IMG/VR virus record: IMGVR_UViG_3300043446_000899
Span: 9,159-73,158 of that record
Length of the DNA stretch: 64,000 nt
Strand: one strand, 5' to 3'
DNA from: a virus
Shown: positions 1 to 64,000 of the stretch, one piece after another
Numbering within the stretch: the stretch's first letter is position 1
Layout of the letters: each line of letters opens with the position of its first letter
Translations under genes and position numbers: made by a program
Notes under the pieces: generated by a model
The model's input: the letters and a program-made list of their open reading frames with translations, nothing else
Told to the model about the DNA's origin: nothing
The model's database searches: none

Positions 1-3000
1 ACCATCTTTTGGTTTAGCTGGTAGCTTACCATTTTGAATGTAGTCAATTAACTCTTCAGCTAATTGTTCCTCTATTTGTATATCTGTAGCATCAGAGTAT
101 TTAAGCTCCTGACCAGTAGCTCTATCTGTAAAGCTTCCTGCTCTAGATCTAAATTCATCTCTGATGCTATTGCGTTCCTCTGGGCTTGTAAACATTCTGT
201 AAACACCATGGAACACCTCATGATATACCGTACCAGTTTCTGCACCTTCATATACATAGATAGCACCATCTTTGAACATACCAAACATCTCTTGTCCAGC
301 AGCATTTCTAATGATGTTCTTAACTCTATATACAGGAAGATTAGGGAATTTATCTTTTAAGAACTTCTCTACTTTAGGCCAGTTCTCTTTTTCAAATGAT
401 TCTTCTTGATTTTGTAATTTAGTACGGAAAGGAGCATCGTCCTCAGTTTCATTCATTTGTCTTCTCATCAACTCCTCATCACTCTCAGAGATCTTGTTCT
501 CTTCAATAATAGGAGCTACAGCCTTAGCCTCCTCTTTAACTGCAGCTTGCTCGTTTCTAATCTTCTGAGCAATAGATGCAGCAATCTTACCAGCTTCCAC
601 TTTAGCAAAAGCAGCAGCGTTATCTGCAGCCATCTTAATAGACTCTGGATTAGTTGGGTCAGTTGTAACAAATTCAATCTCATCTAAATTATTGAAGTTA
701 GGGATAAAGTGAACTGTACCAAAAGTAGGATTACTGATTGTAGTTAACTTACCATCTTCAATAGCATTAGCAACATCAGCTTTAGGAGAACCTGGAGTTA
801 ATGTTTTAGGAGCTTTTACCTTTGGAAGAGGAGTAGCATATCTGTCAGCCATATCTGTAGCTACAAAGTATACACCTTGTCTGTTAACTTCATCTTCATT
901 AGATACAGCTTTGATGTTAGTAGTCAAAGGAATATCTTCACTGTTTCTTCCTTCAGAAGATAACAAGTATGATTGATAGTTCTTCCATTGTTTAGATTCT
1001 ATCTTACCATCTTTTACACCAAGGATTTGTTCGTAAGGCAATGTCCAGTTTTCAACACTGTTAGTTTTTAATTCACTAGATACAGATGCTGATCTAACAT
1101 TATGATACATGTTCTGTAGGTTAGCAATGATTTCTGTCCTAGCAGCTTCTATACCAGCTTGTGTGAATGTGTATGTTTTACCTTCATTACCCATGTGTAA
1201 CTTACCTTTCTCAAACCACACACTATTTACACCAGGAGCATTGTAAGGTTTACCCCAATATACAGTACTTCTCAACCAGTTAACTAATCTCTTAGCATTG
1301 TCTGATTGTAAATTAAATTCACTGTTTGCAATCTTTGCAAGTTCTAATACTGCATCGTAAATTACAGCAGCCTGCTTCTCGCTATGTTTGTTGTTCTGTA
1401 ACATAACATAACCGTTAGCAGCTTTTAAGAATATCTTACCTAATGGATTTGTATAAGAAGTAGAACCTCTTGTAATTGCACCATCAGTTGTAGGAACATA
1501 TAATACAGCCTTTGTATTTAAATCAGAAGGCTTAATTAAATCAGCACTTGTTACAGCAGTTTTGCTGTTAGCTACAGTTTCAGCTTTACCAAAAGAAGCT
1601 TCTATCGTATGAGGAATTAAGCTAGTCTCAGATAGAGTTTCGTTAACCCATGCTGTATACTTAGCAATAATATCTTCTTTTACCTCTTCTGGAGTACCTT
1701 CTCTGAACATACTCTTTCCACCATACTTCTCACTCACCTTGAACTTAGGATCAGGCATCACTTGATACACAGCATCTTCTACTGTAGGTTTAGCAAGTGG
1801 TTTACCGTCTTTACCAATAACAGTTAGTTTATCCCCTATTTGTTCCACCATTACAAATGCAATAGTCTTAGCAGGATCTACATCACTGTCACCTTTTAAA
1901 TAAACCATTAATCCAGATAAACCTAATTGAGCCTCATTAGCTTGTGTAACATATACACCACGGATGTTCTTTCTGTTAGGGAAGCTGTTTAACTTAACTC
2001 CAAAGAAGTTAGAGTTTCTGTATCCAGGGATTTGTTGAGATGCAACAGTTGCTCTAGGAAGAACATCTGTTGGTTTAGTTGCACTAGGAGCAGTAGCTTG
2101 TTCTGTACCTCCCACTTCACTACCTATATCTAAAGTATCATTTAACTCTTTAGCAAGTTTATTGTCTTTAGCAATCTTTTCAGCTTGCTTCATGAATGCT
2201 TCAGACTCAGTTTTAAACGCTGCCTCAATTTCATCAATCAATTCAGGATTATCCTGCTCATTGATATGTTGTAATAATGTTTTTTCAGCATCTTCTCCAG
2301 CAGGCATTGTATCAGCTACATCTTTATACTTAGGTTGACTAACAACTCTAGTAATTACATTATCCAATAAGTTAGCCAATTCATCAGATGTATTATCTAC
2401 GTCACTAACTTTATAAGCTTTAAATTGCTCAGGAGTCAAGAAGCTAGTTCTTCCGTTAGGAAGTTTCACCTCATACTCTCCACCAAGAGTTTGTGCTTGA
2501 ACTGTTATCTTAGGGGCTAATACTAAACCATTACCATCTCTGATATAAGATTGGTCTAAAGAATACTCTTGACCTACGGTCAATTCTTTCTTCTTAGTCT
2601 TACCATCTTCAACTTGTTGTACTTCAACTGGAGCTTCTTCTTCATCAGCCAATTGTGTTCTAACCTGATACTTTTCAGGGTTAGCTTTAATATCATCATA
2701 TTGATCAATGAATAACTTTCTACGTAAAGAAAGTTCAATAGTATCAGTTAATGCTAACTTAAGGTCATCCTTCACTTCAGAAGTTACATCCATGTTATTG
2801 ATTTGCTCAATAGCAGCTTCTGTTGCTTCTTTGTTAGGTTTCTTGTTTGTAATAATATCTGTTAATATAGTAGTGGTATCAATACCAGCTTCTGCTAATG
2901 GAGCATTCACTTGAGGGATACGTGTATCATAGTTCATGATTTTAGCACCAGCGTATACCATCTTATCAAGTACTTGAGTGGAATACTTTCTGTTACCTTT

Positions 3001-4938
3001 ATCATCAATCTCACCAGAGTATCTTAAATCAAGAGACTTGTATAACTCTTCTACTTGTCCAGCTACCTTCTCAAAGTTATTAAGTCTTTGTAAGTAGGTT
3101 TCAACAGTATCGTTAATGTTAGCAAGTCCTTGTTCTTTAAGTTGACTTAATCCACCTTCTGTCATGCCATCTCTTTTCAACTCTTTGATGTCATCAGAAA
3201 TCATATCAAATCTACCATACTTGATACGTGGGGCTAAGTAGTTATGTAATAAATCTGCTTCAAGATCTTTAGCTTCTAATCTATCACCTTGAAGAATAGC
3301 GGCTTGTTGTTGCTGTTGCAACATTACACCTCTATTAATGCCATCCATTCTATCTTGGAAGGCTTGTTTAAATGATGGTGTGCTATTAAGTGTATTAACA
3401 AATGCTTGGGTATTTTCAGCAACAGCTCTGTTTTGAGCAATGTTACCACGAATCTGCATCATTCCTCCAGTGATACCACCAAGTAAAAGGCTTTCCATAC
3501 CTTCTTTAGAATTCAAGACACCTACACCTTTACCTTCTTTGTTGGTACCATTTAAACCATATAAGAATCCATCTACCCAAACATTAGCATTGTTTGTTTG
3601 GAATGCTTTGTTATAGTAGTTCTGAACACCAACTTGTAAGCCAGTTTGTAAACCTTCTTGCAATGCCTCTTTAGGATCAAATGCATATCTAGCTACACCT
3701 TTAGCTTTGTCATAAATTTTAGCAAACTTAGTTGCAGCTTCTTCAGCTACATATTTACCATCTCTTAATACAACATTATCAATTTGTCCCATTAAGCTAT
3801 TAGCAGCCTGCTTACTAGCAGAATAAGAAGATCCTAATATCTTAGGAAGTTGTACATATTCTGTAGCACTCAAGATAGCCATGTTACCAAAGAATGAAGT
3901 TTTACCTACAGTCTCAGCTTCTTTGTTAATTTGATCTAAGTCTTCACCAGTAGGCTCAACACCATTAGCTTCTACATACTGAGCAATTGCATTCTTTCTA
4001 TATTCTCTACTTGTTTGTAATGCTTCAAAAGATGCTTCACCTGCAGAAGAATATGCAGCAATAGCTGTTCTTCTACCAATGTCATTAATCTTAAATAATG
4101 TATTTGTTTGAGATGCAATCTCAGCTAACTCAGAAGACTGAGCAGCAATATCTGCAACAGATGCAATACCTTTCTCCAATACAGCAGCAGCCTCAATGTT
4201 TTTACCAACACTGAAAGCTCTTGACATATTCTTTAATAAAGGAGTGAAAGTTTTAAATGACTGAGAAGCTTCAGCTCCTACAGCATATGCATCAGCTAAT
4301 GCACCAAGAGCACGTCCTGCTTTTAAAATACCAGCATTAGCAATATTACCACTAATCATTGCACCTACAGCATACCCACTGTTCTTTACCAACTTATCAA
4401 ATAAGAAGTTTGGTCTGAACCAGTTGTCTGTAGAATACCAGTTAGCTGTTGTTTCTTTTGTACTATAATAGTTAGGTAGATACTCTTGGTCTACTTTATT
4501 GTTCCAATCATCTAATCCTCTTAAAATACTGTTATCCCAAATGTCAGCAAGTCTTCCAGAGAAGGTTGCTTCTAATGCACCTTCTAACATACCAAAGCCA
4601 CCAATAGTTGTAGTGGCAGCTAAGTTTAATCCTTTCAAGATACCATTGGCAGCTTGAGTTCCCCAAGATTGAGCATTAGCTTTTTGATTCTCAATATCTG
4701 TAATGTCAGGACTGAATATAGCATAACGTCTATTGTCATATAGTTCCTGACTAGTAACTGTAGGAGCCATATCATTTACAATAGGACCTTTACCAAAGAA
4801 ACTATCTACAGCACTTTGGCCACTACCCAAACTTTGCTGATACCCAAATCTTCCAGTAGAAGCTGGGTTATCCAAATTAGGAAGCGTTGAACTTTCGTTC
4901 TTTAGAATAGGTTTGAGGTTTTGATCAAAATCTGGCAT
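1..4938 (-). CDS. giant virion/internal protein (>1645 aa), C-terminal part runs past window start; HEVFH zincin-like motif at ~208-222
   Basis: Minus-strand ATG at complement of 4936-4938 (MPDFDQNLKPILKNESSTLPNLD...). Uninterrupted frame to position 1. Absent from the ORF track, consistent with having no in-window stop. Translation of 181-300 gives ...GAIYVYEGAETGTVYHEVFHGVYRMFTSP. Confidence 0.65.
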   Translation of the reverse strand, partial: MPDFDQNLKPILKNESSTLPNLDNPASTGRFGYQQSLGSGQSAVDSFFGKGPIVNDMAPTVTSQELYDNRRYAIFSPDITDIENQKANAQSWGTQAANGILKGLNLAATTTIGGFGMLEGALEATFSGRLADIWDNSILRGLDDWNNKVDQEYLPNYYSTKETTANWYSTDNWFRPNFLFDKLVKNSGYAVGAMISGNIANAGILKAGRALGALADAYAVGAEASQSFKTFTPLLKNMSRAFSVGKNIEAAAVLEKGIASVADIAAQSSELAEIASQTNTLFKINDIGRRTAIAAYSSAGEASFEALQTSREYRKNAIAQYVEANGVEPTGEDLDQINKEAETVGKTSFFGNMAILSATEYVQLPKILGSSYSASKQAANSLMGQIDNVVLRDGKYVAEEAATKFAKIYDKAKGVARYAFDPKEALQEGLQTGLQVGVQNYYNKAFQTNNANVWVDGFLYGLNGTNKEGKGVGVLNSKEGMESLLLGGITGGMMQIRGNIAQNRAVAENTQAFVNTLNSTPSFKQAFQDRMDGINRGVMLQQQQQAAILQGDRLEAKDLEADLLHNYLAPRIKYGRFDMISDDIKELKRDGMTEGGLSQLKEQGLANINDTVETYLQRLNNFEKVAGQVEELYKSLDLRYSGEIDDKGNRKYSTQVLDKMVYAGAKIMNYDTRIPQVNAPLAEAGIDTTTILTDIITNKKPNKEATEAAIEQINNMDVTSEVKDDLKLALTDTIELSLRRKLFIDQYDDIKANPEKYQVRTQLADEEEAPVEVQQVEDGKTKKKELTVGQEYSLDQSYIRDGNGLVLAPKITVQAQTLGGEYEVKLPNGRTSFLTPEQFKAYKVSDVDNTSDELANLLDNVITRVVSQPKYKDVADTMPAGEDAEKTLLQHINEQDNPELIDEIEAAFKTESEAFMKQAEKIAKDNKLAKELNDTLDIGSEVGGTEQATAPSATKPTDVLPRATVASQQIPGYRNSNFFGVKLNSFPNRKNIRGVYVTQANEAQLGLSGLMVYLKGDSDVDPAKTIAFVMVEQIGDKLTVIGKDGKPLAKPTVEDAVYQVMPDPKFKVSEKYGGKSMFREGTPEEVKEDIIAKYTAWVNETLSETSLIPHTIEASFGKAETVANSKTAVTSADLIKPSDLNTKAVLYVPTTDGAITRGSTSYTNPLGKIFLKAANGYVMLQNNKHSEKQAAVIYDAVLELAKIANSEFNLQSDNAKRLVNWLRSTVYWGKPYNAPGVNSVWFEKGKLHMGNEGKTYTFTQAGIEAARTEIIANLQNMYHNVRSASVSSELKTNSVENWTLPYEQILGVKDGKIESKQWKNYQSYLLSSEGRNSEDIPLTTNIKAVSNEDEVNRQGVYFVATDMADRYATPLPKVKAPKTLTPGSPKADVANAIEDGKLTTISNPTFGTVHFIPNFNNLDEIEFVTTDPTNPESIKMAADNAAAFAKVEAGKIAASIAQKIRNEQAAVKEEAKAVAPIIEENKISESDEELMRRQMNETEDDAPFRTKLQNQEESFEKENWPKVEKFLKDKFPNLPVYRVKNIIRNAAGQEMFGMFKDGAIYVYEGAETGTVYHEVFHGVYRMFTSPEERNSIRDEFRSRAGSFTDRATGQELKYSDATDIQIEEQLAEELIDYIQNGKLPAKPKDG

Positions 4939-4940
4939 AG

Positions 4941-7511
4941 TTATTTTCTGTAGATTTGAGAAAAATCATATTTAGGATAAGACTCTTTTAACAGTTTTAA
5001 TAGTGTGTCATCTGTTAAATTACTTAATTGTTGTTTACCTTGATCATATCCAAGTCTTTGAGATCTGTTTTTTCCAGAGATTTCAAATGTTTGATATGAA
5101 CCATCGTTCTTCATTAAGTGAATCTTTGGTACAAATTGTCCTTTGTACTTAGCATCTTCATCTAACTGAGCTGTTACTTGGAAGCTATGGATATTAGGGA
5201 AGTCACCAAACTGAGTCTGCATAGGTGCAGATTGAGGTTTTCCATTAACATTATTACTACCTCTACCAGCTCTAATTCTTAATGCATCTTGTTTATTAGT
5301 ATTTACATATTGAGCTCCAAATGTTTTGATAGCTTGATCTTGAGTCATGTTTAACACTTGATCATTTTTCATATCAGTAAGGTCTCTAATGATTGCTTGA
5401 TATCCATCAGCAGTTTGACGAAGTAACACTTTAGTATTCTTTAAGTTGTCACCTGTAAGTCTCTTTGCAGCTGTTTCAGTACTGTAGTTCTCATCAGCAG
5501 CAATTTCTTTAGCATCAGCAGCTCCAATAAATGCAACTAAGTTATTAGCAATGTTTGTTGGTACCATATGGTCCTTACCAAAACCTATACCTGTAATTGT
5601 TGGAACTAATTCAGCAACTCTAGAACCTAGCTTTTGTCTGAATAGATCATCTGTTTTCTTTGCAATATCTTTTTCCACACTACCATACTTAGTATAATAA
5701 CTATGTGCTTTTTCAATCAACTTTGCAAACTCAGGATTTGATCCATATCCTGACTTTTTAAATTCTACTTGACGTCCATTAATATTTAATCTATATTCAC
5801 CAAGAGGAGCTTTATCAATACTGTATGTAATAGTACCATTTCTAACACCATCCATAAATGATTTCTCATCTAAAGCTATTGGTAAACCATCGTATGTTCT
5901 AGAGGATACTCTCTTACGTGGATCAAAGTTAGCTTGTATATAAGCTTCTCCTTGTGCTCTCTTAGCAGCAAGACCATGATCTTTTAAAACCTCAGCAGTT
6001 GCTTCAGCTCTTGTAGACTCTTTTAAGTTCTTTAAATCATTGAAATATTGTTGTTGCTTTAAGATGTCTTGGATAGTTCCAATTGCTGTAGCAGGAACAT
6101 TAGCTTTATTACCATTCTTAGCATAGTCAGCAACCATACCATTAACTTGAGCATCTGTAAAACCTTGGTTCATCAAAGATTGCTTATCTCCTATGATAGT
6201 CTTTGCAACATTAGACATGTGACCATCTAATCTCTCAGGAGACTTTAATGTATTATCAGTTGCATTACCTTCTTCTACAGGAATACCTGGAGTACCAAAA
6301 GCAGCTTGCATATCAAGTTCTAATTGTTTTTCATCAACTATCACCTTTCTTTCTTGTAAAGCAAGACTTTTTTCTCCTTGAATTCTTTGTCTATTTTCAG
6401 ATGCCCACTTAAGATCCATTTCTTTAATCCAGTTTTCCTGAGTCTTGAATGGATTTGTTTGGTAGCTATAGTCTTCATTTCTCCACTTGAAACCATTACC
6501 AAACTGTTGGAAGAAACCTTGTGTATACAATGCTTCCTTCACCTTATTTGGGTTGGTTCTAACCATCTCTAAGTTAGCTTTAGCTTGTGCATCTAATGTG
6601 CCAGGTTGACCATCAACACCTAATCTAGTTTCGTAATACTTAATTCTCTTCTCAAGTTGTGAAGTTAACACTGGATCTTGTACTTGAGTGGTTAATTGCT
6701 CTTTTAAGTTGGCAAGCTCAATTGCATCATTCTTTTTAGTTTCAGCTAAGTCAGTGTTGATGATAAAATTTAATTTATCTTCAGACACATCTCTAAACTT
6801 AGATCTACCATCAATAGCTAATTGGTTATAAGCTTCTGCAGATAACCCAGCTCTCAAGGCTGTTTCAATCTGACCTTCTGTAACACCTTCAATTTTATTA
6901 CGTTTCATTGCATCCCCAATAGCTTTACTATTAATCTTACCATCTTGTATTAAAAATGGAATATCAATAGATCTTAGTTCAGGATGCAAGTTCTTTATAA
7001 TCTCCAAAGCTTCTTTACTAACATCTCTATATTGAGAATAGCTAGCTTGTAGCTTTGCTCCAGGTGTTTTACTCTCTATCCAAGGTTTAGCTTGTGCATA
7101 GAAATCTTCTATATTGTTTGCACCTGCTTTACCATCAGTTTGGTCTTTTTCAATTCTAGATAGAATCTTTCTAAACTGTGCTGTTTGAGCAAGAGCGTTT
7201 TGGACATTAGGGTCTTTAACAATTTGAGTTGCCATACCCCCTACAGAGTTAACTAATTGCTGATTAGAGAAATCTCCAGCAGCAACCATTTTAAGATTAT
7301 CTCCTAGACCATCAAGCTTAGACTGTAAGTATGCTTTATCTCCTTCATTGTATACATCCATTCCAGCTATGTTATCCATATAGGACTGGATCTTTTGCAC
7401 ACCAGCGTCATACTGAGCCTGTTTGTACATGCCCACTTTCACCATTGCGTCTGTAGGCAATTGTGCTATATAAGGATTAAATTTTGATATTTGGTCTGTA
7501 AATGAAGCCAT
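4941..7511 (-). CDS. large virion-associated protein (856 aa), function unknown
   Basis: Long ORF in the structural arm, tightly spaced with its neighbours. No motif recognised. Confidence 0.6.
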   Translation of the reverse strand: MASFTDQISKFNPYIAQLPTDAMVKVGMYKQAQYDAGVQKIQSYMDNIAGMDVYNEGDKAYLQSKLDGLGDNLKMVAAGDFSNQQLVNSVGGMATQIVKDPNVQNALAQTAQFRKILSRIEKDQTDGKAGANNIEDFYAQAKPWIESKTPGAKLQASYSQYRDVSKEALEIIKNLHPELRSIDIPFLIQDGKINSKAIGDAMKRNKIEGVTEGQIETALRAGLSAEAYNQLAIDGRSKFRDVSEDKLNFIINTDLAETKKNDAIELANLKEQLTTQVQDPVLTSQLEKRIKYYETRLGVDGQPGTLDAQAKANLEMVRTNPNKVKEALYTQGFFQQFGNGFKWRNEDYSYQTNPFKTQENWIKEMDLKWASENRQRIQGEKSLALQERKVIVDEKQLELDMQAAFGTPGIPVEEGNATDNTLKSPERLDGHMSNVAKTIIGDKQSLMNQGFTDAQVNGMVADYAKNGNKANVPATAIGTIQDILKQQQYFNDLKNLKESTRAEATAEVLKDHGLAAKRAQGEAYIQANFDPRKRVSSRTYDGLPIALDEKSFMDGVRNGTITYSIDKAPLGEYRLNINGRQVEFKKSGYGSNPEFAKLIEKAHSYYTKYGSVEKDIAKKTDDLFRQKLGSRVAELVPTITGIGFGKDHMVPTNIANNLVAFIGAADAKEIAADENYSTETAAKRLTGDNLKNTKVLLRQTADGYQAIIRDLTDMKNDQVLNMTQDQAIKTFGAQYVNTNKQDALRIRAGRGSNNVNGKPQSAPMQTQFGDFPNIHSFQVTAQLDEDAKYKGQFVPKIHLMKNDGSYQTFEISGKNRSQRLGYDQGKQQLSNLTDDTLLKLLKESYPKYDFSQIYRK

Positions 7512-7597
7512 GATATAAGAATTAGCAAATGTAATTTAAATTATTATAAATACCAAGAGTTTTAACTGTTTTGATTAACTTGGTATAACTGAATTGA

Positions 7598-10500
7598 TTA
7601 GATGTTTTTAAGAGCTTTTACAATAGCACCGTTTCTTTTTTCTTCCTTTCCTTCATTCTTAAACTTCTTTTCATAAGCATTAGTAATTGCCTTTGCTTTT
7701 TCATATTCAGACATGTTACCTAATGAGTTGGCACCTACCGTAGGATTGTTAAAGAAGTAAGGATTGTTTGCATTGTAAACAGTACCTGCCTCATTGAATC
7801 TGTATCCATATAAGTTCTCCATAACATTCAAGTTTCTGTTCTCAAGCTTGTTCTGTGCAATCTTGCTAGCAATAGAACCAAGAGCTTCAATAGCTTGTTC
7901 TTTAGTCTTAGACTTAGCTGTTGCTTGTCTAACTTGTTGAGTATCAAGGATTCCTATGTTCTTTAATACAGCATCATTAATTGCCGCTCTATTAGCTTGA
8001 TAAACTTGAGCTTTATTAGCTTGGTTGATTCTCATTTGCTCACCCAACACTTTGTTCTTAAGATCAGCAGCTTGACTCATAATGTAAGCTTGAGAAGCAG
8101 GGTCATTACCAGCAGCTCTAATAGCAGCTCTAGATTGAGAGTCAATAGCATTTACTTGATCTTGTAATGAAATGTCATAAGGATTATCCAACATTGGCTG
8201 ATATGTTTGAGCATATACAGGCTCTTGTTGGTTACTACCTAATGCATACATCTCACCCATAAGTTGATTTGGATCTAATGTAGACTTAGTGTGAGGTCTG
8301 AAATAATCACCTAATCCAGAAGCCAATGTTAAAGCAGCTGTATTCCAATCAAACTTACCTTTACCTTTTTTACCTTTAGGTCCTTTGATATCACCTGGCA
8401 TATCTTCAATGCTAGGAGGATGATCAACAGTTTTTCTCTTTGCAGAAACTGTAACATCTGGTAATGAGTTACCTGTATAACCTGGGCTATATGGAACAAT
8501 GTTATTGTTAGTAGCATTATTTGGATTTAAGAAAGGAGCTTTTTTAAGGAAGTCTAATACTCCAGAAGCAGGTGCAGGGGCATAAGGGATAGTAACATTA
8601 TTGTTAACTCCACCCTTACTAAAATTAGAATATGCATTATATAGAGCACTATTTTGTTTAGCACTTCCTACATAGTCTTTAGCTTTCTTAACGATTCCTA
8701 AACTTTCTGCAAGAGCAGCTCTTGATGACTTATCTGTCTTTTGGTTATTCTTTGCTAGTAAATCTACAATAGATCCACTCTGAGCTTTTGACAACTTCTT
8801 ACCATCTCTACCAATTAATGGGTCTTTGATAGGCTTGATTTGTCCTTTGGATAAACCATCACTCTCTACACCAAACTCATTGGCTGTATCAAGGATTGCA
8901 TTCTGTACCATTGCAGCTGCTTGCTTCTTACCAGCAATATCTTTTAATTTCATATTAGCTCCTAATAGGTTAGCACGGCTAGCATTCATTGCTAATTGAT
9001 CAAATGGATTGTCACTATCAATGCTATTAACCGTTTTAATTGATTTGTCTATAATTCTATTTTGTTTAGCCTCCACCTTGCTAAGATCTGCAATGTAGTG
9101 TTTAAACTTCTTACCTTTAGCTTTGTCATCACCAATCTCTTTAACACCATAGTCAGGAATCATCATGTTACCAAATACTACCAAGTTTCCATCTGGAGAA
9201 CCACCATCTGCTAATTTAACAGCTGGTTCACCACCTTCTACCTCTACACCATTCTCACCATAGCTAATTGGCATACCACCATTGTCATGAGAAGGACCTC
9301 TGAACATTACAGTTTCACCACCTTCTGGTAAGTATGGATTATAAGACATTGTTTCAGCTTTGCCACGGTGAACTTTTAAATCACCACCCATAGCAAATTG
9401 TTCTCTTCCTGTGTACATAGCCTCTGCACTAGGAGGAGTGTATTCTTTTAAATGACCACCAGCACGTAACATATCTGCATCATGAGGAGGCTGCAATAAG
9501 TCTTTTAACTTATGTTCACCAAATGTAGCAATCACCTGTGGCTGCCAATCATTACTTACCCATCCACCATCTTCCATATTGCTAGAATATGTAGAATGTA
9601 TATTCTGAGCACCTTGTGCCCAAGCAGCTCTTTCTGTATTCTTCTTTGTTGTATCTTGGAAACCTGCAAGCTTATTAGCATCATCAGCACCACCTAATAG
9701 GTTACCAGCAACACCACCTAAGAATCCACCAATAGTACTACCTAATGGACCAAATGCACTACCAATTGCAGAACCTACACCTTTACCAATAGATGCTTGA
9801 CCTGAATCTTGAAAGTAATCACCAAACTCAGCTGTAGGTAAGTTACCACCGTAAGCATATTGTTTAACATCACCATTGCTTAATGGTGTATATCCAAGGT
9901 TTGAATATATATCTAAAGGGCTATTATATGAATTCTGAATTTCTGTTTTATTACCTCCAACAGTTGTACCATTCTGAGCAAGGTAGTTTGTACCTCCACC
10001 TTGAGGATTACCTAACTGTCCTGGTTGTACCAACGTATCTTCTGGTCTTACGTATCTATTTTTTTGTAATTGAGGTTGTGACTCAGCAGCCTGTGCAGTA
10101 AGTCCTGATATCTGAGCAGATTGATCTGCTTTCTTAATAGCTGCTTTTTGTTCTTTGATTTGACCAATACCTTGTAAGATTTGAGGAGCAGCATTTAAAA
10201 CTCCTAAACCTGCAGCTTTGCCAGCAGCACCTAATCCTTCAGATGTACCTAAAGTTTTTAATCCTCCAACAAGACCCTTACCTTTAAACATATTTTGACT
10301 AGCATCCATGATACCTTTAGACGTACCTTTTCCACCAAACATGTCAGCAAGTCCACTACCAAGACCACCTTGTTTTTGAAAACCTGTTCCAATAACATTA
10401 CCTAGTTTTGTAAAATCAAAACCATTCTGAGCCATTGGTAAACTATAACCATATTCACCTGTATCACCTTCAGTAAAATGAGTAGCAACTTCAGATAACA

Positions 10501-10876
10501 TATTTCCAAAACCACCATCATCTTGTTTAGCAGGAGCAGCATTAGCAGCAAGAGCTTGTGTGTCTTGTTGTTTCTGATACTGTTCTTTAGTAATACCCAT
10601 GTTGTTAGCAGAAGCACCTGCCATTAGATCATTGAATGCCATAGGTTTAGCATTAGGAGCTGAACTACCACCTCCAATCATTGTACCTACTTGTGCTTTT
10701 GGTTCGCCACTAAAATCAGTTAACTGATCTAATTGTTCAGCCACCATAGCTTTTCCCATAGCAGCTTTCTTGAATGCTTTACCATGAGCCTTCATAAATG
10801 CTTCTTCTGTAGGATACTTCTTGTAGAATTCCTTTTCAGATTTAACTTTAGCGATCTTTAAGAGTTGATCTTTCAT
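7598..10876 (-). CDS. Gly-rich large virion protein (1092 aa), candidate internal/ejection or tail protein
   Basis: Long ORF. Low-complexity G/A/K-rich stretches (GGLGSGLADMFGGKG...). Sits in the structural arm. Confidence 0.6.
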   Translation of the reverse strand: MKDQLLKIAKVKSEKEFYKKYPTEEAFMKAHGKAFKKAAMGKAMVAEQLDQLTDFSGEPKAQVGTMIGGGSSAPNAKPMAFNDLMAGASANNMGITKEQYQKQQDTQALAANAAPAKQDDGGFGNMLSEVATHFTEGDTGEYGYSLPMAQNGFDFTKLGNVIGTGFQKQGGLGSGLADMFGGKGTSKGIMDASQNMFKGKGLVGGLKTLGTSEGLGAAGKAAGLGVLNAAPQILQGIGQIKEQKAAIKKADQSAQISGLTAQAAESQPQLQKNRYVRPEDTLVQPGQLGNPQGGGTNYLAQNGTTVGGNKTEIQNSYNSPLDIYSNLGYTPLSNGDVKQYAYGGNLPTAEFGDYFQDSGQASIGKGVGSAIGSAFGPLGSTIGGFLGGVAGNLLGGADDANKLAGFQDTTKKNTERAAWAQGAQNIHSTYSSNMEDGGWVSNDWQPQVIATFGEHKLKDLLQPPHDADMLRAGGHLKEYTPPSAEAMYTGREQFAMGGDLKVHRGKAETMSYNPYLPEGGETVMFRGPSHDNGGMPISYGENGVEVEGGEPAVKLADGGSPDGNLVVFGNMMIPDYGVKEIGDDKAKGKKFKHYIADLSKVEAKQNRIIDKSIKTVNSIDSDNPFDQLAMNASRANLLGANMKLKDIAGKKQAAAMVQNAILDTANEFGVESDGLSKGQIKPIKDPLIGRDGKKLSKAQSGSIVDLLAKNNQKTDKSSRAALAESLGIVKKAKDYVGSAKQNSALYNAYSNFSKGGVNNNVTIPYAPAPASGVLDFLKKAPFLNPNNATNNNIVPYSPGYTGNSLPDVTVSAKRKTVDHPPSIEDMPGDIKGPKGKKGKGKFDWNTAALTLASGLGDYFRPHTKSTLDPNQLMGEMYALGSNQQEPVYAQTYQPMLDNPYDISLQDQVNAIDSQSRAAIRAAGNDPASQAYIMSQAADLKNKVLGEQMRINQANKAQVYQANRAAINDAVLKNIGILDTQQVRQATAKSKTKEQAIEALGSIASKIAQNKLENRNLNVMENLYGYRFNEAGTVYNANNPYFFNNPTVGANSLGNMSEYEKAKAITNAYEKKFKNEGKEEKRNGAIVKALKNI

Positions 10877-10894
10877 ATTAATCTATTGTATGAT

Positions 10895-13594
10895 TTATTT
10901 ATATTTATTTAACCAGCCACCGTTTTCTTGTTGTCTAATGTGACCAGCAGCTCTTCTTTCAGAAAGATGTTCTAGAATGTCTCTTAATTGATCTCTGTTA
11001 AGTTCATTTAAACGAATTCTATCTCTATGCCCTGTAATTGTTTCCATAACATCTCTATCAGGAATAATTCCATGATCTTGAACTTGATTACGAATGATAT
11101 AAGCCATATCAGTTCTATCTTGATTAGCTCTACGTGCCTCCTGTTCTCTATGTCTTTCTAATAACTGTTTACTATTTGTACGTTCTACTGATTGGATTTC
11201 GTTATCTCTTATATCTCTAAGATAATTTTCTTCAAACAGTCTATCTTCTCCTTCTAACTCTTGATCTAAATTATTTAAATTACGTTCATAGTCAGCATGT
11301 ATACTATTTATTCTTTCTTTCTTTAATTTGTTAGCAGCTTTTATATCACTAGGATTAAATTTAGAAAGTGCTTCTAATCCACTCTCTTCATTGAATGCCT
11401 TTAAACCTTTTTTACCAGCCTCTTTTAACATTCCTGTCACCCTAGCATTTGGATTCTTAATAGATATAGCTGTAGGAGTTTCATAGAATCCTGGAAAAAA
11501 TCTATCACCTGTAACATTAGACATTGGGAAATTTAAACCTGTAGCACTATTTAATCTTTCAATAGGTCTATCCATCTCAGGTTTATAGTTTTTAACAAAC
11601 TGATCATAGCTATCTGGTTCTTCCTGTCTAGCATATCTTAACATTTTCATGACAGGATTGTTATCTTCCTCGTATGCAAGCTTTTCTCTAACTAGTCTAT
11701 TTCTTTCTTCAGGAGCAGCATTTTTAATCCTATTCTCCCAATCTAATTGATTGTTCTTAAACTCTAATAGCTCATTACTATATTTTTGTTTTATCTCAGC
11801 AGGAATAGCATCTTCAACACGTTTACCTCTCCAACCAAAGAAGTTAGTAGGTTGCATTTCTCCAGTTCTTACAGGAGTTAAAGTTTTTGCTTCTCTTGTT
11901 GCATTTGTAAAATACAAAGGAGTAGAGTTTATACTCATGTTTAAATCTCCCAACATTGCTCCTGCTGGAGCATTTGCTTTCTCTGCTGCAATTTTAGCAG
12001 CAACTTCTTCAGGAGTCATTTTAAAATATGCATGATGCATCATGTCTCCAGGTAGTTCTTTAGCAGTTGTACCTGAATATATTGCATTTCTTAATCTCTT
12101 ACCTAAAGATGGAATATCTGATGTAGCATTAAATGTTTTCACTCCTTGTTTAACCAATGGAGAAAGTTCTTCACCAATTGCTGTAGCACCTCCAGCTACT
12201 CCATGTACAAAAGGAACAGCTTGTAACAAATCTCCACCAAGTCTTACTCCTGTTGCTAACGAAGGATCTTTTATAAATTCATATCCTGCACTAGGAACAT
12301 CCCCCACTGCATTTATATAACTCATTGGGTTAACTATATTCACAGCATGTTCAAGAGGGTTTAACGCACCCCTATCAAAATGCTCAGGTAATCCTCTTCC
12401 AGCAATAGCATATTGAGCTGCTGTTACAGGATTACTAAGAACTGCCATAGCTTTAGACATAAAAGATCTAGGTGCTTCAGCAGCACTAATCTCTCCTCTA
12501 TTAGCCAAATACTTATTAAGTCTATCTTGTTCTTCAATTTGTGCAACTTCTTTCTGACTTAAATTCTTAGAAGTTGATTTAGTAGTACCAGATTTAACTC
12601 CTGTAGTAATACTTGTTTTAGGATTACTCTCAGTTAATGTAGCAGCAGGTAATCCTCCTCCTTTTTGATATTTATCTGCCCAACCACCTTTTGGATATTC
12701 TGTTACCTTAGTTCCTTCAAATTTATAATCCTTACCAGGTTGCATTAGTTTAGTATCTCCTGTATCAGATATACCAAGTACAGGATAGTCTACACCTTTC
12801 ATTGTAATTTGGTTAGAACCTATTTCTGTTATCTCACCTGGATGAGCCCATTGACCCATGTCATCTTTAATTACAGAACCATTCTTGCTTATAGTTTTAG
12901 GTTTGAAGTCTAATCCATTTTGATAGAATTCCATCTCATGACCATTCTGTGCACTAGCTTTAGTCTTCTTAGTATACTTACCATTAGCAGGAGCAGATCC
13001 AGCTGTACGTGCGTACATGAAGCCTACAGCACCTGGCATACTTCCACCCATTTGTTTTTTCTTAAGAACACCTGTTCCTTTCTTATATCCATTATCTGCA
13101 TACCATGCAGCTTGTTCATCAGTAGGAAACTTTATAAATTGTCCTGTTTTATTAGCATAGTTCCAAGCAGCATTTTTATCATTCTGATTCAAATACTGGA
13201 GCTTTCCGTTAGGCATTTGTACTACTGTAGGATAAGCTTTACCATCTCCTGATTCCATAAAATGAGTAGATGTACCACGTTGTCCAGGTATTTGTATAGA
13301 ACCTGCACTCTGATCAAAATATCTTTGTACAAAGTTTAAGTCACCTTTTCTAGCATTATGAATACTATCTACCCAAGCTGTTCTATCTGTATTCCACAAA
13401 CTACCACCATCTTGAAACTGTCCACCCCATGCAGGAGAATAGTTTCTACCTGTTGTATCATAACCAGCTCCTACAAAACCAGGGCCCACTGATGCTTGTA
13501 CATCATTGACATTAGCTTTTAAGTCATAGTTATCTTTGGTCTTTTTCTTTAAAACCAAACCCCCTTGTTCGTATTTGTCTAACCACTTAGCCAT
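10895..13594 (-). CDS. large virion protein (899 aa), function unknown
   Basis: Long ORF. Its start overlaps the stop of the downstream gene at 13594. Confidence 0.6.
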   Translation of the reverse strand: MAKWLDKYEQGGLVLKKKTKDNYDLKANVNDVQASVGPGFVGAGYDTTGRNYSPAWGGQFQDGGSLWNTDRTAWVDSIHNARKGDLNFVQRYFDQSAGSIQIPGQRGTSTHFMESGDGKAYPTVVQMPNGKLQYLNQNDKNAAWNYANKTGQFIKFPTDEQAAWYADNGYKKGTGVLKKKQMGGSMPGAVGFMYARTAGSAPANGKYTKKTKASAQNGHEMEFYQNGLDFKPKTISKNGSVIKDDMGQWAHPGEITEIGSNQITMKGVDYPVLGISDTGDTKLMQPGKDYKFEGTKVTEYPKGGWADKYQKGGGLPAATLTESNPKTSITTGVKSGTTKSTSKNLSQKEVAQIEEQDRLNKYLANRGEISAAEAPRSFMSKAMAVLSNPVTAAQYAIAGRGLPEHFDRGALNPLEHAVNIVNPMSYINAVGDVPSAGYEFIKDPSLATGVRLGGDLLQAVPFVHGVAGGATAIGEELSPLVKQGVKTFNATSDIPSLGKRLRNAIYSGTTAKELPGDMMHHAYFKMTPEEVAAKIAAEKANAPAGAMLGDLNMSINSTPLYFTNATREAKTLTPVRTGEMQPTNFFGWRGKRVEDAIPAEIKQKYSNELLEFKNNQLDWENRIKNAAPEERNRLVREKLAYEEDNNPVMKMLRYARQEEPDSYDQFVKNYKPEMDRPIERLNSATGLNFPMSNVTGDRFFPGFYETPTAISIKNPNARVTGMLKEAGKKGLKAFNEESGLEALSKFNPSDIKAANKLKKERINSIHADYERNLNNLDQELEGEDRLFEENYLRDIRDNEIQSVERTNSKQLLERHREQEARRANQDRTDMAYIIRNQVQDHGIIPDRDVMETITGHRDRIRLNELNRDQLRDILEHLSERRAAGHIRQQENGGWLNKYK

Positions 13595-14460
13595 TATTTG
13601 TAAGAGATTTGAGATGGTGTAATGATGAATTGAGATACCAAATGAGCTTCTGATGTGTTATCAAGAATATGTCTAACCTTCAACTCTTTTGCTCTTAGTG
13701 GCTCTTTCTTATATGATCTTTTTCCATAATCCATATTAGCTTGATTTACCACTTTATCTATTGATAATGACTCACAGCTCACCTCAAACAAAGGTACGGA
13801 TTTATTTCTAACCAAACTCCAGAAAGTATTATACTGATAGAAATTATCTGACTTAGTGTACATGATAGTTTTACTCTCAGTACCATAGATAGGATATTGT
13901 AAATATGCTTTTAGGTTATTGATTGGTTTTGGTACCAATTCTAATATACCTGTAGATTGTTGACCATTGTACAACACGGCTTTATTAAACCAATGATTGT
14001 CTGTTTCAATCTGAGCGTTATCATTAAACACACCATCTGGAATAGGTAAATACTTATATGCCTTAGTGTAATCTTTTACATTCTGAAGGATTTCATCATA
14101 TGACTGATATGAGAAAGGATACTCAATAATATAAGGTTCTATATTACCATAATAGAAATTATAGATCATTGTATTAGTAAGATGTCTCCACAATGATGCA
14201 GTGTTAATTGGAGTGTATGTCACAGCTGCTATTTCTTCAATAGTCATTTGTGTAATAGCCATCTCTATTACAGTGTGACATTTACCTGTAGATTCTAAAA
14301 CAATCATTTCTACAGAATCAGAAACAGTCACTGAATATCCATCAATGAGATTACTCTTAGATATGTTTGTACCTAAGACTGTTCCCAAGTCATCGTAGAC
14401 ATTGAAAGGTCCTGTTCTGTTTCCAGCTCCTGTTAATTTTATAATTACCGTTTTAGACAT
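13594..14460 (-). CDS. tail fibre/spike-family protein (288 aa) with the shared N-terminal adaptor domain
   Basis: N-terminal ~65 aa (KLTGAGNRTGPFNVYDD...ISKSNLIDGYSVTVSD...IVLESTGKC) aligns with the N-termini of the ORFs at 22594..23232 and 23244..24527. Confidence 0.55.
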   Translation of the reverse strand: MSKTVIIKLTGAGNRTGPFNVYDDLGTVLGTNISKSNLIDGYSVTVSDSVEMIVLESTGKCHTVIEMAITQMTIEEIAAVTYTPINTASLWRHLTNTMIYNFYYGNIEPYIIEYPFSYQSYDEILQNVKDYTKAYKYLPIPDGVFNDNAQIETDNHWFNKAVLYNGQQSTGILELVPKPINNLKAYLQYPIYGTESKTIMYTKSDNFYQYNTFWSLVRNKSVPLFEVSCESLSIDKVVNQANMDYGKRSYKKEPLRAKELKVRHILDNTSEAHLVSQFIITPSQISYK

Positions 14461-14489
14461 CTATATTAAATTTATAATATTCTATTGTA

Positions 14490-17400
14490 TTAAGAAACAT
14501 AAACTGCTGTACCATCCAATGTACAATCCAAAGGAACTGCTGTAGTAGTACTACTTGTAGTTGGAGTAGGAATTTCTTGAATAGCTATTGCATGTAAGTC
14601 ACATCCTTCATTCAATCCACTATAGAAGAAGTTATTCTCAGCTATGTAGAAGTTAGGAATGTAGCTATGGAAACTCACCCAGCTTTGAGTGTTTACACTA
14701 TATGATAAAGTCCAAGACTTATTGCAGAAATATTCTCTATCTGTTAAATCAACAACCTTTCTTAATGTAAGCTGACCATAAGCTTTGTTTATATAATACT
14801 CACCAGTTGTAGCATCATATTGAATAACACCAACATATTGTGGTTGAGGAATATAGTCAAGTTTAGAAATAATAATTCTATCATACTTACTATCATATAC
14901 ACCATGTAAACCACAAGCATTGAAGTGATTATCTGTATCAGCATTAGGATAGTAACGTAAGATTTCAAATGCTAAATGGTCTGTAAAAAACTTGTTAAGT
15001 CCTGAACCAAATGCAGATAAATCTTGTATTTGACCACCTATTCCACCAATAAGAAACACTTGTCCTCTCTTAGCATCAATTGTTATTTGACCGTTAGGAA
15101 TCTTTAATAAGAACTTATTCTGACTTCCTACATATCCAAGATCTGTTTCTGCAAAGTCAATTGGAGGAGCAGATCTAAATAATGAAGGATTGCCTAAATA
15201 AGCAGCTTGAGGATTACTTGTGTTCATTGTTAACAATGTATTGTATAACAATGACTTATTCTCAAAGCGAGCAAGGATAGCTTTGTTCTGAATACCATCA
15301 AGAGATACTAAGTTACCATAGTTTTGAGGGAAATCAAAATATGATATAGGAGCATAGTTTAACCAGCTATTTACTCTAACACTTGGATTATCAGCTTGTG
15401 CCTCAGAATAGATTGCTCTGAATGGGAAGTTGGTATAACATTGATTATCATCCCAATCTACAGGTAGATGTGAGAAGTAATTCTCTTTGTTTTGCTTTGA
15501 GTAAGTTACATTATAAGTGTAAGTGTTATCAAACTGAATAGGAACAACAGATTGTTGTAACCAGTTATCAGGGATACCTGAGCTCACGTGTGGGTAGAAG
15601 TCACCTTCTAAGTTATTAAATGCCTGACGTAAGTCCACATTTATAGAACTCTCCACATAGTAATAAGGAATACCATAAGCAAATAAATACATCTTACCAT
15701 CATATGAGTAAGTTGAATCACTCATTGTTGTACTTCCTGGAGCAGGTGTAGTAGATGTAGTGGTAGTTGTATTTTGAAGAGCTGTGTAATCATTAGGACA
15801 ATCAAAGTAGTGAGCTTTAACTGATATAATGTTTTTCATCAAAGTTGGACCAGCCATGTAATTGCTTAATATTGATCTAGAAGAATACCAGTATTGTGGG
15901 TATGCCACATTACCTAATTCATCATAGAATATATCACTATCATCAGGAGCACCCACTCTATTATCAATAAAGAATGGAAGCTTAGTCTTATATGCAAATC
16001 TACCAATGAATGTATCTCCACCAAATACAGTTTCAACTCCTGCTACATCTGTCAGCTTTTTCTGGAAACCTGTATCAATTGTATTGTAAGAATACATCTG
16101 TCCCCATTGGTTGATGTTTATATTTTTTATAGATCCATAGTAAGAAACCACTTTAATTGGTTCTTGCATTTCTGGAGCACCGCAGTTATTCTTTTGTGAG
16201 ATTGTGAATCTTGAATCATCAGTAATTAAACTGTTTCCAGCAACTACTAATGATGGAGTTTTTTCAGCAAACGGTAATGCACTTATAGTATCTGGTGTTT
16301 TTAAATAAACAGAAGATTCTCTTTGATAGTTATTTACATTATGAATATCTCCTACTGATTGTACACCAGGGATAAGGTATTGATACAAAGAAAGTTCTCT
16401 TTGTTTAACACCTAATCCATTATCAATATTTGCATTATAATCATATTGAGCAACAGAGTTAAATGAATAAGCAAAGTTTCTCTTACTGATACCATTAATG
16501 TATATTTGTAGATATGCTTGGTATGCAGTAAACATTGCTGTTGCATCTAGTGTACCTGTAATCTTAGCAATATTATAACTAGAGTTAAGAGCATCTACTT
16601 GAGCTTGCTTACTAACAAGTTTGTATAATGCGTGCTTTTTAACTTGTACAAAGTGTGCTTTACCTCCTCCAAATACAGCACTTTCTAGTTTAAGAATATT
16701 ACCTAGATAAGGTTGTCCAAAGGAAGTTTCTGGTGAGTTAAAAACCATTCTATATTTAGAACTGTCACCAAATCCATTTAAGTTAACTGGATAGCAATTT
16801 GTATTTTTATTATTAGTTGCCTCTAGTATTGTATATTTATTAGATCCACTCACGTACGCAGGTACGGTTGTAGAGCTTACTGTAAGGGGTGTATTTGGTG
16901 TAACAGTTGTATTAACACTTACTAATGAAACTGGATCAGTGTATGTAAATGCTGTAGATGAACCATATGCAGTTAATGTATAAGCAATTGCAGTGACATT
17001 TGTAAATGTAGCAGCTCCTTTGATTACAAGAGGAACTGTAACAGAACATATAGTAGTCATGCTCAAAGGCATATCAATAGCAACCACCTCACCTGAATAA
17101 CAGTCAGTATATTGTAATGTACCAGCAGTGGTAACAACTACCTTAAATGTTTGACACTGAGAGTTATATGCATTGTTCTGTGCAAGTAAGAATGGGTCAG
17201 TCTTAATGTCATTATAAGGGTAGTTAGGATAATAGTAGTCAGTACCTTCTCTATTGTATGTACCAACGTTTCTTAACATACCTTTTGCTACAATAGACTT
17301 ATTAGTAGATCTATCACCTCTAACAATCTTATATGCAACTATATCAGCTTTTTGTTCAGCTGTTAAATTAGAATTATTAATCAACGATGCTACCTGTTGT

Positions 17401-18983
17401 GTACTTATTTTAACACCAATAGGATATAAAGCATTAGCTGTTTGTAACTCTGGATTAGAATAGTTTGGAGTTTGTGATTCAAATATAGGGCTAACTAATA
17501 CATCTGGAAACTTGTGATGTCTAATAGGTGTACCAGCAAGACTTCCCCAAACAAGTGTGTTACAAGGATATTCTTCTCCAGATTCCCAATACGCAAACTC
17601 ACCATATTGATAAGGTGTAGCGTTTCCAATATTAGGTCCTACAGCAGTTCCTATTACAGATGCTGTGTTGTATATTTTCCAATAAGGAGCAGATGTACCT
17701 TCACCAATGTAGTCATCATTGCTGGACTTATTTACTGTAACTAAGTCATCAGCTGTAGCTTCTCTACCAGGAATGTGGAAACCATCTGTCTGTTTACCGT
17801 TCTTTAATAAGAATACAATCTCAAAGGCATACACCTCATCTCTAAGGTATCCTCTTAAGTTTGTAGCATTCAACTCATCTGCATAGTTCTCTCCAGCAGG
17901 AATCTTATATGTTTGCCATTGAAGATCAATCTTATTAGCAATTTGCTGATAGTTAATCTTATCAATAGATGTAAGCTGGTCCCATACAAGAACATCTTGT
18001 ACAGCAGTTAAGTCTTGTGCAATATCGTAGTATGGAAACTTCTCAAATATATCAGCAGTTGATAAACTAATTGCTGTTTGATTTTGTCCTGTGTAAGTTA
18101 TTTGTTTTGTAGCACTGTCAATAAAATATGTACCAACTAATTGTACAGATGTAATATCATTGATAGTCTTAATAACAGCTAAGTTATAATACTCAAAGTA
18201 TCCTGTTAGATCAATATTGCTTATATCAATTACAATAGACTTACCTACAACATAATCAAAATTAGTTGTGGTAAGTTGAGGATTAGCAATAGGAGTGGGA
18301 TTTGTTACAGAGTAATAAGATGTGTAAGCATCTCCTTGAGCACTACAGTATTGAATAGCAAACTGATACGTACCAGCTTTTAATTCTCCACCATTAATAA
18401 TACTATTAATAGTTAAGTTTGGAATGCTGAAGTTAGGCTGTATCTTTAATTTATTACAGTCAAGTACTGGTATAACTACAGGATCACAGATAACATCATC
18501 TGTAAAAGTTGTAATATAAGGAATGTTTTCAAGGTCTAAATATCTTCTAGGATTAAGACCATCTGTCCAATATATCTCTGTAGTACAGTTTGAAATCTTA
18601 TGTACTACTTTTTGGATAGGGTTATTAATGTTAAAATTTAAACATGCTCCTTCTACATAAGTGTGATAGACACAATCATTATTATTCATGTATCCAATCT
18701 GAGAAGCTCCTGTTTCAGGATTTGTCAAAAAGAATATATGTTGATTCTTTTCTTGGATGAAATGAGTTCCAATAAGATGAAAGTTCTCAGGAAAGTTTAG
18801 ACATAATTCATTACCTGGTTCATTCTGGTAGTTTACAGCAGTAGCATCAAAGTTCTCAATAGAAGCATTTAAAGCATAAGTAAGCTTACCTTTCTCAACC
18901 TGGTTTACAGATGAATCCATATTTAATCCAGTTCTACCTAGATTAAACTCCTGTCTGATATTTCCTTGTTCTTGATCTGCCAT
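14490..18983 (-). CDS. very large tail/baseplate-associated structural protein (1497 aa)
   Basis: 4.5-kb ORF. Internal Thr/Ser-rich linker (TTTTSTTPAPGSTT) and a C-terminal TTSSTTT stretch. Structural arm. Confidence 0.6.
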   Translation of the reverse strand: MADQEQGNIRQEFNLGRTGLNMDSSVNQVEKGKLTYALNASIENFDATAVNYQNEPGNELCLNFPENFHLIGTHFIQEKNQHIFFLTNPETGASQIGYMNNNDCVYHTYVEGACLNFNINNPIQKVVHKISNCTTEIYWTDGLNPRRYLDLENIPYITTFTDDVICDPVVIPVLDCNKLKIQPNFSIPNLTINSIINGGELKAGTYQFAIQYCSAQGDAYTSYYSVTNPTPIANPQLTTTNFDYVVGKSIVIDISNIDLTGYFEYYNLAVIKTINDITSVQLVGTYFIDSATKQITYTGQNQTAISLSTADIFEKFPYYDIAQDLTAVQDVLVWDQLTSIDKINYQQIANKIDLQWQTYKIPAGENYADELNATNLRGYLRDEVYAFEIVFLLKNGKQTDGFHIPGREATADDLVTVNKSSNDDYIGEGTSAPYWKIYNTASVIGTAVGPNIGNATPYQYGEFAYWESGEEYPCNTLVWGSLAGTPIRHHKFPDVLVSPIFESQTPNYSNPELQTANALYPIGVKISTQQVASLINNSNLTAEQKADIVAYKIVRGDRSTNKSIVAKGMLRNVGTYNREGTDYYYPNYPYNDIKTDPFLLAQNNAYNSQCQTFKVVVTTAGTLQYTDCYSGEVVAIDMPLSMTTICSVTVPLVIKGAATFTNVTAIAYTLTAYGSSTAFTYTDPVSLVSVNTTVTPNTPLTVSSTTVPAYVSGSNKYTILEATNNKNTNCYPVNLNGFGDSSKYRMVFNSPETSFGQPYLGNILKLESAVFGGGKAHFVQVKKHALYKLVSKQAQVDALNSSYNIAKITGTLDATAMFTAYQAYLQIYINGISKRNFAYSFNSVAQYDYNANIDNGLGVKQRELSLYQYLIPGVQSVGDIHNVNNYQRESSVYLKTPDTISALPFAEKTPSLVVAGNSLITDDSRFTISQKNNCGAPEMQEPIKVVSYYGSIKNININQWGQMYSYNTIDTGFQKKLTDVAGVETVFGGDTFIGRFAYKTKLPFFIDNRVGAPDDSDIFYDELGNVAYPQYWYSSRSILSNYMAGPTLMKNIISVKAHYFDCPNDYTALQNTTTTTSTTPAPGSTTMSDSTYSYDGKMYLFAYGIPYYYVESSINVDLRQAFNNLEGDFYPHVSSGIPDNWLQQSVVPIQFDNTYTYNVTYSKQNKENYFSHLPVDWDDNQCYTNFPFRAIYSEAQADNPSVRVNSWLNYAPISYFDFPQNYGNLVSLDGIQNKAILARFENKSLLYNTLLTMNTSNPQAAYLGNPSLFRSAPPIDFAETDLGYVGSQNKFLLKIPNGQITIDAKRGQVFLIGGIGGQIQDLSAFGSGLNKFFTDHLAFEILRYYPNADTDNHFNACGLHGVYDSKYDRIIISKLDYIPQPQYVGVIQYDATTGEYYINKAYGQLTLRKVVDLTDREYFCNKSWTLSYSVNTQSWVSFHSYIPNFYIAENNFFYSGLNEGCDLHAIAIQEIPTPTTSSTTTAVPLDCTLDGTAVYVS

Positions 18984-18988
18984 GATTA

Positions 18989-19957
18989 TTAATTATTTCT
19001 TCTCCAGCCGTATCTATAACTTCTGTTTGGTAATTCGTACATATTGAACCTGTTAAGGTCATTCTTAATCCTTCTCTGCTTTTCCCAAGGAGTTTGTTTT
19101 TTGATTTCAATATCTGCCATGATAAATGCTTCATCAGCTAACTGCTTGTAGTAAGCAAGTTTCTGTTGTATCTGCTGGAAAGTTTCATCATTGATTTGGT
19201 TAGATAGTGTTTCAAATACTTTGTACTTGATAAACGCTTCTATAAATTCTCTAACACGGTAGTTATCAGGGATTAACTGATTACCAATAGCATCATACTC
19301 TGTAGCATAAAATAGCAAGTGCACAATACCATTTCTAAAGTTAGTAACAAACTTATTGTCTCTGATATCAAAGCTATCATAGCTAGCTGAACCAGGAGTA
19401 AATTCATGTACTGTTGGAGGTGGAGAATAAAACTCCCAAGCATTACTATATTCAACCTCACAGTTCTGTCTAGCAGAAATGTTACCTGGTCTTAATAAGT
19501 ATTCATGTCTATAAGATCTAGCTACCTGCTGATTGGTTTTGTATACAGCTTGTATAATCTCAGGCATACAACTAGGGCATCCTGTTGTACATTGAGGATT
19601 AGTACAAGGTAAACCACCACTTGTAACAGGGGCTACTTGTATTGTTGTTTGTGATGCAGCTTGAGAATAGAATGAGTTAGCTGATTGGTATGGATATCCA
19701 GGAACCTCAGTACACATCCAAGCTTCTCTTGCAGCATAGAAGTTATCAGGAAGTCTGCATTCAAAGTCTTGAATCTCCAGAATCTCTTCACTAATAACCA
19801 AAGTGGTCCTACCTAACTTTCTAAGACACTTGTCTAAGTAAGTAGGGAAAAGCAAATCATCCACAGCTCCTGTGTCAAAATAGCTTTTTAACTCCTCTTT
19901 GACAGTTGAGTAAACTGGCTCAGGAGATACAAATCTGTATTTGTAATAGTATGACAT
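18989..19957 (-). CDS. hypothetical structural protein (322 aa)
   Basis: ORF tightly packed in the structural arm. Confidence 0.5.
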   Translation of the reverse strand: MSYYYKYRFVSPEPVYSTVKEELKSYFDTGAVDDLLFPTYLDKCLRKLGRTTLVISEEILEIQDFECRLPDNFYAAREAWMCTEVPGYPYQSANSFYSQAASQTTIQVAPVTSGGLPCTNPQCTTGCPSCMPEIIQAVYKTNQQVARSYRHEYLLRPGNISARQNCEVEYSNAWEFYSPPPTVHEFTPGSASYDSFDIRDNKFVTNFRNGIVHLLFYATEYDAIGNQLIPDNYRVREFIEAFIKYKVFETLSNQINDETFQQIQQKLAYYKQLADEAFIMADIEIKKQTPWEKQRRIKNDLNRFNMYELPNRSYRYGWRRNN

Positions 19958-19960
19958 AAT

Positions 19961-20437
19961 TTATTTTTTCCACTCACGATAGATATGTTGATACGTATCG
20001 TTTGTTTTTATATAATGTGAGAGTAATCTTGATGTAACTCTAGAAGGTTTGAAATACCACAAGTCTACATTTCTTAGCCTGGCAGTTTCTTTGAACCATA
20101 TCCAACCAAAAAAATAACCTTCTGTGTGGTAATTAAAATTGTATATAATTTTCCCTCTTTCTTTAGACTTCTTCCAGTCTACTGGTAAGTTAACGTATTC
20201 CTTACCATTGATATCTTTTACCTTCTTTCTTTTCTTCTTATTGATAGAGAACTCACCAAACCCAAAAGGGAGCTTAGCTTTCTCACCAGTTTCTAATATG
20301 TAACTTTTAAAGTTCTCATTATACTGATATATAATGTTTCTCCACTCATCAAATGTAATTTTAATTGTGGGATGTTTCTTGCAAAAGTTATTGTAGTTTT
20401 CTTTACTGGAGCTTCTCCAATCAATCTTTGTCCTCAT
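19961..20437 (-). CDS. hypothetical protein (158 aa)
   Basis: Stop/start coupled with its neighbours. Confidence 0.45.
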   Translation of the reverse strand: MRTKIDWRSSSKENYNNFCKKHPTIKITFDEWRNIIYQYNENFKSYILETGEKAKLPFGFGEFSINKKKRKKVKDINGKEYVNLPVDWKKSKERGKIIYNFNYHTEGYFFGWIWFKETARLRNVDLWYFKPSRVTSRLLSHYIKTNDTYQHIYREWKK

Positions 20438-21171
20438 TACTGCGTTGGTTGTGCATTAGGAGCTTGTCCATCAACACCGTTATCTGTCATATCCGTTTTG
20501 ATATTGAAATATGTAGATAATAATTTTTGGGATGTAAGCTCTAACACTTGTTTTTCAAGGTATCCTGGACAAGCATATTCTTTGTCCAAAGGATTCTTAC
20601 AATATTCCTCATTGGTTACTTCAGGGCTAGAACCACAACCACACTCTGGATATGCAATCTCATTAGGTATATCTTCTTCAAAGAATGCTGATATCCTAAC
20701 TGATTTTAAATTTGGATTACTCAAATATAAGTAACCTCCATTTGCTATCCAATAGTAAGTTTGATTTTTTATAATAGGAAGTTTCAATAGATTTAAATAT
20801 CTATTGATTGTAATTTCTTTAAATTTAGTTCCTTGTCCACCCATAGCATTTATGGAGTAGACACCTTGAATTAAATATTGGTAATTTCCTTCTGTGATTC
20901 TAGGAAGTTTGTATTTGCTTCTAGAAACAGTACATGGATCTACGTAGTTGCAACATTCAGAAATAGGAACTTCAACCATTTCCAAACATTGGATGGTATC
21001 AAAGACAGTATCAGTAGCCCAAAGCTTTCTGAGATTTGTCTCACGTTTAACTAATAACTGTGTGTTGTTTCTAATCTCTGATGCAATAACCCTATCTGTA
21101 ATAAGGTTATCCGTGGATATAAGCTTATGCATTCCACGCACATCTGAAACTAACTTACGTAATGTTGCCAT
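20437..21171 (-). CDS. hypothetical Cys-containing structural protein (244 aa)
   Basis: Start/stop overlap (ATGA-type coupling) with the flanking genes. Confidence 0.5.
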   Translation of the reverse strand: MATLRKLVSDVRGMHKLISTDNLITDRVIASEIRNNTQLLVKRETNLRKLWATDTVFDTIQCLEMVEVPISECCNYVDPCTVSRSKYKLPRITEGNYQYLIQGVYSINAMGGQGTKFKEITINRYLNLLKLPIIKNQTYYWIANGGYLYLSNPNLKSVRISAFFEEDIPNEIAYPECGCGSSPEVTNEEYCKNPLDKEYACPGYLEKQVLELTSQKLLSTYFNIKTDMTDNGVDGQAPNAQPTQ

Positions 21172-22412
21172 TATAAATACTGTTTAAATATATTTGTCAT
21201 TCCTGAGGCTTCTTCTATTAAGAATCCTGTCACTTCAGCTTTAGACATTGTGTGACCGTTCTTATCATCCCAAAGACTCTTAGCATTTGAAAATGCTGGG
21301 ATTTGGTAAAACTTGATACCATTGAAGTCTTGACTTACTTCATGGTGTTTATCTCCTGTGAATATATAAAAATTATTGTGAAAAGACCAACCATTTTTAA
21401 ATTCCATTGGAAATAATGCTGCTAATTTAGCAGGCTTTATTGCATCTCCGTGGTTAAACATTAATGCTGAATTTCCATAACTTACATACTTTCTATACTT
21501 AGGAGAGCAGTCAAAGCTAACTCTTTCTGTATTTCTAAAGAAAGCTTCTAACCAAGTAATCATATGCCACCCAGCGTACTCATCATGGTTACCAGCTACA
21601 TATACTACATTTACATTTGTAGCATATTGTAATAACATTGTAATCACTAATATCTCATGGTCACAGATAAACTTGAAAGAATCATGGTATGTGTGAGTAT
21701 TAGTTTGAGGAGTACCTTTTGTTGTGGTTCCTGTAAATTCACTATTGAATTCATCAGAACCAATGATGTATGTAATTTGCTCTAAGTTATTTGAAATTGT
21801 TGCTTGGTTAGCAATTAACTCTAACTTGTATACAAGCTCTGCCAACCTTTGTCCTATGTTGTTGTTACCATCAATATCAAACTTATTCAAGTGAGAGTCT
21901 TGTTTGTTAATAACTAACATGGCAGGGAACTTATTTCCCTCCCACTTAGGACTCATAACTTCTTGACTTACAGGCTCATATGAAGCTAAAAAGTCTACAA
22001 AGCTATCTTGAAAAACTTGCTCTGTAGACTTTTTCCCCAACCAGGCTTTTACCTGCCAATGAGGGTTTTCTCCATTTCCCCAGTAGTTTTGTACGTATTT
22101 AGTTATTTCCCATTTATCTGTGTCAATCTTACACTTCTCAATAAGATCTTCTAAGCTTTTAATTTCTTCTGTAACGTTAGCTACAATCTCTCCAGTTCCT
22201 TTAACTAAGTCTTCTGTAAACTTGACTATTGTGTCTTCTAAGTCAGCTATATAGTTACCAACCACCGCTTCATCATGCCTCTTTCTAATATCTGTTAACA
22301 ATTCGTCAATCTCTAATTCTGTCACTCCTAGCTTCTCAGCGTAATATTTCTTTGATTTTTTCCAATGTAACATTTGCTGAAGTTGCTCTAAAAGGGGTTG
22401 ATTTCCAGACAT
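21171..22412 (-). CDS. calcineurin-like metallophosphoesterase-domain protein (413 aa)
   Basis: VAGNHDEY (the GNHD/E motif), followed by NHGD and GDKHHE. Upstream DSH and GSDEF fit the motif I/II order. N-terminal ~170 aa extension. Confidence 0.5.
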   Translation of the reverse strand: MSGNQPLLEQLQQMLHWKKSKKYYAEKLGVTELEIDELLTDIRKRHDEAVVGNYIADLEDTIVKFTEDLVKGTGEIVANVTEEIKSLEDLIEKCKIDTDKWEITKYVQNYWGNGENPHWQVKAWLGKKSTEQVFQDSFVDFLASYEPVSQEVMSPKWEGNKFPAMLVINKQDSHLNKFDIDGNNNIGQRLAELVYKLELIANQATISNNLEQITYIIGSDEFNSEFTGTTTKGTPQTNTHTYHDSFKFICDHEILVITMLLQYATNVNVVYVAGNHDEYAGWHMITWLEAFFRNTERVSFDCSPKYRKYVSYGNSALMFNHGDAIKPAKLAALFPMEFKNGWSFHNNFYIFTGDKHHEVSQDFNGIKFYQIPAFSNAKSLWDDKNGHTMSKAEVTGFLIEEASGMTNIFKQYL

Positions 22413-22523
22413 ATGGGTTTTGAGTTTGGTTAAAATTGATGTAAAGATAGGAAACTTTTTTCATATTTACCAAATTTTATTAACTAATTTAATTATATAG
22501 TTTAACTAACTTGATTAGAGTTC

Positions 22524-22557
22524 AAATAAAAAACCCCCAGCCTAGAAAGGCCAGGGG
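22524..22557 (-). terminator. rho-independent terminator after the fibre gene 22594..23232
   Basis: GC-rich hairpin CCCC(C)aGCCT-agaa-AGGCcaGGGG in an AT-rich region. On the minus strand it is followed by UUUUUUAUUU. Confidence 0.45.
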
Positions 22558-22593
22558 ATACTCTGTAAACCAACAAACAGAGTTTTTTATCTT

Positions 22594-23232
22594 TTAGCAC
22601 GCATAATTGTTCTCACATGCTCCATTTATAATAACTGTGACAATTGTACCACCTATATTTACCGTTTGACCATTTGTCAGAACTCCCACTCCAGAAACAA
22701 CAATTGGAGATCTTCGTTTCCAACTATTAACAGAGCAAGTCATAGGTGAATTACCTGGTCCAGAACCATAATTCATACCTGCTGGTATAGTGATTGGATT
22801 GCCAGCTATGTCATCAGATTCTTCATATGGTCCACAATTGTTTACATGTGAACCATCTACATTAGCAGTAGTAATTGTTACAGGTACACTTAACGCATTA
22901 GTTAATGTGAATATAAAGTACCCACCTTCATAGTTTTCAAAAGTTAACGTAGAAGTTGGAGGTGGAGGTATAATTGTTGTTGTACTAGTAGTTGTTGTAG
23001 TAATAGGGGTAGGAGCTCCAGATACATCTAGATATAAATCTCTCTTACATGCACCTGTAGATTTTAAAAGCACATATGTAGTTCCATCAGGAACAGTTGC
23101 AGTATATCCACTTAATAATGCAGCTTTGCTAATTCCTGATGTAATAACGTTTGTAAACCCATCTACATTAGAATATAAGTTAAAAGGTCCTGTATCAGAA
23201 CCAGCTGTTGTTAATGTTATTAATACTATCAT
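22594..23232 (-). CDS. tail fibre/spike-family protein (212 aa): shared N-terminal adaptor, poly-Thr linker, Cys-containing C-terminal domain
   Basis: N-terminus TLTTAGSDTGPFNLYSN...ISKAALLSGYTATVPDG...VLLKSTGAC is paralogous to 13594..14460. Contains a TTTTTSTTT linker. Confidence 0.55.
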   Translation of the reverse strand: MIVLITLTTAGSDTGPFNLYSNVDGFTNVITSGISKAALLSGYTATVPDGTTYVLLKSTGACKRDLYLDVSGAPTPITTTTTSTTTIIPPPPTSTLTFENYEGGYFIFTLTNALSVPVTITTANVDGSHVNNCGPYEESDDIAGNPITIPAGMNYGSGPGNSPMTCSVNSWKRRSPIVVSGVGVLTNGQTVNIGGTIVTVIINGACENNYAC

Positions 23233-23243
23233 ATTGGTTTATT

Positions 23244-24527
23244 TTAAGTTAGTTTTGTCCAGCTAGCTCCACTGTCTATAGATCTCCAAATTCCTGTTTG
23301 CTCTGTTGCATAAGCATATCCTGTGTAAGACATTGCTACATCACCCCAAGCTCTACTTCCTGGCCCAGTAACTGCTGTTACGGTTCCAAGATTAGTTGAT
23401 CTGTAGATGTAACCAGGATCATAAGTTGTAACAATTAAATTGTTTCCTGTACCATCCATAGCAACATTTGTCCATTTCTTTTGAGTTACACCAAACGTAG
23501 TCCATGTAGCTCCACTATCAGAACTTTTTACTAATAATGTGTTATTCAATAAAGCAGGTGCATCAAAATATCCATAAGATCTTGCAATAACTTGAACTGC
23601 TCCGTTTGAAGACATTGCACAATCAAAATTGTTAACACTACCATCTACTAGTTTTGTAGTAAAGGTTGCTCCACTATTTGTTGAAACATATGCTGCTCCA
23701 TCAAAGTCAGTGCTACTGTTTGGAGAAACTAATAATTGAGTTTGTCCATTTGAACTAATTGCAGATCCATAAATAAAATATTTACTGCCATCAGGTGCAT
23801 TATTTGTTCTGGTAAAAGTTGCACCATAAGTTGTTGATAACCAATACTGTGAAGTTTGAAACCAATAAGCTGAATCGTTTCCAGGATAAACTTCATCTAC
23901 ATTAGTTGCTGTAGCCATTACGTATTGTCCTGTTCTAGAAACACTTATTGAAGACCACGCACGTGGACTGGTAAATGTAGGAACTTTAAACCAAGTAACT
24001 CCGTAATCTTGAGATCTCCATATCCATTTACCAGCACTAGTATTAGTTTCAACTACATACATGTATTGCCCTGTTCCAGAAACACCTACACTTGCACAAC
24101 TTCCACCAGATGCAAAAGCCATAGTGACATTTCTAAAACCTGTTCCGTAATTATCTGATATTTTTAAAATATTTGTTCCTGTTTTTCCTATTAGTACATA
24201 CTTTCCATCATTGCTTGTATTAACATCATCTCTACTCACTGCAACTTTGTAATAGCTTTGTCCACTTGTAGGAGGATAGGCTGTAGTTGTTGTAGTGGTT
24301 GTAGATACACACGGAATACTTTGTGTTATTGAGTTTGTACAAAGCCCTGTAGATGTAATAGTAACTAAAGTTGCTGCATCATCTACACTTACAATCTTTC
24401 CTGCCAACAACTCAGTCTTAGTACCAGTTGATGGAGTCACACTTCCTATGTCTGCTGTAAGATTAAAGTTTGGACCTAAGTCACTTGATAGACCACCTCC
24501 TAATATTAATGTTATACTTCTTGCCAT
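23244..24527 (-). CDS. BNR/Asp-box repeat (sialidase-like beta-propeller) tail-spike protein (427 aa) with the shared N-terminal adaptor
   Basis: Five SxDxGxTW/F-type Asp boxes (SQDYGVTW, STTYGATF, STNSGATF, SSDSGATW, SIDSGASW). Poly-T linker. The N-terminus is related to the two paralogues. Confidence 0.55.
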   Translation of the reverse strand: MARSITLILGGGLSSDLGPNFNLTADIGSVTPSTGTKTELLAGKIVSVDDAATLVTITSTGLCTNSITQSIPCVSTTTTTTTAYPPTSGQSYYKVAVSRDDVNTSNDGKYVLIGKTGTNILKISDNYGTGFRNVTMAFASGGSCASVGVSGTGQYMYVVETNTSAGKWIWRSQDYGVTWFKVPTFTSPRAWSSISVSRTGQYVMATATNVDEVYPGNDSAYWFQTSQYWLSTTYGATFTRTNNAPDGSKYFIYGSAISSNGQTQLLVSPNSSTDFDGAAYVSTNSGATFTTKLVDGSVNNFDCAMSSNGAVQVIARSYGYFDAPALLNNTLLVKSSDSGATWTTFGVTQKKWTNVAMDGTGNNLIVTTYDPGYIYRSTNLGTVTAVTGPGSRAWGDVAMSYTGYAYATEQTGIWRSIDSGASWTKLT

Positions 24528-24539
24528 TTATTTTATCAA

Positions 24540-25403
24540 TTATACACAACCACTATCACAAGTTGCATAAGCGTTTAAAGTTAATGTATTTCCAATATCT
24601 CCACTTGTTACAGTATATACTCCTGTAAATAAGTTTGTTGAACCTGATCCACAAGCTGCATCTGCAATTATACCTACTGTCCACGCATTTGCAGTACCGT
24701 TGTTACCACTGCAACCAGTAGAACTTATTTCAACATTTATTGTATCACCAACATTTACTGGCCATGTTCCAGTTGAACTACTATTTCTATCTTCAATAAC
24801 ATTACCATTTAAATATAAAATCATTTCACCAGTTGCTCCAATACCTTCATTAAAACTCCACGATAAAGTTGCAGATGTTGGACTGTTACAAACTATGTTA
24901 AATCCATTATAATTACATGTAGGTATATAAACAGTCGTAGTTGTTGTAGTAGTACAAGGACCAAATCCTGGACAACAGTTTCCATAAGTTATTTCACGTA
25001 AACCACTGCCATATATAGATCCTCTTAAAATACCACAACCTGTATATCCACCTGGATCTTGAGTTGTACATCCAACAATGACAACAGCAGTACCAGCTGC
25101 TACAAATTGAGTTTTACCATTACCTGAACAATCTTGATATGTTACATATTGATCAATTGCTCCTTCTAAATCATTATATACAGTAACTTCTCCAACACAA
25201 GGACAAGGGTAGTCTTGATATTTAGGAGCTCTATCGTTAGTATATGTGGACCAAGGAATAGCTGATTGATCTATGTAATAGTTAGCATCAGCCTCTCCTT
25301 TGTTCATGATGTTTCCATCTAAAGGAGGGGTTGCTCCAGGTTTCTTTACATAACCCATTGTAGCAAGGTCTGCACCTGTTACTAAATAGTTGTTAACTTT
25401 CAT
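24540..25403 (-). CDS. Cys-rich fibre-associated protein (287 aa) with poly-Thr linker
   Basis: TTTTTTT linker and many Cys pairs. Its start overlaps the stop of the collagen-like fibre gene. Confidence 0.5.
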   Translation of the reverse strand: MKVNNYLVTGADLATMGYVKKPGATPPLDGNIMNKGEADANYYIDQSAIPWSTYTNDRAPKYQDYPCPCVGEVTVYNDLEGAIDQYVTYQDCSGNGKTQFVAAGTAVVIVGCTTQDPGGYTGCGILRGSIYGSGLREITYGNCCPGFGPCTTTTTTTVYIPTCNYNGFNIVCNSPTSATLSWSFNEGIGATGEMILYLNGNVIEDRNSSSTGTWPVNVGDTINVEISSTGCSGNNGTANAWTVGIIADAACGSGSTNLFTGVYTVTSGDIGNTLTLNAYATCDSGCV

Positions 25404-27163
25404 TATTTTAATTTAGCTTCTAGTTCAGCAATACGTTTTTCTAATTGTGCTATTTTTAATGTATGCACATCTGAATAGTTTACCACCAATTTATCTTCTC
25501 CTGCTACAGCATCTGGTAATATTGATTGTACCTGCTGAGCTGAGTAACCATATCTAATTTGATCAGACTCTTCATCTATACGTGTAAATTTAATTACATC
25601 TATTCCAGATAAGTCTATGTTAGGATTTGTTTCTAATACACTCTTAAATCTAATATCTGATGTCTCATAGAATGACCCAGCATTCAATTGAGATCCAGCA
25701 ATAGTAACTCCTGTATTAGCTGTGGCAGTGTTTGCTGTACCATTAGCTGTAAGTACAGCCCCTGCAGTAGTTGGAGATATGCTAGTAAATCCTGCACCAG
25801 AAGTTCCAGAAGTTCCAGAAGTTCCACTGTTTCCTGAAGTACCACTTGTACCAGTTGTTCCTGAAGAACCAGACGTTCCACCAGTACTAACTCCGCTTGA
25901 TCCACTTGTACCAGTTGTACCAGAGCTTCCTGAAGTACCACTTGACCCTGAACTTCCAGAAGTACCTGATGTTCCACTAGTACCAGTTGTTCCAGAGGTA
26001 CCTGTGGTGCCTGAAGTACCTGTTGTACCAGACGTACCAGACGTACCAGTTGTTCCACTAGTTCCTGTAGTTCCGCTGGTTCCAGAGGTACCAGTAGTAC
26101 CTGAGGTTCCACTCGTACCTGTTGTACCTGAAGATCCAGCTGTACCAGAAGTACCTGAGCTACCAGCAGCACCTACAGGAACTAACATAAACGTTTCACC
26201 ATTAGAAGGATTTGTACCCTGAGCTGCAGTTTGTGTAACTACGAATCTTTCATATCCAACTTCAAAAGGAGATACAGATACAATTTCTAATATTTTAAAT
26301 CTAGAAGAATCAACAGTACTAACTAACTTAAGTGCTGAGTAAGGATTTAATGCATCTAGATATGCTGAGAAATCAGCACTAGGATTAAATGATAAATCAC
26401 TGATTGCTATCTGAGAAGCAGAAGCTAACCAACTTGCATCATTTAAAGTGAAATATGTGGCACCAGGATTAACGTTTGTATTTGTACTAGAATTATATCT
26501 CCATAGTGCAAGACCTCCTTCATAACCTGAAGTACCACTCGTACCTGTAGTTCCAGAAGAACCTGAAGTACCAGTTGTTCCTGAACTACCAGAGGTTCCA
26601 TCTACACCAGAGGTTCCAGACGTTCCTGAACTACCATCTACACCAGAACTACCATCTGTTCCAGAACTTCCTGAACTACCAGATGTTCCAGTAAGCCCAC
26701 TTGTACCATTAATACCACTTGTACCATTAATACCACTAGTTCCATCAGCACCTCTTCCACCAGAAGTTCCGCTTGTACCTGATACACCACTTGTACCTGA
26801 TACTCCAGAAGTACCGTTAACTCCAGAAGTACCATTGACACCTGAAGTACCATTTTGTCCAGAAGTTCCGCTAGATCCAGATGCACCATTAACTCCTGAT
26901 GTGCCATTAACTCCAGAAGTTCCGTTATGTCCAGATGTACCAGAAGTGCCAGAAGTACCTGTACCTCCACCACCTGTACCAATAGCATTATCTAATTTCT
27001 CTAAGGCTGTTGTTAATATATCTAAATTTTGTACTCCTGAATTAGGAAGATTAGGTCCTATGTATGTAACGTTGTCACTTGTTGTGCAACAGTCTTGGCA
27101 TCCACAATTTTCATCAGGATGATAGTATGCATCATAGCAAGGAGTACCAGGTAAACAGTTCAT
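25403..27163 (-). CDS. collagen-like tail fibre with a C-terminal intramolecular chaperone / S74-type autoprocessing domain
   Basis: Two long (G-T/S-S) Gly-X-Y blocks. Cys-rich N-terminus. C-terminal TSDIRFKSV matches the SDxRxK autocleavage motif of endosialidase-type chaperone domains, followed by a coiled-coil tail ([13 protein letters not shown]). Confidence 0.65.
25690..26990. repeat. collagen-like Gly-X-Y coding microrepeats in two blocks (GGTACNAGTGGNACN...)
   Basis: Visible 9-nt periodicity. The repeats generate the spurious alternate-frame ORFs at 25684..26172, 25722..26222, 26638..26988 and 26835..27122. Confidence 0.7.
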
Positions 27164-27183
27164 TTATATTTTGGTTTATAATA

Positions 27184-28287
27184 TTAAGGAATATACATAA
27201 TGTAATATGCAGCAATAACAGGTTGAATATTTGGATGACCTTGATTGCTACCAGTATTACTATTGCTAACATTTACAGTTGTAGCTACTGTGATACCTGT
27301 TGTAGAAACAGTTGTTTGTACATTTTTAGGAAGCTCATTTGTTATACCAATAGTTCCTGAGCTACTCCAACCTTTAGGAGTATATCCTGAATAGTGACTG
27401 TGACCAGGATCTGATACACTAGATGTAGCAGATGCTGTTGCAGTGTGTGTATGACTAGGAAGTTGGTTAACATTTAGTGTTATAGTATTTGCACCAGCAA
27501 CATCTTCAATATCGTAATTAGGGTTACCTGCATAGACAGGATCTACTGCAGCAGCTAACGGTCCACCAGGAACATTTAATATAGCTCCTACACCAACTCT
27601 ACCTCTTTTATCAGGAGTACCATTAGATCCATTACACAGATAGATTTTATCCCATCCTAATGAACCAATACCAGCACCTGTACCATCAAAGTTAGTTAGA
27701 GGACCATAGTATTCCACTACAGTGTAAGGAACCATTTTTAAATAGTTCTGAGTAACATTACCAGACTGACCAGCTATGTATGCAGCTATTAATGCATCTA
27801 GGTCAGCAAGTTTTACATAGTTTGTATCTACATCAAGAGCTAGTGCAGCTAAATCTGCAACCACTGAACATAGTCTTGTAATAACTGCTTGCAAGATAGC
27901 ATGGGTATCAGAAGATGCTGTTACACCTGTAAGACAACCAATGTTATAGTCTGCATTTAATGTAGCAATATCAGCAGCAACAGCAGTCACTTGAGTTTGT
28001 AAACTACAAACAGATTTGATCAATGCTGTAAATAACTGAGTAGAATTAGGAGAAGTGATTCCTGTTAGGAAACTATTAATAAGAGCACACTTATCACCAG
28101 GAGCAATAGTTATAACATCACCTGTACCAGTTAATAATGGAACAAGATGAGTTGTAATCATTTCTTCTACATGAAGTAAAGTGTCTCCTGTAGTAATATT
28201 TAGAGCAGGAATAGTTGGACCTGTGTACCTAACACATTGGTCAGAAACAGTCTCAACACATCCATTATAGCAACTTGTACAAGACAT
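27184..28287 (-). CDS. tail fibre protein with a phage tail-collar domain (367 aa)
   Basis: IYLCNGSNGTPDKRGRVGVG plus NQLPSHTHT match the tail-collar signature (xxCNG...PDLRGR...MPxHxH). The Cys-rich N-terminus resembles that of the collagen-like fibre. Confidence 0.6.
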   Translation of the reverse strand: MSCTSCYNGCVETVSDQCVRYTGPTIPALNITTGDTLLHVEEMITTHLVPLLTGTGDVITIAPGDKCALINSFLTGITSPNSTQLFTALIKSVCSLQTQVTAVAADIATLNADYNIGCLTGVTASSDTHAILQAVITRLCSVVADLAALALDVDTNYVKLADLDALIAAYIAGQSGNVTQNYLKMVPYTVVEYYGPLTNFDGTGAGIGSLGWDKIYLCNGSNGTPDKRGRVGVGAILNVPGGPLAAAVDPVYAGNPNYDIEDVAGANTITLNVNQLPSHTHTATASATSSVSDPGHSHYSGYTPKGWSSSGTIGITNELPKNVQTTVSTTGITVATTVNVSNSNTGSNQGHPNIQPVIAAYYIMYIP

Positions 28288-28295
28288 TTTTATAA

Positions 28296-28562
28296 TTATT
28301 TATTAATTAACACAATTACTCTACTTGCAATCATTGGTACCGTAAAAGGTTTACAGTATTCTGGATTACAAAGTTTGTAAGTTAATATTTGTTTATAGTG
28401 CAATAGGTCACCTATTACCTGTCCAGGAATATAATAATTCAAGGAGTACACAATATTATTGTACTGATCATTAGCTAATGCAGTTAGCTTAATATCAATA
28501 TCATTTAATAGTGCAGGTATGCTAGCACACTCAATACAGTCCGTTAATCTTGGTGATAACAT
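28296..28562 (-). CDS. hypothetical protein (88 aa)
   Basis: Small ORF in the operon. ATG confirmed at complement of 28560-28562. Confidence 0.4.
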   Translation of the reverse strand: MLSPRLTDCIECASIPALLNDIDIKLTALANDQYNNIVYSLNYYIPGQVIGDLLHYKQILTYKLCNPEYCKPFTVPMIASRVIVLINK

Positions 28563-28675
28563 TTTTTATTCGTTGATTTATTTGTTTCAACTTGTTGTTA
28601 CATGCTGAACACAAACCATTAATTAATTGACATCCGCAACCTACCTTTAGGCCACAGTTTCTACAGTTTGCCATA

Positions 28676-29281
28676 TCAATAGAAGTTATTTATATAATTG
28701 TTTCCAGAACAACCACAATTGTTCTTAATAAAATTATTCAACTGTCTATCAGCCTGGGCATACAACTTATTAGCTGTATCTATAGCACAATTATTTGCAG
28801 CAGCAATTGATCCTTGGATCATGTAGTAGATACTGTTTAAATCTACTTTTGCTTGAGTTCTAATTGCACTATCACATTCCATCATATCAAGTTTCATAAA
28901 TGCATTATCAAACTTCTCTTGGATTCTTTCAGTACGCATTATGTTCTTTTCTACAAAATTTTGATATGCAGGAGCAACAGAGTACTTCATGTAATAAACA
29001 CCGTCAGGAAGTGGTTGAAAACCTCCACCTAAAGGATTTAAACCTAGTGTAACAGAGTTGTATACATTAAAATCTTGAGGAATAAATGGAAGAGACACAG
29101 GAGTAGTATATCCAGGAATAGTAATCTCCATAGTAGGAGCAACCACAACAGGAGGATTTGTATCATAGATTGATATATCAGCTACCCCCAATGTTTTGGT
29201 ATTAAAAGTATTTATTACTAGAAAATCTAAAGTCATGTCTTTAAAATAAAAATGCCAGAGGATTTGAGAATATCCTCTCAC
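28676..29281 (-). CDS. hypothetical structural protein (201 aa)
   Basis: ORF from the track. It appears to start with GTG on my reading; my own indexing of this gene disagrees with the track by 1 nt. Confidence 0.45.
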   Translation of the reverse strand: MRGYSQILWHFYFKDMTLDFLVINTFNTKTLGVADISIYDTNPPVVVAPTMEITIPGYTTPVSLPFIPQDFNVYNSVTLGLNPLGGGFQPLPDGVYYMKYSVAPAYQNFVEKNIMRTERIQEKFDNAFMKLDMMECDSAIRTQAKVDLNSIYYMIQGSIAAANNCAIDTANKLYAQADRQLNNFIKNNCGCSGNNYINNFY

Positions 29282-29317
29282 CCTCTGGCATAGGTTAATA
29301 TGATACTACCTTAAATC

Positions 29318-30457
29318 TTAAGGGATCAAAGTAGTTGTTGTTGAAGTACTAGGCCAAATAGTAGTTGTTGTACTAGTTGTAGAAGTAATATCACCACTTT
29401 CATCAGTTACTGTACCTAAAGCAGCCTCTAATACATCTAAGATGTCTTGAGTTAAGTTTTGAGGAGAAGCAATGATTACTTGGCTATCTTCTTTGATATA
29501 ATCACCCCAAGAATAAGCAGACTTGTCATACTCATTAAACTTGATGTATAATGTATCATAAGTAGTACCGTCAGTTACCCAAGACTCAAAGTTCTCGTTG
29601 TAACCTACCATTCTGTACAAATGCTTCAAATAACCAGCTTGGTAGCTATAGAAGTTTTTCTCTAATTGTTGGATCTCTGCAGAAGTACCAGAAACATAAG
29701 AACTACGTTGAGTAATTACAGCTTCAGCTACTTGGTTACAAGGATCTGCAACAATGAAGTCAGCAGTTGTAGCAGGACCAGAGAAGATGAATGTACGGAA
29801 GTACATACGATCGTATTCCCAAGGGAATGCAGCCACATCACATGGTTGACCATATTGAGTTAATGGTTTACCACTGATAACTAACTTAGCATTTTGATCA
29901 TCACCAACTCTTTGGAATTGATAGAATGTGTTAAAGCTAATGTTGTCAGGGTTGTTACCTGGAGCTCTTAACTCTAAGTGATAAATTAAATCATCAATTA
30001 AAGCAGGTACATCAACATCAGTACAAGGATTCTCACCGCATTGTAAACATGGAGCGTTTACAGTTACTGAACGTGTGAAACCATTGAAATACAATGTGTT
30101 AATGTAGCTAGAGAAAGCACGTAAAGTTAAAGTTACAACTTCACCTGGTTTTACAGTGAAATTACCAACTTCAGTTACTTGGTTCGCAGCAACTGGGTTA
30201 CCAGTAACTTTGTACCATTCTGTTACATTGCTCGCAGAGATCTTGTCAGAACGCTTAGAACCTTGTAAGTAAGTGTTTACTCTACCTTGAGCCAAATAGA
30301 AATAAGGGGCAGCAGCAATGTTACCTGCAGTTGCAACAACATAGTTATTGGTAAAGATACCAAATTGACCAGCTGTTAAGTCTTGTGTTGATCCAGAGCT
30401 AGGTAATGAATTGCCTACTGGTACAACAAAGAGGGTGGTTAATGAAAAATCCGCCAT
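29318..30457 (-). CDS. hypothetical structural protein (379 aa), Thr/Ser-rich C-terminus
   Basis: The ORF ends in STTSTTTTIWPSTSTTTT. Confidence 0.5.
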   Translation of the reverse strand: MADFSLTTLFVVPVGNSLPSSGSTQDLTAGQFGIFTNNYVVATAGNIAAAPYFYLAQGRVNTYLQGSKRSDKISASNVTEWYKVTGNPVAANQVTEVGNFTVKPGEVVTLTLRAFSSYINTLYFNGFTRSVTVNAPCLQCGENPCTDVDVPALIDDLIYHLELRAPGNNPDNISFNTFYQFQRVGDDQNAKLVISGKPLTQYGQPCDVAAFPWEYDRMYFRTFIFSGPATTADFIVADPCNQVAEAVITQRSSYVSGTSAEIQQLEKNFYSYQAGYLKHLYRMVGYNENFESWVTDGTTYDTLYIKFNEYDKSAYSWGDYIKEDSQVIIASPQNLTQDILDVLEAALGTVTDESGDITSTTSTTTTIWPSTSTTTTLIP

Positions 30458-30483
30458 TTTGTTTTATTTTAAATTATGAAAAA

Positions 30484-31215
30484 TTACTCGTTTGTTTGAA
30501 TCCTCATCTGAGCTGTTTGAACTGCAGACATGTTTTCAGTGTACATCGCTAAAGCTTGAACAGTTAAATCTAAAAGTTCATCTTCTAAATATGTTTCTAA
30601 TTCACAATCTTGATCATATGAATCTAAACCATCTAACATAACATATCCTGCTTTATTAATATACACTGGATATCTCATGTAGGAGATATATATTTTAGTT
30701 GGTGTAAAAGTACCATCTGTAAATATACTTATCTCATCAGAGGATAAAAAGTTAAACGTTTCTTGATATTCAAATGATGGTCTATAGTGAGTATTGTTTA
30801 AGCAATATTGTAAATCACCATGCTTAGCCAAATCTCTATTAATCCATATTTTTCTATCTCTACATCTACCTTTGTCTGCTAATACATAACTATCAATATA
30901 GAACATGTATTTTGGAACTAAGGCATGCACATTTGCTGCCCATTGGTTTAACTCTGGGTTCTTTAAAGCTAGGGGTAGCTCACCATCATTGTAAGCTACC
31001 ACTAAACTTTGAAGATCTTCGTAACGCTTTTTAAAAGCGTCTAAACCTAAACCATTAACTGTATTTGTACCATCAACCTTTTGCTTTATCAGCTTAATCT
31101 GAGCTTCATTCAAAGCTAGGATTTTGTCTTCTAGGTTGATTTGTTGATGCTCATTGGTTGATAGTTTATTTAGTTTTTGATCAATCTTATATAATAAACT
31201 ATCTACAGGGATCAT
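30484..31215 (-). CDS. hypothetical structural protein (243 aa)
   Basis: ORF overlapping the next gene by 4 nt. Confidence 0.5.
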   Translation of the reverse strand: MIPVDSLLYKIDQKLNKLSTNEHQQINLEDKILALNEAQIKLIKQKVDGTNTVNGLGLDAFKKRYEDLQSLVVAYNDGELPLALKNPELNQWAANVHALVPKYMFYIDSYVLADKGRCRDRKIWINRDLAKHGDLQYCLNNTHYRPSFEYQETFNFLSSDEISIFTDGTFTPTKIYISYMRYPVYINKAGYVMLDGLDSYDQDCELETYLEDELLDLTVQALAMYTENMSAVQTAQMRIQTNE

Positions 31216-32180
31216 ACAGAAGCTAGTTTTTTAAGTTTTAATTTTTGTTCTAAGGTAATTAATGCATCTTGATTATCTTCATCTGCTAAGAATCTGATTA
31301 AATCATCTTCATCTTTTGCAATTGCATTCTCACCTTCATATACTTTATCATTTGCTTTCACTCTATAAATAGAATGTGAAATTGCTTGTTTTACTAAATC
31401 TTTAATATGGAGTAAGTTTTCACTCATGTCTGCAAATCTGTTAAACACTTCTACAGGATTTAAACCAGCGTGTTTACCATTTTTGAATTCAGTTTGTTTT
31501 AATAGGTTGTCTACCTGGTTGTATACAGCTTCTTCTTTAGAATCTTCACTAACTGGTAAACCTAACAATCTTGCTACCTTACGTTTCTTCTCAGGAGTCA
31601 TTGCATCAAACTTAACAATAGCCTTGTTGATCAATTGTTTCTTCTTGAAGATAACTTGGTTTTCAATCTCATCATCTGCAACATAGAATTGTGTATCTGC
31701 AGGATATTCACCACGCTCCCATGCTTGATAGCTAGAAGCAATTGTTGGATGAACTCTTAACCATGCAAAGGCTAATTCTTGAGATGGATTACTGAAATCA
31801 AAGAAGTTATCACCATCCATTAACTTAACAGCTTGTACATGTAGTACATCATCTGTGCTGGTTGATAATCCATAGTTCCAGAATTGAGAACGAGGACCTA
31901 AATCAATATCACCTAAAGCAGCTTCAAGTTTTGCACGTAATGCAGTTACTCTTTCTATTTCTAGTTCTCTTTCTAAGTTATCAGCAATACGTCTGATATA
32001 AGCAGCATTTGGATCTAATCCTGTTCTGTACTGACCATCAAGTTCTTTATAAGGATACTTGAATACTCCTGTACCAGGAATTCTTGTTAAACCTTTTTGT
32101 GCCAAACCAGCTTGCATTGTTTGCAATTGAGAATTGTTATACTCTTTTTTTAACGTAGAGATTTTTCCTATCTTACCCAT
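31212..32180 (-). CDS. hypothetical head-associated protein (322 aa)
   Basis: First ORF downstream of the MCP gene and its hairpin cluster. Confidence 0.5.
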   Translation of the reverse strand: MGKIGKISTLKKEYNNSQLQTMQAGLAQKGLTRIPGTGVFKYPYKELDGQYRTGLDPNAAYIRRIADNLERELEIERVTALRAKLEAALGDIDLGPRSQFWNYGLSTSTDDVLHVQAVKLMDGDNFFDFSNPSQELAFAWLRVHPTIASSYQAWERGEYPADTQFYVADDEIENQVIFKKKQLINKAIVKFDAMTPEKKRKVARLLGLPVSEDSKEEAVYNQVDNLLKQTEFKNGKHAGLNPVEVFNRFADMSENLLHIKDLVKQAISHSIYRVKANDKVYEGENAIAKDEDDLIRFLADEDNQDALITLEQKLKLKKLASV

Positions 32181-32215
32181 ATGTAGTTGTTTTTATTTGG
32201 TTTATTTGCAGATGG

Positions 32216-32335
32216 TTCCCATTGAAGGGAATGCGATTGGGAATCCCCCAATCCATCCATCTGTGTAGAAGACTCCCCCTCGTTGAAGGAGGGGGGTAAT
32301 TCTTCTTTGTGTAGTTTTAAGGATTTTACCCTTAA
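32216..32335 (-). promoter_or_regulatory. cluster of four GC-rich hairpins in the MCP 3' region (attenuator/terminator/3' stabiliser candidate)
   Basis: Hairpins: TTCCC-attgaa-GGGAA; GATTGGG-aatcc-CCCAATC; CCCCCTC-gttgaag-GAGGGGG; TTAAGG-attttac-CCTTAA. All sit within the 163 nt between the MCP stop and the next start. Confidence 0.4.
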
Positions 32336-32343
32336 AGCCTTTA

Positions 32344-33897
32344 TTAGTATTGAGGAATTTCTTCAATCAAAACTGTACGTGATAAATCTTCAATGAATAC
32401 ATCACAACGATCCTTCATCCAGATTTCGTATCCTGGGAATTTGTTTGCAGAACTCATACCTTGAGACTTAGCAAAACCTAAGTGGTGACGAGTACCATCA
32501 ATATAACCCCAAGTCATAGAAGGTGCACCCTTCATACGTACTTCACGGATGTTGTTAACCATAGAACCATCAGACATTGGAGACACGTCAAATACCATAA
32601 ATACTGGAGTGCTCTTCTTGTTTTGACCAAATTCTAAGTTAGTTTGAGGAAGGTCTAATTCTTTCAAGTGGATTAATTCAACACGACCAGTCTCACGTGT
32701 AACCATTGCATCAAATGCAAAGTTGTAAGTGATGTGTTGTCCTTCTCCTTGCATGTAGCGATTACCAGAATCAGCCATGAAAGTTAAACCAGAATTTAAT
32801 GCATCATTTTTTAAAGCTTGTTGGAACACGTCAAAACCAGCTTCATTAGTGTACATTTTAACTCTACGATCCTTAACGTCCACACGTCTGTAGAATAAGT
32901 CACCAAACACTGAACGGATCAAGTTTGCAGTGAACTCACCACGGTTGTATTGAACTAAGTTACCGTTGTTACGCATTCTGTGGTAAACACCAGCAGATGT
33001 ACGCTTTAATTCTTGCTTAGAACCATTAGTCTTCACGGTACCAGGCTTAGCCCAGATCATACGCTTAACTTTTAATTCTAACATAGACTTACGCATCCAG
33101 AATTCAATAAATGGTTCCCACTTAACATCATTACGAGTTAAAGGTAATTGGTTACGTCTTTGAGGAGCATATACTAAGATATCTAATGGCTTACCAGAAG
33201 CATCACGCATCATCTTGTCATCAGCCCACTCAGTGATTTTGTGCTCATAACCATATGCAGAACCTAATGATTCAAACATTGTGATTTGCTCACCTAAACG
33301 AGGAAGACCTAACAAGTCTTGGTCAAATTCACCAATTGCAGCATCAACTAATTCCAATTCAATACCAACTCTTAAGAAGTTAGGACTAACGAAATCTACA
33401 GTTGGATTGTCTGTAACTAAAGTGAAAGTGTATAAGTAACCCATGTTCCATTGTACTGGATCTTTGATTACATAGAAACGAGGACCATATTGACGAGTAC
33501 CTACAGAAACGATAGCGTTCTTAGAGAACTCATTTGTGTCAATTACTAATTGGAACTCTTGACCATCAATACCTGGCTTCTGTAACTCTAAAGTTGAAGT
33601 AGGGATGTCAATGATCTTAGGGAACTTGTAAGGAACTTGTACTTGCCACTTCCAAGCATCACTGTTATTGTCAATATAGTAAGGAGTGCTCTTGTTAATC
33701 ATGTCCAAGAAGTCATTACTGTAAAGAGAGCTCTGTGTGTACAAGCTTATGATTTTCTTATCATAATCTGCTGGCTCTGTAGAGTGAAAGCTTTCCAAGT
33801 GGTTTGCATCTGTCAATTTACCTACAGCACGCTTGTCCATAGAAGCGACTCTCGCATAGGTAAAACCAGTTAAACCTGGAATTGTTTGAATTGCCAT
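32344..33897 (-). CDS. major capsid protein (candidate, 517 aa)
   Basis: Position immediately after an acidic scaffold-like gene in the TerL-portal-scaffold order. Size typical of an MCP. Followed by a structured RNA region. No motif-level proof. Confidence 0.5.
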   Translation of the reverse strand: MAIQTIPGLTGFTYARVASMDKRAVGKLTDANHLESFHSTEPADYDKKIISLYTQSSLYSNDFLDMINKSTPYYIDNNSDAWKWQVQVPYKFPKIIDIPTSTLELQKPGIDGQEFQLVIDTNEFSKNAIVSVGTRQYGPRFYVIKDPVQWNMGYLYTFTLVTDNPTVDFVSPNFLRVGIELELVDAAIGEFDQDLLGLPRLGEQITMFESLGSAYGYEHKITEWADDKMMRDASGKPLDILVYAPQRRNQLPLTRNDVKWEPFIEFWMRKSMLELKVKRMIWAKPGTVKTNGSKQELKRTSAGVYHRMRNNGNLVQYNRGEFTANLIRSVFGDLFYRRVDVKDRRVKMYTNEAGFDVFQQALKNDALNSGLTFMADSGNRYMQGEGQHITYNFAFDAMVTRETGRVELIHLKELDLPQTNLEFGQNKKSTPVFMVFDVSPMSDGSMVNNIREVRMKGAPSMTWGYIDGTRHHLGFAKSQGMSSANKFPGYEIWMKDRCDVFIEDLSRTVLIEEIPQY

Positions 33898-33933
33898 TTT
33901 GTTATTGTTTTAAATTTTTGTTATAGAAATTGT

Positions 33934-35223
33934 TTATTGAAACCATGAGGTAGGTTTAGCAGATGGTTTAGATTTCACAGCACTTTTACTTACTTGTCTG
34001 GCTACCTCACCAAACAATTCATTTGACTTTTTGGTGACACCAGTCTTTTGAATCGTAGATAAAGTAGGATCTTTTTCTAAGATCTTAAGTAGCAATGCCA
34101 CCTTTACTTTTTTCTCATGATTCTCAGGACGTTTAAGTTCTAGAATAGTACGGTCAAAGTCTGTTAATGTTTCACCAGAATTTGTCTTATACTTATCTGT
34201 AACTAAGAAATCTTGTAGTTCACCAGCTAATTTTGGATTAAGAGGAATACCATCAAACTCTTTAGCTTTTAGCTTCTCCTGTAACACTTGAGTTACATTG
34301 TTAGCATATTGCTGTTTGTATTGAGCTTGTTGTTGCAATTGTGCTTCTCTCTCTTGCTCCATTTGTTGAAGCCTTGCAGCTTCTTTCTTTATTAAGACCT
34401 TGTGATGCTTTGTAGCAACATTCTCAAGATCTCCATAATTCTTAAGTCTTTCAACTTCAGAAGTAATATCTTCATCATCAAAACCTTGATCTGCTAATGC
34501 TTGTTTAATTACAGATACTTGATTTGACTCTTGTGTAAGATCCATATCAGCAAATGACTGAATTTGGTTATATGTACCAAAGTAATCTTTAGGATTTACT
34601 CCTTTTACAAATATGGCATCAAACGCATTACGGTAATCTTCTCCAAATTGACCTAAGAAGTTGTCAACAACTTCAATAGCTCCTTTCTTCTTTTCAGCAT
34701 TAAAACGCTCTAAGAATTGTTCAGGAGTTGTAATTGGTTCTTCATCTTCATCACCCTCAGTGAATACACCAAGTTTGAAAAGATCTTTGGATAAAGATGA
34801 GAATGTTGATTCAGGAGCTTCATCTCCGTCATCTTCATCCGCTTCATCTTGTTTACTATCTTGTTTACTAGTTTTTGTAACTTGTTGATTATCAGTATCA
34901 TCTGAATCATCATCATTATCTTCATCATCATCTCCACCTAATAAAAAGTCTTGTAAAGACTTCTTTTCATCAGGAGCATCATCTGAAGTATCATCACTAG
35001 ATTTTGCTGCAGGATCTGCTTTCTTAGCAGGTACAGAAGTAGTTTTTTTCTCAGGAGCAGGAGCTGGAGGAGTGTCATTAATATCCTGAATGTCATCAGG
35101 ATTAGATGTAGCACTATCAGGGCCCATTAAATCGTTTAACAATTCAGCGTTGCCCATTCCCATTTCCATTGTATCTTGGATACTAAAGTTCCCAAAACCT
35201 GGATTATCTAGATTTTCAGCCAT
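33934..35223 (-). CDS. scaffolding protein (candidate, 429 aa, highly acidic)
   Basis: Long D/E-rich low-complexity region (DDDEDNDDDSDDTDN...). Coiled-coil-like C-terminal half. Located upstream of the MCP. Confidence 0.5.
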   Translation of the reverse strand: MAENLDNPGFGNFSIQDTMEMGMGNAELLNDLMGPDSATSNPDDIQDINDTPPAPAPEKKTTSVPAKKADPAAKSSDDTSDDAPDEKKSLQDFLLGGDDDEDNDDDSDDTDNQQVTKTSKQDSKQDEADEDDGDEAPESTFSSLSKDLFKLGVFTEGDEDEEPITTPEQFLERFNAEKKKGAIEVVDNFLGQFGEDYRNAFDAIFVKGVNPKDYFGTYNQIQSFADMDLTQESNQVSVIKQALADQGFDDEDITSEVERLKNYGDLENVATKHHKVLIKKEAARLQQMEQEREAQLQQQAQYKQQYANNVTQVLQEKLKAKEFDGIPLNPKLAGELQDFLVTDKYKTNSGETLTDFDRTILELKRPENHEKKVKVALLLKILEKDPTLSTIQKTGVTKKSNELFGEVARQVSKSAVKSKPSAKPTSWFQ

Positions 35224-35343
35224 ATGTAGTTGAGTTTTAATTGGTTTTGTAATGTAAAAGTATATTATCCTAAATTAATATCAAAGAGATAGTGCTCCAT
35301 ATGGATCATTATTTATGATAATATAGCATTAATATTTTTTACT

Positions 35344-35874
35344 CTAATCTAATTTGTTAAGAAAAGAGTCGTTTATAAATCTAAAGCTTCTAATTGGAGC
35401 AAGGTCAGTGAGCGTAACTTGTTGAACCTCAACCCCCCACTTCCTAGCTTCTACCCTTACTTTCTTAGTAAGAGTGTTGTCTAATTCTGAATCTGTACAT
35501 TCTTCTAACGTCATAGACATAATTACATTCTTAATGATGCTTTGAGACATATCTGACAAAGCGTCTTGTGCATCATATACTTCCAGTAAGAATGTCTTAA
35601 CATCTGATATCTTATACTTGATCACTCCTTTTACAACTATGTTCTGCTTATCCTTAGTATATAAAGATTGAGCATCTAAACTTAATGTTGTAACAACTAC
35701 GTGTTGATCTATAACTTCATCAATCAGAGGTATTTTAAAATGCATACCTGCAAGTAGCACTTTGTTAAATATTCCAAATCTTAAAAGTACAGCTTCTTCG
35801 TAATCTCTGATAATAATCACTGGGGTTATTTGTAACCACCAGTGACTTATTATATCAATCAGTTTATCAAACAT
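35344..35874 (-). CDS. SPFH/band-7 (stomatin/prohibitin-like) domain protein (176 aa)
   Basis: EEAVLLRFGIF...AGMHFKIPLIDEV...TKDKQNIVVKGVIKYKISD aligns with the stomatin core (E.AV.FRLGR...G.HF..P.ID...TKD...Y.I.D). Confidence 0.6.
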   Translation of the reverse strand: MFDKLIDIISHWWLQITPVIIIRDYEEAVLLRFGIFNKVLLAGMHFKIPLIDEVIDQHVVVTTLSLDAQSLYTKDKQNIVVKGVIKYKISDVKTFLLEVYDAQDALSDMSQSIIKNVIMSMTLEECTDSELDNTLTKKVRVEARKWGVEVQQVTLTDLAPIRSFRFINDSFLNKLD

Positions 35875-35876
35875 AG

Positions 35877-38459
35877 TTATTTGGTTTTCTTACTAGCTCT
35901 GTTCTTAGCGTTCATTTGTGCAATCTTCAAATCATTAACTTGATTCTCTCTAGCCACTTTTAATTTTTCTTTTTCTACGGCTATCTTTTGAGCAGCTAAT
36001 GAGCTTTTAGATTGAATATCAGCCATTTTTAATTGATAGTCATTTGCAGCTTTTGATTGTTCATGAGATAACTTATCAATCTCTAATGCATCAGGAATGT
36101 TATTCATATCTGCATCTGGTAATCCACCTTTAGCCTCAGCTGCAATGATTGCAATTTCTTTCTTATTAATTCTATCCAACTCATTTTGGTAATCCTGATG
36201 AGCAAGCTCTTGTTCATGTTGTTGTTGAGCGGCAGCAATTTGTTGGTCAGCAATTTGTTTTTGTTGCTCCATTTGTTGCTGTTGTTGTTGCATTTGTTGA
36301 TCCTGAAGTTGCTCTTGACGGTCTTTAAGAGTCTTGAACACCTTCTTCATCTGACGGATAGAGTTAGTGCTGTAAAGCTCAATGATATCGTGCAATGATC
36401 CACCATTTTGTAGAACAGCTTGAGACAATCCACGAATTTCTTGGAACATCTTCTGATCTTCAGGTCTGTTAGTTAAATATACTTTTAAGTCACGGAACTT
36501 AAGATCATTACCATTAACCTGTACAAATGCAGACTCTCCTTCATTAGTAATGTAAGAGATTGTTGACTCAGGCTTTTTAGATTCTACATATAATGATGCA
36601 TCAATGATTGCTTGGTACAACTGACCTAATACATACTCATGTGCAACAAAGATGGGTTCTGTTTGAGAGTATGATTGTGTAATAGCTGTGTTTGTACCTG
36701 TAGCAGATTCACTAGCTGACACAGATCCTAAACGCTGCTTTGACATACCAATCAATTCCCAACACTCATTCTTCAATTGTTGTGCCAAAGTATATCTTGA
36801 CTGAATCTCTTGTGTACGTGTGAGGTCAATATCACGGAACTGGTTAAATGATGATGGGCTCTTCAAGTTTTCAGGGCTGTCATCAATAAACATTACACCA
36901 CGGTTACGTGCTTCCATTTCCCAAATATCCAATGCATCTTGAGCATCACCATCTTTAGGAATAGGAATATGTCTAATAGATGTTAAATACACCTTACCCA
37001 CTTCTTTCTCTAATAGCTTGTATAACTGATTCATACAAACGTTGTAAAGAACTTGGAACGGTTTCATCATGTCTACTAAGCTCTTAGCTTCTGTATTTTT
37101 GATTTCATGAACCAATCCAATGATAGGGCAATAAGGTAATAACTTAAATGGTTTAATGTGATAGATGTCTGGACCAATCTTAATACCCTGATACCATTGG
37201 TTAATCCAACCCCACTCTAATGAAATCTCTGTAGGAATAGTACCAGATTTATAAGTCTCATCTACAAGCATAGATTGTTCATTACCTAACTCATCTGTAT
37301 AGATAAGCTTACCAATCTTCTTCTTAGAAATCCAGTATGTACGTACAACAACATACTTATATCCAAATGAGCTTACATTAGAGGTAAGTCCTAAGAAGTC
37401 TTTCAAGCCATCATTGTTCTCTTTCATCTCAGACTCAATAACCATTCTAGTCTGAAGAACTAATGGGTCATATGTATCATATTGTACAGAGTCTTGACCT
37501 GGAATAGCATTAGGATTACCAAGGTTAGATTCACGTACGTTGATCAAACCATAATCCTGTAATGAACTACGTAAGTGATCAATTTCTTCTTTGGTTAAGT
37601 CTGGGATAGATTCAATAATCTCTGACAATTCCATAACTTGTACAGTACCAGCAGCATATGCTCCTTGTGCTCTACCTGTAGGATCTGAAATATACTTTCT
37701 ATCTGGTGTAGTTAAGAAGTAAGTGTTTTTAGGGTTAGCCACCTCTACATTAAATCCCACCTTAGAGTTATCTTCATATACATGATAGAACTCTCTAGAT
37801 GAAATTAATAAATCTCTGAATGCGTCTTCAGATTTCTCTTTAAGAATAAATTCTGCCTTCTGTGCTGTAAGAACGTGGTTAGCCCACTTCTCAGCTACAG
37901 ATGTATAGCTATCAAGTTGATCTTGAACTTGATCCATTGTCATTTGCTGTAAATCTTCATCAGCAATTTCTTCTCCTCTCTCAGCAGCTTGTTGTTGTAT
38001 TTTAGCCTTAGCTTGACTGATTACATATTCTTGTAATATACCAGTTTTAAATTCTAACTCTTCTGCCTTACTATCATCATCAAAAGCTTTCACACGGAAA
38101 GCATCTGGTCTTTTAGAAATCTCACCTACAAGTTCATTGATAGGAGTGGTTAAAATAGAATAATGTTTTACATATGCAGGAAGCTGCAAGTCAGCTGTTA
38201 GCATATCTGTAAAACTTCTCACCTCAGGTTCTTGATAGAAATCCTCATGTCTCAAGATACCCTTTACTAAATCATAGTTCTTAACAAACGTGTCACGGTT
38301 CTTTACATACTCAGCATAAGCCTTGTTTGCAAAGTAGTCCATAGTATTCTTTATCCAACTCTCATCCATCTTCTCCTTTTCAGTTTTAAACTGGTCAGGG
38401 AAAATGTTTAAGTAGGCATACCTGATTGTTGCGTCTTTTGTATATCTTATAATTGCCAT
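35877..38459 (-). CDS. portal protein (candidate, 860 aa)
   Basis: Immediately downstream of TerL with a 1-nt overlap. Size and position typical. Gln-rich coiled-coil C-terminus. Confidence 0.5.
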   Translation of the reverse strand: MAIIRYTKDATIRYAYLNIFPDQFKTEKEKMDESWIKNTMDYFANKAYAEYVKNRDTFVKNYDLVKGILRHEDFYQEPEVRSFTDMLTADLQLPAYVKHYSILTTPINELVGEISKRPDAFRVKAFDDDSKAEELEFKTGILQEYVISQAKAKIQQQAAERGEEIADEDLQQMTMDQVQDQLDSYTSVAEKWANHVLTAQKAEFILKEKSEDAFRDLLISSREFYHVYEDNSKVGFNVEVANPKNTYFLTTPDRKYISDPTGRAQGAYAAGTVQVMELSEIIESIPDLTKEEIDHLRSSLQDYGLINVRESNLGNPNAIPGQDSVQYDTYDPLVLQTRMVIESEMKENNDGLKDFLGLTSNVSSFGYKYVVVRTYWISKKKIGKLIYTDELGNEQSMLVDETYKSGTIPTEISLEWGWINQWYQGIKIGPDIYHIKPFKLLPYCPIIGLVHEIKNTEAKSLVDMMKPFQVLYNVCMNQLYKLLEKEVGKVYLTSIRHIPIPKDGDAQDALDIWEMEARNRGVMFIDDSPENLKSPSSFNQFRDIDLTRTQEIQSRYTLAQQLKNECWELIGMSKQRLGSVSASESATGTNTAITQSYSQTEPIFVAHEYVLGQLYQAIIDASLYVESKKPESTISYITNEGESAFVQVNGNDLKFRDLKVYLTNRPEDQKMFQEIRGLSQAVLQNGGSLHDIIELYSTNSIRQMKKVFKTLKDRQEQLQDQQMQQQQQQMEQQKQIADQQIAAAQQQHEQELAHQDYQNELDRINKKEIAIIAAEAKGGLPDADMNNIPDALEIDKLSHEQSKAANDYQLKMADIQSKSSLAAQKIAVEKEKLKVARENQVNDLKIAQMNAKNRASKKTK

Positions 38460-40498
38460 TATGTAAACAATTTATTTCTTTTATATTTATTGTTAGAGGT
38501 TCCAAACATCCCACCTCTTGATTCTGTAAACAGTATGTTTCCTTTCTTCTTACTGAACATTGCCTTCACTCTATCATCAGATGTTCCACCAATCTTACCC
38601 ATAATAGGGTCCATCTTAAGAGCTTGTGCAATAGCTAGCTCAGCAGCAATGATACGGTCAAAGTTACCTTGATCATTGTATTGGATAATCTCTTCAAGCA
38701 ATACAGGATCAAATATCTTACTCACACCTAACACCTCTCTTATAGTATCACCAGCTTCATTAGTTTCTTTGAATATTACAGACTCCATATACTTCTTTAA
38801 GCAGGTATGAAGATACTCAATTATTTTGTCACTTGAACGGTGAATTCCATAATCTCTTTTAACTGTTGTGTTTGGAACAATTTCTTTAAGCCATTCAGGT
38901 TGCTTCTCTAAGTAGTGAGCATCCCCTTTGGCTTTCATATATTCTATGAATGATATATCATCATTCTCACACAGTGTTCTAGCATTATAATACTTAATAA
39001 GCAATCTAGCTTGTTCTTCCCAAGTTTCTTTCTTATCAGGTCTAGCACAATACGAAGCTACGAACATATCCTGATATTTCTCACCACTAATTTCATGCAT
39101 CCTCTTATATATGTATACAGACCCAAGTGAACTTGAATATGCAGACTTACCTTGTCTGTAGGGGTCAACTCCTGCTACATACAATCCATAAGGTGGATTT
39201 TCTACAGGGAATTCATATATAACTACAGGAGCATCCTTTGTATCACTATTCTTAAGAGGGAAGTTAGTGATAGGAAGCTTGTCTGTAAACTCATGTTCTA
39301 CACCACTCTCTCCAGAGAACAATATAACAGGAGTTCCTGTTCTTTCTTGTTGTAACAATCTAGTTTTCTGTCTCTTAGCTGATTCAATATCAAAGATGTT
39401 TGTATCCTCGTTAAGGAATATGTCATCCACTTCCATAGGATAGTACATCTTTTCCTTTAAATATGCTATTCTGTCTCCAGCTTTCTTAAGTCTTTCTAGA
39501 TTAGTTTCTGTAATTTGTCTAGCTCTCTCTTCATCTCCTACCAACATCTCAATGTTGTATAGATCAGATCCAACAGGCTCATCTAAAAATGCACCTAATG
39601 TAGATTTCTCCTTTGCCTCCATTCTATATTTAGCTGGGATGAACAATCCGTGTACACGTTTATCATCTTTGGCATTATTATATGTAAGGAAATTAAAGTT
39701 ATCTACGTCAAACATCAAGGACTTAGCATCCTGAAATTTCTTCATGTCACCACCAGTACCTGTAAGAATTGGAGAACATCCCCAACCATAGGGTGTAGTG
39801 AAACCAGGAATAGCTGCCTGTAAGCCTCTAAGGAAATTACCTTTACCAATCTCATCTATAATTAGTTTACGTGGTTTTGTACCTGCAATTGCCTCTTCAT
39901 TATTACCTTCATCAAGGTTACGTATTAGGATGGAAGAGAATGGGATACGTTCACCAGACTTGGTTTTAATACCTAATGTGACCTGGTTTTTCCAGTTGTC
40001 CTCAATCCTCTGCCATCTCCAATACTCAGGGATAAAGTTTAATCCTTTATCTATTTTATCCGTAATAAGTTTAATATCTGGTGCATTCAAACCAGCAATA
40101 ATGTTCTGGGAGTTCTCATCAAATGTTGCACCCCATGCAATATAGGATGCTTCAAGAACGGACTTAGCAAAACGTCTAATACCTAGAATAACCAAGCCCT
40201 TTTTTTCCTGTTGGGCCCTGTCAATTTCGTTTGTTACCAGCCACTCATTATCTCTCAAAAACGGATTTGCATATTTTTGTGCAATTCTTCCTCTATCATC
40301 AATAACATCCACCTCTGTATGCCAGATGTTTAGGTGCCAATACAAAAAGGGGTTGATATACACACCCCCCATCATAGCACCGTTCAAGCATAACTCTCTA
40401 TGAAAATCATAAAAAGGTTTACATTCAGCAGAGTCCTTATCAGGAAGTCTCTTCTGATTGATGAACCAGTCTTTATAATCTATATTCTGTAGTTGCAT
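38459..40498 (-). CDS. terminase large subunit
   Basis: ATPase Walker A-like LGIRRFAKS, Walker B LIIDEIG, and a C-terminal nuclease-sized domain. 679 aa. Confidence 0.7.
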   Translation of the reverse strand: MQLQNIDYKDWFINQKRLPDKDSAECKPFYDFHRELCLNGAMMGGVYINPFLYWHLNIWHTEVDVIDDRGRIAQKYANPFLRDNEWLVTNEIDRAQQEKKGLVILGIRRFAKSVLEASYIAWGATFDENSQNIIAGLNAPDIKLITDKIDKGLNFIPEYWRWQRIEDNWKNQVTLGIKTKSGERIPFSSILIRNLDEGNNEEAIAGTKPRKLIIDEIGKGNFLRGLQAAIPGFTTPYGWGCSPILTGTGGDMKKFQDAKSLMFDVDNFNFLTYNNAKDDKRVHGLFIPAKYRMEAKEKSTLGAFLDEPVGSDLYNIEMLVGDEERARQITETNLERLKKAGDRIAYLKEKMYYPMEVDDIFLNEDTNIFDIESAKRQKTRLLQQERTGTPVILFSGESGVEHEFTDKLPITNFPLKNSDTKDAPVVIYEFPVENPPYGLYVAGVDPYRQGKSAYSSSLGSVYIYKRMHEISGEKYQDMFVASYCARPDKKETWEEQARLLIKYYNARTLCENDDISFIEYMKAKGDAHYLEKQPEWLKEIVPNTTVKRDYGIHRSSDKIIEYLHTCLKKYMESVIFKETNEAGDTIREVLGVSKIFDPVLLEEIIQYNDQGNFDRIIAAELAIAQALKMDPIMGKIGGTSDDRVKAMFSKKKGNILFTESRGGMFGTSNNKYKRNKLFT

Positions 40499-40830
40499 TA
40501 CTTTCTATTTGCTAAGAATTCAGCAGCTGCTCCAGACAACTCGCCTTTACCTCTCACTTCTACCTTTGCCTCTTCTGCACTTCTTAACTTATCTACCACT
40601 TCTACCAAAGCTAGGTAGTTTTTCATTGTCTCCTGTACAAATTTACCTTGAGCTTCAATACTGGCTATTACCATAGGTAACATTCCGCCTTTAGCTGTAG
40701 GTTTCCACTCAATTCTATCTTTCAATTCATGTAGTGGGTTTGCATCTACATAAGCTTTCCATGAGACAAGCTGTGACTCAGCCCACTCAAGCTCTGTATT
40801 TATATATGTAGTTTTTTTAATAGTCGCCAT
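40498..40830 (-). CDS. hypothetical protein (110 aa); candidate small terminase subunit by position only
   Basis: Directly upstream of TerL with overlapping start/stop. Confidence 0.3.
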   Translation of the reverse strand: MATIKKTTYINTELEWAESQLVSWKAYVDANPLHELKDRIEWKPTAKGGMLPMVIASIEAQGKFVQETMKNYLALVEVVDKLRSAEEAKVEVRGKGELSGAAAEFLANRK

Positions 40831-41101
40831 CTTCTTCTTCCTCTTTTAAAATGTTATCAAGATCCATACCTTCCTTAATGATCTTGTCCAATTCAGACTC
40901 ATCTGTATGTGGGACATCCATTTCTATTTCAGTCCTGTATTTCTCTAATGCAAATACTAACTCTTTATCTGTCATCCCCCAAATGTCTCCATAATCACTA
41001 AGAGCTGTAGATAGGTGTCTTCCTAAATTGTAATTAGGGAAACTCTTATGTAGTTCTTGTAGTATATGAAGAGCTTTATCGTAATGATTTTTCTTACTCA
41101 T
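40817..41101 (-). CDS. hypothetical acidic protein (94 aa)
   Basis: ORF in the operon. Acidic C-terminus. Confidence 0.4.
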   Translation of the reverse strand: MSKKNHYDKALHILQELHKSFPNYNLGRHLSTALSDYGDIWGMTDKELVFALEKYRTEIEMDVPHTDESELDKIIKEGMDLDNILKEEEEDGDY

Positions 41102-41364
41102 ATTAATTGGTTCAAATCTTCGTCAGACAATTTCTTGTTTAACAGCTCATTTATGTCCATTCCTTCCAATGGTACATCTTTAAAGTTTTCTTCAGCTCCA
41201 TCCATCATATAATCAGTGGTGAAAGAGATAGCCATCTTATCTTCAGCACCATCTTGCACTCCTGTAATATCAATATAGTCTACACCTTTGTTATACAACT
41301 CCACTAGAATCTCTATGAAGGTATCAAGGTGAACTTTTCTTATAGTGATGTTATTATTTTCCAT
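41098..41364 (-). CDS. hypothetical protein (88 aa)
   Basis: ORF coupled to its neighbours. Confidence 0.4.
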   Translation of the reverse strand: MENNNITIRKVHLDTFIEILVELYNKGVDYIDITGVQDGAEDKMAISFTTDYMMDGAEENFKDVPLEGMDINELLNKKLSDEDLNQLI

Positions 41365-41653
41365 GAACTTCTTTTTTAAGTGCCTGTTCTTCTTCCTGTG
41401 TAGCTACAACAGCCACCCATTTGTTAAGAGGACACGCACATGAAAGACATTTTGTTTTAGCAGCTAATGTACATCCACAGTTTTTGCAATGAACATCAGG
41501 TCTGACAGTTTCGTGTTTTGTTGATATGAGATCACATTCTTCACATATAGCCATTCTCTCTTCACCTACTTGTCTAATGTAGTCTCTCATGTTCTCAGCT
41601 GGAAATAAGTTGTTTTTCCAACCCTCATAGATTTGTGAGAAGTTAATCTTCAT
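41354..41653 (-). CDS. Cys-rich zinc-ribbon-like protein (99 aa)
   Basis: CEEC...HCKNCGC...CLSCAC cysteine clusters. Confidence 0.45.
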   Translation of the reverse strand: MKINFSQIYEGWKNNLFPAENMRDYIRQVGEERMAICEECDLISTKHETVRPDVHCKNCGCTLAAKTKCLSCACPLNKWVAVVATQEEEQALKKEVHGK

Positions 41654-41996
41654 ATGTAGTTCTTGGTTTAAGTTGGTTTATTTGCACTATTGTCTTTTCT
41701 AATGTGACAATAGAAGACTTTCTCTTTTGTTCAGACGTATTAACATCATTTATAATACGTTCCATTGCAGCTTTCTTAGCTTGTAGCTTATCTATTTTCT
41801 TTCCAGCCTTCTTTAGGTTGAAGAAGAGCTTTCCAAATCCAGAAATTTCTATGCTGTTATTTAAGTCCATTGCCTCATTGGCAGATTGGAACTGATGATT
41901 TACCACCGTCTCAATTACTTTCTCAGAAACCATCATCTTAACAGCTAGTGTCCTGACTAGGTAATCCTTCACTGACATTGAGATTGGCTTATCCAT
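41643..41996 (-). CDS. hypothetical basic protein (117 aa)
   Basis: Lys-rich ORF. Confidence 0.4.
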   Translation of the reverse strand: MDKPISMSVKDYLVRTLAVKMMVSEKVIETVVNHQFQSANEAMDLNNSIEISGFGKLFFNLKKAGKKIDKLQAKKAAMERIINDVNTSEQKRKSSIVTLEKTIVQINQLKPRTTYED

Positions 41997-42351
41997 GGCT
42001 CACCGTTATTTGTAAGACGATGTCCTTCTCAAAGTCTAGTATGATGACTGGGTTGACCTTCACCTTGGTACCGTCCTTGACAAACACCCCAATCTTCTTT
42101 AGCTTGGAGATGATGTTGTTGATGGTTGGGGGCGAGCTTTTGTACTTCTCACAGAACTCAGCACGAATGTTGGCATAGGAGATGTTACCTTTGATGGCTG
42201 TGAAAGCAATCAACTGCACCTCACGTTCTGTCAATCCAAGACCATTCACAGCTGACAGTATATGATAGTACTTCTCAGCCACAGCGTAGGAATCCCCCAC
42301 TGGTCTCTTCATCTTCTGAACAATTAGCCTCTTGTTTTCTGTTGGTTCCAT
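41989..42351 (-). CDS. hypothetical protein (120 aa) with elevated GC relative to neighbours; first gene of the leftward arm
   Basis: Local GC ~43-45% against ~33% around it. Preceded by the Bacteroidota-type promoter. Confidence 0.45.
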   Translation of the reverse strand: MEPTENKRLIVQKMKRPVGDSYAVAEKYYHILSAVNGLGLTEREVQLIAFTAIKGNISYANIRAEFCEKYKSSPPTINNIISKLKKIGVFVKDGTKVKVNPVIILDFEKDIVLQITVSHG

Positions 42352-42363
42352 AATTAGTTAAAG

Positions 42364-42394
42364 CAAAGGTATGTATATTCCTTTGATTCTCAAA
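42364..42394 (-). promoter_or_regulatory. Bacteroidota-type sigma-A promoter (TTTG-N19-TACCTTTG) for the leftward arm
   Basis: Minus strand reads TTTG agaatcaaaggaatataca TACCTTTG, with the -7 element ending 11 nt before the ATG of the gene at 42351. Confidence 0.4.
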
Positions 42395-42517
42395 TAACTA
42401 TTTTAGTTATCTAGAATAGGAATGCTATATTATGCACTATTTTTATAACCTATATAGTTATAACCCTAAAATTGTACATACTATATAAGCTGTTTAGATA
42501 AGTGGTGATTCTTAGGA

Positions 42518-42536
42518 CCCCCCCTAAATCCCCCCC
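42518..42536. repeat. two C7 homopolymer tracts separated by TAAAT
   Basis: ggaCCCCCCCtaaatCCCCCCCaaag within an otherwise AT-rich control region. Confidence 0.5.
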
Positions 42537-42799
42537 AAAGTTACAAAGACTTTTTTGAAACTACCAAATTTATTTTCTGCAAGGGATTATAATTCCGGTA
42601 CAGCACCATATTATAACATCCCTTATAAGGAACAACTTAAGGCTATGATGGGTCATATAAGTCAAGTTATAGGTTTACTATTTACTGTATATAGTAAAGA
42701 CATAGCTTGACAAACCAGGAAGCAAAAAGCTGCCAAAACAGGAAGTGACTGGAGCCATGGTTCCACGTGGAACAATTTCTAAAATTTTTTTTCCAATGC

Positions 42800-42883
42800 C
42801 TATACCCCCCATGTTGATGGGAGAGGAGGCTACTCCTACCAGATACCCCACCTGTGAATTGAGAAGTTGGGGATACCCCTCCT
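42800..42883 (+). promoter_or_regulatory. three direct repeats (T/G)ATACCCC-NN-(A/C)TG upstream of the first rightward gene (operator/promoter candidates)
   Basis: TATACCCCCCATG (~42800), GATACCCCACCTG (42841), GATACCCCTCCTG (42871). Spacings of 41 and 30 bp. Confidence 0.4.
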
Positions 42884-42956
42884 GATCGTTGACAATACAA
42901 TCAAATTACAATTAAACAAAAAACCTTATGGTGTTTAGGTCAACCAACCAATTATT

Positions 42957-43397
42957 ATGGCTTTACCACAATTCCAAGCTTACCAAAGACAAGCAACCGC
43001 TACTACATTAGTTAATAACGGTACTGTAAGAGACTTAATGACTGAGAAAGGTGCATTAGGTTTGATTCCATCTAACTTAAAGCGTGAGACTAAGTTGAAT
43101 GCTAAGGGCGAAATGGTTTACAATCGTGTCTTAGTGTTAGTGTACAATGGCAAGATTGCTGAAAATGGACAACCTGAGTCTATCAGCATTAGTTGTTCTG
43201 AGTCTGTTAGTAGAGACTTAAGAGCTAAGAACATCACATTATCTGAGTTAGCAGACTATTCCATCTTAGAAGATGAGAATGGAATCAATTACATCAGTAT
43301 GCCAGGAACAGGTGTTGTTAAGTACAATGCTTCTGAATTGAAGACTGTTGCTGTTAGTACAAAAGCAACTAACTATCAAGACTTAATTGCATTGTAA
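42957..43397 (+). CDS. hypothetical protein (146 aa), first rightward gene, followed by a strong terminator
   Basis: ORF followed by the terminator at 43410-43445. Confidence 0.6.
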   Translation: MALPQFQAYQRQATATTLVNNGTVRDLMTEKGALGLIPSNLKRETKLNAKGEMVYNRVLVLVYNGKIAENGQPESISISCSESVSRDLRAKNITLSELADYSILEDENGINYISMPGTGVVKYNASELKTVAVSTKATNYQDLIAL

Positions 43398-43409
43398 TTA
43401 GTTAATTAA

Positions 43410-43445
43410 CAAGGGGATAGAGCAATCTATCTCCTTGTTTTTATA
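43410..43445 (+). terminator. rho-independent terminator
   Basis: AAGGGGATAGAG-caat-CTATCTCCTT followed by GTTTTTAT. Confidence 0.55.
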
Positions 43446-43624
43446 CATAGGGTGGGCATATGATACATATATAGGGTTGGGCTTTTAAAAACACACTGAT
43501 AATCAACACTTTAATGTAAGTGTGAGAATAGGTGTGTGACCATAGATAGGTTATCACAGTAAAAATATACATTCATCAATCATGCTATACAATTAAATAT
43601 ATATAGCATTAAATACACAATCAC

Positions 43625-43855
43625 ATGAACTTAATCAAACACCTTGCAAACATTTTTGCACTATGGACTATACCATATGTTATAGTCTTATTCTTTATGC
43701 TTATTACAGGATTTGCTTTCACTTATAGTGAAGCTGTACGTTCTGAGGTGTTCATTGTCGTGTCGTTCTTCTACAATGTATTATCATTCATTACATATGT
43801 AGCATTGGGACATGATGAGGAATTTGATTCCATTAAAGTATTTAAAACCAAGTAA
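43625..43855 (+). CDS. small membrane protein (76 aa, two predicted TM helices)
   Basis: Hydrophobic stretches LANIFALWTIPYVIVLFFMLITGFAF and FIVVSFFYNVLSFITYVAL. Confidence 0.5.
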   Translation: MNLIKHLANIFALWTIPYVIVLFFMLITGFAFTYSEAVRSEVFIVVSFFYNVLSFITYVALGHDEEFDSIKVFKTK

Positions 43856-43857
43856 TT

Positions 43858-44019
43858 ATGAAAAAGCAATTACCTACATTACTAGCATGGTTCTTTGCTA
43901 CACTATTAATTATAGTGTTAATGTCATCATGCACAGTTATTAAGACTACATGTCCTTCAACAGATCCACAATTCTGGTACAAGCAAGCACATGTTAAACC
44001 ACATTATTACAAGCGTTAG
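43858..44019 (+). CDS. small lipoprotein-like ORF (53 aa; signal peptide ending ...LMSSC), not in the ORF track
   Basis: ATG 2 nt after the preceding stop. Translates MKKQLPTLLAWFFATLLIIVLMSSCTVIKTTCPSTDPQFWYKQAHVKPHYYKR. Confidence 0.35.
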   Translation: MKKQLPTLLAWFFATLLIIVLMSSCTVIKTTCPSTDPQFWYKQAHVKPHYYKR

Positions 44020-44112
44020 TATATTCTTTTAGTTATTAGCCTTTAGCGTACCAAAGGTAAGAATATACATTATTACAGGAGTTTATCTGTTCTACTTCAT
44101 TGAATAGAGGCT

Positions 44113-44139
44113 TTATGGTGAGGCCAAACCATATCTTTT
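44113..44139 (+). terminator. candidate terminator hairpin
   Basis: TATGGT-gaggccaa-ACCATA followed by TCTTTTT. Confidence 0.3.
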
Positions 44140-44181
44140 TACACAACACATTGATTATTAATCTATTAACACACATCGTTT

Positions 44182-44421
44182 ATGAAAAAATTTGAATTAC
44201 TACTTGGCATCTTTATGATTGTCATAACAACATCGTTGGATATACTATTTCCAATGATTGTTCCATTTAGTGCTAGTAATCTAGCATTGATATGTATATT
44301 ATCTGCAATAGGATATATGACTGGCTATTTGCTAGTTGATAGTCATATCTGCAGAGTTGAAACACATTATTATGTCAAAGGATATAATGATGGATTAGAA
44401 GACGCACATTTAAATAAATAA
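44182..44421 (+). CDS. small membrane protein (79 aa, two TM helices)
   Basis: LLLGIFMIVITTSLDILFPMIV and LALICILSAIGYMTGYLLV. Confidence 0.5.
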   Translation: MKKFELLLGIFMIVITTSLDILFPMIVPFSASNLALICILSAIGYMTGYLLVDSHICRVETHYYVKGYNDGLEDAHLNK

Positions 44422-44426
44422 AACAA

Positions 44427-44834
44427 ATGAAACACACATTTTACAAAGAAAACGGATTATGGTATATTGATTTACCAGAGTTCTTAGAAGCAGGTTTAGG
44501 CACTACAGCTAATTTATTAATGGTAGATGGTGCTGATACATTCTTAGACTATTTATCTAATAATGGTAATAGAGTGTCTATTGAAATGGACGTAAAGCCA
44601 TTTGATGGTCATACACATACATTAAACAAAATTGATATGGGTAAGAACCAATCATTATTAGATGCAATTGGTCATGCACCAGTTGATTACGGTGCGTATT
44701 ACTCTGTACCTGAGCACAACAATCACCATTTGTGGTTGTGTCCTGTAACAGAATATGTATTTGGTGGAAACTATCCAGATAACATTTACATTCAAGTAGT
44801 ACCAAGATTTAACCTAACTAAGAACCCACAATAA
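44427..44834 (+). CDS. hypothetical protein (135 aa)
   Basis: ORF 5 nt after the previous gene. Confidence 0.5.
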   Translation: MKHTFYKENGLWYIDLPEFLEAGLGTTANLLMVDGADTFLDYLSNNGNRVSIEMDVKPFDGHTHTLNKIDMGKNQSLLDAIGHAPVDYGAYYSVPEHNNHHLWLCPVTEYVFGGNYPDNIYIQVVPRFNLTKNPQ

Positions 44835-44843
44835 TATAGCATT

Positions 44844-45095
44844 ATGAAAGAAGTTATCGTATTAGGGGCAAAGATTATGCCCATGAATGAAATCATTGAA
44901 CAGCTTGAAGAAGCAATAGCTGAATACAAGCTTGATGATTCTAATAAGAAGGCTGAAGGAGCAATTGTTTTATTCTCACAGATGTTTGCATTAAAATGTC
45001 TATTGGATAGAGGTGAATCTGTATCATCTATACTAGCAGGACTAGAAGGTGAAGATAGTTTACCAAGCATGTTAAAACGTATGTCTAAAAACTAA
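44844..45095 (+). CDS. hypothetical protein (83 aa)
   Basis: ORF in the early region. Confidence 0.45.
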   Translation: MKEVIVLGAKIMPMNEIIEQLEEAIAEYKLDDSNKKAEGAIVLFSQMFALKCLLDRGESVSSILAGLEGEDSLPSMLKRMSKN

Positions 45096-45305
45096 CAATT
45101 AATAGTTATGAAAACAATACAACTAACTCCTCAAGAATTCTATATATTTAAAGTGGTAGCAAAGTTTAAATATAGGATACAAAGAATTAAACACACATCA
45201 GTCTTCATAGAGGCTGATACAAAAGATTTGGCTTTAATAGGTTATTAGATGTGTGTGTGTTGGTAAATATAGGGCTCAGCTTCCCCCAGCTGGGTCCTTA
45301 TTTAT

Positions 45306-45932
45306 TTGTTATTCATTATTAAAAATACGAATATGTTTATAAGAGCAAAACTAGTGTTTGAATCCTATCTACCTGAAGAACTACAACCAGGTATGTGGTT
45401 TAAACAACAAATCACAGACACAATATATGGTAAAAGATATACATATGATAGAATCTTTCAATTGTTTCACAAACCACAAGACCCAGATGCATATATAGCA
45501 GAAAATGGTTGTCCTGTTAATCCTATCATTGTGTCCATCACAGCTAATGCTGATGCAAGAGCAGAAGTGCTAGCTTATCCTTATCAAATAGGTTGGTGGG
45601 ATGATGGACCTGATTCTGATGAGCTTAGAGATATAGAGCTCAAAGATATCAATACGATATTATCAGACTATGAAGGTGAATTGGATATAGAAGTGGTTGA
45701 TGAAGCTATGGAAGATGATCTAGCTGTTCCTATAATATATATGGACAAGGTAACAATCAGATTACCATGGGATGAAGATGATTACTTGTATGAGCAAGAT
45801 GATTATCCTGAAGACGAAGAAGATTGGGATGACATAGATGATTGGACTCATGATGAACCAGACACAGACAGTGCAGGTTTTACATCAGAAGATAGATGTC
45901 CAAGATATGATTCTGATCATGAGACAGAATAA
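45306..45932 (+). CDS. hypothetical protein (208 aa) with strongly acidic C-terminal half
   Basis: DEDDYLYEQDDYPEDEEDWDDIDDWTHDEPDTD. Confidence 0.5.
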   Translation: MLFIIKNTNMFIRAKLVFESYLPEELQPGMWFKQQITDTIYGKRYTYDRIFQLFHKPQDPDAYIAENGCPVNPIIVSITANADARAEVLAYPYQIGWWDDGPDSDELRDIELKDINTILSDYEGELDIEVVDEAMEDDLAVPIIYMDKVTIRLPWDEDDYLYEQDDYPEDEEDWDDIDDWTHDEPDTDSAGFTSEDRCPRYDSDHETE

Positions 45933-45963
45933 TCAAATTAATTAATCTCTAATTAAACCAATT

Positions 45964-46203
45964 ATGAAAAAGGTATTAGATTTATTGTACAAAGACAAAG
46001 CTCCTGAAGACAGACCAAAGATATGTGTAATCAAAACAAAATCTACTGTCATGCCAGATGAGCAATTGACTTATGAACAATGGGCTGCTGAATACAGGGT
46101 TGGTATTGCTTGGTACAATAACGGATCAACAGATAACGCTCACAACATGATGAGTCTGTATGATGATGCAGCTATGTCTGAGCATATAAAGAACAAGAAA
46201 TAA
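45964..46203 (+). CDS. hypothetical protein (79 aa)
   Basis: ORF. Confidence 0.45.
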   Translation: MKKVLDLLYKDKAPEDRPKICVIKTKSTVMPDEQLTYEQWAAEYRVGIAWYNNGSTDNAHNMMSLYDDAAMSEHIKNKK

Positions 46204-46243
46204 ATAACAAATCTAGAAAACAAAAAGTCAAAACACAGAAAGC

Positions 46244-46975
46244 ATGAAAATTCAAACTTTAACAAAAAACAGCAAACAGTCATTCTCTTATTTAGCAGGT
46301 ATTAATAGACCTATTAATCCTTCTCAAGTGACTAAATTAGCAAATTCAGTAAACAAGATGGGCATCATTAGACCAGTTGTAATATCTGAGTTAGCATTTA
46401 TTGATGGTAAGAAGAAACCATATATCATTGATGGTCAACACTTATTCAATGCATTGATTAGAAATAATATGGATATTCCATACGTATCAATTGATATAAA
46501 GGATAAAAAAGAGTTAGTAGAGAAGATTGCATTGTTAAATGCATCATCTAAAAACTGGGCAATGGTTGATTATGTAACAGCATGGGCATCATTAGTGCCT
46601 GATTATGTTAAGTTAAATCATTATTTCCAAGTGTATGATTTTGAAATCAGTTTTCTTGCAGGAGTATTATTAACTCTTCCAAGTGCTGATACAGGATCTG
46701 CAGGTAGAAAGATTAAATCAGGTGAGTTCAGAATCTCAAATGAGAAAGAGAATGTACAAATCCTTGATTATGTTACAGACATGTTAAAAGTTGTTCCTAG
46801 AATGAACAGATTTGAGAATAAATATGCTTGTTCAGAGTATGTTAAGTTCTTGAGAGTGACTAAAAACTATAATCACAAGAAGTTCATATCAAATCTAGAG
46901 AAGAACAAGAAACAGTTTGTAATGGCTACACATGAAGAAGGTAAATTGTCTGAATTGTTCACAAAATTAAAATAA
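46244..46975 (+). CDS. ParB-N/DGQHR-like domain protein (243 aa)
   Basis: PYIIDGQHLFNALIRN resembles the ParB/Srx/DndB-type DGQHR core, with the Arg replaced by Leu. Confidence 0.4.
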   Translation: MKIQTLTKNSKQSFSYLAGINRPINPSQVTKLANSVNKMGIIRPVVISELAFIDGKKKPYIIDGQHLFNALIRNNMDIPYVSIDIKDKKELVEKIALLNASSKNWAMVDYVTAWASLVPDYVKLNHYFQVYDFEISFLAGVLLTLPSADTGSAGRKIKSGEFRISNEKENVQILDYVTDMLKVVPRMNRFENKYACSEYVKFLRVTKNYNHKKFISNLEKNKKQFVMATHEEGKLSELFTKLK

Positions 46976-46981
46976 CAACAC

Positions 46982-47218
46982 ATGGCAACATTAATTTATT
47001 CCACTAGAATGCATTCAAGAGATAGTATTCTTACTTATGATCCAATGGCTGGTATAGATCATGCTATTGATAAGCTAATTGATACAGTATTTAACAGACC
47101 AACTACAGCTGCTGCAGCTAACAGATTGGTGATCCAAAATGGACGCTACATGTATACACCATCAAATGAGTATACAAAAGTTAAATCAAGATTTATCAGA
47201 GCAAAATTCAATAGATAA
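46982..47218 (+). CDS. hypothetical protein (78 aa)
   Basis: ORF. Confidence 0.4.
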   Translation: MATLIYSTRMHSRDSILTYDPMAGIDHAIDKLIDTVFNRPTTAAAANRLVIQNGRYMYTPSNEYTKVKSRFIRAKFNR

Positions 47219-47337
47219 TGATATATTTAGTTATCTTTGTTCTATTTTCAATCATCATTTGGATGTCCTATGAATTTCATAGGGCTCCAATGATGGATGA
47301 AGATGGTAACATCATCAACAAGAAAAAATAAGACTTT

Positions 47338-47755
47338 GGGGGTGTATTGGATTTGATCCACATGAGATGGGTAGTATCACATGCAAGCCTTGGAACAGGT
47401 AAACAAGTTCTAAACAATAACCGTAAAGAGTCAATCTGAGCGTGTTGCAGAAGGAGCTAGCATCATTGCTATGGCCTTCGCTTCTGAGGTAGCAGTAGCT
47501 GCCTAAGGCAACTGGGTGGTAACAACCTGGAAACAGAAAGTTACAAGAGTTTTCTCTGTAGTCATATAAACAGAGTGGTGGTAGAAAGCAGACCCTGCGA
47601 TCCCATTACGGTGCAAATACTTGTCTTAACAGACGGATGGAGAAACAGAAGGATAAAAGTTACTAACCACACCCTTCAGTATTAGTACTAAGCATGTAAG
47701 AACGGTATTACGTATACTTGTGGAGACAGGGGTTCAACTCCCCTCACCTCCACCA
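47338..47755 (+). ncRNA. ssrA: tmRNA (ssrA-like), phage-encoded; tag reading frame ~47447-47506 ending ...ASEVAVAA-stop
   Basis: 5' GGGGGUG-UAUU-GGAUUUGAUCC (cf. E. coli GGGGCUG-AUUCU-GGAUUCGAC). 3' GGGGUUCAACUCCCC-U-CACCUCC-ACCA with an encoded CCA. A 7-bp acceptor stem with one G.U pair. ~418 nt ORF-free gap between protein genes. Internal frame GCA GAA GGA ... GUA GCU GCC UAA. Confidence 0.55.
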
Positions 47756-47782
47756 ATTTTAAACAATTAAACAAACACAAAC

Positions 47783-48094
47783 ATGGCAAAAAGTAAACTT
47801 CCAGCACTTAAAGATTTAAGTGGCTATTTCTTTATGGCAATCCAAGGTGAAAACATAGAAATCATAATGCATGATAATACACCTAGAAACGCAGCAATTG
47901 GTGCAGCATTGGCTACAGTAATGCAAGATGATGATAAGTTTTTTGATCTAATGAGTGCTGCATTATTAACAGTTATTGAAAGAAAAGAAAAAGATTCTAA
48001 TTGGGAAAGAGTAAAATTTTCTCAAAAAGAGAAATCTATTTCTAAAAAGAGCAATATAGTGCCTAAGAAAACAGCATCTAAGCCTAAGAAATAA
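47783..48094 (+). CDS. hypothetical protein with Lys-rich C-terminus (103 aa)
   Basis: ORF. Confidence 0.45.
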   Translation: MAKSKLPALKDLSGYFFMAIQGENIEIIMHDNTPRNAAIGAALATVMQDDDKFFDLMSAALLTVIERKEKDSNWERVKFSQKEKSISKKSNIVPKKTASKPKK

Positions 48095-48111
48095 ATATTA
48101 GATTTGGTAGT

Positions 48112-48717
48112 GTGAAATATATTTCATATATTTGTAGCATGAATCAATATTTAATATATGGACTTAGATGTCCCAAAACAGATGACTACAAATATATAGG
48201 TAAAAGTAGTTCAGGATTAGAAAGAGCCAAAGCTCATTTAACGTATTCACATAATGAATCAGTGAATCATTGGGTAGCTGAGTTAAGAGAGCAAGGTTTT
48301 TGTCCTTTAATAGATGTACTTGAAGAGTGTTTAGAAGAAGATTTGCAGATAAAAGAGCACTTCTGGATACAATATTATACAGCTAGAGGATGTAAGCTAA
48401 TGAATTCTATATTCTATAGAGGTGCAGCGATAGAAAAACTTGAACAACAAGTTGCTGAAGCTCAGAAAGAATTAGATGCAACATTAAATAAAGTGCTTGA
48501 CACTATTAATGAACTACGCACTATTAATGGCTTTATCAAACATATAAGAAAGACAAGAGGCTTAACACAGCAAGATTTATCAGAGATGGCTGGTATTACA
48601 TCAAGAACATTAACTGATATTGAGCTAGGAAAAGGCAATCCTTCTTATGCTACTATTGAGAAGCTATTAGATATATTGGGATATAAATTAACACCAACAT
48701 TAAAAAACTCAGTATAA
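48112..48717 (+). CDS. GIY-YIG nuclease domain fused to an XRE-type HTH (homing-endonuclease-like or regulator)
   Basis: YLIYGLRCPKTDDYKYIGKSS...RAKAH matches the GIY-x10-YIG-...R...H pattern. C-terminal LTQQDLSEMAGITSRTLTDIELGKGNPSYATIEKLLDILG matches an XRE HTH. Confidence 0.55.
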   Translation: MKYISYICSMNQYLIYGLRCPKTDDYKYIGKSSSGLERAKAHLTYSHNESVNHWVAELREQGFCPLIDVLEECLEEDLQIKEHFWIQYYTARGCKLMNSIFYRGAAIEKLEQQVAEAQKELDATLNKVLDTINELRTINGFIKHIRKTRGLTQQDLSEMAGITSRTLTDIELGKGNPSYATIEKLLDILGYKLTPTLKNSV

Positions 48718-48772
48718 ATACTTAATGATACATTATTGTATTTAAGTAATTTTGTACAAAAACAAATAACCT

Positions 48773-49012
48773 ATGAAAACAGCAATGCAAGAATTGATAG
48801 AAGATTTGTCAAATAATATGGTTATATCAATATTTGAAAGACTTGAAAGGGAAGGAATGTTTATTAAAGCACTTGAAAAAGAAAAAGAGCAGATAATAAA
48901 TGCTTATGAAGATGGATATGAGGCTTGTGATATGGATGAAGTTATGGAAGTAAATAAAAAGCTAACAAGCGGAGATTTATATTACAATATGAATTATAAC
49001 CAAAACAAATAA
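48773..49012 (+). CDS. small protein, paralogue A (79 aa, MKTAMQELIE...NQNK)
   Basis: N-terminus and the EKEKEQI core are shared with the next ORF. Confidence 0.5.
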   Translation: MKTAMQELIEDLSNNMVISIFERLEREGMFIKALEKEKEQIINAYEDGYEACDMDEVMEVNKKLTSGDLYYNMNYNQNK

Positions 49013-49015
49013 CCT

Positions 49016-49228
49016 ATGAAAACAGCAATGCAAGAACTAATTGAGTTATTAGAACTTAATACAACAAACGAGCCTTTACCACATTTGATTGATGTTATTA
49101 AAGAGGTTTATATTGAAAAAGAAAAAGAGCAGATACAAGAATGGTATGCAAAAGGTTGGGAAGAAGCTACAAAAATTGGTATTGAAGAATCACATAAATA
49201 CCAAGATTTAATTAACCAAAACAAATAA
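49016..49228 (+). CDS. small protein, paralogue B (70 aa, MKTAMQELIE...NQNK)
   Basis: Paralogous to the ORF at 48773..49012. Confidence 0.5.
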   Translation: MKTAMQELIELLELNTTNEPLPHLIDVIKEVYIEKEKEQIQEWYAKGWEEATKIGIEESHKYQDLINQNK

Positions 49229-49231
49229 CCT

Positions 49232-49387
49232 ATGAAATGTTATGTAGTAGTATCTTGCAGTATAAATGAAGGATATTATTTTAATAATTCTTATGTCTTT
49301 AAAAACAAAATGGATGCTGAAAAGTATATTGAACAATTAGACAGTGAAGATACTTTTGATATAGTAGAATTAAATTTTATTGATTAA
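49232..49387 (+). CDS. small ORF (51 aa) preceded by the same junction repeat; not in the track
   Basis: MKCYVVVSCSINEGYYFNNSYVFKNKMDAEKYIEQLDSEDTFDIVELNFID. Confidence 0.35.
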   Translation: MKCYVVVSCSINEGYYFNNSYVFKNKMDAEKYIEQLDSEDTFDIVELNFID

Positions 49388-49400
49388 AAACAAATAACCT

Positions 49401-49619
49401 ATGAAATGGGAAATAACAAATAATAGACCAAACCTTGGTGATGTTAGATTCAAAACTAGATTTGCATTCCTTCCAACACGTGTTCTTAGCAAGTTAACAA
49501 TGACTGATCATTGGATATGGTTAGAATTATATGTTGCTGAGCAAGTGTACTCTTCATGTAATGATGGATGGGACTATTGGGAAGAGTGGAAAACTGTAGC
49601 TAAAACAATACACATATGA
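49401..49619 (+). CDS. hypothetical protein (72 aa)
   Basis: ORF with the junction repeat at its start. Confidence 0.45.
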   Translation: MKWEITNNRPNLGDVRFKTRFAFLPTRVLSKLTMTDHWIWLELYVAEQVYSSCNDGWDYWEEWKTVAKTIHI

Positions 49620-49846
49620 GACAATTAATAATTGTGGCAATATGTATACTGATAATGTTTTACATTGCTGTGGGTGACAACAAACAGCTAGGTGAACAGC
49701 AACAGGTAATAGATTCACTACAGCAAGAACTATATATTACTAATATAAACCTTAGTAGATATGAAATGACTCTTGAGCTATTATCAGAACAAGATAGTTT
49801 ATCTGCAGTAAAATTTGATAGTATATACACTAACGAAACAGAATAA
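49616..49846 (+). CDS. small membrane-anchored protein (76 aa)
   Basis: N-terminal LIIVAICILIMFYIAV. Confidence 0.45.
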   Translation: MRQLIIVAICILIMFYIAVGDNKQLGEQQQVIDSLQQELYITNINLSRYEMTLELLSEQDSLSAVKFDSIYTNETE

Positions 49847-50007
49847 TGGCAACAAAAATAGAAAAACAGGTACAATTTAACGATTGGGCACGTAAATTTG
49901 CAGTGTCTTCACTATGGGACAATGAAAAGTTTGAGAACAAACAGTTCATAAGGCAATTAGATGAAGCAAGACCAATTTATGAAGCTAAACGAAATAAACG
50001 AAACTAA
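49846..50007 (+). CDS. small ORF (53 aa), not in the track
   Basis: ATG overlaps the preceding TAA. Ends 2 nt before the polymerase ATG. Confidence 0.3.
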   Translation: MATKIEKQVQFNDWARKFAVSSLWDNEKFENKQFIRQLDEARPIYEAKRNKRN

Positions 50008-50009
50008 TT

Positions 50010-51962
50010 ATGAATATACTCATCTATGACATAGAAACCATGCAGGAGCTGTTTCTAGTTTGTATATATAATCCTGAGACACAGCAATGGCATGAATTCC
50101 AGGTGAGTAAGAATACAAACCAGATTGATGCATTTGTTAGGTTTACAGAAGATTACAAAGACTTCTATTGGGTAGGTTATAACAATCTACGCTTTGACAG
50201 TCAAGTAGTTGAGTGGATCATACGCACTCATCAAGATTGGCATGAATTAGGTGCATTAGAAGTAACTGCATTAATAGCTCAGAAAGCTGCAGATGTTATA
50301 CATGATGCTAACTATGATGTATTCCCTGAATATAGAGAGGAATGGTTACACAACAAACAGATAGATTTATTCAGAGTGAACCACTATGATAACAAGAATC
50401 GTAGAGTGAGCCTGAAGAGACTAGAGTTTGAGATGGACCTAGAGAACATAGAAGAGATGCCTATACATCACACCAAGACAAACATGACAGATGAAGAAAT
50501 TCAGCTGACTATTGAGTATTGTCGTAATGATATATATGCAACCTATGAGTTCTACAAAGTAACAACAGGTGATACAGATCATCCATTGTACAAGGGCAAT
50601 AATCAAATAGAGCTCAGACAAGATATTGAAGAAGAGTTTGGTATACCATGTCTTAACTATTCTGATAGTAAGATTGGTGACGAGATGATTAAGAAATATT
50701 ATTGTCAAGAGAAAGGTATACAATATGGTGATCTACCAAAGAAAGGATATTTTCGTAAGGAAGTGAAGGCCAAGAATTGTATAGCTGATTATGTAGCATT
50801 CCAGACACCAGAGCTGCAACAGTTCTTAAAACATGTACAAAAGCAAGTATTTACACTCACTGATGATTTTAAAGAGTCATTAGAATTCTATGATAATGTA
50901 TATACGTTTGCCAAGGGTGGTTTACATACAGAAAACAAACCTAAAATATTTGAAGCTGATGAAGAAACTCTTATTGTGGATTGGGATGTCTCCTCTTATT
51001 ATCCTGCTATTATTATTAACAACAATCGTTACCCTCAGCATTTGGGCCGTGAGTTTCTTAAGGGCTACAAGCAGATGTTTGAGAAAAGATTGGAACTTAA
51101 GCCTCTGGCTAAGAAAGATAAAAAGATTAAAGGTATTGTTGGTGCTCTCAAGCTTGCTGTTAATAGTGTGTACGGTAAATCTAGTGATATGCAGTCATGG
51201 ATCTATGATAGACAACTTACTATGTTTACTACTATCACTGGCGAGCTTAGCTTGCTTATGCTTATTGAAGCTTATGAACTAGCTAGTATACATGTTATAT
51301 CTGCAAATACAGACGGTGTAACTATCTCTGTAAAGCTTACGCATGTAGATAAGATGCATGAGATTAACAAATGGTGGATGGACATCACACAGTATGAACT
51401 AGAACGCACTGACTATTCTAAGATTATCTTCAGCACAGTTAATGACTATTTAGCAATTAAAACAGATGGAGAAATTAAAAAGAAAGGTGATTTTCTCACG
51501 GATTTTGAGCTGCATAAAAATAAGTCTGCTCGTATTGTTCCTATTGCTCTTGATAGATTTTATACAGAAGGTATACCTATTGATGAAACTATACGCAATC
51601 ATAAAAACATTTATGATTTCTGTCTAAGACAGAAGGCTAGTAAAGACTTTCATTATGAAGGTGTAGCTGGTACTAAGAGAACAGTGTACAATAAGCTTAT
51701 TCGTTATTATGTATCCAAAACAGGTGAGAAATTACTAAAAGTAAAGAATCCTGAATGTACTTCTAATGCTGCTGACGTATCTCAAGTGGAAGCAGGTGAA
51801 TGGGTGATGCATGTATGTAATCATCTAACACCAGATCATCCTCTAGATAACATTAACCACGCTTATTATATAGAGCGTGCTGAACGCATAGTTAGTAAGA
51901 TACAGTTTGAAGGTAAGAAACGTAAAATTATTGTTAATCCTAATCAAATGAGTTTATTCTAA
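50010..51962 (+). CDS. family B DNA polymerase with 3'-5' exonuclease (650 aa)
   Basis: ExoI IYDIET, ExoII YNNLRFDSQVV, ExoIII YCRNDIYATYEFY, motif A DWDVSSYYPA, motif B KLAVNSVYGKS, motif C variant ISANTDGVT. Confidence 0.75.
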   Translation: MNILIYDIETMQELFLVCIYNPETQQWHEFQVSKNTNQIDAFVRFTEDYKDFYWVGYNNLRFDSQVVEWIIRTHQDWHELGALEVTALIAQKAADVIHDANYDVFPEYREEWLHNKQIDLFRVNHYDNKNRRVSLKRLEFEMDLENIEEMPIHHTKTNMTDEEIQLTIEYCRNDIYATYEFYKVTTGDTDHPLYKGNNQIELRQDIEEEFGIPCLNYSDSKIGDEMIKKYYCQEKGIQYGDLPKKGYFRKEVKAKNCIADYVAFQTPELQQFLKHVQKQVFTLTDDFKESLEFYDNVYTFAKGGLHTENKPKIFEADEETLIVDWDVSSYYPAIIINNNRYPQHLGREFLKGYKQMFEKRLELKPLAKKDKKIKGIVGALKLAVNSVYGKSSDMQSWIYDRQLTMFTTITGELSLLMLIEAYELASIHVISANTDGVTISVKLTHVDKMHEINKWWMDITQYELERTDYSKIIFSTVNDYLAIKTDGEIKKKGDFLTDFELHKNKSARIVPIALDRFYTEGIPIDETIRNHKNIYDFCLRQKASKDFHYEGVAGTKRTVYNKLIRYYVSKTGEKLLKVKNPECTSNAADVSQVEAGEWVMHVCNHLTPDHPLDNINHAYYIERAERIVSKIQFEGKKRKIIVNPNQMSLF

Positions 51963-52216
51963 TGGCAAAGATTAATAGAGAAAACATAGCTGACCACTTG
52001 GTAGACTACCAATTATATATGATTGGTAAGTCTATACAAGAGGCTCATATGACAAAAGAATGGTATAGTAAATGGACTATGACAGAGGAACAGCATGAAG
52101 AATTCAAAGCTTATGCTATTCCTTTAATTAAAAAGGTATTTAAATGCAACAAAGCAAGAGCAGAAGCTACCTTTGGCTGGTTTGATTTACAATTTGGATT
52201 ACGCATAAAAGGTTAA
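51962..52216 (+). CDS. hypothetical protein (84 aa)
   Basis: ORF overlapping the polymerase stop. Confidence 0.45.
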   Translation: MAKINRENIADHLVDYQLYMIGKSIQEAHMTKEWYSKWTMTEEQHEEFKAYAIPLIKKVFKCNKARAEATFGWFDLQFGLRIKG

Positions 52217-52218
52217 GC

Positions 52219-52395
52219 ATGTCTGAACAAAAATATATAATAAGACCTGTTCAAGTGGGACAAAGATCACATCTTGGTAAAAGAATGATTAACTGGTGGA
52301 TATTCACCATGGTTCCTAAAAAGAAGAAACACAGCGGTCCATATTATTCTAGATGGGACGCACAACAACAATTAGATCAAATTTTAAACAAATAA
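52219..52395 (+). CDS. small basic ORF (58 aa), not in the track
   Basis: MSEQKYIIRPVQVGQRSHLGKRMINWWIFTMVPKKKKHSGPYYSRWDAQQQLDQILNK. Confidence 0.3.
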   Translation: MSEQKYIIRPVQVGQRSHLGKRMINWWIFTMVPKKKKHSGPYYSRWDAQQQLDQILNK

Positions 52396-52397
52396 TT

Positions 52398-52583
52398 ATG
52401 GCTTATTCAACATGTTGTGGGGCATACTCTCGTATGCCTGAGATAGACATTTGTCCAGACTGTATGGACCATTGCGATTGGGAAGATGAGACAGATGATG
52501 AACCATCTGATGATCAAATCAATAACAATCATAGAACAGAGGGAGGGATTTCATTTTCAACACCTGCTTGGAATGGCAGATAA
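52398..52583 (+). CDS. Cys-rich small protein (61 aa from the internal start; track ORF begins at 52353)
   Basis: MAYSTCCGAYS...CPDCMDHC. The internal ATG at 52398 avoids overlap and carries the AAACAAATAATTATG context. Confidence 0.4.
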   Translation: MAYSTCCGAYSRMPEIDICPDCMDHCDWEDETDDEPSDDQINNNHRTEGGISFSTPAWNGR

Positions 52584-52595
52584 AAACAATTAATT

Positions 52596-53159
52596 ATGGG
52601 AGCAACACAATTTAAAGTAAGAAGCACTGGCAGAACAGCAGCAGAAGCATACAAAAGAGCTTGTGAAGAAGCTGAAGAAGAATATGGTCATCAAGATGGT
52701 TACAATGGTACCATTAGTACTACTACTGGATTCAGAGATGAAACAGAAGCATATAAGAAAAGTAAGTTCAAAGATGTGTCTTCTTACATATATGATAGAT
52801 TTGATAGTCATAGCATGGGCAAACGTGATTGTTCAGCTATATGTGTTGTACCACCTATAGGTAATAAGAACAAGACCAAGTCTCAAGTGGAGCACATTGT
52901 TACACCAGGTACCAAGAAATGGGTACTTTATTATGTAGTGTACAATGGTTACAATGATCAGATGATTGCATCTTGTTCTACTAAAGGTGAAGCTGTCAAG
53001 AAAGCTAGAGAATATACAGAAAAGCATCAAACTCCTACAAACATATGCATGGAGAAAGGGCTTGAAAAAGGCAATAGAACAGTAGCTAGAATCACATATA
53101 AAAAAGCACCAACAGAAAGAAACGGTGAGTGGATTTTCTTTGGTTATGCAGCAGAATAA
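52596..53159 (+). CDS. hypothetical protein (187 aa)
   Basis: ORF. Confidence 0.5.
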   Translation: MGATQFKVRSTGRTAAEAYKRACEEAEEEYGHQDGYNGTISTTTGFRDETEAYKKSKFKDVSSYIYDRFDSHSMGKRDCSAICVVPPIGNKNKTKSQVEHIVTPGTKKWVLYYVVYNGYNDQMIASCSTKGEAVKKAREYTEKHQTPTNICMEKGLEKGNRTVARITYKKAPTERNGEWIFFGYAAE

Positions 53160-53161
53160 TT

Positions 53162-53401
53162 ATGCAAGGAAGAAAAGTAACAACAAAAGATATAAGAAGT
53201 AACAAGTTACCAAGCAAAAATATATTAAATACTACACTAGTTACACAAGTTGAAGTTATAGAGAACGGAGTTGTTAAATACTATAACTGGGACGGCAGAT
53301 GTAAAGTGTATGCAATGGTTGAAGACACAGGAAAGACATTACGATTATATATAAACCATAAAAATAGAACAGATGAGCAAATTACAGGTGTTGTACTTTA
53401 G
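53162..53401 (+). CDS. hypothetical protein (79 aa from the internal start; track ORF begins at 53129)
   Basis: MQGRKVTTKD.... The internal start avoids overlap with the previous gene. Confidence 0.4.
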   Translation: MQGRKVTTKDIRSNKLPSKNILNTTLVTQVEVIENGVVKYYNWDGRCKVYAMVEDTGKTLRLYINHKNRTDEQITGVVL

Positions 53402-53639
53402 TGCACCATGGTGTGGACCATGTAAAATGTTTAAACCAGCATTCAACGAGACAGTTGAAAAGTTTGATGATATTGATGTACAACAGATTAACGTTGATGA
53501 TAATCAAGAATTATCTAAGGATCATGCAGTTAGGAGTATTCCTACAGTTATAATGATTAAGGATAGTAAGGAAGTATTTAGAAACGTTGGTGTAATGCCA
53601 AAAAGTCAATTAGAATCATTAATCAAAACCCATAAATAA
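53373..53639 (+). CDS. thioredoxin (short-form, 88 aa)
   Basis: WCGPCK active site, cis-Pro motif SIPTVIMI, size and C-terminal helix. Confidence 0.75.
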   Translation: MSKLQVLYFSAPWCGPCKMFKPAFNETVEKFDDIDVQQINVDDNQELSKDHAVRSIPTVIMIKDSKEVFRNVGVMPKSQLESLIKTHK

Positions 53640-53640
53640 C

Positions 53641-53874
53641 ATGCCAGATATTTCAATGTGCAAAGGTGGTTCTTGTCCATTAAGACTGAACTGCCACAGA
53701 TATACAGCAACAGCTGAGCCATTAGGTCAATCATATTTTCAAGATCCTCCATATAAAATGGACTTTATGTTTAGTGAGCATTTTAACAGTTTTGGTGTTG
53801 TGACCACAGCATGTCCTTTCTTTTGGAACAATAAAGACTATGAAAATGAAAGACCAAAGTTTGAAAATAAATGA
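53641..53874 (+). CDS. Cys-rich small protein (77 aa)
   Basis: CKGGSCPLRLNCHRY...ACPFF. Confidence 0.4.
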   Translation: MPDISMCKGGSCPLRLNCHRYTATAEPLGQSYFQDPPYKMDFMFSEHFNSFGVVTTACPFFWNNKDYENERPKFENK

Positions 53875-54049
53875 GGATTGGGAGCGTGAAGCACTCAAAG
53901 ATTTCATATATTTGCATGAGGAAAAGCAGATAATTGCTGAAGAAATCCAACAGGAAATTAACAGAAAACCTGCTAAAATAACAGTTGTTGACAAAGACAA
54001 TATATTAGACAAACAACATGAATATCACAGTAACACATTACCATTTTGA
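53840..54049 (+). CDS. hypothetical protein (69 aa)
   Basis: ORF overlapping both neighbours by ~30 nt. Confidence 0.35.
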   Translation: MKMKDQSLKINEDWEREALKDFIYLHEEKQIIAEEIQQEINRKPAKITVVDKDNILDKQHEYHSNTLPF

Positions 54050-54644
54050 GGAGATTATTAAAGCTGGCTATACGCTAGATATGATTTATTTCCTTAAACT
54101 TGTGGAAGAAGGTGTTGATGTGGAAAGTATGTGCTCAGATCCAAAACTACAAATGCTTTGCCAGACAGTGAGAAGAAAGGGGCTATTATCAGAATCTTTC
54201 AAGCTCACTGTCATTGGTAAATCTGTATTAGGATTTCTAGATGAAGATGGTACACCAGAAACTAAATTAGTTAAGCAGAAAAAGAACGCTAATGATTTTG
54301 ATGAGTGGTGGAAAGCTTATCCAGGTACTGACACATTCACACACAAAGGACAATCTTTCACAGGTACTAGAAGCATGCGTGTAAAGAAAGATGACTGTAA
54401 GGTCAAGCTTTACAACATTCTATCTGAAGGTGAATACACTATCAAAGAAATGATAGCAGCTTTAGAATACGAAGTGCTTCAAAAGAAAGAGAATTCTGTA
54501 AAGACAAAGACCAATAGGTTGACATTTATGCAGAATAGTCTCACGTATCTAAATCAAAGAACATTTGAACCCTTCATTGAATTGATTAGAGAAGGTAAAA
54601 CGGTGGTTGAAGAACCAGTAGTAAGAGGAGGCACAGATATATGA
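54018..54644 (+). CDS. hypothetical protein (208 aa)
   Basis: ORF. Confidence 0.5.
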   Translation: MNITVTHYHFEEIIKAGYTLDMIYFLKLVEEGVDVESMCSDPKLQMLCQTVRRKGLLSESFKLTVIGKSVLGFLDEDGTPETKLVKQKKNANDFDEWWKAYPGTDTFTHKGQSFTGTRSMRVKKDDCKVKLYNILSEGEYTIKEMIAALEYEVLQKKENSVKTKTNRLTFMQNSLTYLNQRTFEPFIELIREGKTVVEEPVVRGGTDI

Positions 54645-55492
54645 AAATTATCAGACAAAGAACCAAAACTCTTGTTACAAGAGATAATGGTAGAAGTTCA
54701 GATGCTGTCACTCCAAACTTTGTATATGGTTGCTTAGGTGGATGTATGTCTTCTTATTGTTATGTAGGTAGATACAATAATGATAAAGTGTATCTAAATG
54801 AGAACACAGATGACATAATACAATCTATGGAACTATGGCTAGTTAAACAACCAGATGTAAAGATTCCTAATCAATGTGATGATAAATACTACACGCTTGA
54901 TATAGGCTGTAGTACAGATGTACCATTGATGTCCAAGCATTACAATTGGCAAGTGGTATTTGATTTCTTTAATACTCATCCAAAAGCCAAAAGCACCTTT
55001 GCCACTAAGTATCCTACAATGTTTAGACCAGAGAGATACACTCTGAACAAAGACAAGAATAGGATTAGAGTGAGTTTGATGCCTCAGAAGTATTCTGATA
55101 TATTAGAACCTAACACAGACTCTATATCAGATCGCATACAATCTATACCAAATCTGCAGAATTATATGGAAGTGCATATAAACTATAGCCCTATTATATA
55201 TGAAGAGGGATGGTTAGATGAGTATAGAAAGCTATTTCAAGAGGTGAAGGACGCAGGTATTGATGTTAAATGTGAATGTATATTCTTAACACACAATGTT
55301 CATCAGCATGCACGTAACAGTGATGCTGTACAAGAGTTGTTGTGGAAGCCAGATATACAGGAAGCAAAAGATTCAAGCTATGCTGCAGATAATATACGCT
55401 ATAAATGGCAATTGAAAAGAAATATGGTAGAACAGTTCAAAGAGTTGTATTCAGAATTCTTTGATGTATCAAATATACGTTACATATTTTAA
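54641..55492 (+). CDS. hypothetical protein with N-terminal Cys cluster (283 aa)
   Basis: FVYGCLGGCMSSYCYVGRY (a C-x3-C-x4-C arrangement). Not the canonical radical-SAM spacing. Confidence 0.5.
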   Translation: MKIIRQRTKTLVTRDNGRSSDAVTPNFVYGCLGGCMSSYCYVGRYNNDKVYLNENTDDIIQSMELWLVKQPDVKIPNQCDDKYYTLDIGCSTDVPLMSKHYNWQVVFDFFNTHPKAKSTFATKYPTMFRPERYTLNKDKNRIRVSLMPQKYSDILEPNTDSISDRIQSIPNLQNYMEVHINYSPIIYEEGWLDEYRKLFQEVKDAGIDVKCECIFLTHNVHQHARNSDAVQELLWKPDIQEAKDSSYAADNIRYKWQLKRNMVEQFKELYSEFFDVSNIRYIF

Positions 55493-55501
55493 ACAAAAAT
55501 T

Positions 55502-56566
55502 ATGAGTTTTGAAGATTTAAAGAAAGCAGTTCAAGAAGGTTTAGACGGTAGGAATAATGGTATTCCTATGGGCTTTAACAGATTGAACAGATATATAGGC
55601 ATTAGAAAGTCTATGTATACATTAGTGGGCGGACTAACTGGTTCTGGTAAAACATCATTCATTGATGATGCATATGTCCTTAATCCATTTGATTGGTATA
55701 TAAGCAAGGAGAATAAAACCAACATTAAGTTAAAGATTATCTATAGATCCATGGAGCGTAGCAGAACATATAAGTTTGCTAAGTGGGTGAGTCGTAAGAT
55801 ATTTCTTGATCAAGGTGTAATCATTCCTGTTAATAAACTATTAGGTTGGACAGACAAGATGACTCATGATGAACATGATTTGTTTCTGATGTATGAAGAC
55901 TACATGGGAGAGATGAATGAAGTGATGACTATCATAGATGGACCAGAGAATGCTGTAGGTATTGCTAAAGATTTAAAGACTCATGCTTTGGCTAATGGTA
56001 CAATAGAACAAATGGATCAATACAATAAGAAATACATTCCTAATAATGAGAATGAAATAACTATTGTTGTTATTGATCATATTGGTCTATTGAAAGTTAC
56101 CAAAGACCAACCAACTAAAAAGCAAGCTATTGATAAGATGTCTGATGAGCTGAGATATGCTCGTGACATGTATGGATATAGTCCTGTAGTGGTTAGTCAG
56201 TTTAACCGTGACATTTCAAATCAAATGAGATTGAAGAATGGTGACGTTGAACCAAGACTAGAGGATTTTAAAGAATCAAGTTCTACTCAGGATGATGCTG
56301 ATGTTGTATTAGCATTGTTTGACCCTATGAGATATAAAGTGGCAGATCCATCTGGTTATGATTTAAACAGACTAGTAGATGATTATGGTGCAAAGTATTT
56401 CAGATCACTGAGACTAATTAAGAATAGTTACGGTGAGGATGATGTAAGAATAGGCTTAGGTTTCCTAGGTCAAATTGGTATGTTTAAAGAACTACCAAGA
56501 CAGAGAGATATGACTGAAGATGATTATAGGTCTGTATTAAATAAAACGTATTTCCTAAACAAATAA
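55502..56566 (+). CDS. DnaB-family replicative helicase (RecA-fold domain, 354 aa)
   Basis: Walker A GGLTGSGKTSF, Walker B IVVIDHIGLL, H3-like SQFNR. Confidence 0.65.
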   Translation: MSFEDLKKAVQEGLDGRNNGIPMGFNRLNRYIGIRKSMYTLVGGLTGSGKTSFIDDAYVLNPFDWYISKENKTNIKLKIIYRSMERSRTYKFAKWVSRKIFLDQGVIIPVNKLLGWTDKMTHDEHDLFLMYEDYMGEMNEVMTIIDGPENAVGIAKDLKTHALANGTIEQMDQYNKKYIPNNENEITIVVIDHIGLLKVTKDQPTKKQAIDKMSDELRYARDMYGYSPVVVSQFNRDISNQMRLKNGDVEPRLEDFKESSSTQDDADVVLALFDPMRYKVADPSGYDLNRLVDDYGAKYFRSLRLIKNSYGEDDVRIGLGFLGQIGMFKELPRQRDMTEDDYRSVLNKTYFLNK

Positions 56567-56738
56567 AACATGAGAATAACAAGCAATGTGTACAACACAT
56601 TACCAAGTAAAGAAAGTCATTGGTGGCAGGTGGTCCTGATACCAACGATTGCTATTATGAATAACATTCAAGAGTTTGACCCATACATAGCAATTAATAT
56701 AGAATGGTTATTTTGGTCACATACAATTATTATAAATT

Positions 56739-57839
56739 ATGGCAACCCTCCAGAAGAACCAGAGTCCTACTTTAAGGAATAAAAGACAGCAAGAATTTGC
56801 TGATATATGGTTGAATCATGGAATGTTTGGTATCCTTAATCTATGTCCTAGATTTGGTAAGATATACACTACCATCAATATTCTAGAGAAATTAGATAAG
56901 AACATTAATATCCTGATAGCATATCCTGACTTAAAGATCAAAGCATCTTGGGAAGAGGATTTCAAAGCTAGAAAGTACAAGAATCCTAATATCACTTATA
57001 CTACGCACTTATCCATTAAAAAGCACACAGGTGGCTTTTATGACTTAGTTGTGCTTGATGAGATACATTTACTCTCTGAAGCACAAATAGAGGCTGTAAA
57101 AGAGCTTACGTGCACAAAGGTGCTTGGTTTAACTGGTACATTGTCTAGCTGGACTGAGAAAACACTCAGAGAAGAGCTTGACTTAACTGTATTAGCTGAA
57201 TATCCTATTGAACAGGCTATTGAAGAAGGTGTTATTGTAGACTATCAAATCACCGTGGTTACCACTCCTTTGGATGATGTAATAAAACGTAACTATAAGG
57301 GTAAATGGAAGACTGAGAAGAAGCAATTTGATGCATATGGATGGGTAATAGATCAAATGGAAAGACAGGGTAAGGCAACTATGTTCTTACGTCTAGCCAG
57401 AATGAGAATAATCCAGAACAGTGTGGCCAAATTGAATCTTACCAAAAGGATTCTAGATAAGTACAAGGATGAGCGTATTTTGGTGTTCTGTGGTGTAACA
57501 GCTATAGCAGATGAACTAGGTATACCTGTATATCATAGCAAAGCAGGAGACAAACAAGTCTTTGAAGACTTTGCTTCTGGTAAGGGTAATCACCTGGCTG
57601 TTGTAAAGATTGGAAACACTGGTGTAACATATAAACCACTCAACCGTGTGATTATCAATTACTTTGATAGTAATGGTGAAAACCTAGCCCAAAAGATTAA
57701 TAGATGTATGGCTATGGAATACAACAATCCAGAGAAGAAAGCACAAATATATATAGTGTGCTCTACAGAAGATGTAGAAAAGAAATGGCTCAACAAAGCG
57801 TTAGAGTTCTTTGACAAAAACAAAATTAAATACGTATGA
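56739..57839 (+). CDS. SF2 (DExH) helicase-like protein (366 aa)
   Basis: GK motif CPRFGKI, LVVLDEIHLL, LTGTL, and C-terminal helicase-like motifs. Confidence 0.5.
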   Translation: MATLQKNQSPTLRNKRQQEFADIWLNHGMFGILNLCPRFGKIYTTINILEKLDKNINILIAYPDLKIKASWEEDFKARKYKNPNITYTTHLSIKKHTGGFYDLVVLDEIHLLSEAQIEAVKELTCTKVLGLTGTLSSWTEKTLREELDLTVLAEYPIEQAIEEGVIVDYQITVVTTPLDDVIKRNYKGKWKTEKKQFDAYGWVIDQMERQGKATMFLRLARMRIIQNSVAKLNLTKRILDKYKDERILVFCGVTAIADELGIPVYHSKAGDKQVFEDFASGKGNHLAVVKIGNTGVTYKPLNRVIINYFDSNGENLAQKINRCMAMEYNNPEKKAQIYIVCSTEDVEKKWLNKALEFFDKNKIKYV

Positions 57840-58048
57840 TACTAGAATTATTTGAAGAAAGTAGACCTGATACAGGTACAATGTATGTAGTGAGAGCTGA
57901 TGGTTCAAGTCTTAAATGGTTTTCAAGAAAAGAAGACGCAGAGAAGTTTTATGATGAGATTTTAGCTAATCCAAGCGTACTAGAACCTACTAAAATTATT
58001 TTGAAAAGTGATGAAATTAATGTACCTTTGATAGAACAAAACAGTTAA
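57836..58048 (+). CDS. hypothetical protein (70 aa)
   Basis: ORF coupled to the helicase stop. Confidence 0.4.
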   Translation: MILELFEESRPDTGTMYVVRADGSSLKWFSRKEDAEKFYDEILANPSVLEPTKIILKSDEINVPLIEQNS

Positions 58049-58052
58049 AAAC

Positions 58053-58724
58053 ATGGCAAGTAAATTAATTGGGATTGTGGGTCCCACTGGAACAGGAAAG
58101 TCCACATCAATCAAACATTTAGATCCAAAAGAGACGTACATCATTAACGTTGCTAAGAAAGAATTACCTTTCAAAGGAGCAGAGAAGTTGTACAATTTGG
58201 AGAACAAGAATTACAAAGAGGTAGATGATGCTGTAGAAATCACAAAGTTATTACGAGTGATTTCAGAGAAAGCTCCTCACATCAAGAACATCATTATTGA
58301 AGACTCTAATTACATTATGGGTTTCAATATTGTATCTAAAGCTGACCAAGTTGGTTTTACTAAGTTTAGCTTAATGGCTAAGGATATGGTAGAACTATTC
58401 AGAGAAGCTCGTAAGTTACGTGATGACTTGAAGATATTCTATTTTACACACCCAGAGACTATTGAAGATTCTGGTGAGATTATAGGATATAAGATTAAAA
58501 CCGCTGGTAAGTTAATTGACAATCAAATTGTATTAGAGGGATTATTAACAATCTGCTTGTATACACATGTTGATGAGTCAAAAGATGGTACTGCTACCTA
58601 TAGTTTTGTAACTAACAGATTCAAGAAGTACCCAGCTAAGAGTCCAGATGGTATGTTTGCTGACATCAAGATTCCAAATAATTTACAGACAGTAGTAGAC
58701 ACAATTGACGAGTATTATAATTAA
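58053..58724 (+). CDS. P-loop NTPase (223 aa), replication/recombination-associated ATPase
   Basis: Walker A GIVGPTGTGKST, Walker B-like NIIIEDSNY. Confidence 0.55.
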   Translation: MASKLIGIVGPTGTGKSTSIKHLDPKETYIINVAKKELPFKGAEKLYNLENKNYKEVDDAVEITKLLRVISEKAPHIKNIIIEDSNYIMGFNIVSKADQVGFTKFSLMAKDMVELFREARKLRDDLKIFYFTHPETIEDSGEIIGYKIKTAGKLIDNQIVLEGLLTICLYTHVDESKDGTATYSFVTNRFKKYPAKSPDGMFADIKIPNNLQTVVDTIDEYYN

Positions 58725-58747
58725 TCATAAACAAAAACGTAGAAAAC

Positions 58748-59623
58748 ATGAGTAACATTGGAGGCAAAAAAAGAGAACAACAACAGTTTGATGGAAAAGA
58801 CTTTGCTAAAAAAGTAGGCTTATTTGAAGCTGAAGTAGTAGCAATCAATCCAACAACAGAAGAGTACAAGGACATTTTAGGAATGGACTTGAAAGAAGAC
58901 AGTAAAGCAACTGAGTATCTAAGTAAGAACCAAGATGGTAATACTATCTTACGTGTAGATGTTTGGTTGGAAGAAATCAAGAACAAAGATAAGTTCAAGG
59001 TGACTTTCTTCTTAGAAAACAAAGAGAAAGAGAACAAGGATGGTACCAAGAAGCAGTATATCAATTCTGTAGGTATGTGTACTTGGTCTGATGATGAAAA
59101 CAACTTACCTTCATGGTTCTCTGGTAGAGAATACCGTGTAGCATATGTAGGTGAAGAGGATTTATATAACTTCTTACGTACATGGTTAGGTAACTTGGAT
59201 TTACGTGATGCTGAATCTACATTACAGATTGAGTGGTCTAAATTGATGAAGGGTAACACCAAAGATTTAAGAGCTCAAGTTGGTGGTGAATTTGCTACGA
59301 ATGTAGTAGCATTAGCAGCTATCAAAACTGTAGAGAAAGAAGATGGTCCTAAAGAGTATCAAACAATTTACAATAAAGCATTCTTACCAGCTTATGCATT
59401 AAAGAACTTTAGATTGATCAATTATGGTGATGCAGATGTTCAAAAGACATTGCGTGCTAAGAAGTCTAAAGAGTTAAAACCTCATGAGCGTTTTGTAATC
59501 AATGTAACAGGTGAATATGGTTGTAGAGATTTCTATACACTAAAAGACTTGAAAGATTATAATGCTGATGATAATTTAGTAGCATCTGATAAGGTGATTG
59601 CTGAAGACGATAGTGATTATTAA
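58748..59623 (+). CDS. hypothetical protein (291 aa) with acidic C-terminal tail; candidate ssDNA-binding protein
   Basis: Ends ...ASDKVIAEDDSDY. Lies in the replication module and is followed by a terminator. The SSB call is positional and tail-based only. Confidence 0.4.
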   Translation: MSNIGGKKREQQQFDGKDFAKKVGLFEAEVVAINPTTEEYKDILGMDLKEDSKATEYLSKNQDGNTILRVDVWLEEIKNKDKFKVTFFLENKEKENKDGTKKQYINSVGMCTWSDDENNLPSWFSGREYRVAYVGEEDLYNFLRTWLGNLDLRDAESTLQIEWSKLMKGNTKDLRAQVGGEFATNVVALAAIKTVEKEDGPKEYQTIYNKAFLPAYALKNFRLINYGDADVQKTLRAKKSKELKPHERFVINVTGEYGCRDFYTLKDLKDYNADDNLVASDKVIAEDDSDY

Positions 59624-59644
59624 TAGTGTGTTTTGTCCATTGAG

Positions 59645-59671
59645 AGCCTCACAGAAATGTGGGGCTTTTTC
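59645..59671 (+). terminator. rho-independent terminator
   Basis: AGCCTCACA-gaaa-TGTGGGGCT followed by TTTTT. Confidence 0.5.
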
Positions 59672-59685
59672 ATTAAATTTGAATC

Positions 59686-60690
59686 ATGATTAAAGGAGTA
59701 AAAAAGACAAAATTGTCTATAGAAGCAGTGTTGAGCAAGATATCTGAGTATGATATATTTAGATTCTATATGCCAGATCATGATTGGAAACTTAATAGGG
59801 TTACATATTCTCCTTTTAGGAAAGAGAATAATCCATCGTTTGTTATTGGTAATAAACTTGGTTACATATCATTCATAGACTTTGCTGATACAAGCTTGAG
59901 AGGTGACTGTTTTAACTTTGTACAAAAGCTGTATAATTTACCAAACATGATAGATGTACTAAAACTCATAGATAAAGACTTTGGGTTGGGCATCAGTACA
60001 GGTAAATCAACAGAAGAGTATAAGAAGATAGTATCTGAATACAAGCAGCCTGAGATAGAGAAGAGATATTCTATCATCCAGGTGAGTACCAGGAAGTTTA
60101 CTAATAAGGAGCTTGAGTATTGGAATCAGTATCATATAGATATCCAAGACCTTAGAGATAATAATATATATGCAGTGAAAAACGTGTTCTTGAACAAGAG
60201 CAAGTTTGCCATCCCAGATAATGAATTTACATTTGGTTATCTGTATGAGGGACAGTATTGGAAGATTTATAGACCTTTTGGAGACAAGAAGCATAAATGG
60301 ATTCCTAATAATGTTCCTATTACATGCATGGATGGTAAAGAAGATATAGTTAACTGCAGTGTAGCATTTATCAACAAGAGTAAGAAGGACTATATGGTGA
60401 TGAAGAAAGTATTCCCATGTAGCTGTGCTGTACAGAATGAAGGTATAGGATGTTTCTCACATGAGAATGTAGAATATCTAAAAGCTAACTCTGACAGACA
60501 GATATTAAGTTTTGATAGTGATGTTACTGGTGTAACCAATTCTCAACAGATAACTAAGTTATTTGATTTTGGTTATGCTAACGTCCCACGTAAGTATTTA
60601 GCTGAAGGGATAAAAGATTGGGCAGATCTTGCAAAAGTCCATGGATTAGAAACAATTGAACAGTATTTAAAACAAAAACAGTTATTATAA
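59686..60690 (+). CDS. DnaG-like primase (zinc-binding-domain homologue lacking all four Zn ligands, plus TOPRIM-like DxD)
   Basis: YSPFRKENNPSFVIGNKLGYISFIDFADTSLRGDCFNFV aligns with DnaG [35 protein letters not shown]; the C, H, C and C positions are replaced. Later ILSFDSDVTGV resembles the TOPRIM LCFDGDRAG. Confidence 0.5.
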   Translation: MIKGVKKTKLSIEAVLSKISEYDIFRFYMPDHDWKLNRVTYSPFRKENNPSFVIGNKLGYISFIDFADTSLRGDCFNFVQKLYNLPNMIDVLKLIDKDFGLGISTGKSTEEYKKIVSEYKQPEIEKRYSIIQVSTRKFTNKELEYWNQYHIDIQDLRDNNIYAVKNVFLNKSKFAIPDNEFTFGYLYEGQYWKIYRPFGDKKHKWIPNNVPITCMDGKEDIVNCSVAFINKSKKDYMVMKKVFPCSCAVQNEGIGCFSHENVEYLKANSDRQILSFDSDVTGVTNSQQITKLFDFGYANVPRKYLAEGIKDWADLAKVHGLETIEQYLKQKQLL

Positions 60691-61487
60691 TGGAAATTTA
60701 TAACACAACAAAAGAGTTAATTCTCAACGCACCAGTTCCTGCACAGACAAGAACTTATAAGCCTGTTTCACATGGTCAATTAGTAGACCTTACATTAGAT
60801 GGTATTTTGAAAGCTGGTTTCATATTAGATAAAGAAACATATTCAGCAGCTGCAGATGGTCAAATTGCTAATGGTAGATTCTCTATCAGAAACGTAGCAG
60901 ATAGTGAGATGCAATTACAGATTGGTTGGCAGAATAGCTACAACAAGCAACTTACATTAAAGTTTGCTATTGGTACACGCATATTAGTATGTTCTAATGG
61001 TTGTGTGTCTGGTGATTATGGTGCATTCAAGAAGAAACACGTTGGTGAGATTCAATCATTCACACCACAGGCTATTGGAGATTACATCAAGACAGCTGCA
61101 GATTCATTCAAGTTAATGCAAACTCAAAGAGAAGCAATGAAGCAAGTGGAAATCACTAAGCGTACAAAAGCTGAGCTAATTGGTAGAATGATTATTGAAG
61201 AGCAGTTTATTCAGTCTACACAGCTGAATATCATCAGCAGAGAGTTAAAAGCTCCTACGCATGATTACGGTGCTCCAGATAGTTTATGGGAGTTGTACAA
61301 TTATACAACATTTGCTATGAAGGAAGTACATCCAGGATTATGGATGGAAAACCATATTAGTGCACATAAATTCTTTGTTGACGCTACAGGAACATTAATG
61401 ACTTCTACAGGAGCATCAGCAGAACAAATCATGTCTGTTAGTGTAGAAACTGAAGAAGAACATTTTAGACAATTATCAATATTTTAA
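60690..61487 (+). CDS. hypothetical protein (265 aa) with a VCSNG motif (resembles phage/plasmid DUF932-type proteins)
   Basis: WQNSYNKQLTLKFAIGTRILVCSNGCV. The family assignment is from memory only. Confidence 0.35.
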   Translation: MEIYNTTKELILNAPVPAQTRTYKPVSHGQLVDLTLDGILKAGFILDKETYSAAADGQIANGRFSIRNVADSEMQLQIGWQNSYNKQLTLKFAIGTRILVCSNGCVSGDYGAFKKKHVGEIQSFTPQAIGDYIKTAADSFKLMQTQREAMKQVEITKRTKAELIGRMIIEEQFIQSTQLNIISRELKAPTHDYGAPDSLWELYNYTTFAMKEVHPGLWMENHISAHKFFVDATGTLMTSTGASAEQIMSVSVETEEEHFRQLSIF

Positions 61488-61488
61488 T

Positions 61489-62205
61489 ATGAATTGGGAA
61501 AAATTTAAAGATCAGTTTCATGAGAGTTGGCACTTGAAGATGAAACCGTTTATTGAGAGCGAAGCTTGTGATAACATCTATAAATTTCTTAAGTCAGAGA
61601 GTCAGAGGGGCAAGAAAATTGCTCCTCTTTCTTCTAATGTCTATAGATGTTTTAAAGAGACCTCACTAGATGAGCTAAAAGTTGTTATAGTAGGTATGGC
61701 TCCATATCATACACTAAAACAGGGCTCTCCTGTAGCAGACGGATTACTAATGGGTTGTTCTACCACTGGTGTATTACAGCCATCATTAGAACAGTTTTAC
61801 AATGCTATTGAGAGAGAAGTGTATAATGGACTATGTCTTCATTGTGAGAAACCTGCAGATGTTAGCTATCTAGCTCATCAGGGTGTATTGATGTTTAATG
61901 CATCACTAACCACTGAGATAAACAAAGCAGGCTCTCATTTAGAGATATGGGAACCATTCACTAAATATGTACTAGAAGAGATAATATCTCCAACCATGGT
62001 GCCTATAGTATTCCTAGGTAAGGATGCAGCTAAATATGCTAGATATACAAGTCCTTTTGCATATTCATTTGTAACAACACATCCTGCGTCAGCTAGCTAT
62101 AAGAACACAGAATGGGAGTCTGGTGATGTATTCAGAATGGTTAACAAAGTAATTAAAGACAACAATAATTTTCAAATTGAATGGTTAGATGGTACACCAT
62201 TTTAA
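61489..62205 (+). CDS. uracil-DNA glycosylase family-1 homologue with catalytic Asp and intercalating Leu substituted (probable pseudo-enzyme or altered function)
   Basis: KVVIVGMAPYH vs Ung KVVILGQDPYH. QGVLMFNASLT vs QGVLLLNTVLT. HPASAS vs HPSPLS. Overall co-linear alignment with E. coli Ung. Confidence 0.65.
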   Translation: MNWEKFKDQFHESWHLKMKPFIESEACDNIYKFLKSESQRGKKIAPLSSNVYRCFKETSLDELKVVIVGMAPYHTLKQGSPVADGLLMGCSTTGVLQPSLEQFYNAIEREVYNGLCLHCEKPADVSYLAHQGVLMFNASLTTEINKAGSHLEIWEPFTKYVLEEIISPTMVPIVFLGKDAAKYARYTSPFAYSFVTTHPASASYKNTEWESGDVFRMVNKVIKDNNNFQIEWLDGTPF

Positions 62206-62217
62206 ACAAAAACAATT

Positions 62218-62577
62218 ATGTATACAGTTAAACACGGTGGAGATGTCCAAAAAGGAGATCTAATAGCAATTGCTAATGGTAATGATTTTAGTATTGGTAT
62301 TTATTATGGACAAGGTAGAGGCACAGTTCAATATTTTATGCCCCACGGAGTGATAAGCTCTAGAAATTGGTGGGAACAAGCACAAACAGATAGTGGATAT
62401 GACAGTTATAAAAAACCTTGGGCATTAAATAGAATATGGAAATGTTACATAAATTCTCCAAGAGACACCAGGATTATGAAATTAAACAGAGAAAACATTA
62501 CAGATCCAAAAGAAATAGAAACAATAGAAAAAGCAAAAGAAATATTACAAGAATTTAAAATTGAAGTAAACTTTTAA
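62218..62577 (+). CDS. hypothetical protein (119 aa)
   Basis: ORF. Confidence 0.45.
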   Translation: MYTVKHGGDVQKGDLIAIANGNDFSIGIYYGQGRGTVQYFMPHGVISSRNWWEQAQTDSGYDSYKKPWALNRIWKCYINSPRDTRIMKLNRENITDPKEIETIEKAKEILQEFKIEVNF

Positions 62578-62580
62578 TTA

Positions 62581-64000
62581 TGATCCTAGAAAAACAAACA
62601 GAAGCACACATCCTCCAAGAAGGAGAATCACAGGACACTGTGAAAATGTCACTAGACTTAGATTCTGCTCAAGTATTGATGCAGATGTTAAGTAAGAATC
62701 TCTATTCAGATTCAATAGGCTCTACTATCAGAGAATGTGCATCTAATGCACTAGATAGTCACAGAAGAGCTGGGAGTGACAAGCCTATCATTGTTTCATT
62801 TAAGAGAAACAACCAGGCAGATACATATGAATTTGCTGTTGAAGACTTTGGTATTGGTTTAGATGCAGATGATGTAGTTAACATTATCAGCAAGTACGGT
62901 AAATCAACCAAGCGTGACAGTAATACGGAGTTAGGTATGATGGGTTTAGGTTTCAAAGCCCCACTAGCTTACAGTTCTAGCTTTTATTTTGTAGCTAGAA
63001 AGAATGGTATGGAACGTAAGTACATGATGTATGAAGGTGAAGATACTAATAGTATTGACCTTTTATATGAGAAGCCAACTACAGAAGGTAATGGTGTAAA
63101 GGTGATTGTACCTGTAAACTATTATGATAGATACAACTTCACTCAGAAGATTAAAGAGCAATTAGCTTATTTTGAGAATGTTTACTTTGATGTAGATCAA
63201 TCTATTGGTCACTCTGTATCTAATGATTTTGTAATCTATAGAGCTGAACACTTTCAGTTCTCTAGTATGGCAACTAATAACAGCATGCACTTATGTTTGG
63301 ACAATGTTAGTTATCCAATTGACTGGGAGAAACTTGGTATTGATAGAATCAATATTAAGATAGCACTACGCTTTAGTCTCAGTGATGGATTGTTTCCTAC
63401 ACCAAATAGAGAGGCTATCAGATATACACAAGAAGCTAAGCAAGTTATCCTTAAGAAGATAGCTCAGGTAGCAGATGTATTCATGGAGAAGTTCAATGAG
63501 TCAATCTCTGATAACGCTAACATTGATGCTGTTATGAGTTTCTATGGAGAGAGATACAGATATCTACCAAGCTTTTATAGAAAAGATGAAGATAAAGTTC
63601 AGATTGATGAGCTTATCAAGCATGCTACAATTCCTATGAAGCAGCCTAAAATGGAAGGTATAGAGTTATTAGATCTACAAAGAATGGCTGAGAAGAATAA
63701 AGAATATATATTGTCTGAATATCAAATCAAATATAGATATCAGGGAAATAGATTCAACAATGCCAAAAACTATTGGACTACTAACTTGAGACTTCAGGAC
63801 TTGAATTCTTATAATTCTGGTAAAGTTTATGTGTTCTCTGATAGATTGACTAAAACTAAGCAGGATTACATGAGAAGTTTGCTTGGAGATAACAGTAAAT
63901 GTCACTTATTTGTAAAGAAAGATAAGCCTTTCACACTAATGAATGGTGAAGAAATTGATTACAATAAGTATTATCATTCTGTATTAGGTCTTAAGAACTA
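62581..64000 (+). CDS. HSP90/HtpG-like GHKL (Bergerat-fold) ATPase, N-terminal 473 aa; gene continues past window end
   Basis: Motif I LYSDSIGSTIRECASNALDS (HSP90: [22 protein letters not shown]). Motif II VEDFGIGLD. IISKYGKST (HSP90 IAKSGTKAF). Motif III GMMGLGFKAPLAYSS (GQFGVGFYSAFLVA). No stop before 64000. Confidence 0.6.

Follow-up and report, generated by a model that had tools for sequence, protein, structure and literature searches.

A stretch of 64,000 nucleotides of viral DNA (the window) contains three genes, all on the minus strand, whose products begin alike and end differently: A (288 aa, 13594–14460), B (212 aa, 22594–23232) and C (427 aa, 23244–24527). From the sequence alone, these had been read as three receptor-binding or enzymatic tail proteins with a swappable architecture. 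The locus raises the question of what the common N-terminus does, and which of the three proteins fit that description.

The window and the shared N-terminal domain

Judged by its gene content, the window comes from an uncultured crAss-like phage, of which it is the structural (virion) module. This assignment comes from Pfam matches to muzzle, Ring1, Ring2 and Crass capsid proteins, and the recognition of capsid and portal adds to the context. The phage is a podophage, and its host is probably a member of the Bacteroidota. The genes are arranged in the order Ring2, small protein, Ring1, muzzle and then cargo-like genes, which is the neighbourhood order seen in crAss001, FpV4 and relatives; Pfam matches to Ring1 and Ring2 lie on either side of the muzzle ORF (14490–18983). 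The genes for A, B and C lie within the tail genes or adjoin them, B and C being immediately upstream of a gene for a protein of 413 aa, which precedes Ring2. Directly after B there is a terminator-like hairpin with a T-run (22534–22557, minus strand; 10 pairs, 7 of them G–C, then TTTTTTATTT). This is the strongest such site within 13400–28400, and marks where the fibre genes stop, closing the fibre operon that holds B and C.

The proposal of a shared N-terminus is borne out by composition-adjusted BLASTP, in which the similarity is significant beyond composition: A and B match with an E-value of 4e-13 (47% identity across 60 aa), A and C with 7e-8, and B and C with 1e-4. Their alignment has 16 invariant columns, including GPFN and STGxC, and an HMM of the three sequences detects only A, B and C when run on the window translated in six frames (next match, E ~1). 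Searched with this profile, a library of 1.84 billion proteins yields 1,652 representatives (clusters at 50% identity) at E ≤ 1e-3, of which 392 are left when the limit is lowered to E ≤ 1e-10. Of the best 150 representatives, 149 have the domain at the N-terminus; a Thr-rich linker follows it in 107 of 153, and the regions behind it fall into at least 74 unrelated clusters across relatives. The GP, G, S and C residues of the domain are invariant over 131 divergent representatives. Three types, named after A, B and C, are 60–78% identical within a type and 33–36% between types, which indicates that three paralogous forms have been maintained. No member of the family was found in 50,697 GenBank phage genomes, and the family is without annotation in any library searched (no Pfam, PHROG or NCBIfam match). 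By these comparisons, the ~70-aa domain is real and previously undescribed.

AlphaFold2 (AF2) models place strands and helix in identical order in A (pLDDT ~90) and C, in agreement with the shared origin of the N-termini; in A these are strands 2–7, 19–23 and 28–33, helix 35–40, and strands 42–47, 52–58 and 62–68. The predicted fold is a small β-sandwich with one short helix. A PDB sequence search with the domain, known anchors included, gave no match. When the A model was compared with the PDB by Foldseek, the best E was 0.5, with only generic Ig/FN3-like matches (E > 0.5) and no solved phage anchor; by sequence and Foldseek there is no homology to the T7 gp17 N-terminus, the P22 head-binding domain or T4 gp10-like modules.

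Long members of the family are chains of small domains with poly-Thr between them. One collagen-like protein (P0207) has two internal copies of the domain. The C-type domain occurs, at 74–77% identity, in two contigs that otherwise share no gene with the window (within ±10 kb), one of which encodes an S78 prohead protease and carries a tape-measure-like gene. Thus, the domain cannot depend on a muzzle-specific site, and the C-type has apparently moved between unrelated phage lineages. Across the family, the domain types seen include BNR propellers, VWA, Gly-rich domains and Kelch-like repeats, and these types are the sole indirect hint that the C-terminal modules may act on a host surface receptor.

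Protein A and the split muzzle

The muzzle ORF matches PF25731 (crAss_MUZ) with 128.2 bits (cut-off 27; E 4.5e-37), and its residues 1–1459 (14607–18983, minus strand) form a muzzle core that is colinear with Lbo-JY46, FpV4 and crAss001 gp44. The muzzle is not a single chain in the window: its last ~200 residues are in a separate ORF, which is A, and the two ORFs are jointly colinear with unsplit members. Protein A starts with the A-type domain (residues 1–69; 14254–14460, minus strand), recognized by BLASTP to B and C and modelled at the pLDDT given above. A short helical connector (residues 70–87; 14200–14253, minus strand; AF2 helix 74–79), in which the segment TIEEIAAvtY...NTAS is conserved among relatives, joins it to residues 88–288 (13597–14199, minus strand). 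This part, which had been called unknown, belongs to the C-terminal end of the muzzle family: A matches positions 1588–1781 of the 1783 of phrog_15100, and residues 88–288 align to 1461–1654 of the 1654 residues of the Lbo-JY46 muzzle (3e-24), to 1766–1961 of the 1961 of FpV4 gp29 (9e-15), and to the C-terminal ~200 residues in the unsplit muzzles of loci L100, L117 and L091, which are syntenic with the window.

The junction is seamless, in that residue 1459 of the muzzle ORF corresponds to Lbo-JY46 residue 1457 and residue 88 of A to residue 1461, and the unsplit muzzle of relatives runs unbroken across it. In the window, the muzzle ORF stop (TAA) and the A start are separated by a 29-nt spacer (14461–14489, minus strand), and the two ORFs are in different reading frames. 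In one set of relatives, A follows the muzzle ORF at each of the 43 covered loci, in a second set at each of the 35 split loci, and the A-type domain was found in every split-muzzle relative examined; two unsplit syntenic loci have no gene with the N-terminal domain within ±10 kb. In the split-muzzle relatives L092–L096 and L098, A is the sole gene with this domain near the tail module, so pairing of A with B is not obligatory. Alone, A has no Pfam match even at E ≤ 10, and AF2 does not fold residues 88–288 by themselves (pLDDT < 50). The N-terminal end of the fragment (profile positions 10–56 of 208) aligns weakly to gp44 residues 1238–1283, and its continuation to the end of gp44 (residue 1371) would follow from colinearity, rather than from alignment. 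By the same colinearity, the segment is probably the final blades of a nozzle-like propeller, the assignment to particular gp44 blades being drawn from weak alignments and the published topology (PMC10172136). On these alignments, A is identified as the split-off last ~200 residues of the muzzle, a structural subunit and not a receptor-binding protein, contrary to the view that all three proteins were receptor-binding or enzymatic.

The split has changed the other partner as well. Residues 1460–1497 of the muzzle ORF (14493–14606, minus strand) consist of GCDLHAIAIQEIP, a Thr-rich linker and AVPLDCTLDGTAVYVS, and are missing from unsplit homologues. All 43 distinct split forms have the Cys-containing start of this extension, with the pattern GC-D-L-x-A-I-A-x-x-E-I-P, and the length of the extension in relatives ranges from 26 to 807 aa, with cassettes carried. 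At the junction, the muzzle ORF has acquired a conserved strand with a Cys and a linker of poly-Thr, to which variable cassettes are added in relatives.

Free carriers B and C and the exchange of cassettes

The gap between the muzzle ORF and A in relatives is up to ~1.2 kb and accommodates 0–2 extra genes with the N-terminal domain. Such accessory genes number 86 at the site directly upstream of the 413-aa gene and 15 at the site between muzzle ORF and A, and most of them are of the B-type (74 and 13, respectively). Cassettes are common to muzzle extensions and N-domain proteins in 10 of 27 extensions (identity up to 85%). By these matches, the split site in relatives is a cassette hot spot, the same cassettes being found behind either carrier. 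One cassette is also shared with a further carrier: next to C, residues 180–287 (24543–24866, minus strand) of protein D (24540–25403) are a cassette behind poly-Thr on a different N-terminus, and this cassette occurs behind the shared domain in P0231 (49.5% identity, 109 aa, 4e-27), P0301 and P0192. DNA homology among relatives stops exactly at the Thr-linker and restarts at the stop codon. The swappable architecture suggested by the sequence-only reading is upheld by these breaks and by the diversity of groups behind the constant domain; likewise, the C-termini of A, B and C are unrelated, showing no mutual similarity by BLASTP.

Protein B comprises the B-type domain (residues 1–70; 23023–23232, minus strand; BLASTP and HMM), a Thr/Pro-rich linker (residues 71–94; 22951–23022, minus strand), within which DNA homology to relatives stops at about 22977, and a variable cassette (residues 95–212; 22597–22950, minus strand). 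The cassette had been described as Cys-rich behind poly-Thr; the poly-Thr linker is there, and four Cys residues follow it. It has no match in Pfam, PHROGs or NCBIfam, is not conserved at the DNA level in the closest relatives, and falls into one cluster of 8 family representatives. B is a free cassette carrier with a Cys-containing domain of no known family.

Protein C has the C-type domain (residues 1–73; 24309–24527, minus strand; BLASTP and HMM), to which many proteins unrelated in their C-termini are ~75–80% identical at the N-terminus, a poly-Thr linker visible in the sequence (residues 74–88; 24264–24308, minus strand; pLDDT < 50 for residues 73–84), and a β-propeller (residues 89–427; 23247–24263, minus strand) identified from AF2, Foldseek and Asp boxes. 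Five SxDxGxTW boxes had been counted; there are instead seven, three of them strict SxDxGx[TS]W boxes and four degenerate, at residues 124, 172, 231, 282, 335, 377 and 416, one per predicted blade. These seven positions, together with the ~28 strands of the model (mean pLDDT 83), indicate a single seven-bladed, BNR-type propeller.

Sialidases have a six-bladed propeller, with a signature F/YRIP motif, an Arg triad and a Tyr/Glu nucleophile pair; in GH74 enzymes, two seven-bladed propellers form a cleft, with a catalytic Asp from each. C, which had been put forward as a candidate glycosidase or sialidase, fits neither. A sialidase (GH33) was rejected in that, despite the Asp boxes, there are seven blades and not six, the RIP motif is absent from the sequence, and no Pfam BNR, BNR_2 or sialidase family reaches threshold; among the 50 listed Foldseek PDB matches of 1,792 there is no sialidase, all being seven-bladed or larger propellers. 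A GH74 xyloglucanase was rejected on one ~340-residue propeller versus two in tandem. GH74 proteins are among the best fold matches (4e-13), followed by Ycf48 (~4e-10, TM ~0.65), with sortilin and WD40 proteins too, and the GH74 targets (685–776 residues) are half covered by C (TM relative to target 0.17–0.37). Pfam Sortilin-Vps10 scores 30.6 bits, under its cut-off of 33, and an NCBIfam ‘glycosylhydrolase’ family 28 bits (cut-off 175). Sequence motifs, family HMMs and fold matches gave no catalytic evidence. As modelled, C is a free carrier of a single Asp-box propeller, Ycf48-like or half-GH74-like and not sialidase-like. Nor does anything in the family at large indicate spikes or depolymerases: a Pfam match behind the domain exists in only 4 of 131 representatives (Gly_rich_2, BNR, VWA and DUF6465), and none is to a glycosidase, lyase or depolymerase-type family.

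A proposed anchoring role, its alternatives and known systems

The best explanation of the whole, which we hold to be fairly probable, is that the muzzle is split with A as its end, and that the domain serves as a constant anchor by which exchangeable, adhesin-like domains are displayed on the tail. The domain would be the ‘carrier’ end of a cassette system, the cassettes being variable, mostly small, Cys-containing and adhesin-like, on flexible poly-Thr linkers. B and C would be borne on the virion, tethered near the muzzle by their N-terminal domains, either via another copy of the domain (e.g., that of A) or via a partner that accompanies it. The cassettes would bind host surface structures, and their exchange would shift host range. 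B and C carry swappable modules, which are probably host-binding. A more specific version, which we think quite unlikely, makes the split site a self-contained display port of plug-and-socket type, in which the Cys-bearing strand of the muzzle ORF complements the domain with its lone invariant Cys and loads free carriers. This contact, perhaps disulfide-locked, would rejoin the two muzzle pieces, and the same contact or domain-to-domain contacts would load B/C-like carriers onto the muzzle. Since no other part of the virion would be required by such a pair, it could move between unrelated phage lineages; if real, it would amount to a naturally occurring, transferable means of adding new binding domains to phage tails.

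It is unlikely that the domain is instead a generic Ig-like bead, structural or sugar-binding and non-anchoring, the first of beads on a string, with B and C attached otherwise or freed at lysis. That would suit fold matches that are merely generic (Ig, FN3, filamin or C2-like), the long members with their small domains chained by poly-Thr, the two internal copies in P0207, and the occurrence of the domain in unrelated phage contexts. It does not suit the almost invariably N-terminal position, the copy fused directly to a muzzle fragment, cassettes that can stand in for those on the muzzle ORF itself, or the ~80% identity of the C-type beside hypervariable partners, which is the pattern expected of a virus-contacting end.

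We regard as very improbable the reading of A, B and C as three independent receptor-binding spikes or depolymerases, each with its own glycan and C as a glycosidase or sialidase. A is a muzzle fragment, depolymerase-type families are absent among the 131 representatives, and the single seven-bladed propeller of C, without a RIP motif or a BNR or sialidase Pfam family over threshold, corresponds neither to the two propellers that GH74 requires nor to the six blades of sialidases; these outweigh the common N-terminus with unrelated C-termini, the Asp boxes, the GH74 hydrolases among the best fold matches and the weak NCBIfam match. There is as little likelihood that the conserved 5′ segment is chiefly a DNA homology arm for recombinational cassette exchange, with the encoded domain a tolerated passenger. 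The sharp limits of DNA homology at linker and stop codon, the clustering of the genes at two hot spots, and the resemblance of the split to a tandem-cassette-gene junction (cassette, stop, start, domain) inserted into the muzzle gene would all be accounted for. However, orthologous domains are only ~74% identical in DNA, yet GP, G, S and C are kept in the 131 representatives, the fold is predicted with high confidence, and the three types differ by ~65%, so that they would be poor recombination partners.

Crass-like phages are abundant and their host recognition is poorly understood. If the anchoring role is true, cassette exchange would explain host-range diversification of such phages, the domain would be a sequence marker for receptor-binding genes in metagenomic Bacteroidota phages, and it would offer a compact scaffold to engineer tail-displayed domains.

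Known modular receptor-binding proteins, in which the N-terminal anchor is conserved and the C-terminus can be exchanged, include T7 gp17-type fibres, the SP6/K1-5 adaptor systems, Klebsiella phage anchor-branch depolymerases, and CBA120 TSP1–4 and G7C gp63.1/gp66 with T4 gp10-like attachment modules. The system of A, B and C, in which a constant N-terminal module bears C-termini exchanged among relatives, is a new form of this constant-anchor, variable-tip design. The likeness lies in an N-terminus that stays constant while the C-terminus varies, in the presence of several of these proteins in one genome, in mosaic boundaries right after the anchor and, as for gp10-like modules, in the occurrence of the domain in unrelated phages. 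In contrast, the domain resembles no solved anchor in sequence or fold, most of the distal parts take the form of small Cys-containing domains carried on poly-Thr, not of trimeric β-helix spikes, and one copy is fused to a nozzle/muzzle fragment, attachment being putative. C shares its predicted fold and Asp boxes with Ycf48/HCF136 and other single seven-bladed BNR-type propellers, and with GH74, at 10–17% identity; Ycf48 is a non-enzymatic binding protein, and GH74 xyloglucanases have a double propeller, whereas that of C is single.

In PhicrAss001, the genes for THA and THB (gp38/gp39, the fibre docking collar) lie just before Ring2, and B and C lie upstream of the 413-aa gene before Ring2, a similarity of position which gave the idea that the shared domain is a hub module; the idea was rejected on the lack of a Foldseek match (the PDB being assumed to hold the crAss001 structures) and of a sequence match. 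To our knowledge, PhicrAss001 is the only solved crass-like virion, with fibres on the hub collar of the tail barrel and a one-piece muzzle. The crassvirus muzzle is a hexamer at the tail tip, each chain comprising a ring-joining domain, a propeller with a gating loop in blade 4, IG1, IG2 and a crass domain, and as length variation only insertions in the crass and IG2 domains are mentioned (PMC10172136). The window muzzle ORF is a member of the PhicrAss001 gp44 family (PF25731; Bayfield et al. 2023, PMC10172136) with the same neighbours. Unlike gp44, FpV4 gp29, Lbo-JY46, L091, L100 and L117, which are single chains, the muzzle here is in two ORFs, the first of which has gained the Cys-strand and poly-Thr (with cassettes in relatives) and the second the 70-aa domain. 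Thus, this lineage departs from PhicrAss001 in its split muzzle, in what appears to be a conserved display site at the split, and in an undescribed family of adaptor domains fronting hypervariable, putative binding modules.

The N-domain and its setting

Four crAss-type virion proteins are recognised by Pfam in the window: the Crassvirus muzzle protein (14490-18983, minus strand, 128 bits), tail Ring 1 (18989-19957), tail Ring 2 (20437-21171) and the Crassvirus major capsid protein (32344-33897). Upstream are a P22-like portal and a collagen-like fibre with an S74 chaperone domain (25403-27163); the ORFs within 25684-26222 that overlap this fibre gene in other frames and on the other strand are by-products of GTS/GSS repeat DNA and not genes. 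In the head module, the gene that follows the portal encodes an SPFH/Band 7 family protein (35344-35874, minus strand; Pfam, 1e-25), and a 379-aa ORF (29318-30457, minus strand) has a Thr-rich C-terminal tail (29318-29390). The phage also encodes a tmRNA (47338-47755, plus strand; ARAGORN tag peptide VKSQSERVAEGASIIAMAFASEVAVAA), which covers the full Rfam RF00023 model with 74.1 bits against a gathering score of 47. No DNA match to the window was found among GenBank phages, and the nearest capsid protein, with 26% identity, belongs to Leptolyngbya phage Lbo-JY46. Metagenomes frequently contain related contigs, with lengths of about 112-118 kb. The four that were binned into MAGs were assigned to Sediminibacterium (two, one of them a 112-kb contig), Cytophagales (one) and Ca. 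Kapaibacterium (one), a weak hint of a Bacteroidota-type host or possibly a binning artefact.

Three minus-strand genes, A (13594-14460, 288 aa), B (22594-23232, 212 aa) and C (23244-24527, 427 aa), encode proteins that begin with the same domain of about 70 residues, referred to here as the N-domain. The sequence-only reading had placed these ORFs correctly and had proposed that their N-termini are related, which composition-adjusted BLASTP confirms: A and B align with E 4e-13 (47% identity over 60 residues), A and C with E 7e-8, and B and C with E 1e-4, in each case in the N-termini only. Sixteen columns are invariant, among them GPFN and STGxC, and the domain has a single invariant Cys. A profile of the three, searched against the six-frame translation of the window, revealed no fourth copy, the next match having an E of about 1. 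Thus, the similarity is real and restricted to three copies in the window.

The N-domain is without a match in Pfam, NCBIfam or PHROGs, is absent from 50,697 GenBank phage genomes, and was not found in a single-sequence scan of bacterial genomes; nor did a literature search find a published description of it or of the split muzzle described below. Its predicted fold (three strands, a short helix, three strands) matches only generic Ig, FN3 or filamin-like domains among solved structures, at a best E of 0.5. The position of the genes suggested a tail-hub (THA/THB-like) module, and this was rejected because neither sequence nor fold is similar. In BFVD, the sole source of the domain is the uncultured Virus NIOZ-UU157, with a homologue of A (59% identity) and two more carriers. 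When 1.84 billion cluster representatives were searched exhaustively with the profile, 1,652 matched at E<=1e-3 (392 at E<=1e-10). Across genomes, the domain is kept in three paralogous types; members of one type are 60-78% identical, those of different types 33-36%.

The split muzzle gene

Protein A had been regarded as a receptor-binding or enzymatic tail protein; it is instead a fragment of the muzzle. PHROG 15100, a profile of 1,783 positions, is matched in its front part by the muzzle ORF directly upstream of A and in its final 194 positions by residues 88-286 of A. In tblastn, the same residues correspond to the extreme C-terminus of the single-chain muzzles of Flavobacterium phage FpV4 (gp29) and Lbo-JY46. 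Pairwise alignment with the latter is seamless across the junction (muzzle ORF 817-1459 to Lbo-JY46 854-1457; A 88-288 to 1461-1654), and pairwise alignment found no N-domain in either of these unsplit muzzles. Closer syntenic relatives also have unsplit muzzles, of 1,625 aa (L100), 1,598 aa (L117) and in the MAG contig L091, where the muzzle is 67% identical to the fragment in A and reads ...NNFFYSGKNIGTAEAWKHLTN... at the junction. An insertion with four components sets the window apart from the unsplit forms: muzzle residues 1460-1497 (GCDLHAIAIQEIP, followed by a Thr-rich linker and AVPLDCTLDGTAVYVS), a TAA stop, a 29-nt spacer, and residues 1-87 of A, i.e., the N-domain and a short helix. 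AlphaFold2 predicts residues 1-85 of A with a pLDDT of about 90 and residues 86-288 with less than 50; the low value is in keeping with a fragment that needs the remainder of the muzzle in order to fold, although the alignment was shallow.

An assembly error is ruled out as the source of the split: A comes next after the muzzle ORF in every one of the 43 covered loci of a first set of relatives, and the same holds for all 35 split loci in a second set of greater diversity. An apparent loss of the domain in one relative (L118) was an artefact of calling ORFs from ATG only; the domain is present there behind a non-ATG start. Rejoining of the two products by read-through, recoding or frameshift was rejected in view of the TAA stop, the different frames, and relatives that have up to 1.2 kb and whole genes between the two ORFs.

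The extension that the split added to the muzzle ORF opens, in all 43 distinct forms, with a conserved Cys-containing, strand-like segment, which is unique within the window and absent from unsplit muzzles. After the first poly-Thr run of the extension there are one to three copies of the motif C-x-L-x-G-T-A (14493-14540, minus strand), which all 28 extensions from the first set contain and none of 277 cassette regions (the variable parts behind N-domains) does. It was considered as a universal docking peptide. However, several of the more distant split relatives, such as L092-L096, L112 and L119, lack it, and the loci in which its CTLTAGS subtype accompanies inserted B-type genes are all linked and related; the motif was therefore no longer regarded as such a peptide. 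The muzzle core has a Thr-rich internal loop of its own, NTTTTTSTTPAPGSTT, at residues ~1075-1090 (about 15714-15761, minus strand).

Cassettes behind the N-domain

The N-domain starts at about residue 1 in 149 of the best 150 representatives, whose lengths range from 71 to 932 aa. With A, B and C included, 107 of 153 have a Thr-rich linker behind the domain, and in the longer members small Cys-containing domains are strung one after another with poly-Thr between them. The regions behind the domain in the best 150 fall into 74 unrelated BLAST clusters, which, together with the sharing of cassettes described below, bears out the proposal of a constant N-terminal module with swappable C-termini. 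The accompanying proposal of several spikes or depolymerases found no support: among 131 representatives, Pfam matched the region behind the domain in only four (Gly_rich_2, BNR, VWA and DUF6465), and no glycosidase or lyase family was present.

Accessory N-domain genes were surveyed in 80 related loci anchored on the gene for a 413-aa protein (21171-22412, minus strand). This protein matches PHROG 704, "DNA repair exonuclease" (1.5e-43), and has, by eye, metallophosphatase-like NHGD and GDKHH motifs; its gene lies between the fibre block and Ring 2, an odd location for a nuclease, and FpV4 has an "exonuclease" in the same position. The accessory genes (72 to 485 aa) are confined to two places: 86 of them (74 B-type and 12 C-type) lie directly upstream of the 413-aa gene, where the fibre block ends, and 15, from 13 loci, separate the muzzle ORF from A. 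The muzzle extension is itself hypervariable (26 to 807 aa, in ORFs of ~1,497-2,400 aa in total), and 10 of 27 extensions have a cassette in common with N-domain proteins, with identities of up to 85% over 71 aa and 65% over 115 aa. In protein D, adjoining C (24540-25403, minus strand), a poly-Thr linker connects an N-terminal part of another, Cys-rich kind to a C-terminal cassette (residues 180-287) that is found behind the N-domain in three proteins of other phages (49.5% identity to the representative P0231). Thus, D is a third kind of carrier drawing on the same cassette pool.

Mosaic boundaries are seen in the DNA. Between 22596 and 14496, the window and its closest relatives are ~85% identical; homology is lost at the muzzle stop and is back at 14468, immediately ahead of gene A. 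Within B, the homologous stretch takes in the domain and the first part of the linker (to about 22977), and the stop codon is the next point of homology. The strongest terminator-like hairpin of the region lies directly after B.

The cassette of C had been considered a candidate sialidase or glycosidase, an assignment rejected on Pfam, NCBIfam and fold matches. AlphaFold2 (30 homologues, pLDDT 83) predicts a seven-bladed propeller after a disordered poly-Thr linker, with three strict and four degenerate Asp boxes. GH74 xyloglucanases (4e-13, half covered), Ycf48 (about 4e-10, TM about 0.65), sortilin and WD40 propellers are its best fold matches in the PDB; Pfam Sortilin-Vps10 stays under its cut-off. 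There is no sialidase among the best 50 PDB fold matches listed and no RIP motif in the sequence. GH74 catalysis needs two propellers, whereas C has one. Taken together, these features make C probably a binding module, and no result supports an enzyme activity.

A proposed anchor at the tail and comparison with known phages

Most likely, the N-domain would be a portable anchor at the tail, with its carriers displaying exchangeable adhesin-like cassettes in a system that may be centred on the derived muzzle split. The carriers would then be located on the virion, dock to a partner there and bind the host. A contact between the Cys-containing segment of the muzzle extension and the invariant Cys of the N-domain is an attractive idea. 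The anchoring model has limits. In several split relatives, A is the sole N-domain gene near the tail module; conversely, neither of the two informative unsplit loci has any N-domain gene. C-type domains with 74-77% identity occur in two contigs that, within 10 kb on either side, have no other gene in common with the window: in front of a VWA cassette in a 100-kb contig (L085, 10001-11152) and in front of a Gly-rich cassette in a 35-kb contig (L087, 6058-9386). Thus, the domain passes from lineage to lineage and cannot depend on a site specific to the muzzle. L087 is probably a long-tailed phage, since its Gly-rich carrier has an S78 prohead protease and a tape-measure-like gene as neighbours; the gene upstream has the same Gly-rich cassette behind a different N-terminal part.

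In PhicrAss001, the gene order (Ring 2 gp40, Ring 1 gp43, muzzle gp44, cargo gp45; PMC10172136) is the same as in the window. On a virtually rejoined muzzle, Pfam crAss_MUZ gained no C-terminal stretch. Direct placement of A on the crAss001 structure was dropped: hhalign of the A family against gp44 and PDB sequence searches found nothing, and only weak colinear HMM matches were obtained. By these weak but colinear matches, the split point lies at about residue 1200-1237 of the 1,371-aa gp44, a region that, on the published gp44 topology (PMC10172136), would correspond to the last blades of the nozzle-like propeller.

Follow-up and report, generated by a model that had tools for sequence, protein, structure and literature searches.

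A conserved region of probable transcription control where the gene arms of a Crassvirales-type phage diverge

What lies in the gap of about 600 bp from which the two gene arms of this phage are read in opposite directions, and how might transcription be started from it? The window, by which we mean the whole 64-kb stretch of DNA that was analysed, encodes TerL, the portal and the major capsid protein together with the crAss muzzle protein PF25731, and judging by its sequence it belongs to a Crassvirales-type phage. A gene for a virion RNA polymerase (vRNAP) is also present: the ORF at 1-4938 encodes the N-terminal part of a protein of more than 3600 aa, whose counterpart in one relative (L085) carries GSDFDIDKL, containing the vRNAP motif DFDID. 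No DFDxD motif was found in the window itself, the motif being seen only in the longer ORF of a relative, and no T7-like or other single-subunit RNA polymerase was found among the large ORFs of the window. The promoter motifs alone suggest a Bacteroidota host; the nearest isolate by TerL is a phage that infects a cyanobacterium.

The genes flanking the gap are read away from each other, 41989-42351 to the left and 42957-43397 to the right, and no credible ORF was found between them:

41989-42351, minus strand: first leftward gene (structural/packaging arm), encoding a 120-aa winged-helix protein, a candidate regulator
42957-43397, plus strand: first rightward gene (146 aa); in the family, the first gene at this place lies ~40 nt downstream of element E (described below)

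The leftward operon starts with the winged-helix protein and an HU/IHF-like protein and continues to TerL. The original prediction of a divergent control region between the arms is supported. For the locus as a whole, the best explanation is probably that the gap serves as the central transcription-control hub of a Crassvirales-type phage with a Bacteroidota host, a reading to which we assign a probability of roughly 0.55.

The region was compared with more than 100 related uncultured phage contigs. Counts for the leftward promoter P1 and its upstream 12-mer refer to 57 non-redundant relatives, and the profile search with element E (nhmmer) to 78 relatives. Among deposited phages, a DNA similarity search returned no match to the gap region, and tblastn with the 120-aa protein returned none either. 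PDB sequence searches with both flanking proteins were empty, and Rfam gave no match within the gap at E<=1. A scan of the region for sigma-70 promoters and terminators was uninformative and yielded no intrinsic terminator within the gap.

On the leftward side, two putative promoters, P1 (proximal) and P2 (distal), carry the boxes of Bacteroidota sigma-A promoters, namely a -7 box TAnnTTTG and a -33 TTTG located 19-21 nt upstream. Matches to TTTG-N18-21-TAnnTTTG number 7 in the window against 2.4 expected, and 2 of these fall in the gap. Since the -7 box of flavobacterial sigma-A promoters spans -12 to -5 (PMC9723704), this rule was used to predict the starts of P1 and P2 at ~42359 and ~42531, respectively. 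The elements of P1 and the sites upstream of it are the following:

42364-42371, minus strand: P1 -7 box TACCTTTG, with a predicted start at ~42359 and an 8-nt leader
42391-42394, minus strand: P1 -33 element TTTG, with a 19-nt spacer to the -7 box
42394-42410, no strand assigned: palindrome ATAACTAnnnTAGTTAT (ATAAC-N7-GTTAT), overlapping the P1 -33 element, a candidate operator
42423-42434, minus strand: 12-mer CATAATATAGCA, upstream of P1

The -7 box of P1 is kept as TAnnTTT(G/A) in 56 of the 57 non-redundant relatives, and the -33 TTTG is found at 19-20 nt in 42 of them. The Bacteroidota-type leftward promoter proposed originally is thus upheld by the comparison. It had been placed 11 nt before the first leftward ATG; the promoter is present, but the gap between its -7 box and the ATG at 42351 measures 12 nt. 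Both P1 and P2 share the two boxes, the 19-21-nt spacing and the location immediately upstream of genes with the sigma-A promoters of Flavobacterium psychrophilum (PMC9723704). They differ from these in being borne by a phage, in that P2 adjoins a G-tract block, and in that P1 is preceded at 40-52 nt by the invariant 12-mer and would have a leader of only 8 nt. On the best reading, the two would be middle/late promoters served by the host RNA polymerase, with P1 acting as the proximal leftward promoter of sigma-A architecture, 12 nt from the winged-helix gene.

Allowing one mismatch at most, the 12-mer CATAATATAGCA occurs in 55 of the 57 relatives, either 49-52 or 40-42 nt from the -7 box, which are two classes one helical turn apart. 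Only one exact copy exists in the window. In many relatives the 12-mer overlaps the stop codon of an 80-aa ORF, which the window does not have. The palindrome ATAACTAnnnTAGTTAT, in turn, is kept where the flanking protein of the relatives is ~70% or more identical. This 120-aa protein has 2264 homologues, some of them labelled MarR-family by JGI. Its AlphaFold model (pLDDT 70) comprises four helices and a β-hairpin wing, and a Foldseek search with the model gave weak matches only, to Zur, MarR and ArsR regulators and to the N-terminal domain of T4 MotA. With a winged-helix gene next to the gap and a palindrome over the -33 box, it is plausible that a phage regulator acts here; the 12-mer could be an activator site and the palindrome an operator, which together would time the middle/late structural arm.

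Further into the gap, P2 is associated with a block of G tracts:

42536-42581, minus strand: P2, whole promoter, a second leftward promoter of Bacteroidota type
within 42536-42581, minus strand: A-rich upstream block AAAATAAA of P2
42565-42568, minus strand: P2 -33 element TTTG(G), with a 21-nt spacer to the -7 box
42536-42543, minus strand: P2 -7 box TAACTTTG
42518-42536, minus strand: G7-ATTTA-G7 (C7-TAAAT-C7 on the plus strand), straddling the predicted P2 start at ~42531

Throughout the phage family, P2 keeps the layout AAAATAAATTTGG-N~20-TAnCTTTG with G tracts behind it, and it was also found in contigs retrieved independently by means of element E. The two C7 runs noticed originally are present as described, at 42518-42524 and 42530-42536 with TAAAT between them. 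They constitute the sole canonical four-tract G-quadruplex motif of the window (tracts of at least 3 G, loops of 1-7 nt) and its best G4Hunter site, scoring -2.2 against -1.56 for the runner-up. In relatives this position is taken by different blocks of four G tracts, among them GGGTGGGTGGG, GGGGTGGAGGGTGGG, GGTGGGTGGGTGGG and similar ones, which always rank in the top 1% of the G4Hunter windows of their own locus; four tracts of G3 were found in 8 of 41 relatives, and four tracts of two or more G in 38 of 41. Relative to P2, the block occupies -5 to +14, downstream of the -7 box and with no ORF over the tract. A few copies of P2 lack a G-tract, and no other host-type promoter in the window directly adjoins a G-tract block. 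The tracts had also been proposed to act as slippage-prone switches, which the comparison does not support: the tracts keep a length of 7/7 in 17 of the 18 loci, in lineages that differ in the spacer (the sole exception, L005, has 8/7), and they are located at the predicted P2 start, outside the promoter spacer and any reading frame.

P2 would be a distal leftward promoter of host sigma-A architecture that fires from within the G-tract block. Many relatives have an 80-aa ORF downstream of P2, and in these the promoter may drive what would be a membrane-protein gene, lost from the present genome. For bacteria and phages it is unusual that a promoter of host type is conserved together with a tract of G-quadruplex type at the predicted start.

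Two blocks occupy the middle of the gap:

42582-42700, no strand assigned: Block C, AT-rich palindromes ATTATAAT ... ATATTATAA and TCCCTTATAAGGA, in a subset of relatives only
42706-42750, plus strand: Block D, two tandem CAAAnCnnGGAAGT units, 23 nt apart

Block C is missing where P2 and element E stand back-to-back. At least 25 relatives keep Block D, whose distance to E varies. The original prediction had not listed P2, the CATAATATAGCA 12-mer, the tandem CAAAnCnnGGAAGT units, or the GTTCC-N4-GGAAC palindrome and the GGGG-loop-CCCC inverted repeat of E.

The rightward side of the gap is occupied by element E:

42757-42885, plus strand: element E, a single-copy element of 130 nt at the head of the rightward arm
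42760-42773, part of E: palindrome GTTCC-N4-GGAAC
42782-42793, part of E: A4T8
42801-42813, part of E: repeat 1
42817-42836, part of E: ATGGGAGAGGAGGCTACTCC
42842-42854, part of E: repeat 2
42859-42879, part of E: TTGAG..GTTGGGG-ATA-CCCC
42872-42884, part of E: repeat 3

The profile search recovered E in 74 of the 78 relatives, in every case once and with the orientation unchanged, and E is likewise single-copy in the window and in 30 contigs found by pattern. A loose C/G/C pattern scan of IMG/VR was discarded, being swamped by unrelated contigs. The alignment of E is near-gapless, and its positions C58-61 and C90-92, which are the C-runs of repeats 2 and 3, are near-invariant. Also conserved in relatives are the A4T8 tract and a GGGG-N3-5-CCCC core, the stem of which is only 4 bp long in the window; the most distant relatives no longer have the GGGAG block. 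E and P2 are arranged back-to-back, either 0-50 nt apart or at a fixed distance of 118-121 nt, and the median distance from E to the first rightward ORF in relatives is 41 nt.

The three ATACCCC repeats named in the original prediction lie within E, starting at 42802, 42843 and 42873 (42801, 42842 and 42872 with the leading T/G). They are clustered as claimed, given that both strands of the 64 kb hold 4 copies of ATACCCC, 3 of them within 78 nt, and in the window the full 12-nt repeat pattern is exact at the three gap sites only. Their conservation across related phages held in part: repeats 2 and 3 are kept within the 130-nt element, the part common to most relatives being only CCCC, but repeat 1 is not, being replaced by runs of C2 to C7 or by G runs. 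An iteron or operator array of three repeats was rejected, as repeat 1 is not conserved; Block D consists of two copies.

The slot after E in relatives is filled by a protein of 124-147 aa from one of three unrelated families, which speaks against E being a gene-specific leader. No host promoter boxes were found within E, nor was there a T run after its inverted repeat, and the missing U-tail argues against a terminator or attenuator of the usual kind. E, devoid of host boxes and conserved whatever gene follows, would on the best reading be the start region, comprising a promoter and the first part of the leader, for early transcription by the injected virion RNA polymerase. More tentatively, the crassvirus vRNAP might recognise E itself and start there. 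TATAG..GGG, considered as a recurring early promoter, does not recur in the window.

The first rightward gene is followed by a terminator:

43410-43445, plus strand: intrinsic terminator CAAGGGGATAGAGCAATCTATCTCCTTG then a T run, after the first rightward gene

A weak CsrC-like Rfam match at 43398-43441, the sole match in the scanned stretch, overlaps this terminator. The 146-aa protein itself has just 16 close homologues, and its AlphaFold model (pLDDT 44) was unusable. No TAnnTTTG boxes serving the small-ORF block at 42957-48100 were found, and such boxes precede the genes at 48127, 48747, 58023 and 59674. With E present in a single copy and a terminator after the first rightward gene, one promoter may not serve the whole early block.

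We then compared the junction with those of cultured crassviruses. According to the phi14:2 study, the rightward replicative arm of that phage is early and transcribed by a rifampicin-resistant vRNAP, while its leftward arms are transcribed by the host RNA polymerase from promoters with a tripartite motif, and a middle promoter was mapped upstream of g110, the first leftward gene (10.1101/2020.03.07.982082). The same study reports that no common motif was found upstream of the early transcripts and that in vitro the crass vRNAP transcribes single-stranded or denatured DNA only (10.1101/2020.03.07.982082). Upstream of g110 we found A-tracts, ATTTGG, ~20 nt and TATCTTTG, a sequence that resembles P2 in layout. 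In position, P1 and P2 match the tripartite promoters of phi14:2, being located at the first leftward gene of the divergent junction and upstream of an IHF-like gene. Unlike P2, the sequence upstream of g110 has no G-tract.

With respect to E, phi14:2 has CCCCC-N16-TTGGGG-AGTA-TCCCC ~75 nt upstream of g111 (0 chance matches in 3000 shuffles) and crAss001 has ATGGGAGAAGTGTGGATTACTAC 57 nt upstream of gp2 (the sole match in 50 kb, against 0.03 expected), both scored with patterns defined after the sequences were seen. Each of the two phages thus has only half of E, at the same junction. The E profile gave no significant match to phi14:2 or to Lbo-JY46, the junction of the latter differing in layout from that of the window. 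In phi4:1, the closer cultured relative by TerL, the junction has neither E nor a G-tract and carries a rightward-facing host-type box.

Two known types of phage promoter resemble E in part. The early promoters of the phage N4 virion RNA polymerase are described as a DNA hairpin with a short stem and a 3-nt loop (compare PMC4496689). In E, similarly, a short inverted repeat of G/C, its loop 3-5 nt long, precedes what would be the first early gene, and this phage too would inject an RNA polymerase of its own; in contrast to N4, however, the polymerases are unrelated, E is present in one copy rather than three, and its stem in the window is 4 bp long. When E was tested for an N4-type hairpin, the core proved conserved and single-copy, and extension of the stem had no statistical support. 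The junction between promoter and start in T7-type promoters reads TATA / GGGAGA. In a comparable manner, E has T-n-T...AT followed by GGGAGAGGAGG, with ATGGGAGAAG common to the crAss001 junction. It departs from the T7 type in that no single-subunit RNA polymerase was found in the window and the most distant copies of E have lost GGGAG.

A more doubtful alternative is that the gap is, or contains, a replication origin. Transcription from P2 into the G-tract, which is G-rich on the non-template strand, would then form a stable R-loop or a hybrid G-quadruplex that primes replication or opens the DNA, the A/T tracts would be an unwinding element, and an initiator would act at the C-runs, the repeats of Block D and the palindromes. 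Consistent with this, the sole G-quadruplex motif of the 64 kb sits at a conserved promoter, the A4T8 tract and tandem repeats are conserved, and P2 and E together make up a compact unit of fixed spacing. The cumulative GC skew also has its minimum at 42-43 kb, but gene orientation switches at exactly the point where the skew does, so that the minimum carries no independent weight. Elements in which a G-quadruplex or R-loop forms close to a promoter are also known from ColE1 RNA II and T4 oriF, and the mitochondrial CSB II, with the sequence G5-6 A G7-8, resembles G7-ATTTA-G7. In human mitochondria, the G-rich CSB II lies downstream of a promoter, and the hybrid G-quadruplex and R-loop formed there prime replication (PMC3488243, PMC4176368); at LSP-CSB II, too, the promoter reads into a G-rich non-template strand (PMC3488243, PMC4176368, PMC5027508). 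The mitochondrial tract, however, is well downstream of its promoter, whereas the tract here overlaps the predicted start (-5 to +20) and in relatives often belongs to what would be ordinary mRNA, P2 being in many of them simply the putative promoter of the 80-aa gene. Furthermore, four G3 tracts are limited to the 8 of 41 relatives mentioned above, and no initiator protein was identified. In the prototypic crAssphage, the predicted origin is where the forward arm begins (PMC10983915).

It is unlikely that the gap is instead a packaging signal or holds the physical genome ends (pac, cos or the boundary of a direct terminal repeat), with its repeats and palindromes bound by the winged-helix protein as a small terminase-like protein and by the nearby HU/IHF-like protein, in an arrangement likened to lambda cos upstream of Nu1. 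Such an arrangement would agree with a leftward operon that opens with these two proteins and leads to TerL, and with the direct terminal repeats, and read ends in one region, that are reported for crAssphage (PMC10983915). Of 80 related contigs, about 30 stop no more than 2.5 kb from the 120-aa gene on the E side, several of them 10-150 nt from the inverted repeat of E. These ends are scattered, though, with no single position, and they fall where close relatives stop aligning, which is itself enough to break assemblies; in full-length contigs the gap region is internal.

We give equally little credence to E acting as a structured RNA, whether as a small RNA or as a switch in the 5' leader. 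Its G-run would pair now with C-run 2 and now with C-run 3, an arrangement that would explain the likeness of repeats 2 and 3. A GGGG-loop-CCCC core is possible in nearly all relatives, and in many the stretch beyond the C-run on its 3' side pairs with the 5' flank (for example TTGAGTG/CACTCAA, GACAAG/CTTGTC, TTAGGG/CCCTAA). The mean folding z of 49 sequences is -1.5, and repeats 2 and 3 change together within genomes. Against this, RNAalifold returned 0 consensus pairs, a rigid-register pairing test was null (0.47 against 0.48), and an arm-swap test gave a mean z of only -0.69, with +0.42 for the window, whose own fold has a z of -0.5. The gap has no Rfam match, as noted above, and the hairpin has no U-tail. 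A conserved extended hairpin in E was dropped after the rigid-register and arm-swap tests, and the 4-bp core alone was retained.

Finally, it is highly improbable that the three ATACCCC repeats are repressor operators and the C7 runs slippage-prone phase switches: the repeats cluster far beyond chance, a winged-helix protein is encoded next door, and a C8 tract occurs in L005, yet three equivalent operators are at odds with the replacement of repeat 1 and the reduction of repeats 2 and 3 to CCCC runs in most relatives, and switches with the fixed 7/7 length and the mixed G-tracts that replace the runs in other lineages.

We return to the gap as a transcription-control hub, with P1 and P2 as its candidate host-type promoters and E as its possible vRNAP start site. 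Crassvirales are among the most abundant phages, and we know of no promoter for the crassvirus virion RNA polymerase. In the only experimental study, no early promoter motif was found (10.1101/2020.03.07.982082). E is a single-copy, deeply conserved element of non-host type, located where early transcription is expected to begin. If it is indeed the vRNAP site, then ATGGGAG...TACTNC and CCCC-N16-TTGGGG-loop-CCCC would have been kept from environmental phages through to crAss001 and phi14:2, in each case where the early arm begins, and the back-to-back P2/G-tract unit would mark the genome entry end or the origin. The pairing of P2 with a G-tract may represent a regulatory or origin device, and the logic of P1 and P2, with the 12-mer, the palindrome and the winged-helix gene, would offer a handle on middle/late switching in phages of Bacteroidota.

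The intergenic gap at 42364-42956 separates the first leftward gene (41989-42351, minus strand) from the first rightward gene (42957-43397, plus strand), and no credible ORF was found within it. The best-supported model is that it serves as a transcription hub, to which we assign a probability of roughly 0.55. All features named in the original prediction are present in the sequence, and its interpretation holds in part. ATACCCC occurs four times in the window counting both strands, three of them within 78 nt, and the 12-nt form ATACCCC-NN-MTG matches exactly at those three clustered sites only. The main features are as follows.

42394-42364, minus: promoter P1, proximal to the first leftward gene (-33 TTTG at 42394-42391, 19-nt spacer, TACCTTTG at 42371-42364; the ATG at 42351 lies 12 nt further)
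42434-42423, minus: invariant 12-mer CATAATATAGCA
42568-42536, minus: promoter-like site P2, distal, matching the -33/-7 pattern
42582-42700 and 42706-42750: Blocks C and D, between P2 and E
42757-42885: E, the conserved element heading the rightward arm; its alignment runs from an A/T tract through a C or G run that varies (repeat 1), T-n-T...ATGGGAGnGGAG-nCTACTCC, AACCCC (repeat 2), ATTTGAG-GGTTGGGG, a 3-5-nt loop and CCCC (repeat 3)

P2 follows a family-wide pattern (AAAATAAATTTGG, ~20 nt, TAnCTTTG), with G tracts directly after its -7 box: G7-ATTTA-G7 in the lineage of the window and GGGGTGGAGGGTGGG, GGGGAGTGTGGGTGGGG or GGTGGGTGGGTGGG in others. Since the -7 box of flavobacterial promoters spans -12 to -5 (PMC9723704), the predicted P2 start lies at ~42531, inside the G-tract. 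Read on the other strand, this block is the C7-TAAAT-C7 at 42518-42536, the sole canonical four-tract G-quadruplex motif in the 64 kb and its top G4Hunter window; in every relative, the block after P2 is among the highest-ranking 1% of G4Hunter windows at its own locus. G tracts follow no other host-type box in the window. The C7 runs had been proposed to be slippage-prone switches. Of 18 loci, 17 show 7/7 runs, even where the lineages differ in spacer, and this fixed length, together with the family-wide G tracts, argues for a selected G-tract element at the predicted start site instead.

An upstream-region alignment covering 57 non-redundant relatives shows the P1 -7 box in 56 and the -33 TTTG, at 19-20 nt, in 42. 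The 12-mer upstream is retained in 55 of the 57, at a distance from the P1 -7 box that falls into two classes, 49-52 or 40-42 nt, one helical turn apart. A palindrome, ATAACTAnnnTAGTTAT, overlaps the P1 -33 box. Another ATAAC-N7-GTTAT-type palindrome, ATAACCTATATAGTTAT, is found at 42445-42461, 51 nt from the first, so that the two flank the 12-mer; this copy is missing in close relatives. The 120-aa product of the first leftward gene is winged-helix in its predicted structure (pLDDT 70), with weak structural neighbours among Zur/MarR/ArsR regulators and the T4 MotA N-terminal domain. Under the hub model, P1 and P2 would be host-RNAP promoters of the middle/late arm, and the 12-mer and palindrome would be regulator sites, with the winged-helix and HU-like proteins encoded alongside as candidate binders. 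Between P2 and P1, eight relatives (L013, L026, L029, L030, L036, L041, L048, L056) carry a conserved ORF of ~80 aa with a hydrophobic N-terminus, whose stop codon is located within the GCATAATATAGCA motif (12-mer); in the window and the relatives nearest to it, the ORF has been lost while the motif persists. P2 is predicted to drive this membrane-protein ORF in many relatives.

Of 78 relatives searched with a profile built from 42755-42885, 74 yielded a single E in constant orientation and the other four are truncated contigs; the alignment is near-gapless. E is also single-copy in the window and in 30 contigs from an independent pattern scan. In many lineages it adjoins P2 (gap of 0-50 nt; in compact forms the P2 -7 box and the TTGAG of E are 118-121 nt apart), which argues that P2 and E form the core divergent unit; Blocks C and D of the window are lineage-specific insertions between them. 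Eight loci (L014, L015, L016, L019, L034, L049, L050, L037) have an extra conserved block 30-60 nt after E, absent in the window, made up of a small hairpin that shows compensating changes (GTGC..GCAC, CGTG..CACG, GTGG..CCAC) and, after it, ATTAAACACTGCAA.

E had no Rfam match and gave no RNAalifold consensus. Its GGGG/CCCC core is often extended in single-sequence folds (mean z -1.5), but a rigid-register pairing test did not differ from the null and z in an arm-swap test averaged just -0.69, the window scoring +0.42. We therefore dropped a conserved extended hairpin, retaining a conserved 4-bp G/C inverted repeat, and take E to be mainly a DNA signal at the sequence level.

In 43 relatives the first ORF after E starts a median of 41 nt downstream and always encodes ~125-147 aa. 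Three families occupy this slot, with no mutual homology detected by blastp or hhalign; E thus does not depend on which gene follows, and the slot is a swappable first early gene. Relative L002 (2320-3000) has an additional 135-aa gene, complete with a terminator, separating E from the 146-aa gene; immediately before the latter it retains a remnant, GATACACCACCTGATACCCCTCCTG, in which repeats 2 and 3 survive but the G-run does not. Directly past the first rightward gene and its terminator, the next intergenic gap holds another G-rich repeat, two tandem ATA(C/T)ATAGGGT(T)GGGC 24 nt apart (43443-43490, plus). The small-ORF block headed by E (42957 to ~48100) is missing a host-type box, while later rightward genes have such boxes. 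TAnnTTTG boxes less than 60 nt from ORF starts, at 7526-7533 (minus) and 48127-48134, 48747-48754, 58023-58030 and 59674-59681 (plus), suggest host-RNAP promoters for a left-arm cargo-protein gene and for right-arm replication genes from 48.1 kb on.

The window belongs to a phage of Crassvirales type. Its left arm codes for TerL, portal, major capsid protein and the Crassvirus muzzle protein, and the right arm for DNA polymerase, helicases and primase. No close deposited phage was found, the best TerL matches being Leptolyngbya phage Lbo-JY46 (41%) and then Cellulophaga phi4:1 (33%). The family is common in metagenomes: the 120-aa protein has 2264 homologues and occurs at 137 IMG/VR loci on contigs of 105-117 kb. 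The ORF cut by the left edge of the window (1-4938, minus) encodes the N-terminal part of a >3600-aa protein; its counterpart in the 90%-identical relative L085 (1915-12900) carries at residue 2973 GSDFDIDKL, which is the crass virion RNA polymerase (vRNAP) catalytic motif. The protein looks like a vRNAP fused into a far larger polypeptide (phi14:2 gp66 has 2180 aa). A phage-encoded tmRNA lies at 47338-47755 (plus; Rfam RF00023, 74 bits, gathering threshold 47), with an ARAGORN-predicted tag peptide ending ...AMAFASEVAVAA and a sequence ending ...CTCACCTCCACCA.

In phi14:2, a model for crass-like phages, the replicative rightward arm is early and transcribed by a rifampicin-resistant RNAP that is injected; host RNAP transcribes the leftward arms, and that study found no early promoter motif (preprint 10.1101/2020.03.07.982082). 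E would, under the hub model, be the start region for early vRNAP-dependent transcription. At the junction of g110 and g111 in phi14:2, the P2 layout recurs upstream of g110, for which a mapped middle promoter was reported (preprint 10.1101/2020.03.07.982082), and an E-like CCCCC-N16-TTGGGG-AGTA-TCCCC lies ~75 nt upstream of g111 (0 chance matches in 3000 shuffles, with the pattern defined after viewing the sequence). At the crAss001 gp2/gp3 junction, the E-like TATTTATGGGAGAAGTGTGGATTACTACC lies 57 nt upstream of gp2; ATGGGAG-N5-14-TACTNC has its sole crAss001 match there in 50 kb, against 0.03 expected, again for a pattern defined after viewing. Each phage has half of E, the E profile did not match phi14:2, and phi4:1 lacks both features; the resemblance is suggestive.

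An origin of replication in the gap, as also proposed originally, is an unlikely reading, to which a G-tract R-loop, the A/T tracts and a GC-skew minimum would lend themselves. A packaging or terminus role is more doubtful still, although about 30 of 80 related contigs (L010-L080, L087-L116) end less than 2.5 kb from the 120-aa gene on the E side, several of them 10-150 nt from the inverted repeat of E, and crAssphage data point the same way. These ends mark an assembly break hot spot that could reflect hypervariable early genes or true genome ends. Either role could coexist with promoters in the same region.

Within the proposed transcription hub, P1 and P2 are new promoters of a kind already known, while E and the promoter-plus-G-tract unit appear undescribed so far. 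With these two elements, the question of the crass early promoter becomes testable.

Follow-up and report, generated by a model that had tools for sequence, protein, structure and literature searches.

A complete one-piece tmRNA gene, supported by covariation, in the early/replication arm of a tailed phage

The question raised by this locus was whether a 418-nt segment of phage DNA with tRNA-like ends is a whole tmRNA (ssrA-like) gene belonging to the phage, and what such a gene would do during infection. The window referred to below is the whole stretch of 64,000 nucleotides that was analyzed, and positions are numbered from its first letter. The evidence supports the initial annotation in that the segment (47338-47755, plus strand) is a complete one-piece tmRNA gene in the replication/early-gene arm of the phage. 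Outside P5 and the PK4 region, all sequence and structure hallmarks of a tmRNA, including every testable defining feature of the one-piece form, are present and are held by compensatory evolution within a phage-restricted lineage. The best explanation, and in our judgment a highly probable one, is a functional, phage-encoded, one-piece tmRNA, its function being predicted from sequence.

Identity and structure of the tmRNA gene

The window was searched with ARAGORN and scanned against all 4,227 Rfam families at the gathering threshold (47 bits for RF00023, the tmRNA family). ARAGORN called a one-piece tmRNA at exactly 47338-47755 (+), the sole RNA gene that it called in the 64-kb window. The single Rfam match in the window was RF00023 on the same interval (74.1 bits, E 6.4e-27), above the gathering score and over the full length of the model (1-374 of 374, not truncated). 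This score and the agreement of ARAGORN on the exact interval place the resemblance to tmRNA far beyond chance. The permuted two-piece form (RF04321) was considered and rejected, since the gene follows the standard 5' to 3' order and the gathering-threshold scan returned RF00023 only; the same scan detected no riboswitch in the window. The minimum free energy fold of 47338-47755 recovered the acceptor stem, P2 and the T-arm, and in stability the fold scored z = -3.4 against shuffled sequences (0 of 100 shuffles as stable).

For comparative analysis, homologues were collected from viral and metagenome contigs and reduced to 16 distinct full-length sequences by removal of duplicates. The structure was written for the window sequence with the Rfam alignment as a guide, and pairs were then counted on a MAFFT alignment of the 16 sequences. 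Over 70 named pairs, 87.1% of cells held standard pairs, compared with 40-46% when partners were slid by 1-3 columns, a comparison in which the structure, taken from one of the aligned sequences, is favored over the slid controls and in which the sequences are also related to one another. Both sides had changed in 35 pairs (117 cells), and none of 500 shuffles reached any of the five pairing measures. These double changes are too numerous for the source of the structure or the kinship of the sequences to explain. P1, P2, PK1, PK2, the hairpin at the PK3 position and the T-arm were each supported by covariation. The homologues differ at ~44% of alignment columns, and compensatory covariation together with the retention of G3.U70 in all 16 shows that selection acts on the gene as an RNA. 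They are also mosaics: homologue L011 has the tag and 3' module of the window and a PK1 of the type seen in homologue L044.

The segment begins GGGGGTGTATTGGATTTGATCC and closes AGGGGTTCAACTCCCCT-CACCTCC-A-CCA, and the sequence features that the initial annotation had listed were all found where it had placed them. These include the 5' end, GGGGGTG TATT GGATTTGATCC, and the T-arm, GGGGTTCAACTCCCC, which is followed by CACCTCC, A and an encoded CCA, the last base of which is 47755. Pairing between the two ends gives the 7-bp acceptor stem (P1) that had been noted, with its one G.U pair at the third position (G3.U70). The 5' strand, GGGGGUG (47338-47344), has at 47340 the G of this pair and is matched by CACCUCC (47745-47751); the latter lies in the 3' segment at 47745-47755, which also comprises the discriminator A and the encoded CCA and was placed from the sequence and the RF00023 alignment. 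In the acceptor stem 98% of cells were paired, with both-side changes in 4 of 7 pairs. G3.U70, the alanine identity pair, was kept in 16 of 16 homologues, and compensatory changes fell at pairs 4-7. The 3' CCA is encoded in some homologues only, and CAA, CGU, CUU, CUG or CAU stands in its place in others.

The D-loop analogue, UAUUGGAUUUGA (47345-47356), is of the GG...UUYGA type and aligns with the Rfam consensus GAucuGGaUUCGA; its G12, U16, G18 and A19 were invariant across the 16 homologues. The T-arm, AGGGG-UUCAACU-CCCCU (47728-47744), has a 5-bp stem and a 7-nt loop of the UUCNANU type, and was 100% paired with 3 of 5 pairs compensatory. Between these elements and the body lies a long P2 helix, the 5' strand of which (47357-47378; P2a 47357-47362, P2b 47371-47378) pairs with a 3' strand at 47704-47724 that was placed by the covariation count. 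In P2a all cells were paired (100%) and 5 of the 6 pairs were compensatory (e.g., UCCACA/UGUGGA versus CAGACA/UGUCUG); in P2b, 96.6% of cells were paired.

Of the pseudoknots PK1-PK4, for which the initial annotation had proposed a fold check, PK1, PK2 and a hairpin at the PK3 position are backed by covariation; the PK4 position holds a variable module. PK1 (47387-47411) consists of stem 1 (47387-47390/47397-47400; 87.5% of cells paired, 2 pairs changed on both sides) and stem 2 (47392-47396/47407-47411; 88.8% of cells paired, 4 pairs changed on both sides). Compensation in PK1 is seen in GGAAC/GUUCU of the window versus GGUAGA/UCUAUC of L044 and L011. PK2 (47512-47544) consists of stem 1 (47512-47517/47525-47530) and stem 2 (47519-47523/47540-47544), with ~83% of cells paired and both stems compensatory (e.g., GUAAC/GUUAC versus GCAAC/GUUGC). 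At the PK3 position, a CUCUGU...ACAGAG hairpin followed by a conserved UGGUGG (47554-47575) was identified by covariation, with 93.6% of cells paired and 5 of 6 pairs compensatory. The variable module at the PK4 position (47606-47687; alignment columns ~400-500) is an 85-nt insertion relative to the Rfam model; its sequence is common to the window and L011, and unrelated modules occupy the position in other homologues. The helix around the stop codon (P5) found poor support, with 57-74% of its cells paired in the 16-sequence alignment.

The tag reading frame

A conserved AAUAACC (47416-47422), corresponding to AAUAAuU before GCa in the Rfam consensus, lies directly upstream of the resume codon as the putative frame-setting region. 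ARAGORN and the Rfam alignment agree on GUA at 47423-47425 (tmRNA position 86) as the resume codon, 11 nt beyond the end of PK1 in the window, and the frame most likely resumes at 47423. GUA is unusual at this position, where GCN is usual. The aligned codon in relatives is GCA in L011, L102 and L112, GAC in L099, L105 and L118, or GUA. AAUAA(A/C)(C/U) stands directly 5' of it in 13 of the 15 homologues listed; AAUGAUC replaces the motif in L127 and L116, and AACAACC occurs in three others.

From this codon the predicted tag frame (47423-47506) runs for 27 codons, VKSQSERVAEGASIIAMAFASEVAVAA, to a UAA stop at 47504-47506, as given by ARAGORN, the Rfam alignment and the homologues. The initial annotation had read a tag frame of 19 codons, AEGASIIAMAFASEVAVAA, with its stop at 47447-47506. 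That frame is real and in the same phase, but it is too short: the resume codon lies 24 nt (8 codons) ahead of 47447, which is tmRNA position 110, and the 19 codons are the C-terminal part of the 27-codon tag. With the alanine borne by the tmRNA, the tag would be 28 residues long. Classic tmRNA tags have 10-11 residues, which makes the 27-codon tag about three times longer; long tags are known in some bacteria too.

The tag frame and the terminal AA before its stop were kept in all homologues, and indels within the frame were all multiples of three. At the third codon, serine is encoded by AGU in the window and by UCU in L011, so that at least 2 positions have changed with serine kept. Counted by codon position (1, 2, 3), the tag has 10, 10 and 13 variable sites, a distribution that is not decisive alone. 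What speaks for translation of the tag is the conserved frame, the alignment of the resume codon, and the change of serine codon from AGU to UCU.

The AVAA at the end of the window's tag is an ordinary degradation-tag (ClpX-type) ending. The tags of the lineage are of two types, one of 24-27 residues built on the core (A/E)EG(A)SII(A/N)MAF and one of 23-24 residues built on (D/E)(G/D)LMAFVG. Tags of similar layout, 24-32 residues long, are also found in unrelated phage tmRNAs that have only a 27-nt 3' end in common. When 16 tags were aligned, a Phe about 9 residues from the end was near-invariant and the terminal AA was invariant; this Phe/AA pattern, across short and unrelated phage tags, is a lead and not a result.

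Phage context and distribution

The window belongs to a tailed phage, with genes for terminase, portal, major head protein, tail fibers, polymerase and helicases. Profile scans placed the large terminase (38459-40498), the portal (35877-38459) and the major head protein (32344-33897) on the minus strand, which also encodes tail-fiber proteins (including a collagen-like one) and large virion proteins. A 4.9-kb stretch at the left end that has no listed ORF proved to be one long ORF running off the window. From ~43 kb, the plus strand encodes a DnaB-like helicase, a second helicase and a UDG-family protein, and a GHKL-type ATPase on the same strand runs off the right end. The placement of the gene between phage genes in an early/replication arm, as initially described, agrees with its plus-strand neighbors: a ParB-like protein (46244-46975; phrog_12305, E 4e-14), a 78-codon ORF (46982-47218) the homologue of which precedes the tmRNA in relatives, a 37-aa hydrophobic ORF (47218-47331) that ends 6 nt before the tmRNA, a 103-aa ORF (47783-48094) that begins 27 nt after it, an HTH regulator (48112-48717; profile scan) and a DNA polymerase (50010-51962; phrog_1252, E 2e-139), which was used to gather relatives. 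The 37-aa ORF has no Pfam match and has small homologues at the same place in relatives; the 103-aa ORF has no family match.

The tmRNA thus lies on the same strand as tightly packed early/replication genes. Promoter- and terminator-like sites between 42000 and 50100 were no more numerous than in shuffles, and none abutted the tmRNA, which makes the scan uninformative; the tmRNA may be co-transcribed with its neighbors and then processed. Neither an integrase nor SmpB was found among the ORFs scanned against Pfam and PHROG in the 64-kb window, which spans roughly half of a genome of the size that related contigs suggest, and ARAGORN found no tRNA gene in the window. A tblastn search with E. 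coli SmpB gave no match in the window, in a search that a divergent SmpB could escape. No phage adaptor or protease gene was recognized beside the tmRNA.

A blastn comparison of the full tmRNA gene with 50,697 phage records gave nothing at E 1e-5, and the surrounding 20 kb likewise had no megablast match in these records. At lax settings, only the 29-32 nt of the T-arm and acceptor matched other phage tmRNAs or attP sites (E 3e-4 or weaker). The terminase is 41% identical to that of Leptolyngbya phage Lbo-JY46, 33.5% to those of Cellulophaga phages phi4:1 and phi17:2, and 26-29% to those of crAss-like phages; the head protein matched that of the Leptolyngbya phage only (26%). In Lbo-JY46, the nearest cultured relative, no tmRNA was found in the first 50 kb, which include the polymerase region. 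The phage appears to be a freshwater phage of the ~115-kb class, with crAss-like, Cellulophaga and Flavobacterium phages as distant relatives. Its G+C content (35% in the window) and the predominance of Bacteroidota among the hosts near its terminase relatives make a host of that phylum a reasonable guess.

Related polymerases were found on 317 stretches in IMG/VR. The best 80 of these were 74-92% identical to that of the window and lay on contigs of up to ~118 kb, several of them 112-118 kb. A homologous tmRNA was present in 6 of 57 relatives, these being the polymerase loci with at least 3 kb of upstream sequence, and where present it was always upstream of the polymerase. Where the flanks were recognizable, it came after a homologue of the 78-codon ORF and its small hydrophobic neighbor; in relatives that lack it, small protein-coding ORFs occupy the same slot. 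Carriers were spread over polymerase identities from 74% to 92%, with a block of 85-86% relatives without the gene. The slot is hypervariable and the tmRNA gene accessory; its carriage by 6 of 57 relatives means that the phage family can dispense with it. In one relative, the tmRNA copy contains a homing-endonuclease intron.

A 26-nt signature spanning the junction of P2 and PK1 retrieved 17 viral and 14 metagenome stretches. A 24-nt form of it (the 26-nt signature minus its last two bases) and a second signature from the 3' body each had 0 matches in 185,579 genomes, a set with one genome per bacterial or archaeal species. Homologues of the tmRNA were found on viral or metagenome contigs only, where they occupy this slot ahead of the same polymerase. 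The absence of both lineage motifs from the 185,579 genomes indicates that the gene was not recently copied from the ssrA of any sequenced host.

Proposed role, alternatives and comparison with known systems

In the proposed mechanism, the tmRNA would be transcribed together with neighboring genes, host RNase P would make its 5' end, and host enzymes would trim its 3' end, with CCA being added in relatives that do not encode it. Host alanyl-tRNA synthetase would charge the RNA with alanine via G3.U70, and the phage tmRNA would bind host SmpB and EF-Tu, compatibility with the host being assumed. The complex would then enter ribosomes stalled on broken or stop-less mRNAs, and the ribosome would resume at the GUA at 47423, adding alanine and the 27-residue tag that ends in AVAA. 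The tagged products would be truncated proteins joined to AVKSQSERVAEGASIIAMAFASEVAVAA. Translation would end at the UAA, the ribosome would be freed, and the tagged product would pass to host proteases of the ClpXP type via its AVAA end. The benefit would be extra ribosome rescue at a time when host mRNA decay, nucleases and defense RNases stall many ribosomes.

The initial annotation had suggested ribosome rescue in the course of host shutoff, a retargeting of tagging or a counter to ribosome-stalling defenses as possible purposes. Some phages (lambda-P22 hybrids, Mu) need host trans-translation. Added rescue capacity during infection is the likely benefit of the gene, and one that would be conditional, given the accessory status of the gene in the phage family. 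The same ideas have been put forward, without tests, by authors who described tmRNAs of other phages (PMC9004378, PMC7162821), and the literature search found hypotheses only and no experimental study of the role of a phage tmRNA. A further proposal, which we regard as doubtful, is that the long tag is a phage-specified signal that steers rescued chains, or that the RNA is a mobile counter-defense against abortive infection by ribosome stalling or RNA cleavage. The reading of the tag as a signal draws on the conserved core ...EEGASIIAMAF... and on the echo of its Phe in unrelated phage tmRNAs with 24-32-residue tags. A mobile accessory gene exchanged among phages would fit the shuffling of modules among homologues and the homing-endonuclease intron.

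The same tag features bear on the idea that the RNA acts as a competitor or re-targeter, titrating host SmpB and tmRNA so that proteins would receive a phage 28-residue tag with another fate, or host trans-translation would be damped. A tag about three times the classic length, an inner portion conserved in the lineage (the EEGASIIAMAF-type core), and unrelated phage tmRNAs with 24-32-residue tags of similar layout and a near-invariant Phe would all suit this idea, as would the RNA of mycobacteriophage DS6A, which is barely more than a tRNA-like domain and has been discussed as a possible titrator of SmpB (PMC4131195). A pure decoy, however, would need neither PK1 nor the resume region nor the in-frame stop, all of which are conserved; the AVAA/ALAA C-terminus is an ordinary ClpX-type ending, long tags also occur in some bacteria, and no adaptor or protease gene was recognized beside the tmRNA. 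Competition is thus distinctly unlikely. It is very improbable that the gene was captured and is now decaying or carried as a neutral passenger. Patchy carriage (6 of 57 relatives), a hypervariable slot where other relatives have small ORFs, and one homologue (L117) with a mismatched acceptor stem are what such a passenger might leave, but six helices are compensatory and G3.U70 is invariant at ~44% column divergence, which shows purifying selection on structure, and every homologue retains an intact tag frame.

Many temperate elements integrate at the 3' ends of tmRNA genes. The segment might on that ground be an attP-type sequence or the scar of an imprecise excision from a host ssrA, and the attP of Cronobacter phage phiES15 did weakly match the 3' end of the tmRNA query; the nearby ParB-like and HTH regulator genes would fit a temperate or plasmid-like lifestyle. 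Yet a whole gene and not an attP fragment is present, as the initial annotation had argued: the gene is of full length, with both tRNA-like halves, PK1, the tag frame and PK2, and it covaries in 16 homologues inside the phage lineage. None of the 185,579 reference genomes contains its body motifs, and the stated lack of an integrase nearby held for every ORF scanned in the 64-kb window. An attP origin is accordingly given hardly any weight here.

With the bacterial one-piece tmRNA (SsrA, RF00023) the window gene shares the G3.U70 acceptor, D-loop analogue, T-arm and long P2, PK1 ahead of the resume codon, a start-less tag frame ending in AA, and, downstream, PK2 and a hairpin at the PK3 position. 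It differs from it in being phage-encoded with lineage motifs that occur in no reference genome, in its GUA (not GCN) resume codon, in its 27-codon tag and in the exchangeable modules at the PK4 position. Knowledge of trans-translation itself is unchanged by it.

Phage-borne tmRNAs are rare (~1-2% of phage genomes): one survey put the share at 2.3% (402 of 18,146 phage genomes; PMC9004378), and a routine annotation pipeline found them in 7 of 788 gut viral genomes (PMC12291355). Among mycobacteriophages, tmRNAs have been described in eight phages of the Bxz1 group and Wildcat (named carriers of ssrA include Bxz1, Cali, Catera, Rizal, ScottMcG, Spud, Wildcat), with a domain-only form in DS6A, and a tmRNA is also known in Bacillus phage G (PMC4131195). 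Like the window gene, the mycobacteriophage and phage G tmRNAs are complete ssrA genes in large-genome, lytic-type phages and have no function demonstrated by experiment; the phages, their hosts and the RNA lineage are unrelated to those of the window, and no blastn match was seen at E 1e-5.

Permuted two-piece phage tmRNAs also occur in cr7_1 and cr124_1, members of the broad crAss-like group, and in marine myophages such as Melnitz (PMC9004378). The tmRNAs annotated in the RefSeq Crassvirales cr7_1 and cr124_1 are permuted two-piece forms (RF04321, 63-66 bits; ARAGORN tmRNA*), and the Melnitz tmRNA has been reported with a glutamine riboswitch (PMC9004378). Relative to these permuted forms with 13-residue tags, the window gene is a standard one-piece tmRNA. 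Among Melnitz-like contigs the tmRNA is present in 17 of 47, and is accessory there as in the group of the window (PMC9004378). Huge phages (genomes >200 kb) carry tmRNA, often with SmpB and many translation genes, which has been read as support of translation during infection (PMC7162821); the phage of the window, in contrast, is of the 115-kb class, and no tRNA or SmpB was found in its 64 kb.

As phage tmRNAs are already documented, including in Crassvirales, the window gene is a well-supported new example. To the known systems it adds a phage-restricted tmRNA lineage, represented by 16 or more variants, from an abundant group of ~115-kb freshwater phages. With clear covariation, a long conserved tag, and presence or absence among close relatives, the lineage provides a usable comparative set for the role of tmRNA in phages.

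Exchange of modules among tmRNA homologues

Full-length homologues of the window tmRNA (16 distinct sequences) were compared in a MAFFT alignment. The segment at the PK4 position (window 47606-47687; alignment columns about 400-500) was found to be swapped between homologues as entire modules, with one module common to the window and L011, another common to L026, L119 and L126, and a third common to L001 and L002 (L-numbers denote loci from the viral and metagenome contigs or phage records compared). PK1 types and tag types likewise reassort among the homologues. Together, this exchange and reassortment point to frequent recombination inside the tmRNA gene. The acceptor stem of one homologue, L117 (190-535, - strand), is mismatched (GGGCCUG vs CACCUCC); possible causes are recombination, a chimeric assembly or decay of this copy.

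An identical 27-nt T-arm/acceptor end is also present in other viral contigs, namely L081, L088, L091, L094 and L098 (IMG/VR contigs of 12-40 kb) and L082, L087 and L092 (53-170 kb). Their tmRNAs are otherwise unrelated to that of the window, often adjoin tRNA arrays and carry acidic, very long tags of 24-32 residues (e.g., AEDNTSALLAEATYIINNADEFLVEEVYEMAA). For L082, L087 and L092, the probable tmRNA between tRNA-Ser and tRNA-Thr was not called by ARAGORN.

Neighboring genes

A tRNA gene lies ~3-7 nt past the tmRNA in several relatives (L105, 907-978, - strand; L107, 5892-5963, + strand; L102, 1304-1375, + strand; L113, 8078-8149, + strand), and this spacing suggests a common transcript and common processing of the two RNAs. 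No tRNA genes were found in the 64-kb window. Two very large ORFs are present on its - strand: the first (1-4940) continues past the left window end and spans at least 1,646 aa, and the second (14490-18983; 1,497 aa) hits PHROGs annotated as 'virion structural protein' (phrog_37948, E 5e-107). Genes uncommon as phage accessory genes encode an SPFH/Band 7 domain protein adjoining the portal gene (35344-35874, - strand; PF01145, E 1e-25), a spore-photoproduct-lyase-like protein (54641-55492, + strand; PF20903, E 7e-11) and a DUF6717 protein (44427-44834, + strand; E 8e-24).

Permuted and intron-split phage tmRNAs

RefSeq annotates tmRNAs in two genomes of Crassvirales, crAssphage cr7_1 (NC_055895.1; L130; 2939-3295) and cr124_1 (NC_055899.1; L131). 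Both are circularly permuted (RF04321, 63-66 bits) and carry 13-residue tags, (D/G)NVNNIVDYTNVA. In cr7_1, the tmRNA annotation overlaps a predicted tRNA-Cys.

The phage homologue L113 (= L123; IMGVR_UViG_3300028392_000477 / Ga0304729_1001544; 7007-8074, + strand) was called neither by ARAGORN nor by Rfam at gathering threshold. Its T-loop is interrupted by a 677-nt group I intron (7377-8053; RF00028, 86 bits) at …AGGGGUU | CGAAUCCCCU…, and the 3' exon, CGAATCCCCTCAGCTCCA, begins at 8054. Within the intron lies a 134-aa ORF (7649-8053) for a LAGLIDADG homing endonuclease, which scores 25.2 bits with PF14528 (threshold 22.5). An intron at the same T-loop position has reportedly been found in a Clostridium tmRNA.

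Follow-up and report, generated by a model that had tools for sequence, protein, structure and literature searches.

A repeated, putative stop/restart junction at the edges of small cassette genes in phages of a probable Bacteroidota host

Background

In integrons the sites between gene cassettes (attC) are imperfect palindromes, which are recombined by the adjacent integrase. Phages have other kinds of short repeated sequences at gene boundaries. The promoter-early stem-loops (PeSLs) of T4-type phages have been described as 'mobile regulatory cassettes' for modular shuffling. Each PeSL is about 100 bp long, consists of a strong sigma-70-like early promoter (-35, N17, -10) and a terminator stem-loop, and defines a separate transcription unit; recombination between neighbouring copies causes deletions and releases mini-circles, as was shown by inverse PCR (PMC2839356, PMC4122927). 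The Start-Associated Sequences (SAS) of Cluster K mycobacteriophages are 13 bp elements (GGGATAGGAGCCC) with the Shine-Dalgarno (SD) core AGGAG, located 3-7 bp from the start codon. The 11-19 copies per genome are scattered, and half of them have an inverted-repeat element (ESAS) in addition; it has been proposed that SAS take part in translation initiation, but their function is unproven (PMC3203893). For the lambdoid phages, short conserved 'boundary' or 'linker' sequences were proposed to serve modular exchange. According to a summary of this proposal, such linkers were not found at most mosaic boundaries of the phages studied, and illegitimate recombination became the favoured model for this reason (PMC3029335).

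The start of translation itself follows different rules in different hosts. In the Bacteroidia, as represented by F. johnsoniae, initiation is independent of SD pairing; an A-tract at positions -14 to -11 is a determinant, and A residues at -3 and -6 are positive determinants (PMC6847099). Here we describe a junction of about 24 nt in a phage genome and compare it with these systems.

Results and Discussion

Four copies of a junction in front of four small genes

The sequence analysed, referred to as the window, is a stretch of 64,000 nt from the virus record IMGVR_UViG_3300043446_000899 (positions 9,159 to 73,158). The 19-mer AAACAAATAACCTATGAAA occurs in it in four exact copies, all on the + strand, at 48760, 49003, 49219 and 49388. 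When up to three mismatches were allowed, no fifth copy was found in the 64-kb window (chance expectation 0.11), and none of 100 shuffled sequences reached four copies. The copies start four consecutive small genes on the + strand: g1 (48773..49012, 79 aa), g2 (49016..49228, 70 aa), g3 (49232..49387, 51 aa) and g4 (49401..49619, 72 aa). Directly 5' of all four lies AAACAAATAACCT, followed by ATGAAA, and the consensus of the whole junction of about 24 nt is (T)AACCAAAACAAATAACCTATGAAA. Both the four start positions and the identical junction with its ATG-AAA were already part of the initial annotation and are confirmed here. Of the roughly 50 genes in the window, 4 are junction-led.

The four copies differ in what precedes them. 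Copy 1 (CAAAAACAAATAACCTATGAAA, 48757..48778, + strand, with the exact 19-mer at 48760-48778) is preceded by non-coding DNA, and no upstream open reading frame ends inside it. Copy 2 (CCAAAACAAATAACCTATGAAA, 49000..49021, + strand) comprises the last four codons of g1 (NQNK) with the stop codon and, after a spacer of 3 nt, the first two codons of g2, ATG AAA. Copy 3 (49216..49237, + strand) joins the NQNK end and stop of g2 to the start of g3 in the same way. Copy 4 (TAAAAACAAATAACCTATGAAA, 49385..49406, + strand) starts g4; here g3 terminates earlier, at a TAA (49385-49387) that lies 5' of the TAA belonging to the motif. The sequence stays identical even where it is non-coding (copy 1) or follows a different C-terminus (copy 4), just as had been noticed at the outset.

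Each of the three reading frames meets a stop codon in the junction (TAA at -19, TAA at -6 and TGA at +1). Upstream of the ATG it is devoid of G; AAAA occupies positions -14 to -11, C is found at -3 and T, the first base of the TAA stop, at -6. No inverted repeat involving the junction was found; the motif is not palindromic and no stem is predicted. Rfam has no family at the junctions, its sole match being the tmRNA gene upstream, and the motif string had no match in the literature searched.

Genes of the locus

The array lies within a segment which is bounded on the left by a conserved gene, f1 (47783-48094), and on the right by a DNA polymerase gene (phrog_1252; 50010..51962, + strand), the conserved right-hand anchor of this hyperplastic segment. 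A megablast search of the locus against GenBank phages gave no match, and the nearest polymerases are only about 33% identical to that of the window. g1 to g4 have no Pfam family and no confident PHROG family. Anti-defence or host-takeover functions, as suggested at first for such proteins, are conceivable, the family and fold searches pointing neither towards them nor away from them. g4 (family f17) shows weak matches to PHROG 5613/11031; many relatives have it 5' of the polymerase too, some led by the junction and others not. The gene upstream of the array (48112..48717, + strand) encodes a protein of 201 aa with a C-terminal domain of the XRE-type helix-turn-helix (HTH).

g1 and g2 are members of one mosaic family, f2, with the pattern 'MKTAMQE / EKEKEQ / ..YNQNK'. 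As expected from the initial annotation, which had called them paralogues, both start with MKTAMQELIE, share the core EKEKEQI and end with NQNK; identity over the whole length is 39% and is mostly confined to three short conserved blocks. The middle block of g1 (TTGAAAAAGAAAAAGAGCAGATA, encoding EKEKEQI; 48873..48895, + strand) is a 23-nt exact repeat (family D7) and 100% identical to the linker of g2 (49113..49135, + strand). This linker, whose core nucleotides are kept across 55 unique genes, divides the f2 proteins into an N-module and a C-module, both of them variable. Judged by their sequences, g1 and g2 are mosaics of common linkers and unrelated modules, and duplication therefore describes them only loosely. 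Five N-types each combine with two or three C-types, and in a four-combination test of module shuffling, with a small sample, no two N-types had two C-types in common. The structure of g2 is predicted to be a short helix and one long helix (pLDDT 90.6). The f2 paralogues have no Pfam or PHROG family, and although the predicted model is confident it showed no significant fold match in PDB or BFVD. The source names attached to f2 proteins in a large protein database are mutually inconsistent and we take them as spurious for that reason.

Start context and the question of a promoter

SD-like sites were found in just 2 of 47 genes of the genome, and A is present at -3 in 33 of 47, a preference from which the junction departs with its C. 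The possibility that had been considered at first, namely that the junction is nothing but the genome-wide initiation context, is thereby ruled out. A binned MAG contig and the style of gene starts suggest a host that translates without SD pairing and is probably a member of the Bacteroidota such as Sediminibacterium. Like the initiation regions of Bacteroidia, the junction has no SD sequence, carries an A-tract from -14 to -11, is poor in G and predicted to be unstructured around the start, and has no further AUG in its vicinity; the A residues at -3 and -6 are missing from it. Cellular genes of Bacteroidia follow degenerate preferences (A at -3, -6, -12 and -13), whereas the junction is a fixed 24-mer. 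The mean pairing probability predicted in silico was 0.31 for the junction, compared with 0.50 for its flanks and 0.44 for control gene starts, so the region around the start codon is predicted to be low in secondary structure. Position and composition together suggest that the junction drives initiation or coupling. The earlier proposal of an initiation or regulatory element is thus supported with respect to anatomy, that is, the ATG register, strand specificity, the A-tract and the low predicted pairing.

Alternatively, the junction could be a promoter for the host or phage RNA polymerase, making each cassette its own transcription unit as in the PeSLs of T4. For some copies that come first in an array (loci L061 and L119), a hairpin with a T-run is no more than about 25 nt away, so that little room is left there for a separate promoter, and in the window the Bacteroidota -7 promoter element TAnnTTTG occurs at 48747-48754, ahead of copy 1. 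This element was considered as a general feature of first-in-array junctions and rejected, since it precedes just 3 of 28 of them, the window and L015 being among the cases, and is only weakly enriched, both in the window and overall. The motif directly adjoins the ATG, and a promoter inside it would for this reason yield leaderless or truncated mRNAs; moreover, in most copies the preceding coding sequence runs into the motif. Sigma-70-like sites at the locus (30 found, 29.5 expected from shuffling) are not in excess, and the two terminator-like sites in 46000-52000 (2.3 expected) are both away from the junctions. We consider a promoter very improbable.

The junction in related phages

The junction is shared by a large lineage of uncultured phages. 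Exact copies were present in no fewer than 119 viral contigs; they form arrays of two to five and are always on the transcribed strand and always fused to an ATG. Its 16-mer core AAACAAATAACCTATG occurred 226 times in the compared loci, likewise in arrays of two to five, with a spacing of 90-600 nt. In a count from loci that had been selected solely through their polymerase, 62 copies were on the transcribed strand and none on the opposite strand, compared with about one in shuffled sequence. The genes downstream of the junctions belong to at least 83 unrelated protein clusters and have a median length of 70 aa; in two loci the DNA polymerase itself is junction-led. The upstream gene uses the stop at -6 in 127 cases, that at -19 in 21 and that at +1 in 16. 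The NQNK tail, which is encoded by the 5' half of the junction, is found with the same codons in 89 of 126 upstream genes from 31 unrelated clusters. Natural variants differ in the spacer between AAACAAATAA and the ATG, which varies from 1 to 3 nt, and at positions -12, -5 and -4. Two further recurrent 15-mers in front of an ATG were discarded: CAATTAAAACAGATG was an artefact due to an internal ATG of the polymerase gene and AAGTTTATTCTAATG was identified as the conserved 3' end of the polymerase.

It might be thought that the junction is functionless and represents merely the fused 3' and 5' ends of abundant f2 genes. In this case duplication, gene conversion and recent exchange would have carried it along passively, and it would look conserved because the copies are young. 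Indeed no family adjoins the junction more often than f2 on either side (54 of the 206 genes downstream, 41 of the 126 genes upstream), its genes contain internal conserved nucleotide blocks that recombine, and distant members of the family lack the junction. However, 121 of 213 unique junction contexts (57%) have no f2 neighbour at all and only 4 have f2 on both sides. The motif is unchanged among contigs whose polymerase proteins diverge by as much as about 23%, the register with a usable ATG and stop is always kept, the non-transcribed strand has no copies and the junction RNA is predicted to be unusually open. We therefore consider passive spread quite improbable.

The identity of the copies could also result from recognition by a dedicated trans-acting factor; cassette exchange would then be a side effect of shared regulation. 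One candidate would be a factor that targets the initiation regions of a set of early accessory genes, either as an RNA-binding translational repressor or as an endoribonuclease; another would be a DNA-binding protein at repeated asymmetric sites. T4 RegA and RegB act on initiation regions of early genes, and the stoperators of Cluster A mycobacteriophages are repeated asymmetric sites bound by a protein. Conservation of the junction is far tighter than a generic A-rich leader requires, extending to C at -10, -3 and -2, and it is strand-specific and limited to a subset of non-structural genes. Its departure from the A(-3)/A(-6) optimum is what one would expect if selection acted on a property besides ribosome affinity. 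The authors of the SAS study likewise kept this possibility open for the SAS (PMC3203893). On the other hand, the variants in the spacer and at -12, -5 and -4 are looser than in a typical operator, there is no Rfam match and no candidate factor was found, the adjacent HTH gene being present in only 1 of 60 array-bearing loci. A trans-acting factor as the primary reason for the junction thus appears unlikely, though less so than passive spread.

Exchange of cassettes between junctions

Gene-order maps of 72 polymerase-anchored loci revealed that the segment from f1 to the polymerase is different in nearly every relative. No single stable gene occupies the locus in the relatives and its content is variable, in agreement with the original description of a diversifying locus. 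The g3 cassette is 95-96% identical across four contigs (the window and its relatives L117, L149 and L056); the homology stops at the ATG of the junction and is followed by four different downstream genes. In L129, an exact junction-to-junction unit of 189 nt is present which is missing from L127 and L128. The insert is flanked by canonical junctions on both sides but the empty site is degenerate, and the difference therefore fits replacement via flanking homology and a junction-by-junction crossover equally well. The g3 of the window is itself truncated at its 5' end by 22 codons relative to the 73-aa gene of the relatives, with the junction joined at AAATGTTATG; this is a microhomology deletion within the gene, unlike a junction-by-junction event.

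At least one breakpoint was found at 86% of the junction starts and at 55% of the non-junction starts, but mean counts were similar and the depth of homologues is a confounding factor, so that the excess is only modest support. At the 3' end of the polymerase gene at least eight different genes follow without any junction, from which we conclude that the junction is dispensable for mosaicism. In these gene-order comparisons the junction marks the edges of small genes which are swapped, inserted and deleted as cassettes; we infer that crossovers fall inside the junction rather than just beside it. Of the two processes suggested originally, recombination-driven shuffling is thus supported by the contexts of g3 and by the junction-to-junction indel, while duplication applies only loosely, to the mosaics g1 and g2. 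The enzyme that recombines such short homologies may be a Sak4-like single-strand annealing protein (phrog_2872, E = 2.9e-51) encoded at 58053..58724 on the + strand, which is our candidate.

A site-specific enzyme, either an integron-like recombinase or a homing endonuclease, would be another means of moving cassettes. The arrays do resemble those of integrons in that small promoterless genes with one reading direction are bounded by a repeated site. Unlike attC, however, the junction has neither inverted repeats nor a folded site, and among the scanned early-region proteins (part of the open reading frames of the window, which itself covers part of the genome) there was no tyrosine-recombinase integrase but only the Sak4-like annealing protein. 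The nature of the N-terminal half of the 201-aa neighbour is uncertain. By eye it resembles a GIY-YIG domain (IYGL..YIGKS), and in L183 and L184 this half occurs by itself at another place, 3' of the polymerase; yet Pfam (E<=0.1), PHROGs and PDB sequences matched the HTH half only. With GIY-YIG unsupported and the gene restricted to a single one of the 60 array loci, this protein was dismissed both as an operator-binding protein for the junction and as a homing endonuclease. Movement by a site-specific enzyme is accordingly very unlikely.

Comparison with PeSLs, SAS and lambdoid linkers

PeSLs and the junction are alike in being repeated expression signals between small non-essential ORFans, in hyperplastic regions beside replication genes. 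In both cases repeat-flanked open reading frames have been inserted, deleted or replaced between close relatives, exact repeat-to-repeat indels occur (L129 here, ORF192 of RB49 and phi1 there) and the phage has a (here putative) recombination system efficient on short homologies. The junction differs in its length of about 24 nt and in possessing neither a sigma-70-like promoter nor a terminator stem-loop. Since the last codons of the upstream gene and the downstream start codon both fall inside it, any action it has would be on translation, within a polycistronic mRNA. Furthermore, the mini-circles of PeSLs are an experimental result, whereas the 189-nt indel is known from sequence comparison.

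With the SAS the junction has in common that it is short, asymmetric, conserved, located immediately 5' of the starts of a subset of genes and nearly always oriented the same way. Both elements belong to the non-structural part of the genome, serve many gene families, prefer ATG and sometimes include the upstream stop, and a given gene family may occur with or without the element, as do f2, f14, f17 and f8 in the phages studied here. In contrast to the SAS, which have neither tight arrays nor a link to cassette exchange, the junction rewrites upstream C-termini and marks the boundaries of indels. Its sequence is unrelated to the SAS, has no SD and includes the ATG as well as stops in three frames.

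The junction also shares with the lambdoid linkers the idea that homologous recombination at gene-boundary sequences gives mosaic joints while leaving genes intact. Unlike in the lambdoid case, there is an explicit boundary sequence, which is abundant and does not differ over hundreds of joints, and it coexists with junction-free mosaic boundaries.

A proposed portable stop/restart unit

The explanation we favour, with a probability of roughly 0.55, is that the junction is a portable stop/restart unit for a Bacteroidota-type host which doubles as a short homology patch for cassette shuffling. At the level of the mRNA its stops, one in every frame, would terminate whichever gene precedes it, and its open, G-free, A-rich initiation region with the fixed ATG AAA would serve any gene downstream. 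In the arrangement TAA-CCT-ATG, terminating ribosomes would probably re-initiate directly. At the level of the DNA, the identical copies would provide short patches of homology between which small promoterless accessory cassettes could be inserted, deleted and exchanged, plausibly by the phage's own annealing recombinase.

In a more far-reaching version of the portable unit, phages of SD-less hosts would possess a dedicated cassette system, comparable to an integron but at the level of translation, with the 24-mer as its cis-site. The 24-mer would be recognised by a specific factor, which could either assist recombination or be a regulator that binds RNA, and any captured open reading frame would automatically be terminated, re-initiated and co-regulated. 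Its main cargo would be the hypervariable two-module f2 proteins, diversified by recombination at their three conserved nucleotide linkers. This version is speculative and we give it little credence.

Conclusions

Linkers have mostly been impossible to find in mosaic phage genomes, and the phages described here possess an explicit, abundant and identical one of 24 nt. As linker and linker-free boundaries coexist in the same genomes, two routes to mosaicism can be compared directly. The junction would also be a natural, portable and SD-independent stop/restart signal, which may be of use as a probe of start-codon choice and cistron coupling in Bacteroidota and possibly as a part for building operons in these bacteria. 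In addition, the junction points to hundreds of small accessory genes, a hypervariable family of helical proteins among them, as candidates for a role in the interaction with the host.

Structure of the array

Reading of the region 48400-50000 yielded four consecutive small ORFs on the plus strand: g1 (48773-49012, 79 aa), g2 (49016-49228, 70 aa), g3 (49232-49387, 51 aa) and g4 (49401-49619, 72 aa). All start with ATGAAA directly preceded by AAACAAATAACCT, and an exact 19-mer, AAACAAATAACCTATGAAA, is present at 48760, 49003, 49219 and 49388. No fifth copy was found on either strand of the 64-kb window with up to 3 mismatches allowed. The chance expectation for the 19-mer is 0.11, and none of 100 shuffled sequences gave 4 copies. 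Sequence reading, ORF listing and 19-mer search thus confirm the initial annotation, which described four small ORFs with an identical start junction. Its further observations also hold. The MKTAMQELIE start, EKEKEQI block and NQNK end said to mark g1 and g2 as paralogues are present in both proteins, the EKEKEQI block being a 23-nt exact DNA repeat (48873-48895 and 49113-49135). The junction is kept where the upstream DNA is non-coding (copy 1) and where it follows a different C-terminus (copy 4, preceded by g3 with its own stop ahead of the motif).

Because the junction reads TAA-CCT-ATG, g1, g2 and g3 share one reading frame (48773-49387) with single TAA codons between them, so that TAA read-through would fuse all three. 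This shared frame is probably a mere consequence of the motif.

Distribution of the junction in related phages

GenBank phages included no close relative of the window, whose DNA polymerase is about 33% identical to known polymerases. In IMG/VR, however, 317 contigs encode polymerases 74-92% identical to it, and the exact 19-mer occurs in at least 119 contigs. The 16-mer core was found 226 times in the loci fetched from related contigs, in arrays of 2-5 copies spaced 90-600 nt apart, and the consensus extends beyond the searched core to (T)AACCAAAACAAATAACCTATGAAA. In 79 loci picked through the polymerase alone, and hence unbiased for the motif, the transcribed strand carried 62 copies at no more than 5/22 mismatches and the opposite strand none (shuffled sequence, about 1). 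Natural variation falls mostly at -12 (C/T), -5 and -4 (C/A), and the spacer from AAACAAATAA to the ATG varies from 1 to 3 nt. The junction is essentially absent from relatives with polymerase identity of 76% or less.

The ORFs starting at the junction ATG have a median length of 70 aa, and 206 of them fall into at least 83 unrelated clusters; in two loci the DNA polymerase itself is junction-led. The biggest cluster, f2, has 54 members and includes g1 and g2. The junction might therefore be thought to have spread passively from the ends of f2 genes, but of the 213 unique junction contexts 121 lack any f2 neighbour and just 4 are f2-f2. It is thus not simply the joint of tandem f2 genes, and passive spread appears quite improbable.

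Upstream genes use one of three stops, the motif's own TAA at -6 (127 cases), a TAA within the upstream TAACC at -19 (21) or the TGA of ATGA at +1 (16); the extended junction therefore terminates all three reading frames. Of 126 upstream genes, 89, belonging to 31 unrelated clusters, owe an NQNK end in identical codons to AACCA, the part of the motif left free by the search pattern. Distant f2 members without the junction end differently, for example in YNETFKKD or YYEETYGK. The junction is thus a module at the level of nucleotides, and it rewrites the C-terminal ends of proteins that are otherwise unrelated.

The f2 family

f2 received no Pfam or PHROG assignment, and 57 relatives (E ≤ 0.001) were found among 5.8 billion proteins. 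The names given to these by their sources were mutually inconsistent and were taken as spurious. Three conserved blocks stand out in the alignment, MKTAMQELIE, EKEKEQ and YYNxTYNQNK, and separate two hypervariable modules that are combined differently among members: P0007 joins the N-module of g2 to the C-module of g1, and P0002 another N-module to the C-module of g2. The 55 unique f2 genes in the loci comprise 45 N-types and 45 C-types, and 5 N-types pair with 2-3 different C-types. The central block is, moreover, conserved in its nucleotides, so that recombination at conserved linkers seems to take place within the f2 gene as well as between genes. AlphaFold predicted a short helix and one long helix (residues 22-68) for g2 (pLDDT 90.6, pTM 0.58), and the model had no significant fold match in PDB or BFVD.

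Probable cassette exchange at junctions

Gene-order maps of 72 polymerase-anchored loci revealed a conserved backbone of gene families, f3-f4-f0-f7/f16-f1, followed by the polymerase (50010-51962 in the window). The segment between f1 (47783-48094) and the polymerase differs in content in almost every relative, and the junction-led genes are concentrated there, which supports the earlier suggestion of a diversifying locus.

The g3 cassette is 95-96% identical among the window and the related loci L117, L149 and L056, while its flanks are about 83% identical or unrelated. In the alignment homology spans the cassette and ends at the ATG of the downstream junction, where four unrelated genes follow; on the upstream side it also ends at a junction. 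The g3 of the window lacks the first 22 codons of a 73-aa form, the ATGAAA of the junction being joined directly to an internal AAATGT; it is an in-frame microhomology deletion rescued by the start codon of the junction. Compared with L127 and L128, L129 carries a 189-nt insertion of exactly one junction-to-junction unit (junction plus gene f73), flanked by canonical junctions on both sides; the empty site in L127 and L128 holds a single degenerate junction-like sequence (AAACATATTATATG). This is the topology that defined PeSL (promoter-early stem-loop) cassettes in RB49 and phi1.

One or more homology breakpoints fell within 25 nt of 86% of junction boundaries; the figure was 55% for other gene starts and 20% for random positions. 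Mean breakpoint counts were similar, however, and this global test is less decisive than the single cases. At the polymerase 3' end at least 8 different genes follow without a junction, so mosaic joints also arise without it. There the conserved end of the polymerase gene, ..AGTTTATTCTAATG, has overlapping stop and start, forming a junction-free mosaic boundary at about position 7950 of the polymerase-anchored loci (e.g. L124, L133, L161, L180, L182 and L196).

Start context and host

Among the 25-nt leaders of 47 long ORFs in the window, an SD-like element was present in 2 and A at -3 in 33; the leaders are A-rich and G-poor. Bacteroidia ribosomes ignore SD, and initiation is favoured by A at -3, -6, -12 and -13, an A-tract from -14 to -11 and low structure (PMC6847099). 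The leader style of the window is the one described there. The junction has this general style in common: it is free of G, and AAAA falls exactly on positions -14 to -11. It is not simply the genome-wide start consensus, as the initial annotation had allowed, because a single specific sequence is involved, carrying C at -3 and T at -6. Several copies of the 22-mer occur in just one named genome record, a 19-kb contig assigned to a Sediminibacterium MAG by binning. Since binning often misplaces phage contigs, this is weak evidence on the host, which is probably a Bacteroidota.

Neighbouring elements and other leader sequences

A full-length tmRNA gene (47338-47755, plus strand; Rfam RF00023, 74 bits, E = 4e-28), for which ARAGORN predicted the tag VKSQSERVAEGASIIAMAFASEVAVAA*, is situated roughly 1 kb ahead of the array; small early ORFs lie on one side of it and f1 on the other. 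For a 201-aa protein encoded just upstream of the array (48112-48717, plus strand), an XRE-type HTH domain at the C-terminus is confirmed. The N-terminal half of this protein contains IYGL..(11)..YIGKS, which reads like GIY-YIG, a reading without HMM or PDB support. By nucleotide comparison only this half matches L183 and L184 (79% identity, 8043-8416, downstream of the polymerase), and protein-level matches to both halves also occur in these loci. As matching halves recur there, all or part of this gene may be mobile. The stretch separating the HTH gene from junction 1 contains an AT-only palindrome (AATACA TTAT TGTATT; 48731-48746, plus strand), perhaps an operator or a weak hairpin; L015, with the same HTH gene upstream, has a related but not identical sequence at this position. 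Some first-in-array junctions (L018, L040, L162; L061, L119) have conserved hairpins no more than about 25 nt away, either GTAGACAnTTTGTCnAC or GACACT..AGTGTC followed by a T-run, which look like terminators or operators set immediately before an array.

A second short leader, AACTACATATG, has four copies on the minus strand of the window (starts 41661, 35231, 32188 and 23083). At least three stand ahead of long ORFs in the leftward arm, whose ends are 41653, 35223 and 32180. This points to a use of fixed leader sequences by the phage outside the array as well. A further portable leader, AATCAATTAGTTATG, is found in 12 related loci, with a single copy in each, and precedes at least 8 unrelated genes, with differing upstream sequence (L121:1087, L141:2367, L149:1067, L153:1274, L159:2073, L165:513, L168:516, L180:1818, L181:267).

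Proposed role and comparison with known systems

The junction is sequence- and strand-specific, stands in fixed register with stop and ATG and is attached to unrelated genes; cassette-type indels and breakpoints occur at its copies. Its predicted pairing probability is 0.31, compared with 0.50 for the flanks and 0.44 for ordinary starts. On the mRNA it would be an open, SD-independent initiation region, and termination of the upstream cistron 3 nt ahead of the next start would favour termination-reinitiation. On the DNA, identical copies would give recombination some 24 nt of shared sequence to work on. At 58053-58724 the phage encodes a Sak4-like single-strand annealing protein (phrog_2872, E = 2.9e-51), adjoining its helicases and primase. 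We give this combined reading, SD-independent initiation and upstream termination on mRNA plus recombination homology on DNA, a probability of roughly 55%. A site for a dedicated regulator is unlikely; a target of a site-specific recombinase or endonuclease, and likewise a promoter, we regard as very improbable. None of the alternatives gained support from promoter and terminator scans, the Bacteroidota -7 element, Rfam or the neighbouring HTH protein.

In evolutionary behaviour the closest known system is the PeSL of T4-type phages (PMC2839356, PMC4122927), with which the junction shares hyperplastic regions, ORFan cassettes and repeat-to-repeat indels. PeSL, however, is a promoter and terminator unit of about 100 bp, and tests of the junction found neither feature. 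Closest in anatomy is the Start-Associated Sequence (SAS) of Cluster K mycobacteriophages (PMC3203893), likewise short and asymmetric, which stands in one orientation directly before the ATG of a subset of non-structural genes from many families and sometimes includes the upstream stop. Unlike the junction, SAS has an SD core, is scattered rather than arrayed and was not associated with cassette exchange. The motif string did not occur in the literature searched, and we class the element as a cassette junction of an SD-independent, translation-level kind. It does not form a new category of system. In concept it exemplifies the 'short conserved boundary sequence' model of mosaicism in phages, which is out of favour because such sequences were usually not found (PMC3029335). 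The finding is real and richer than the first sequence reading could show, and it matters for phage genome evolution and for translation in Bacteroidota.
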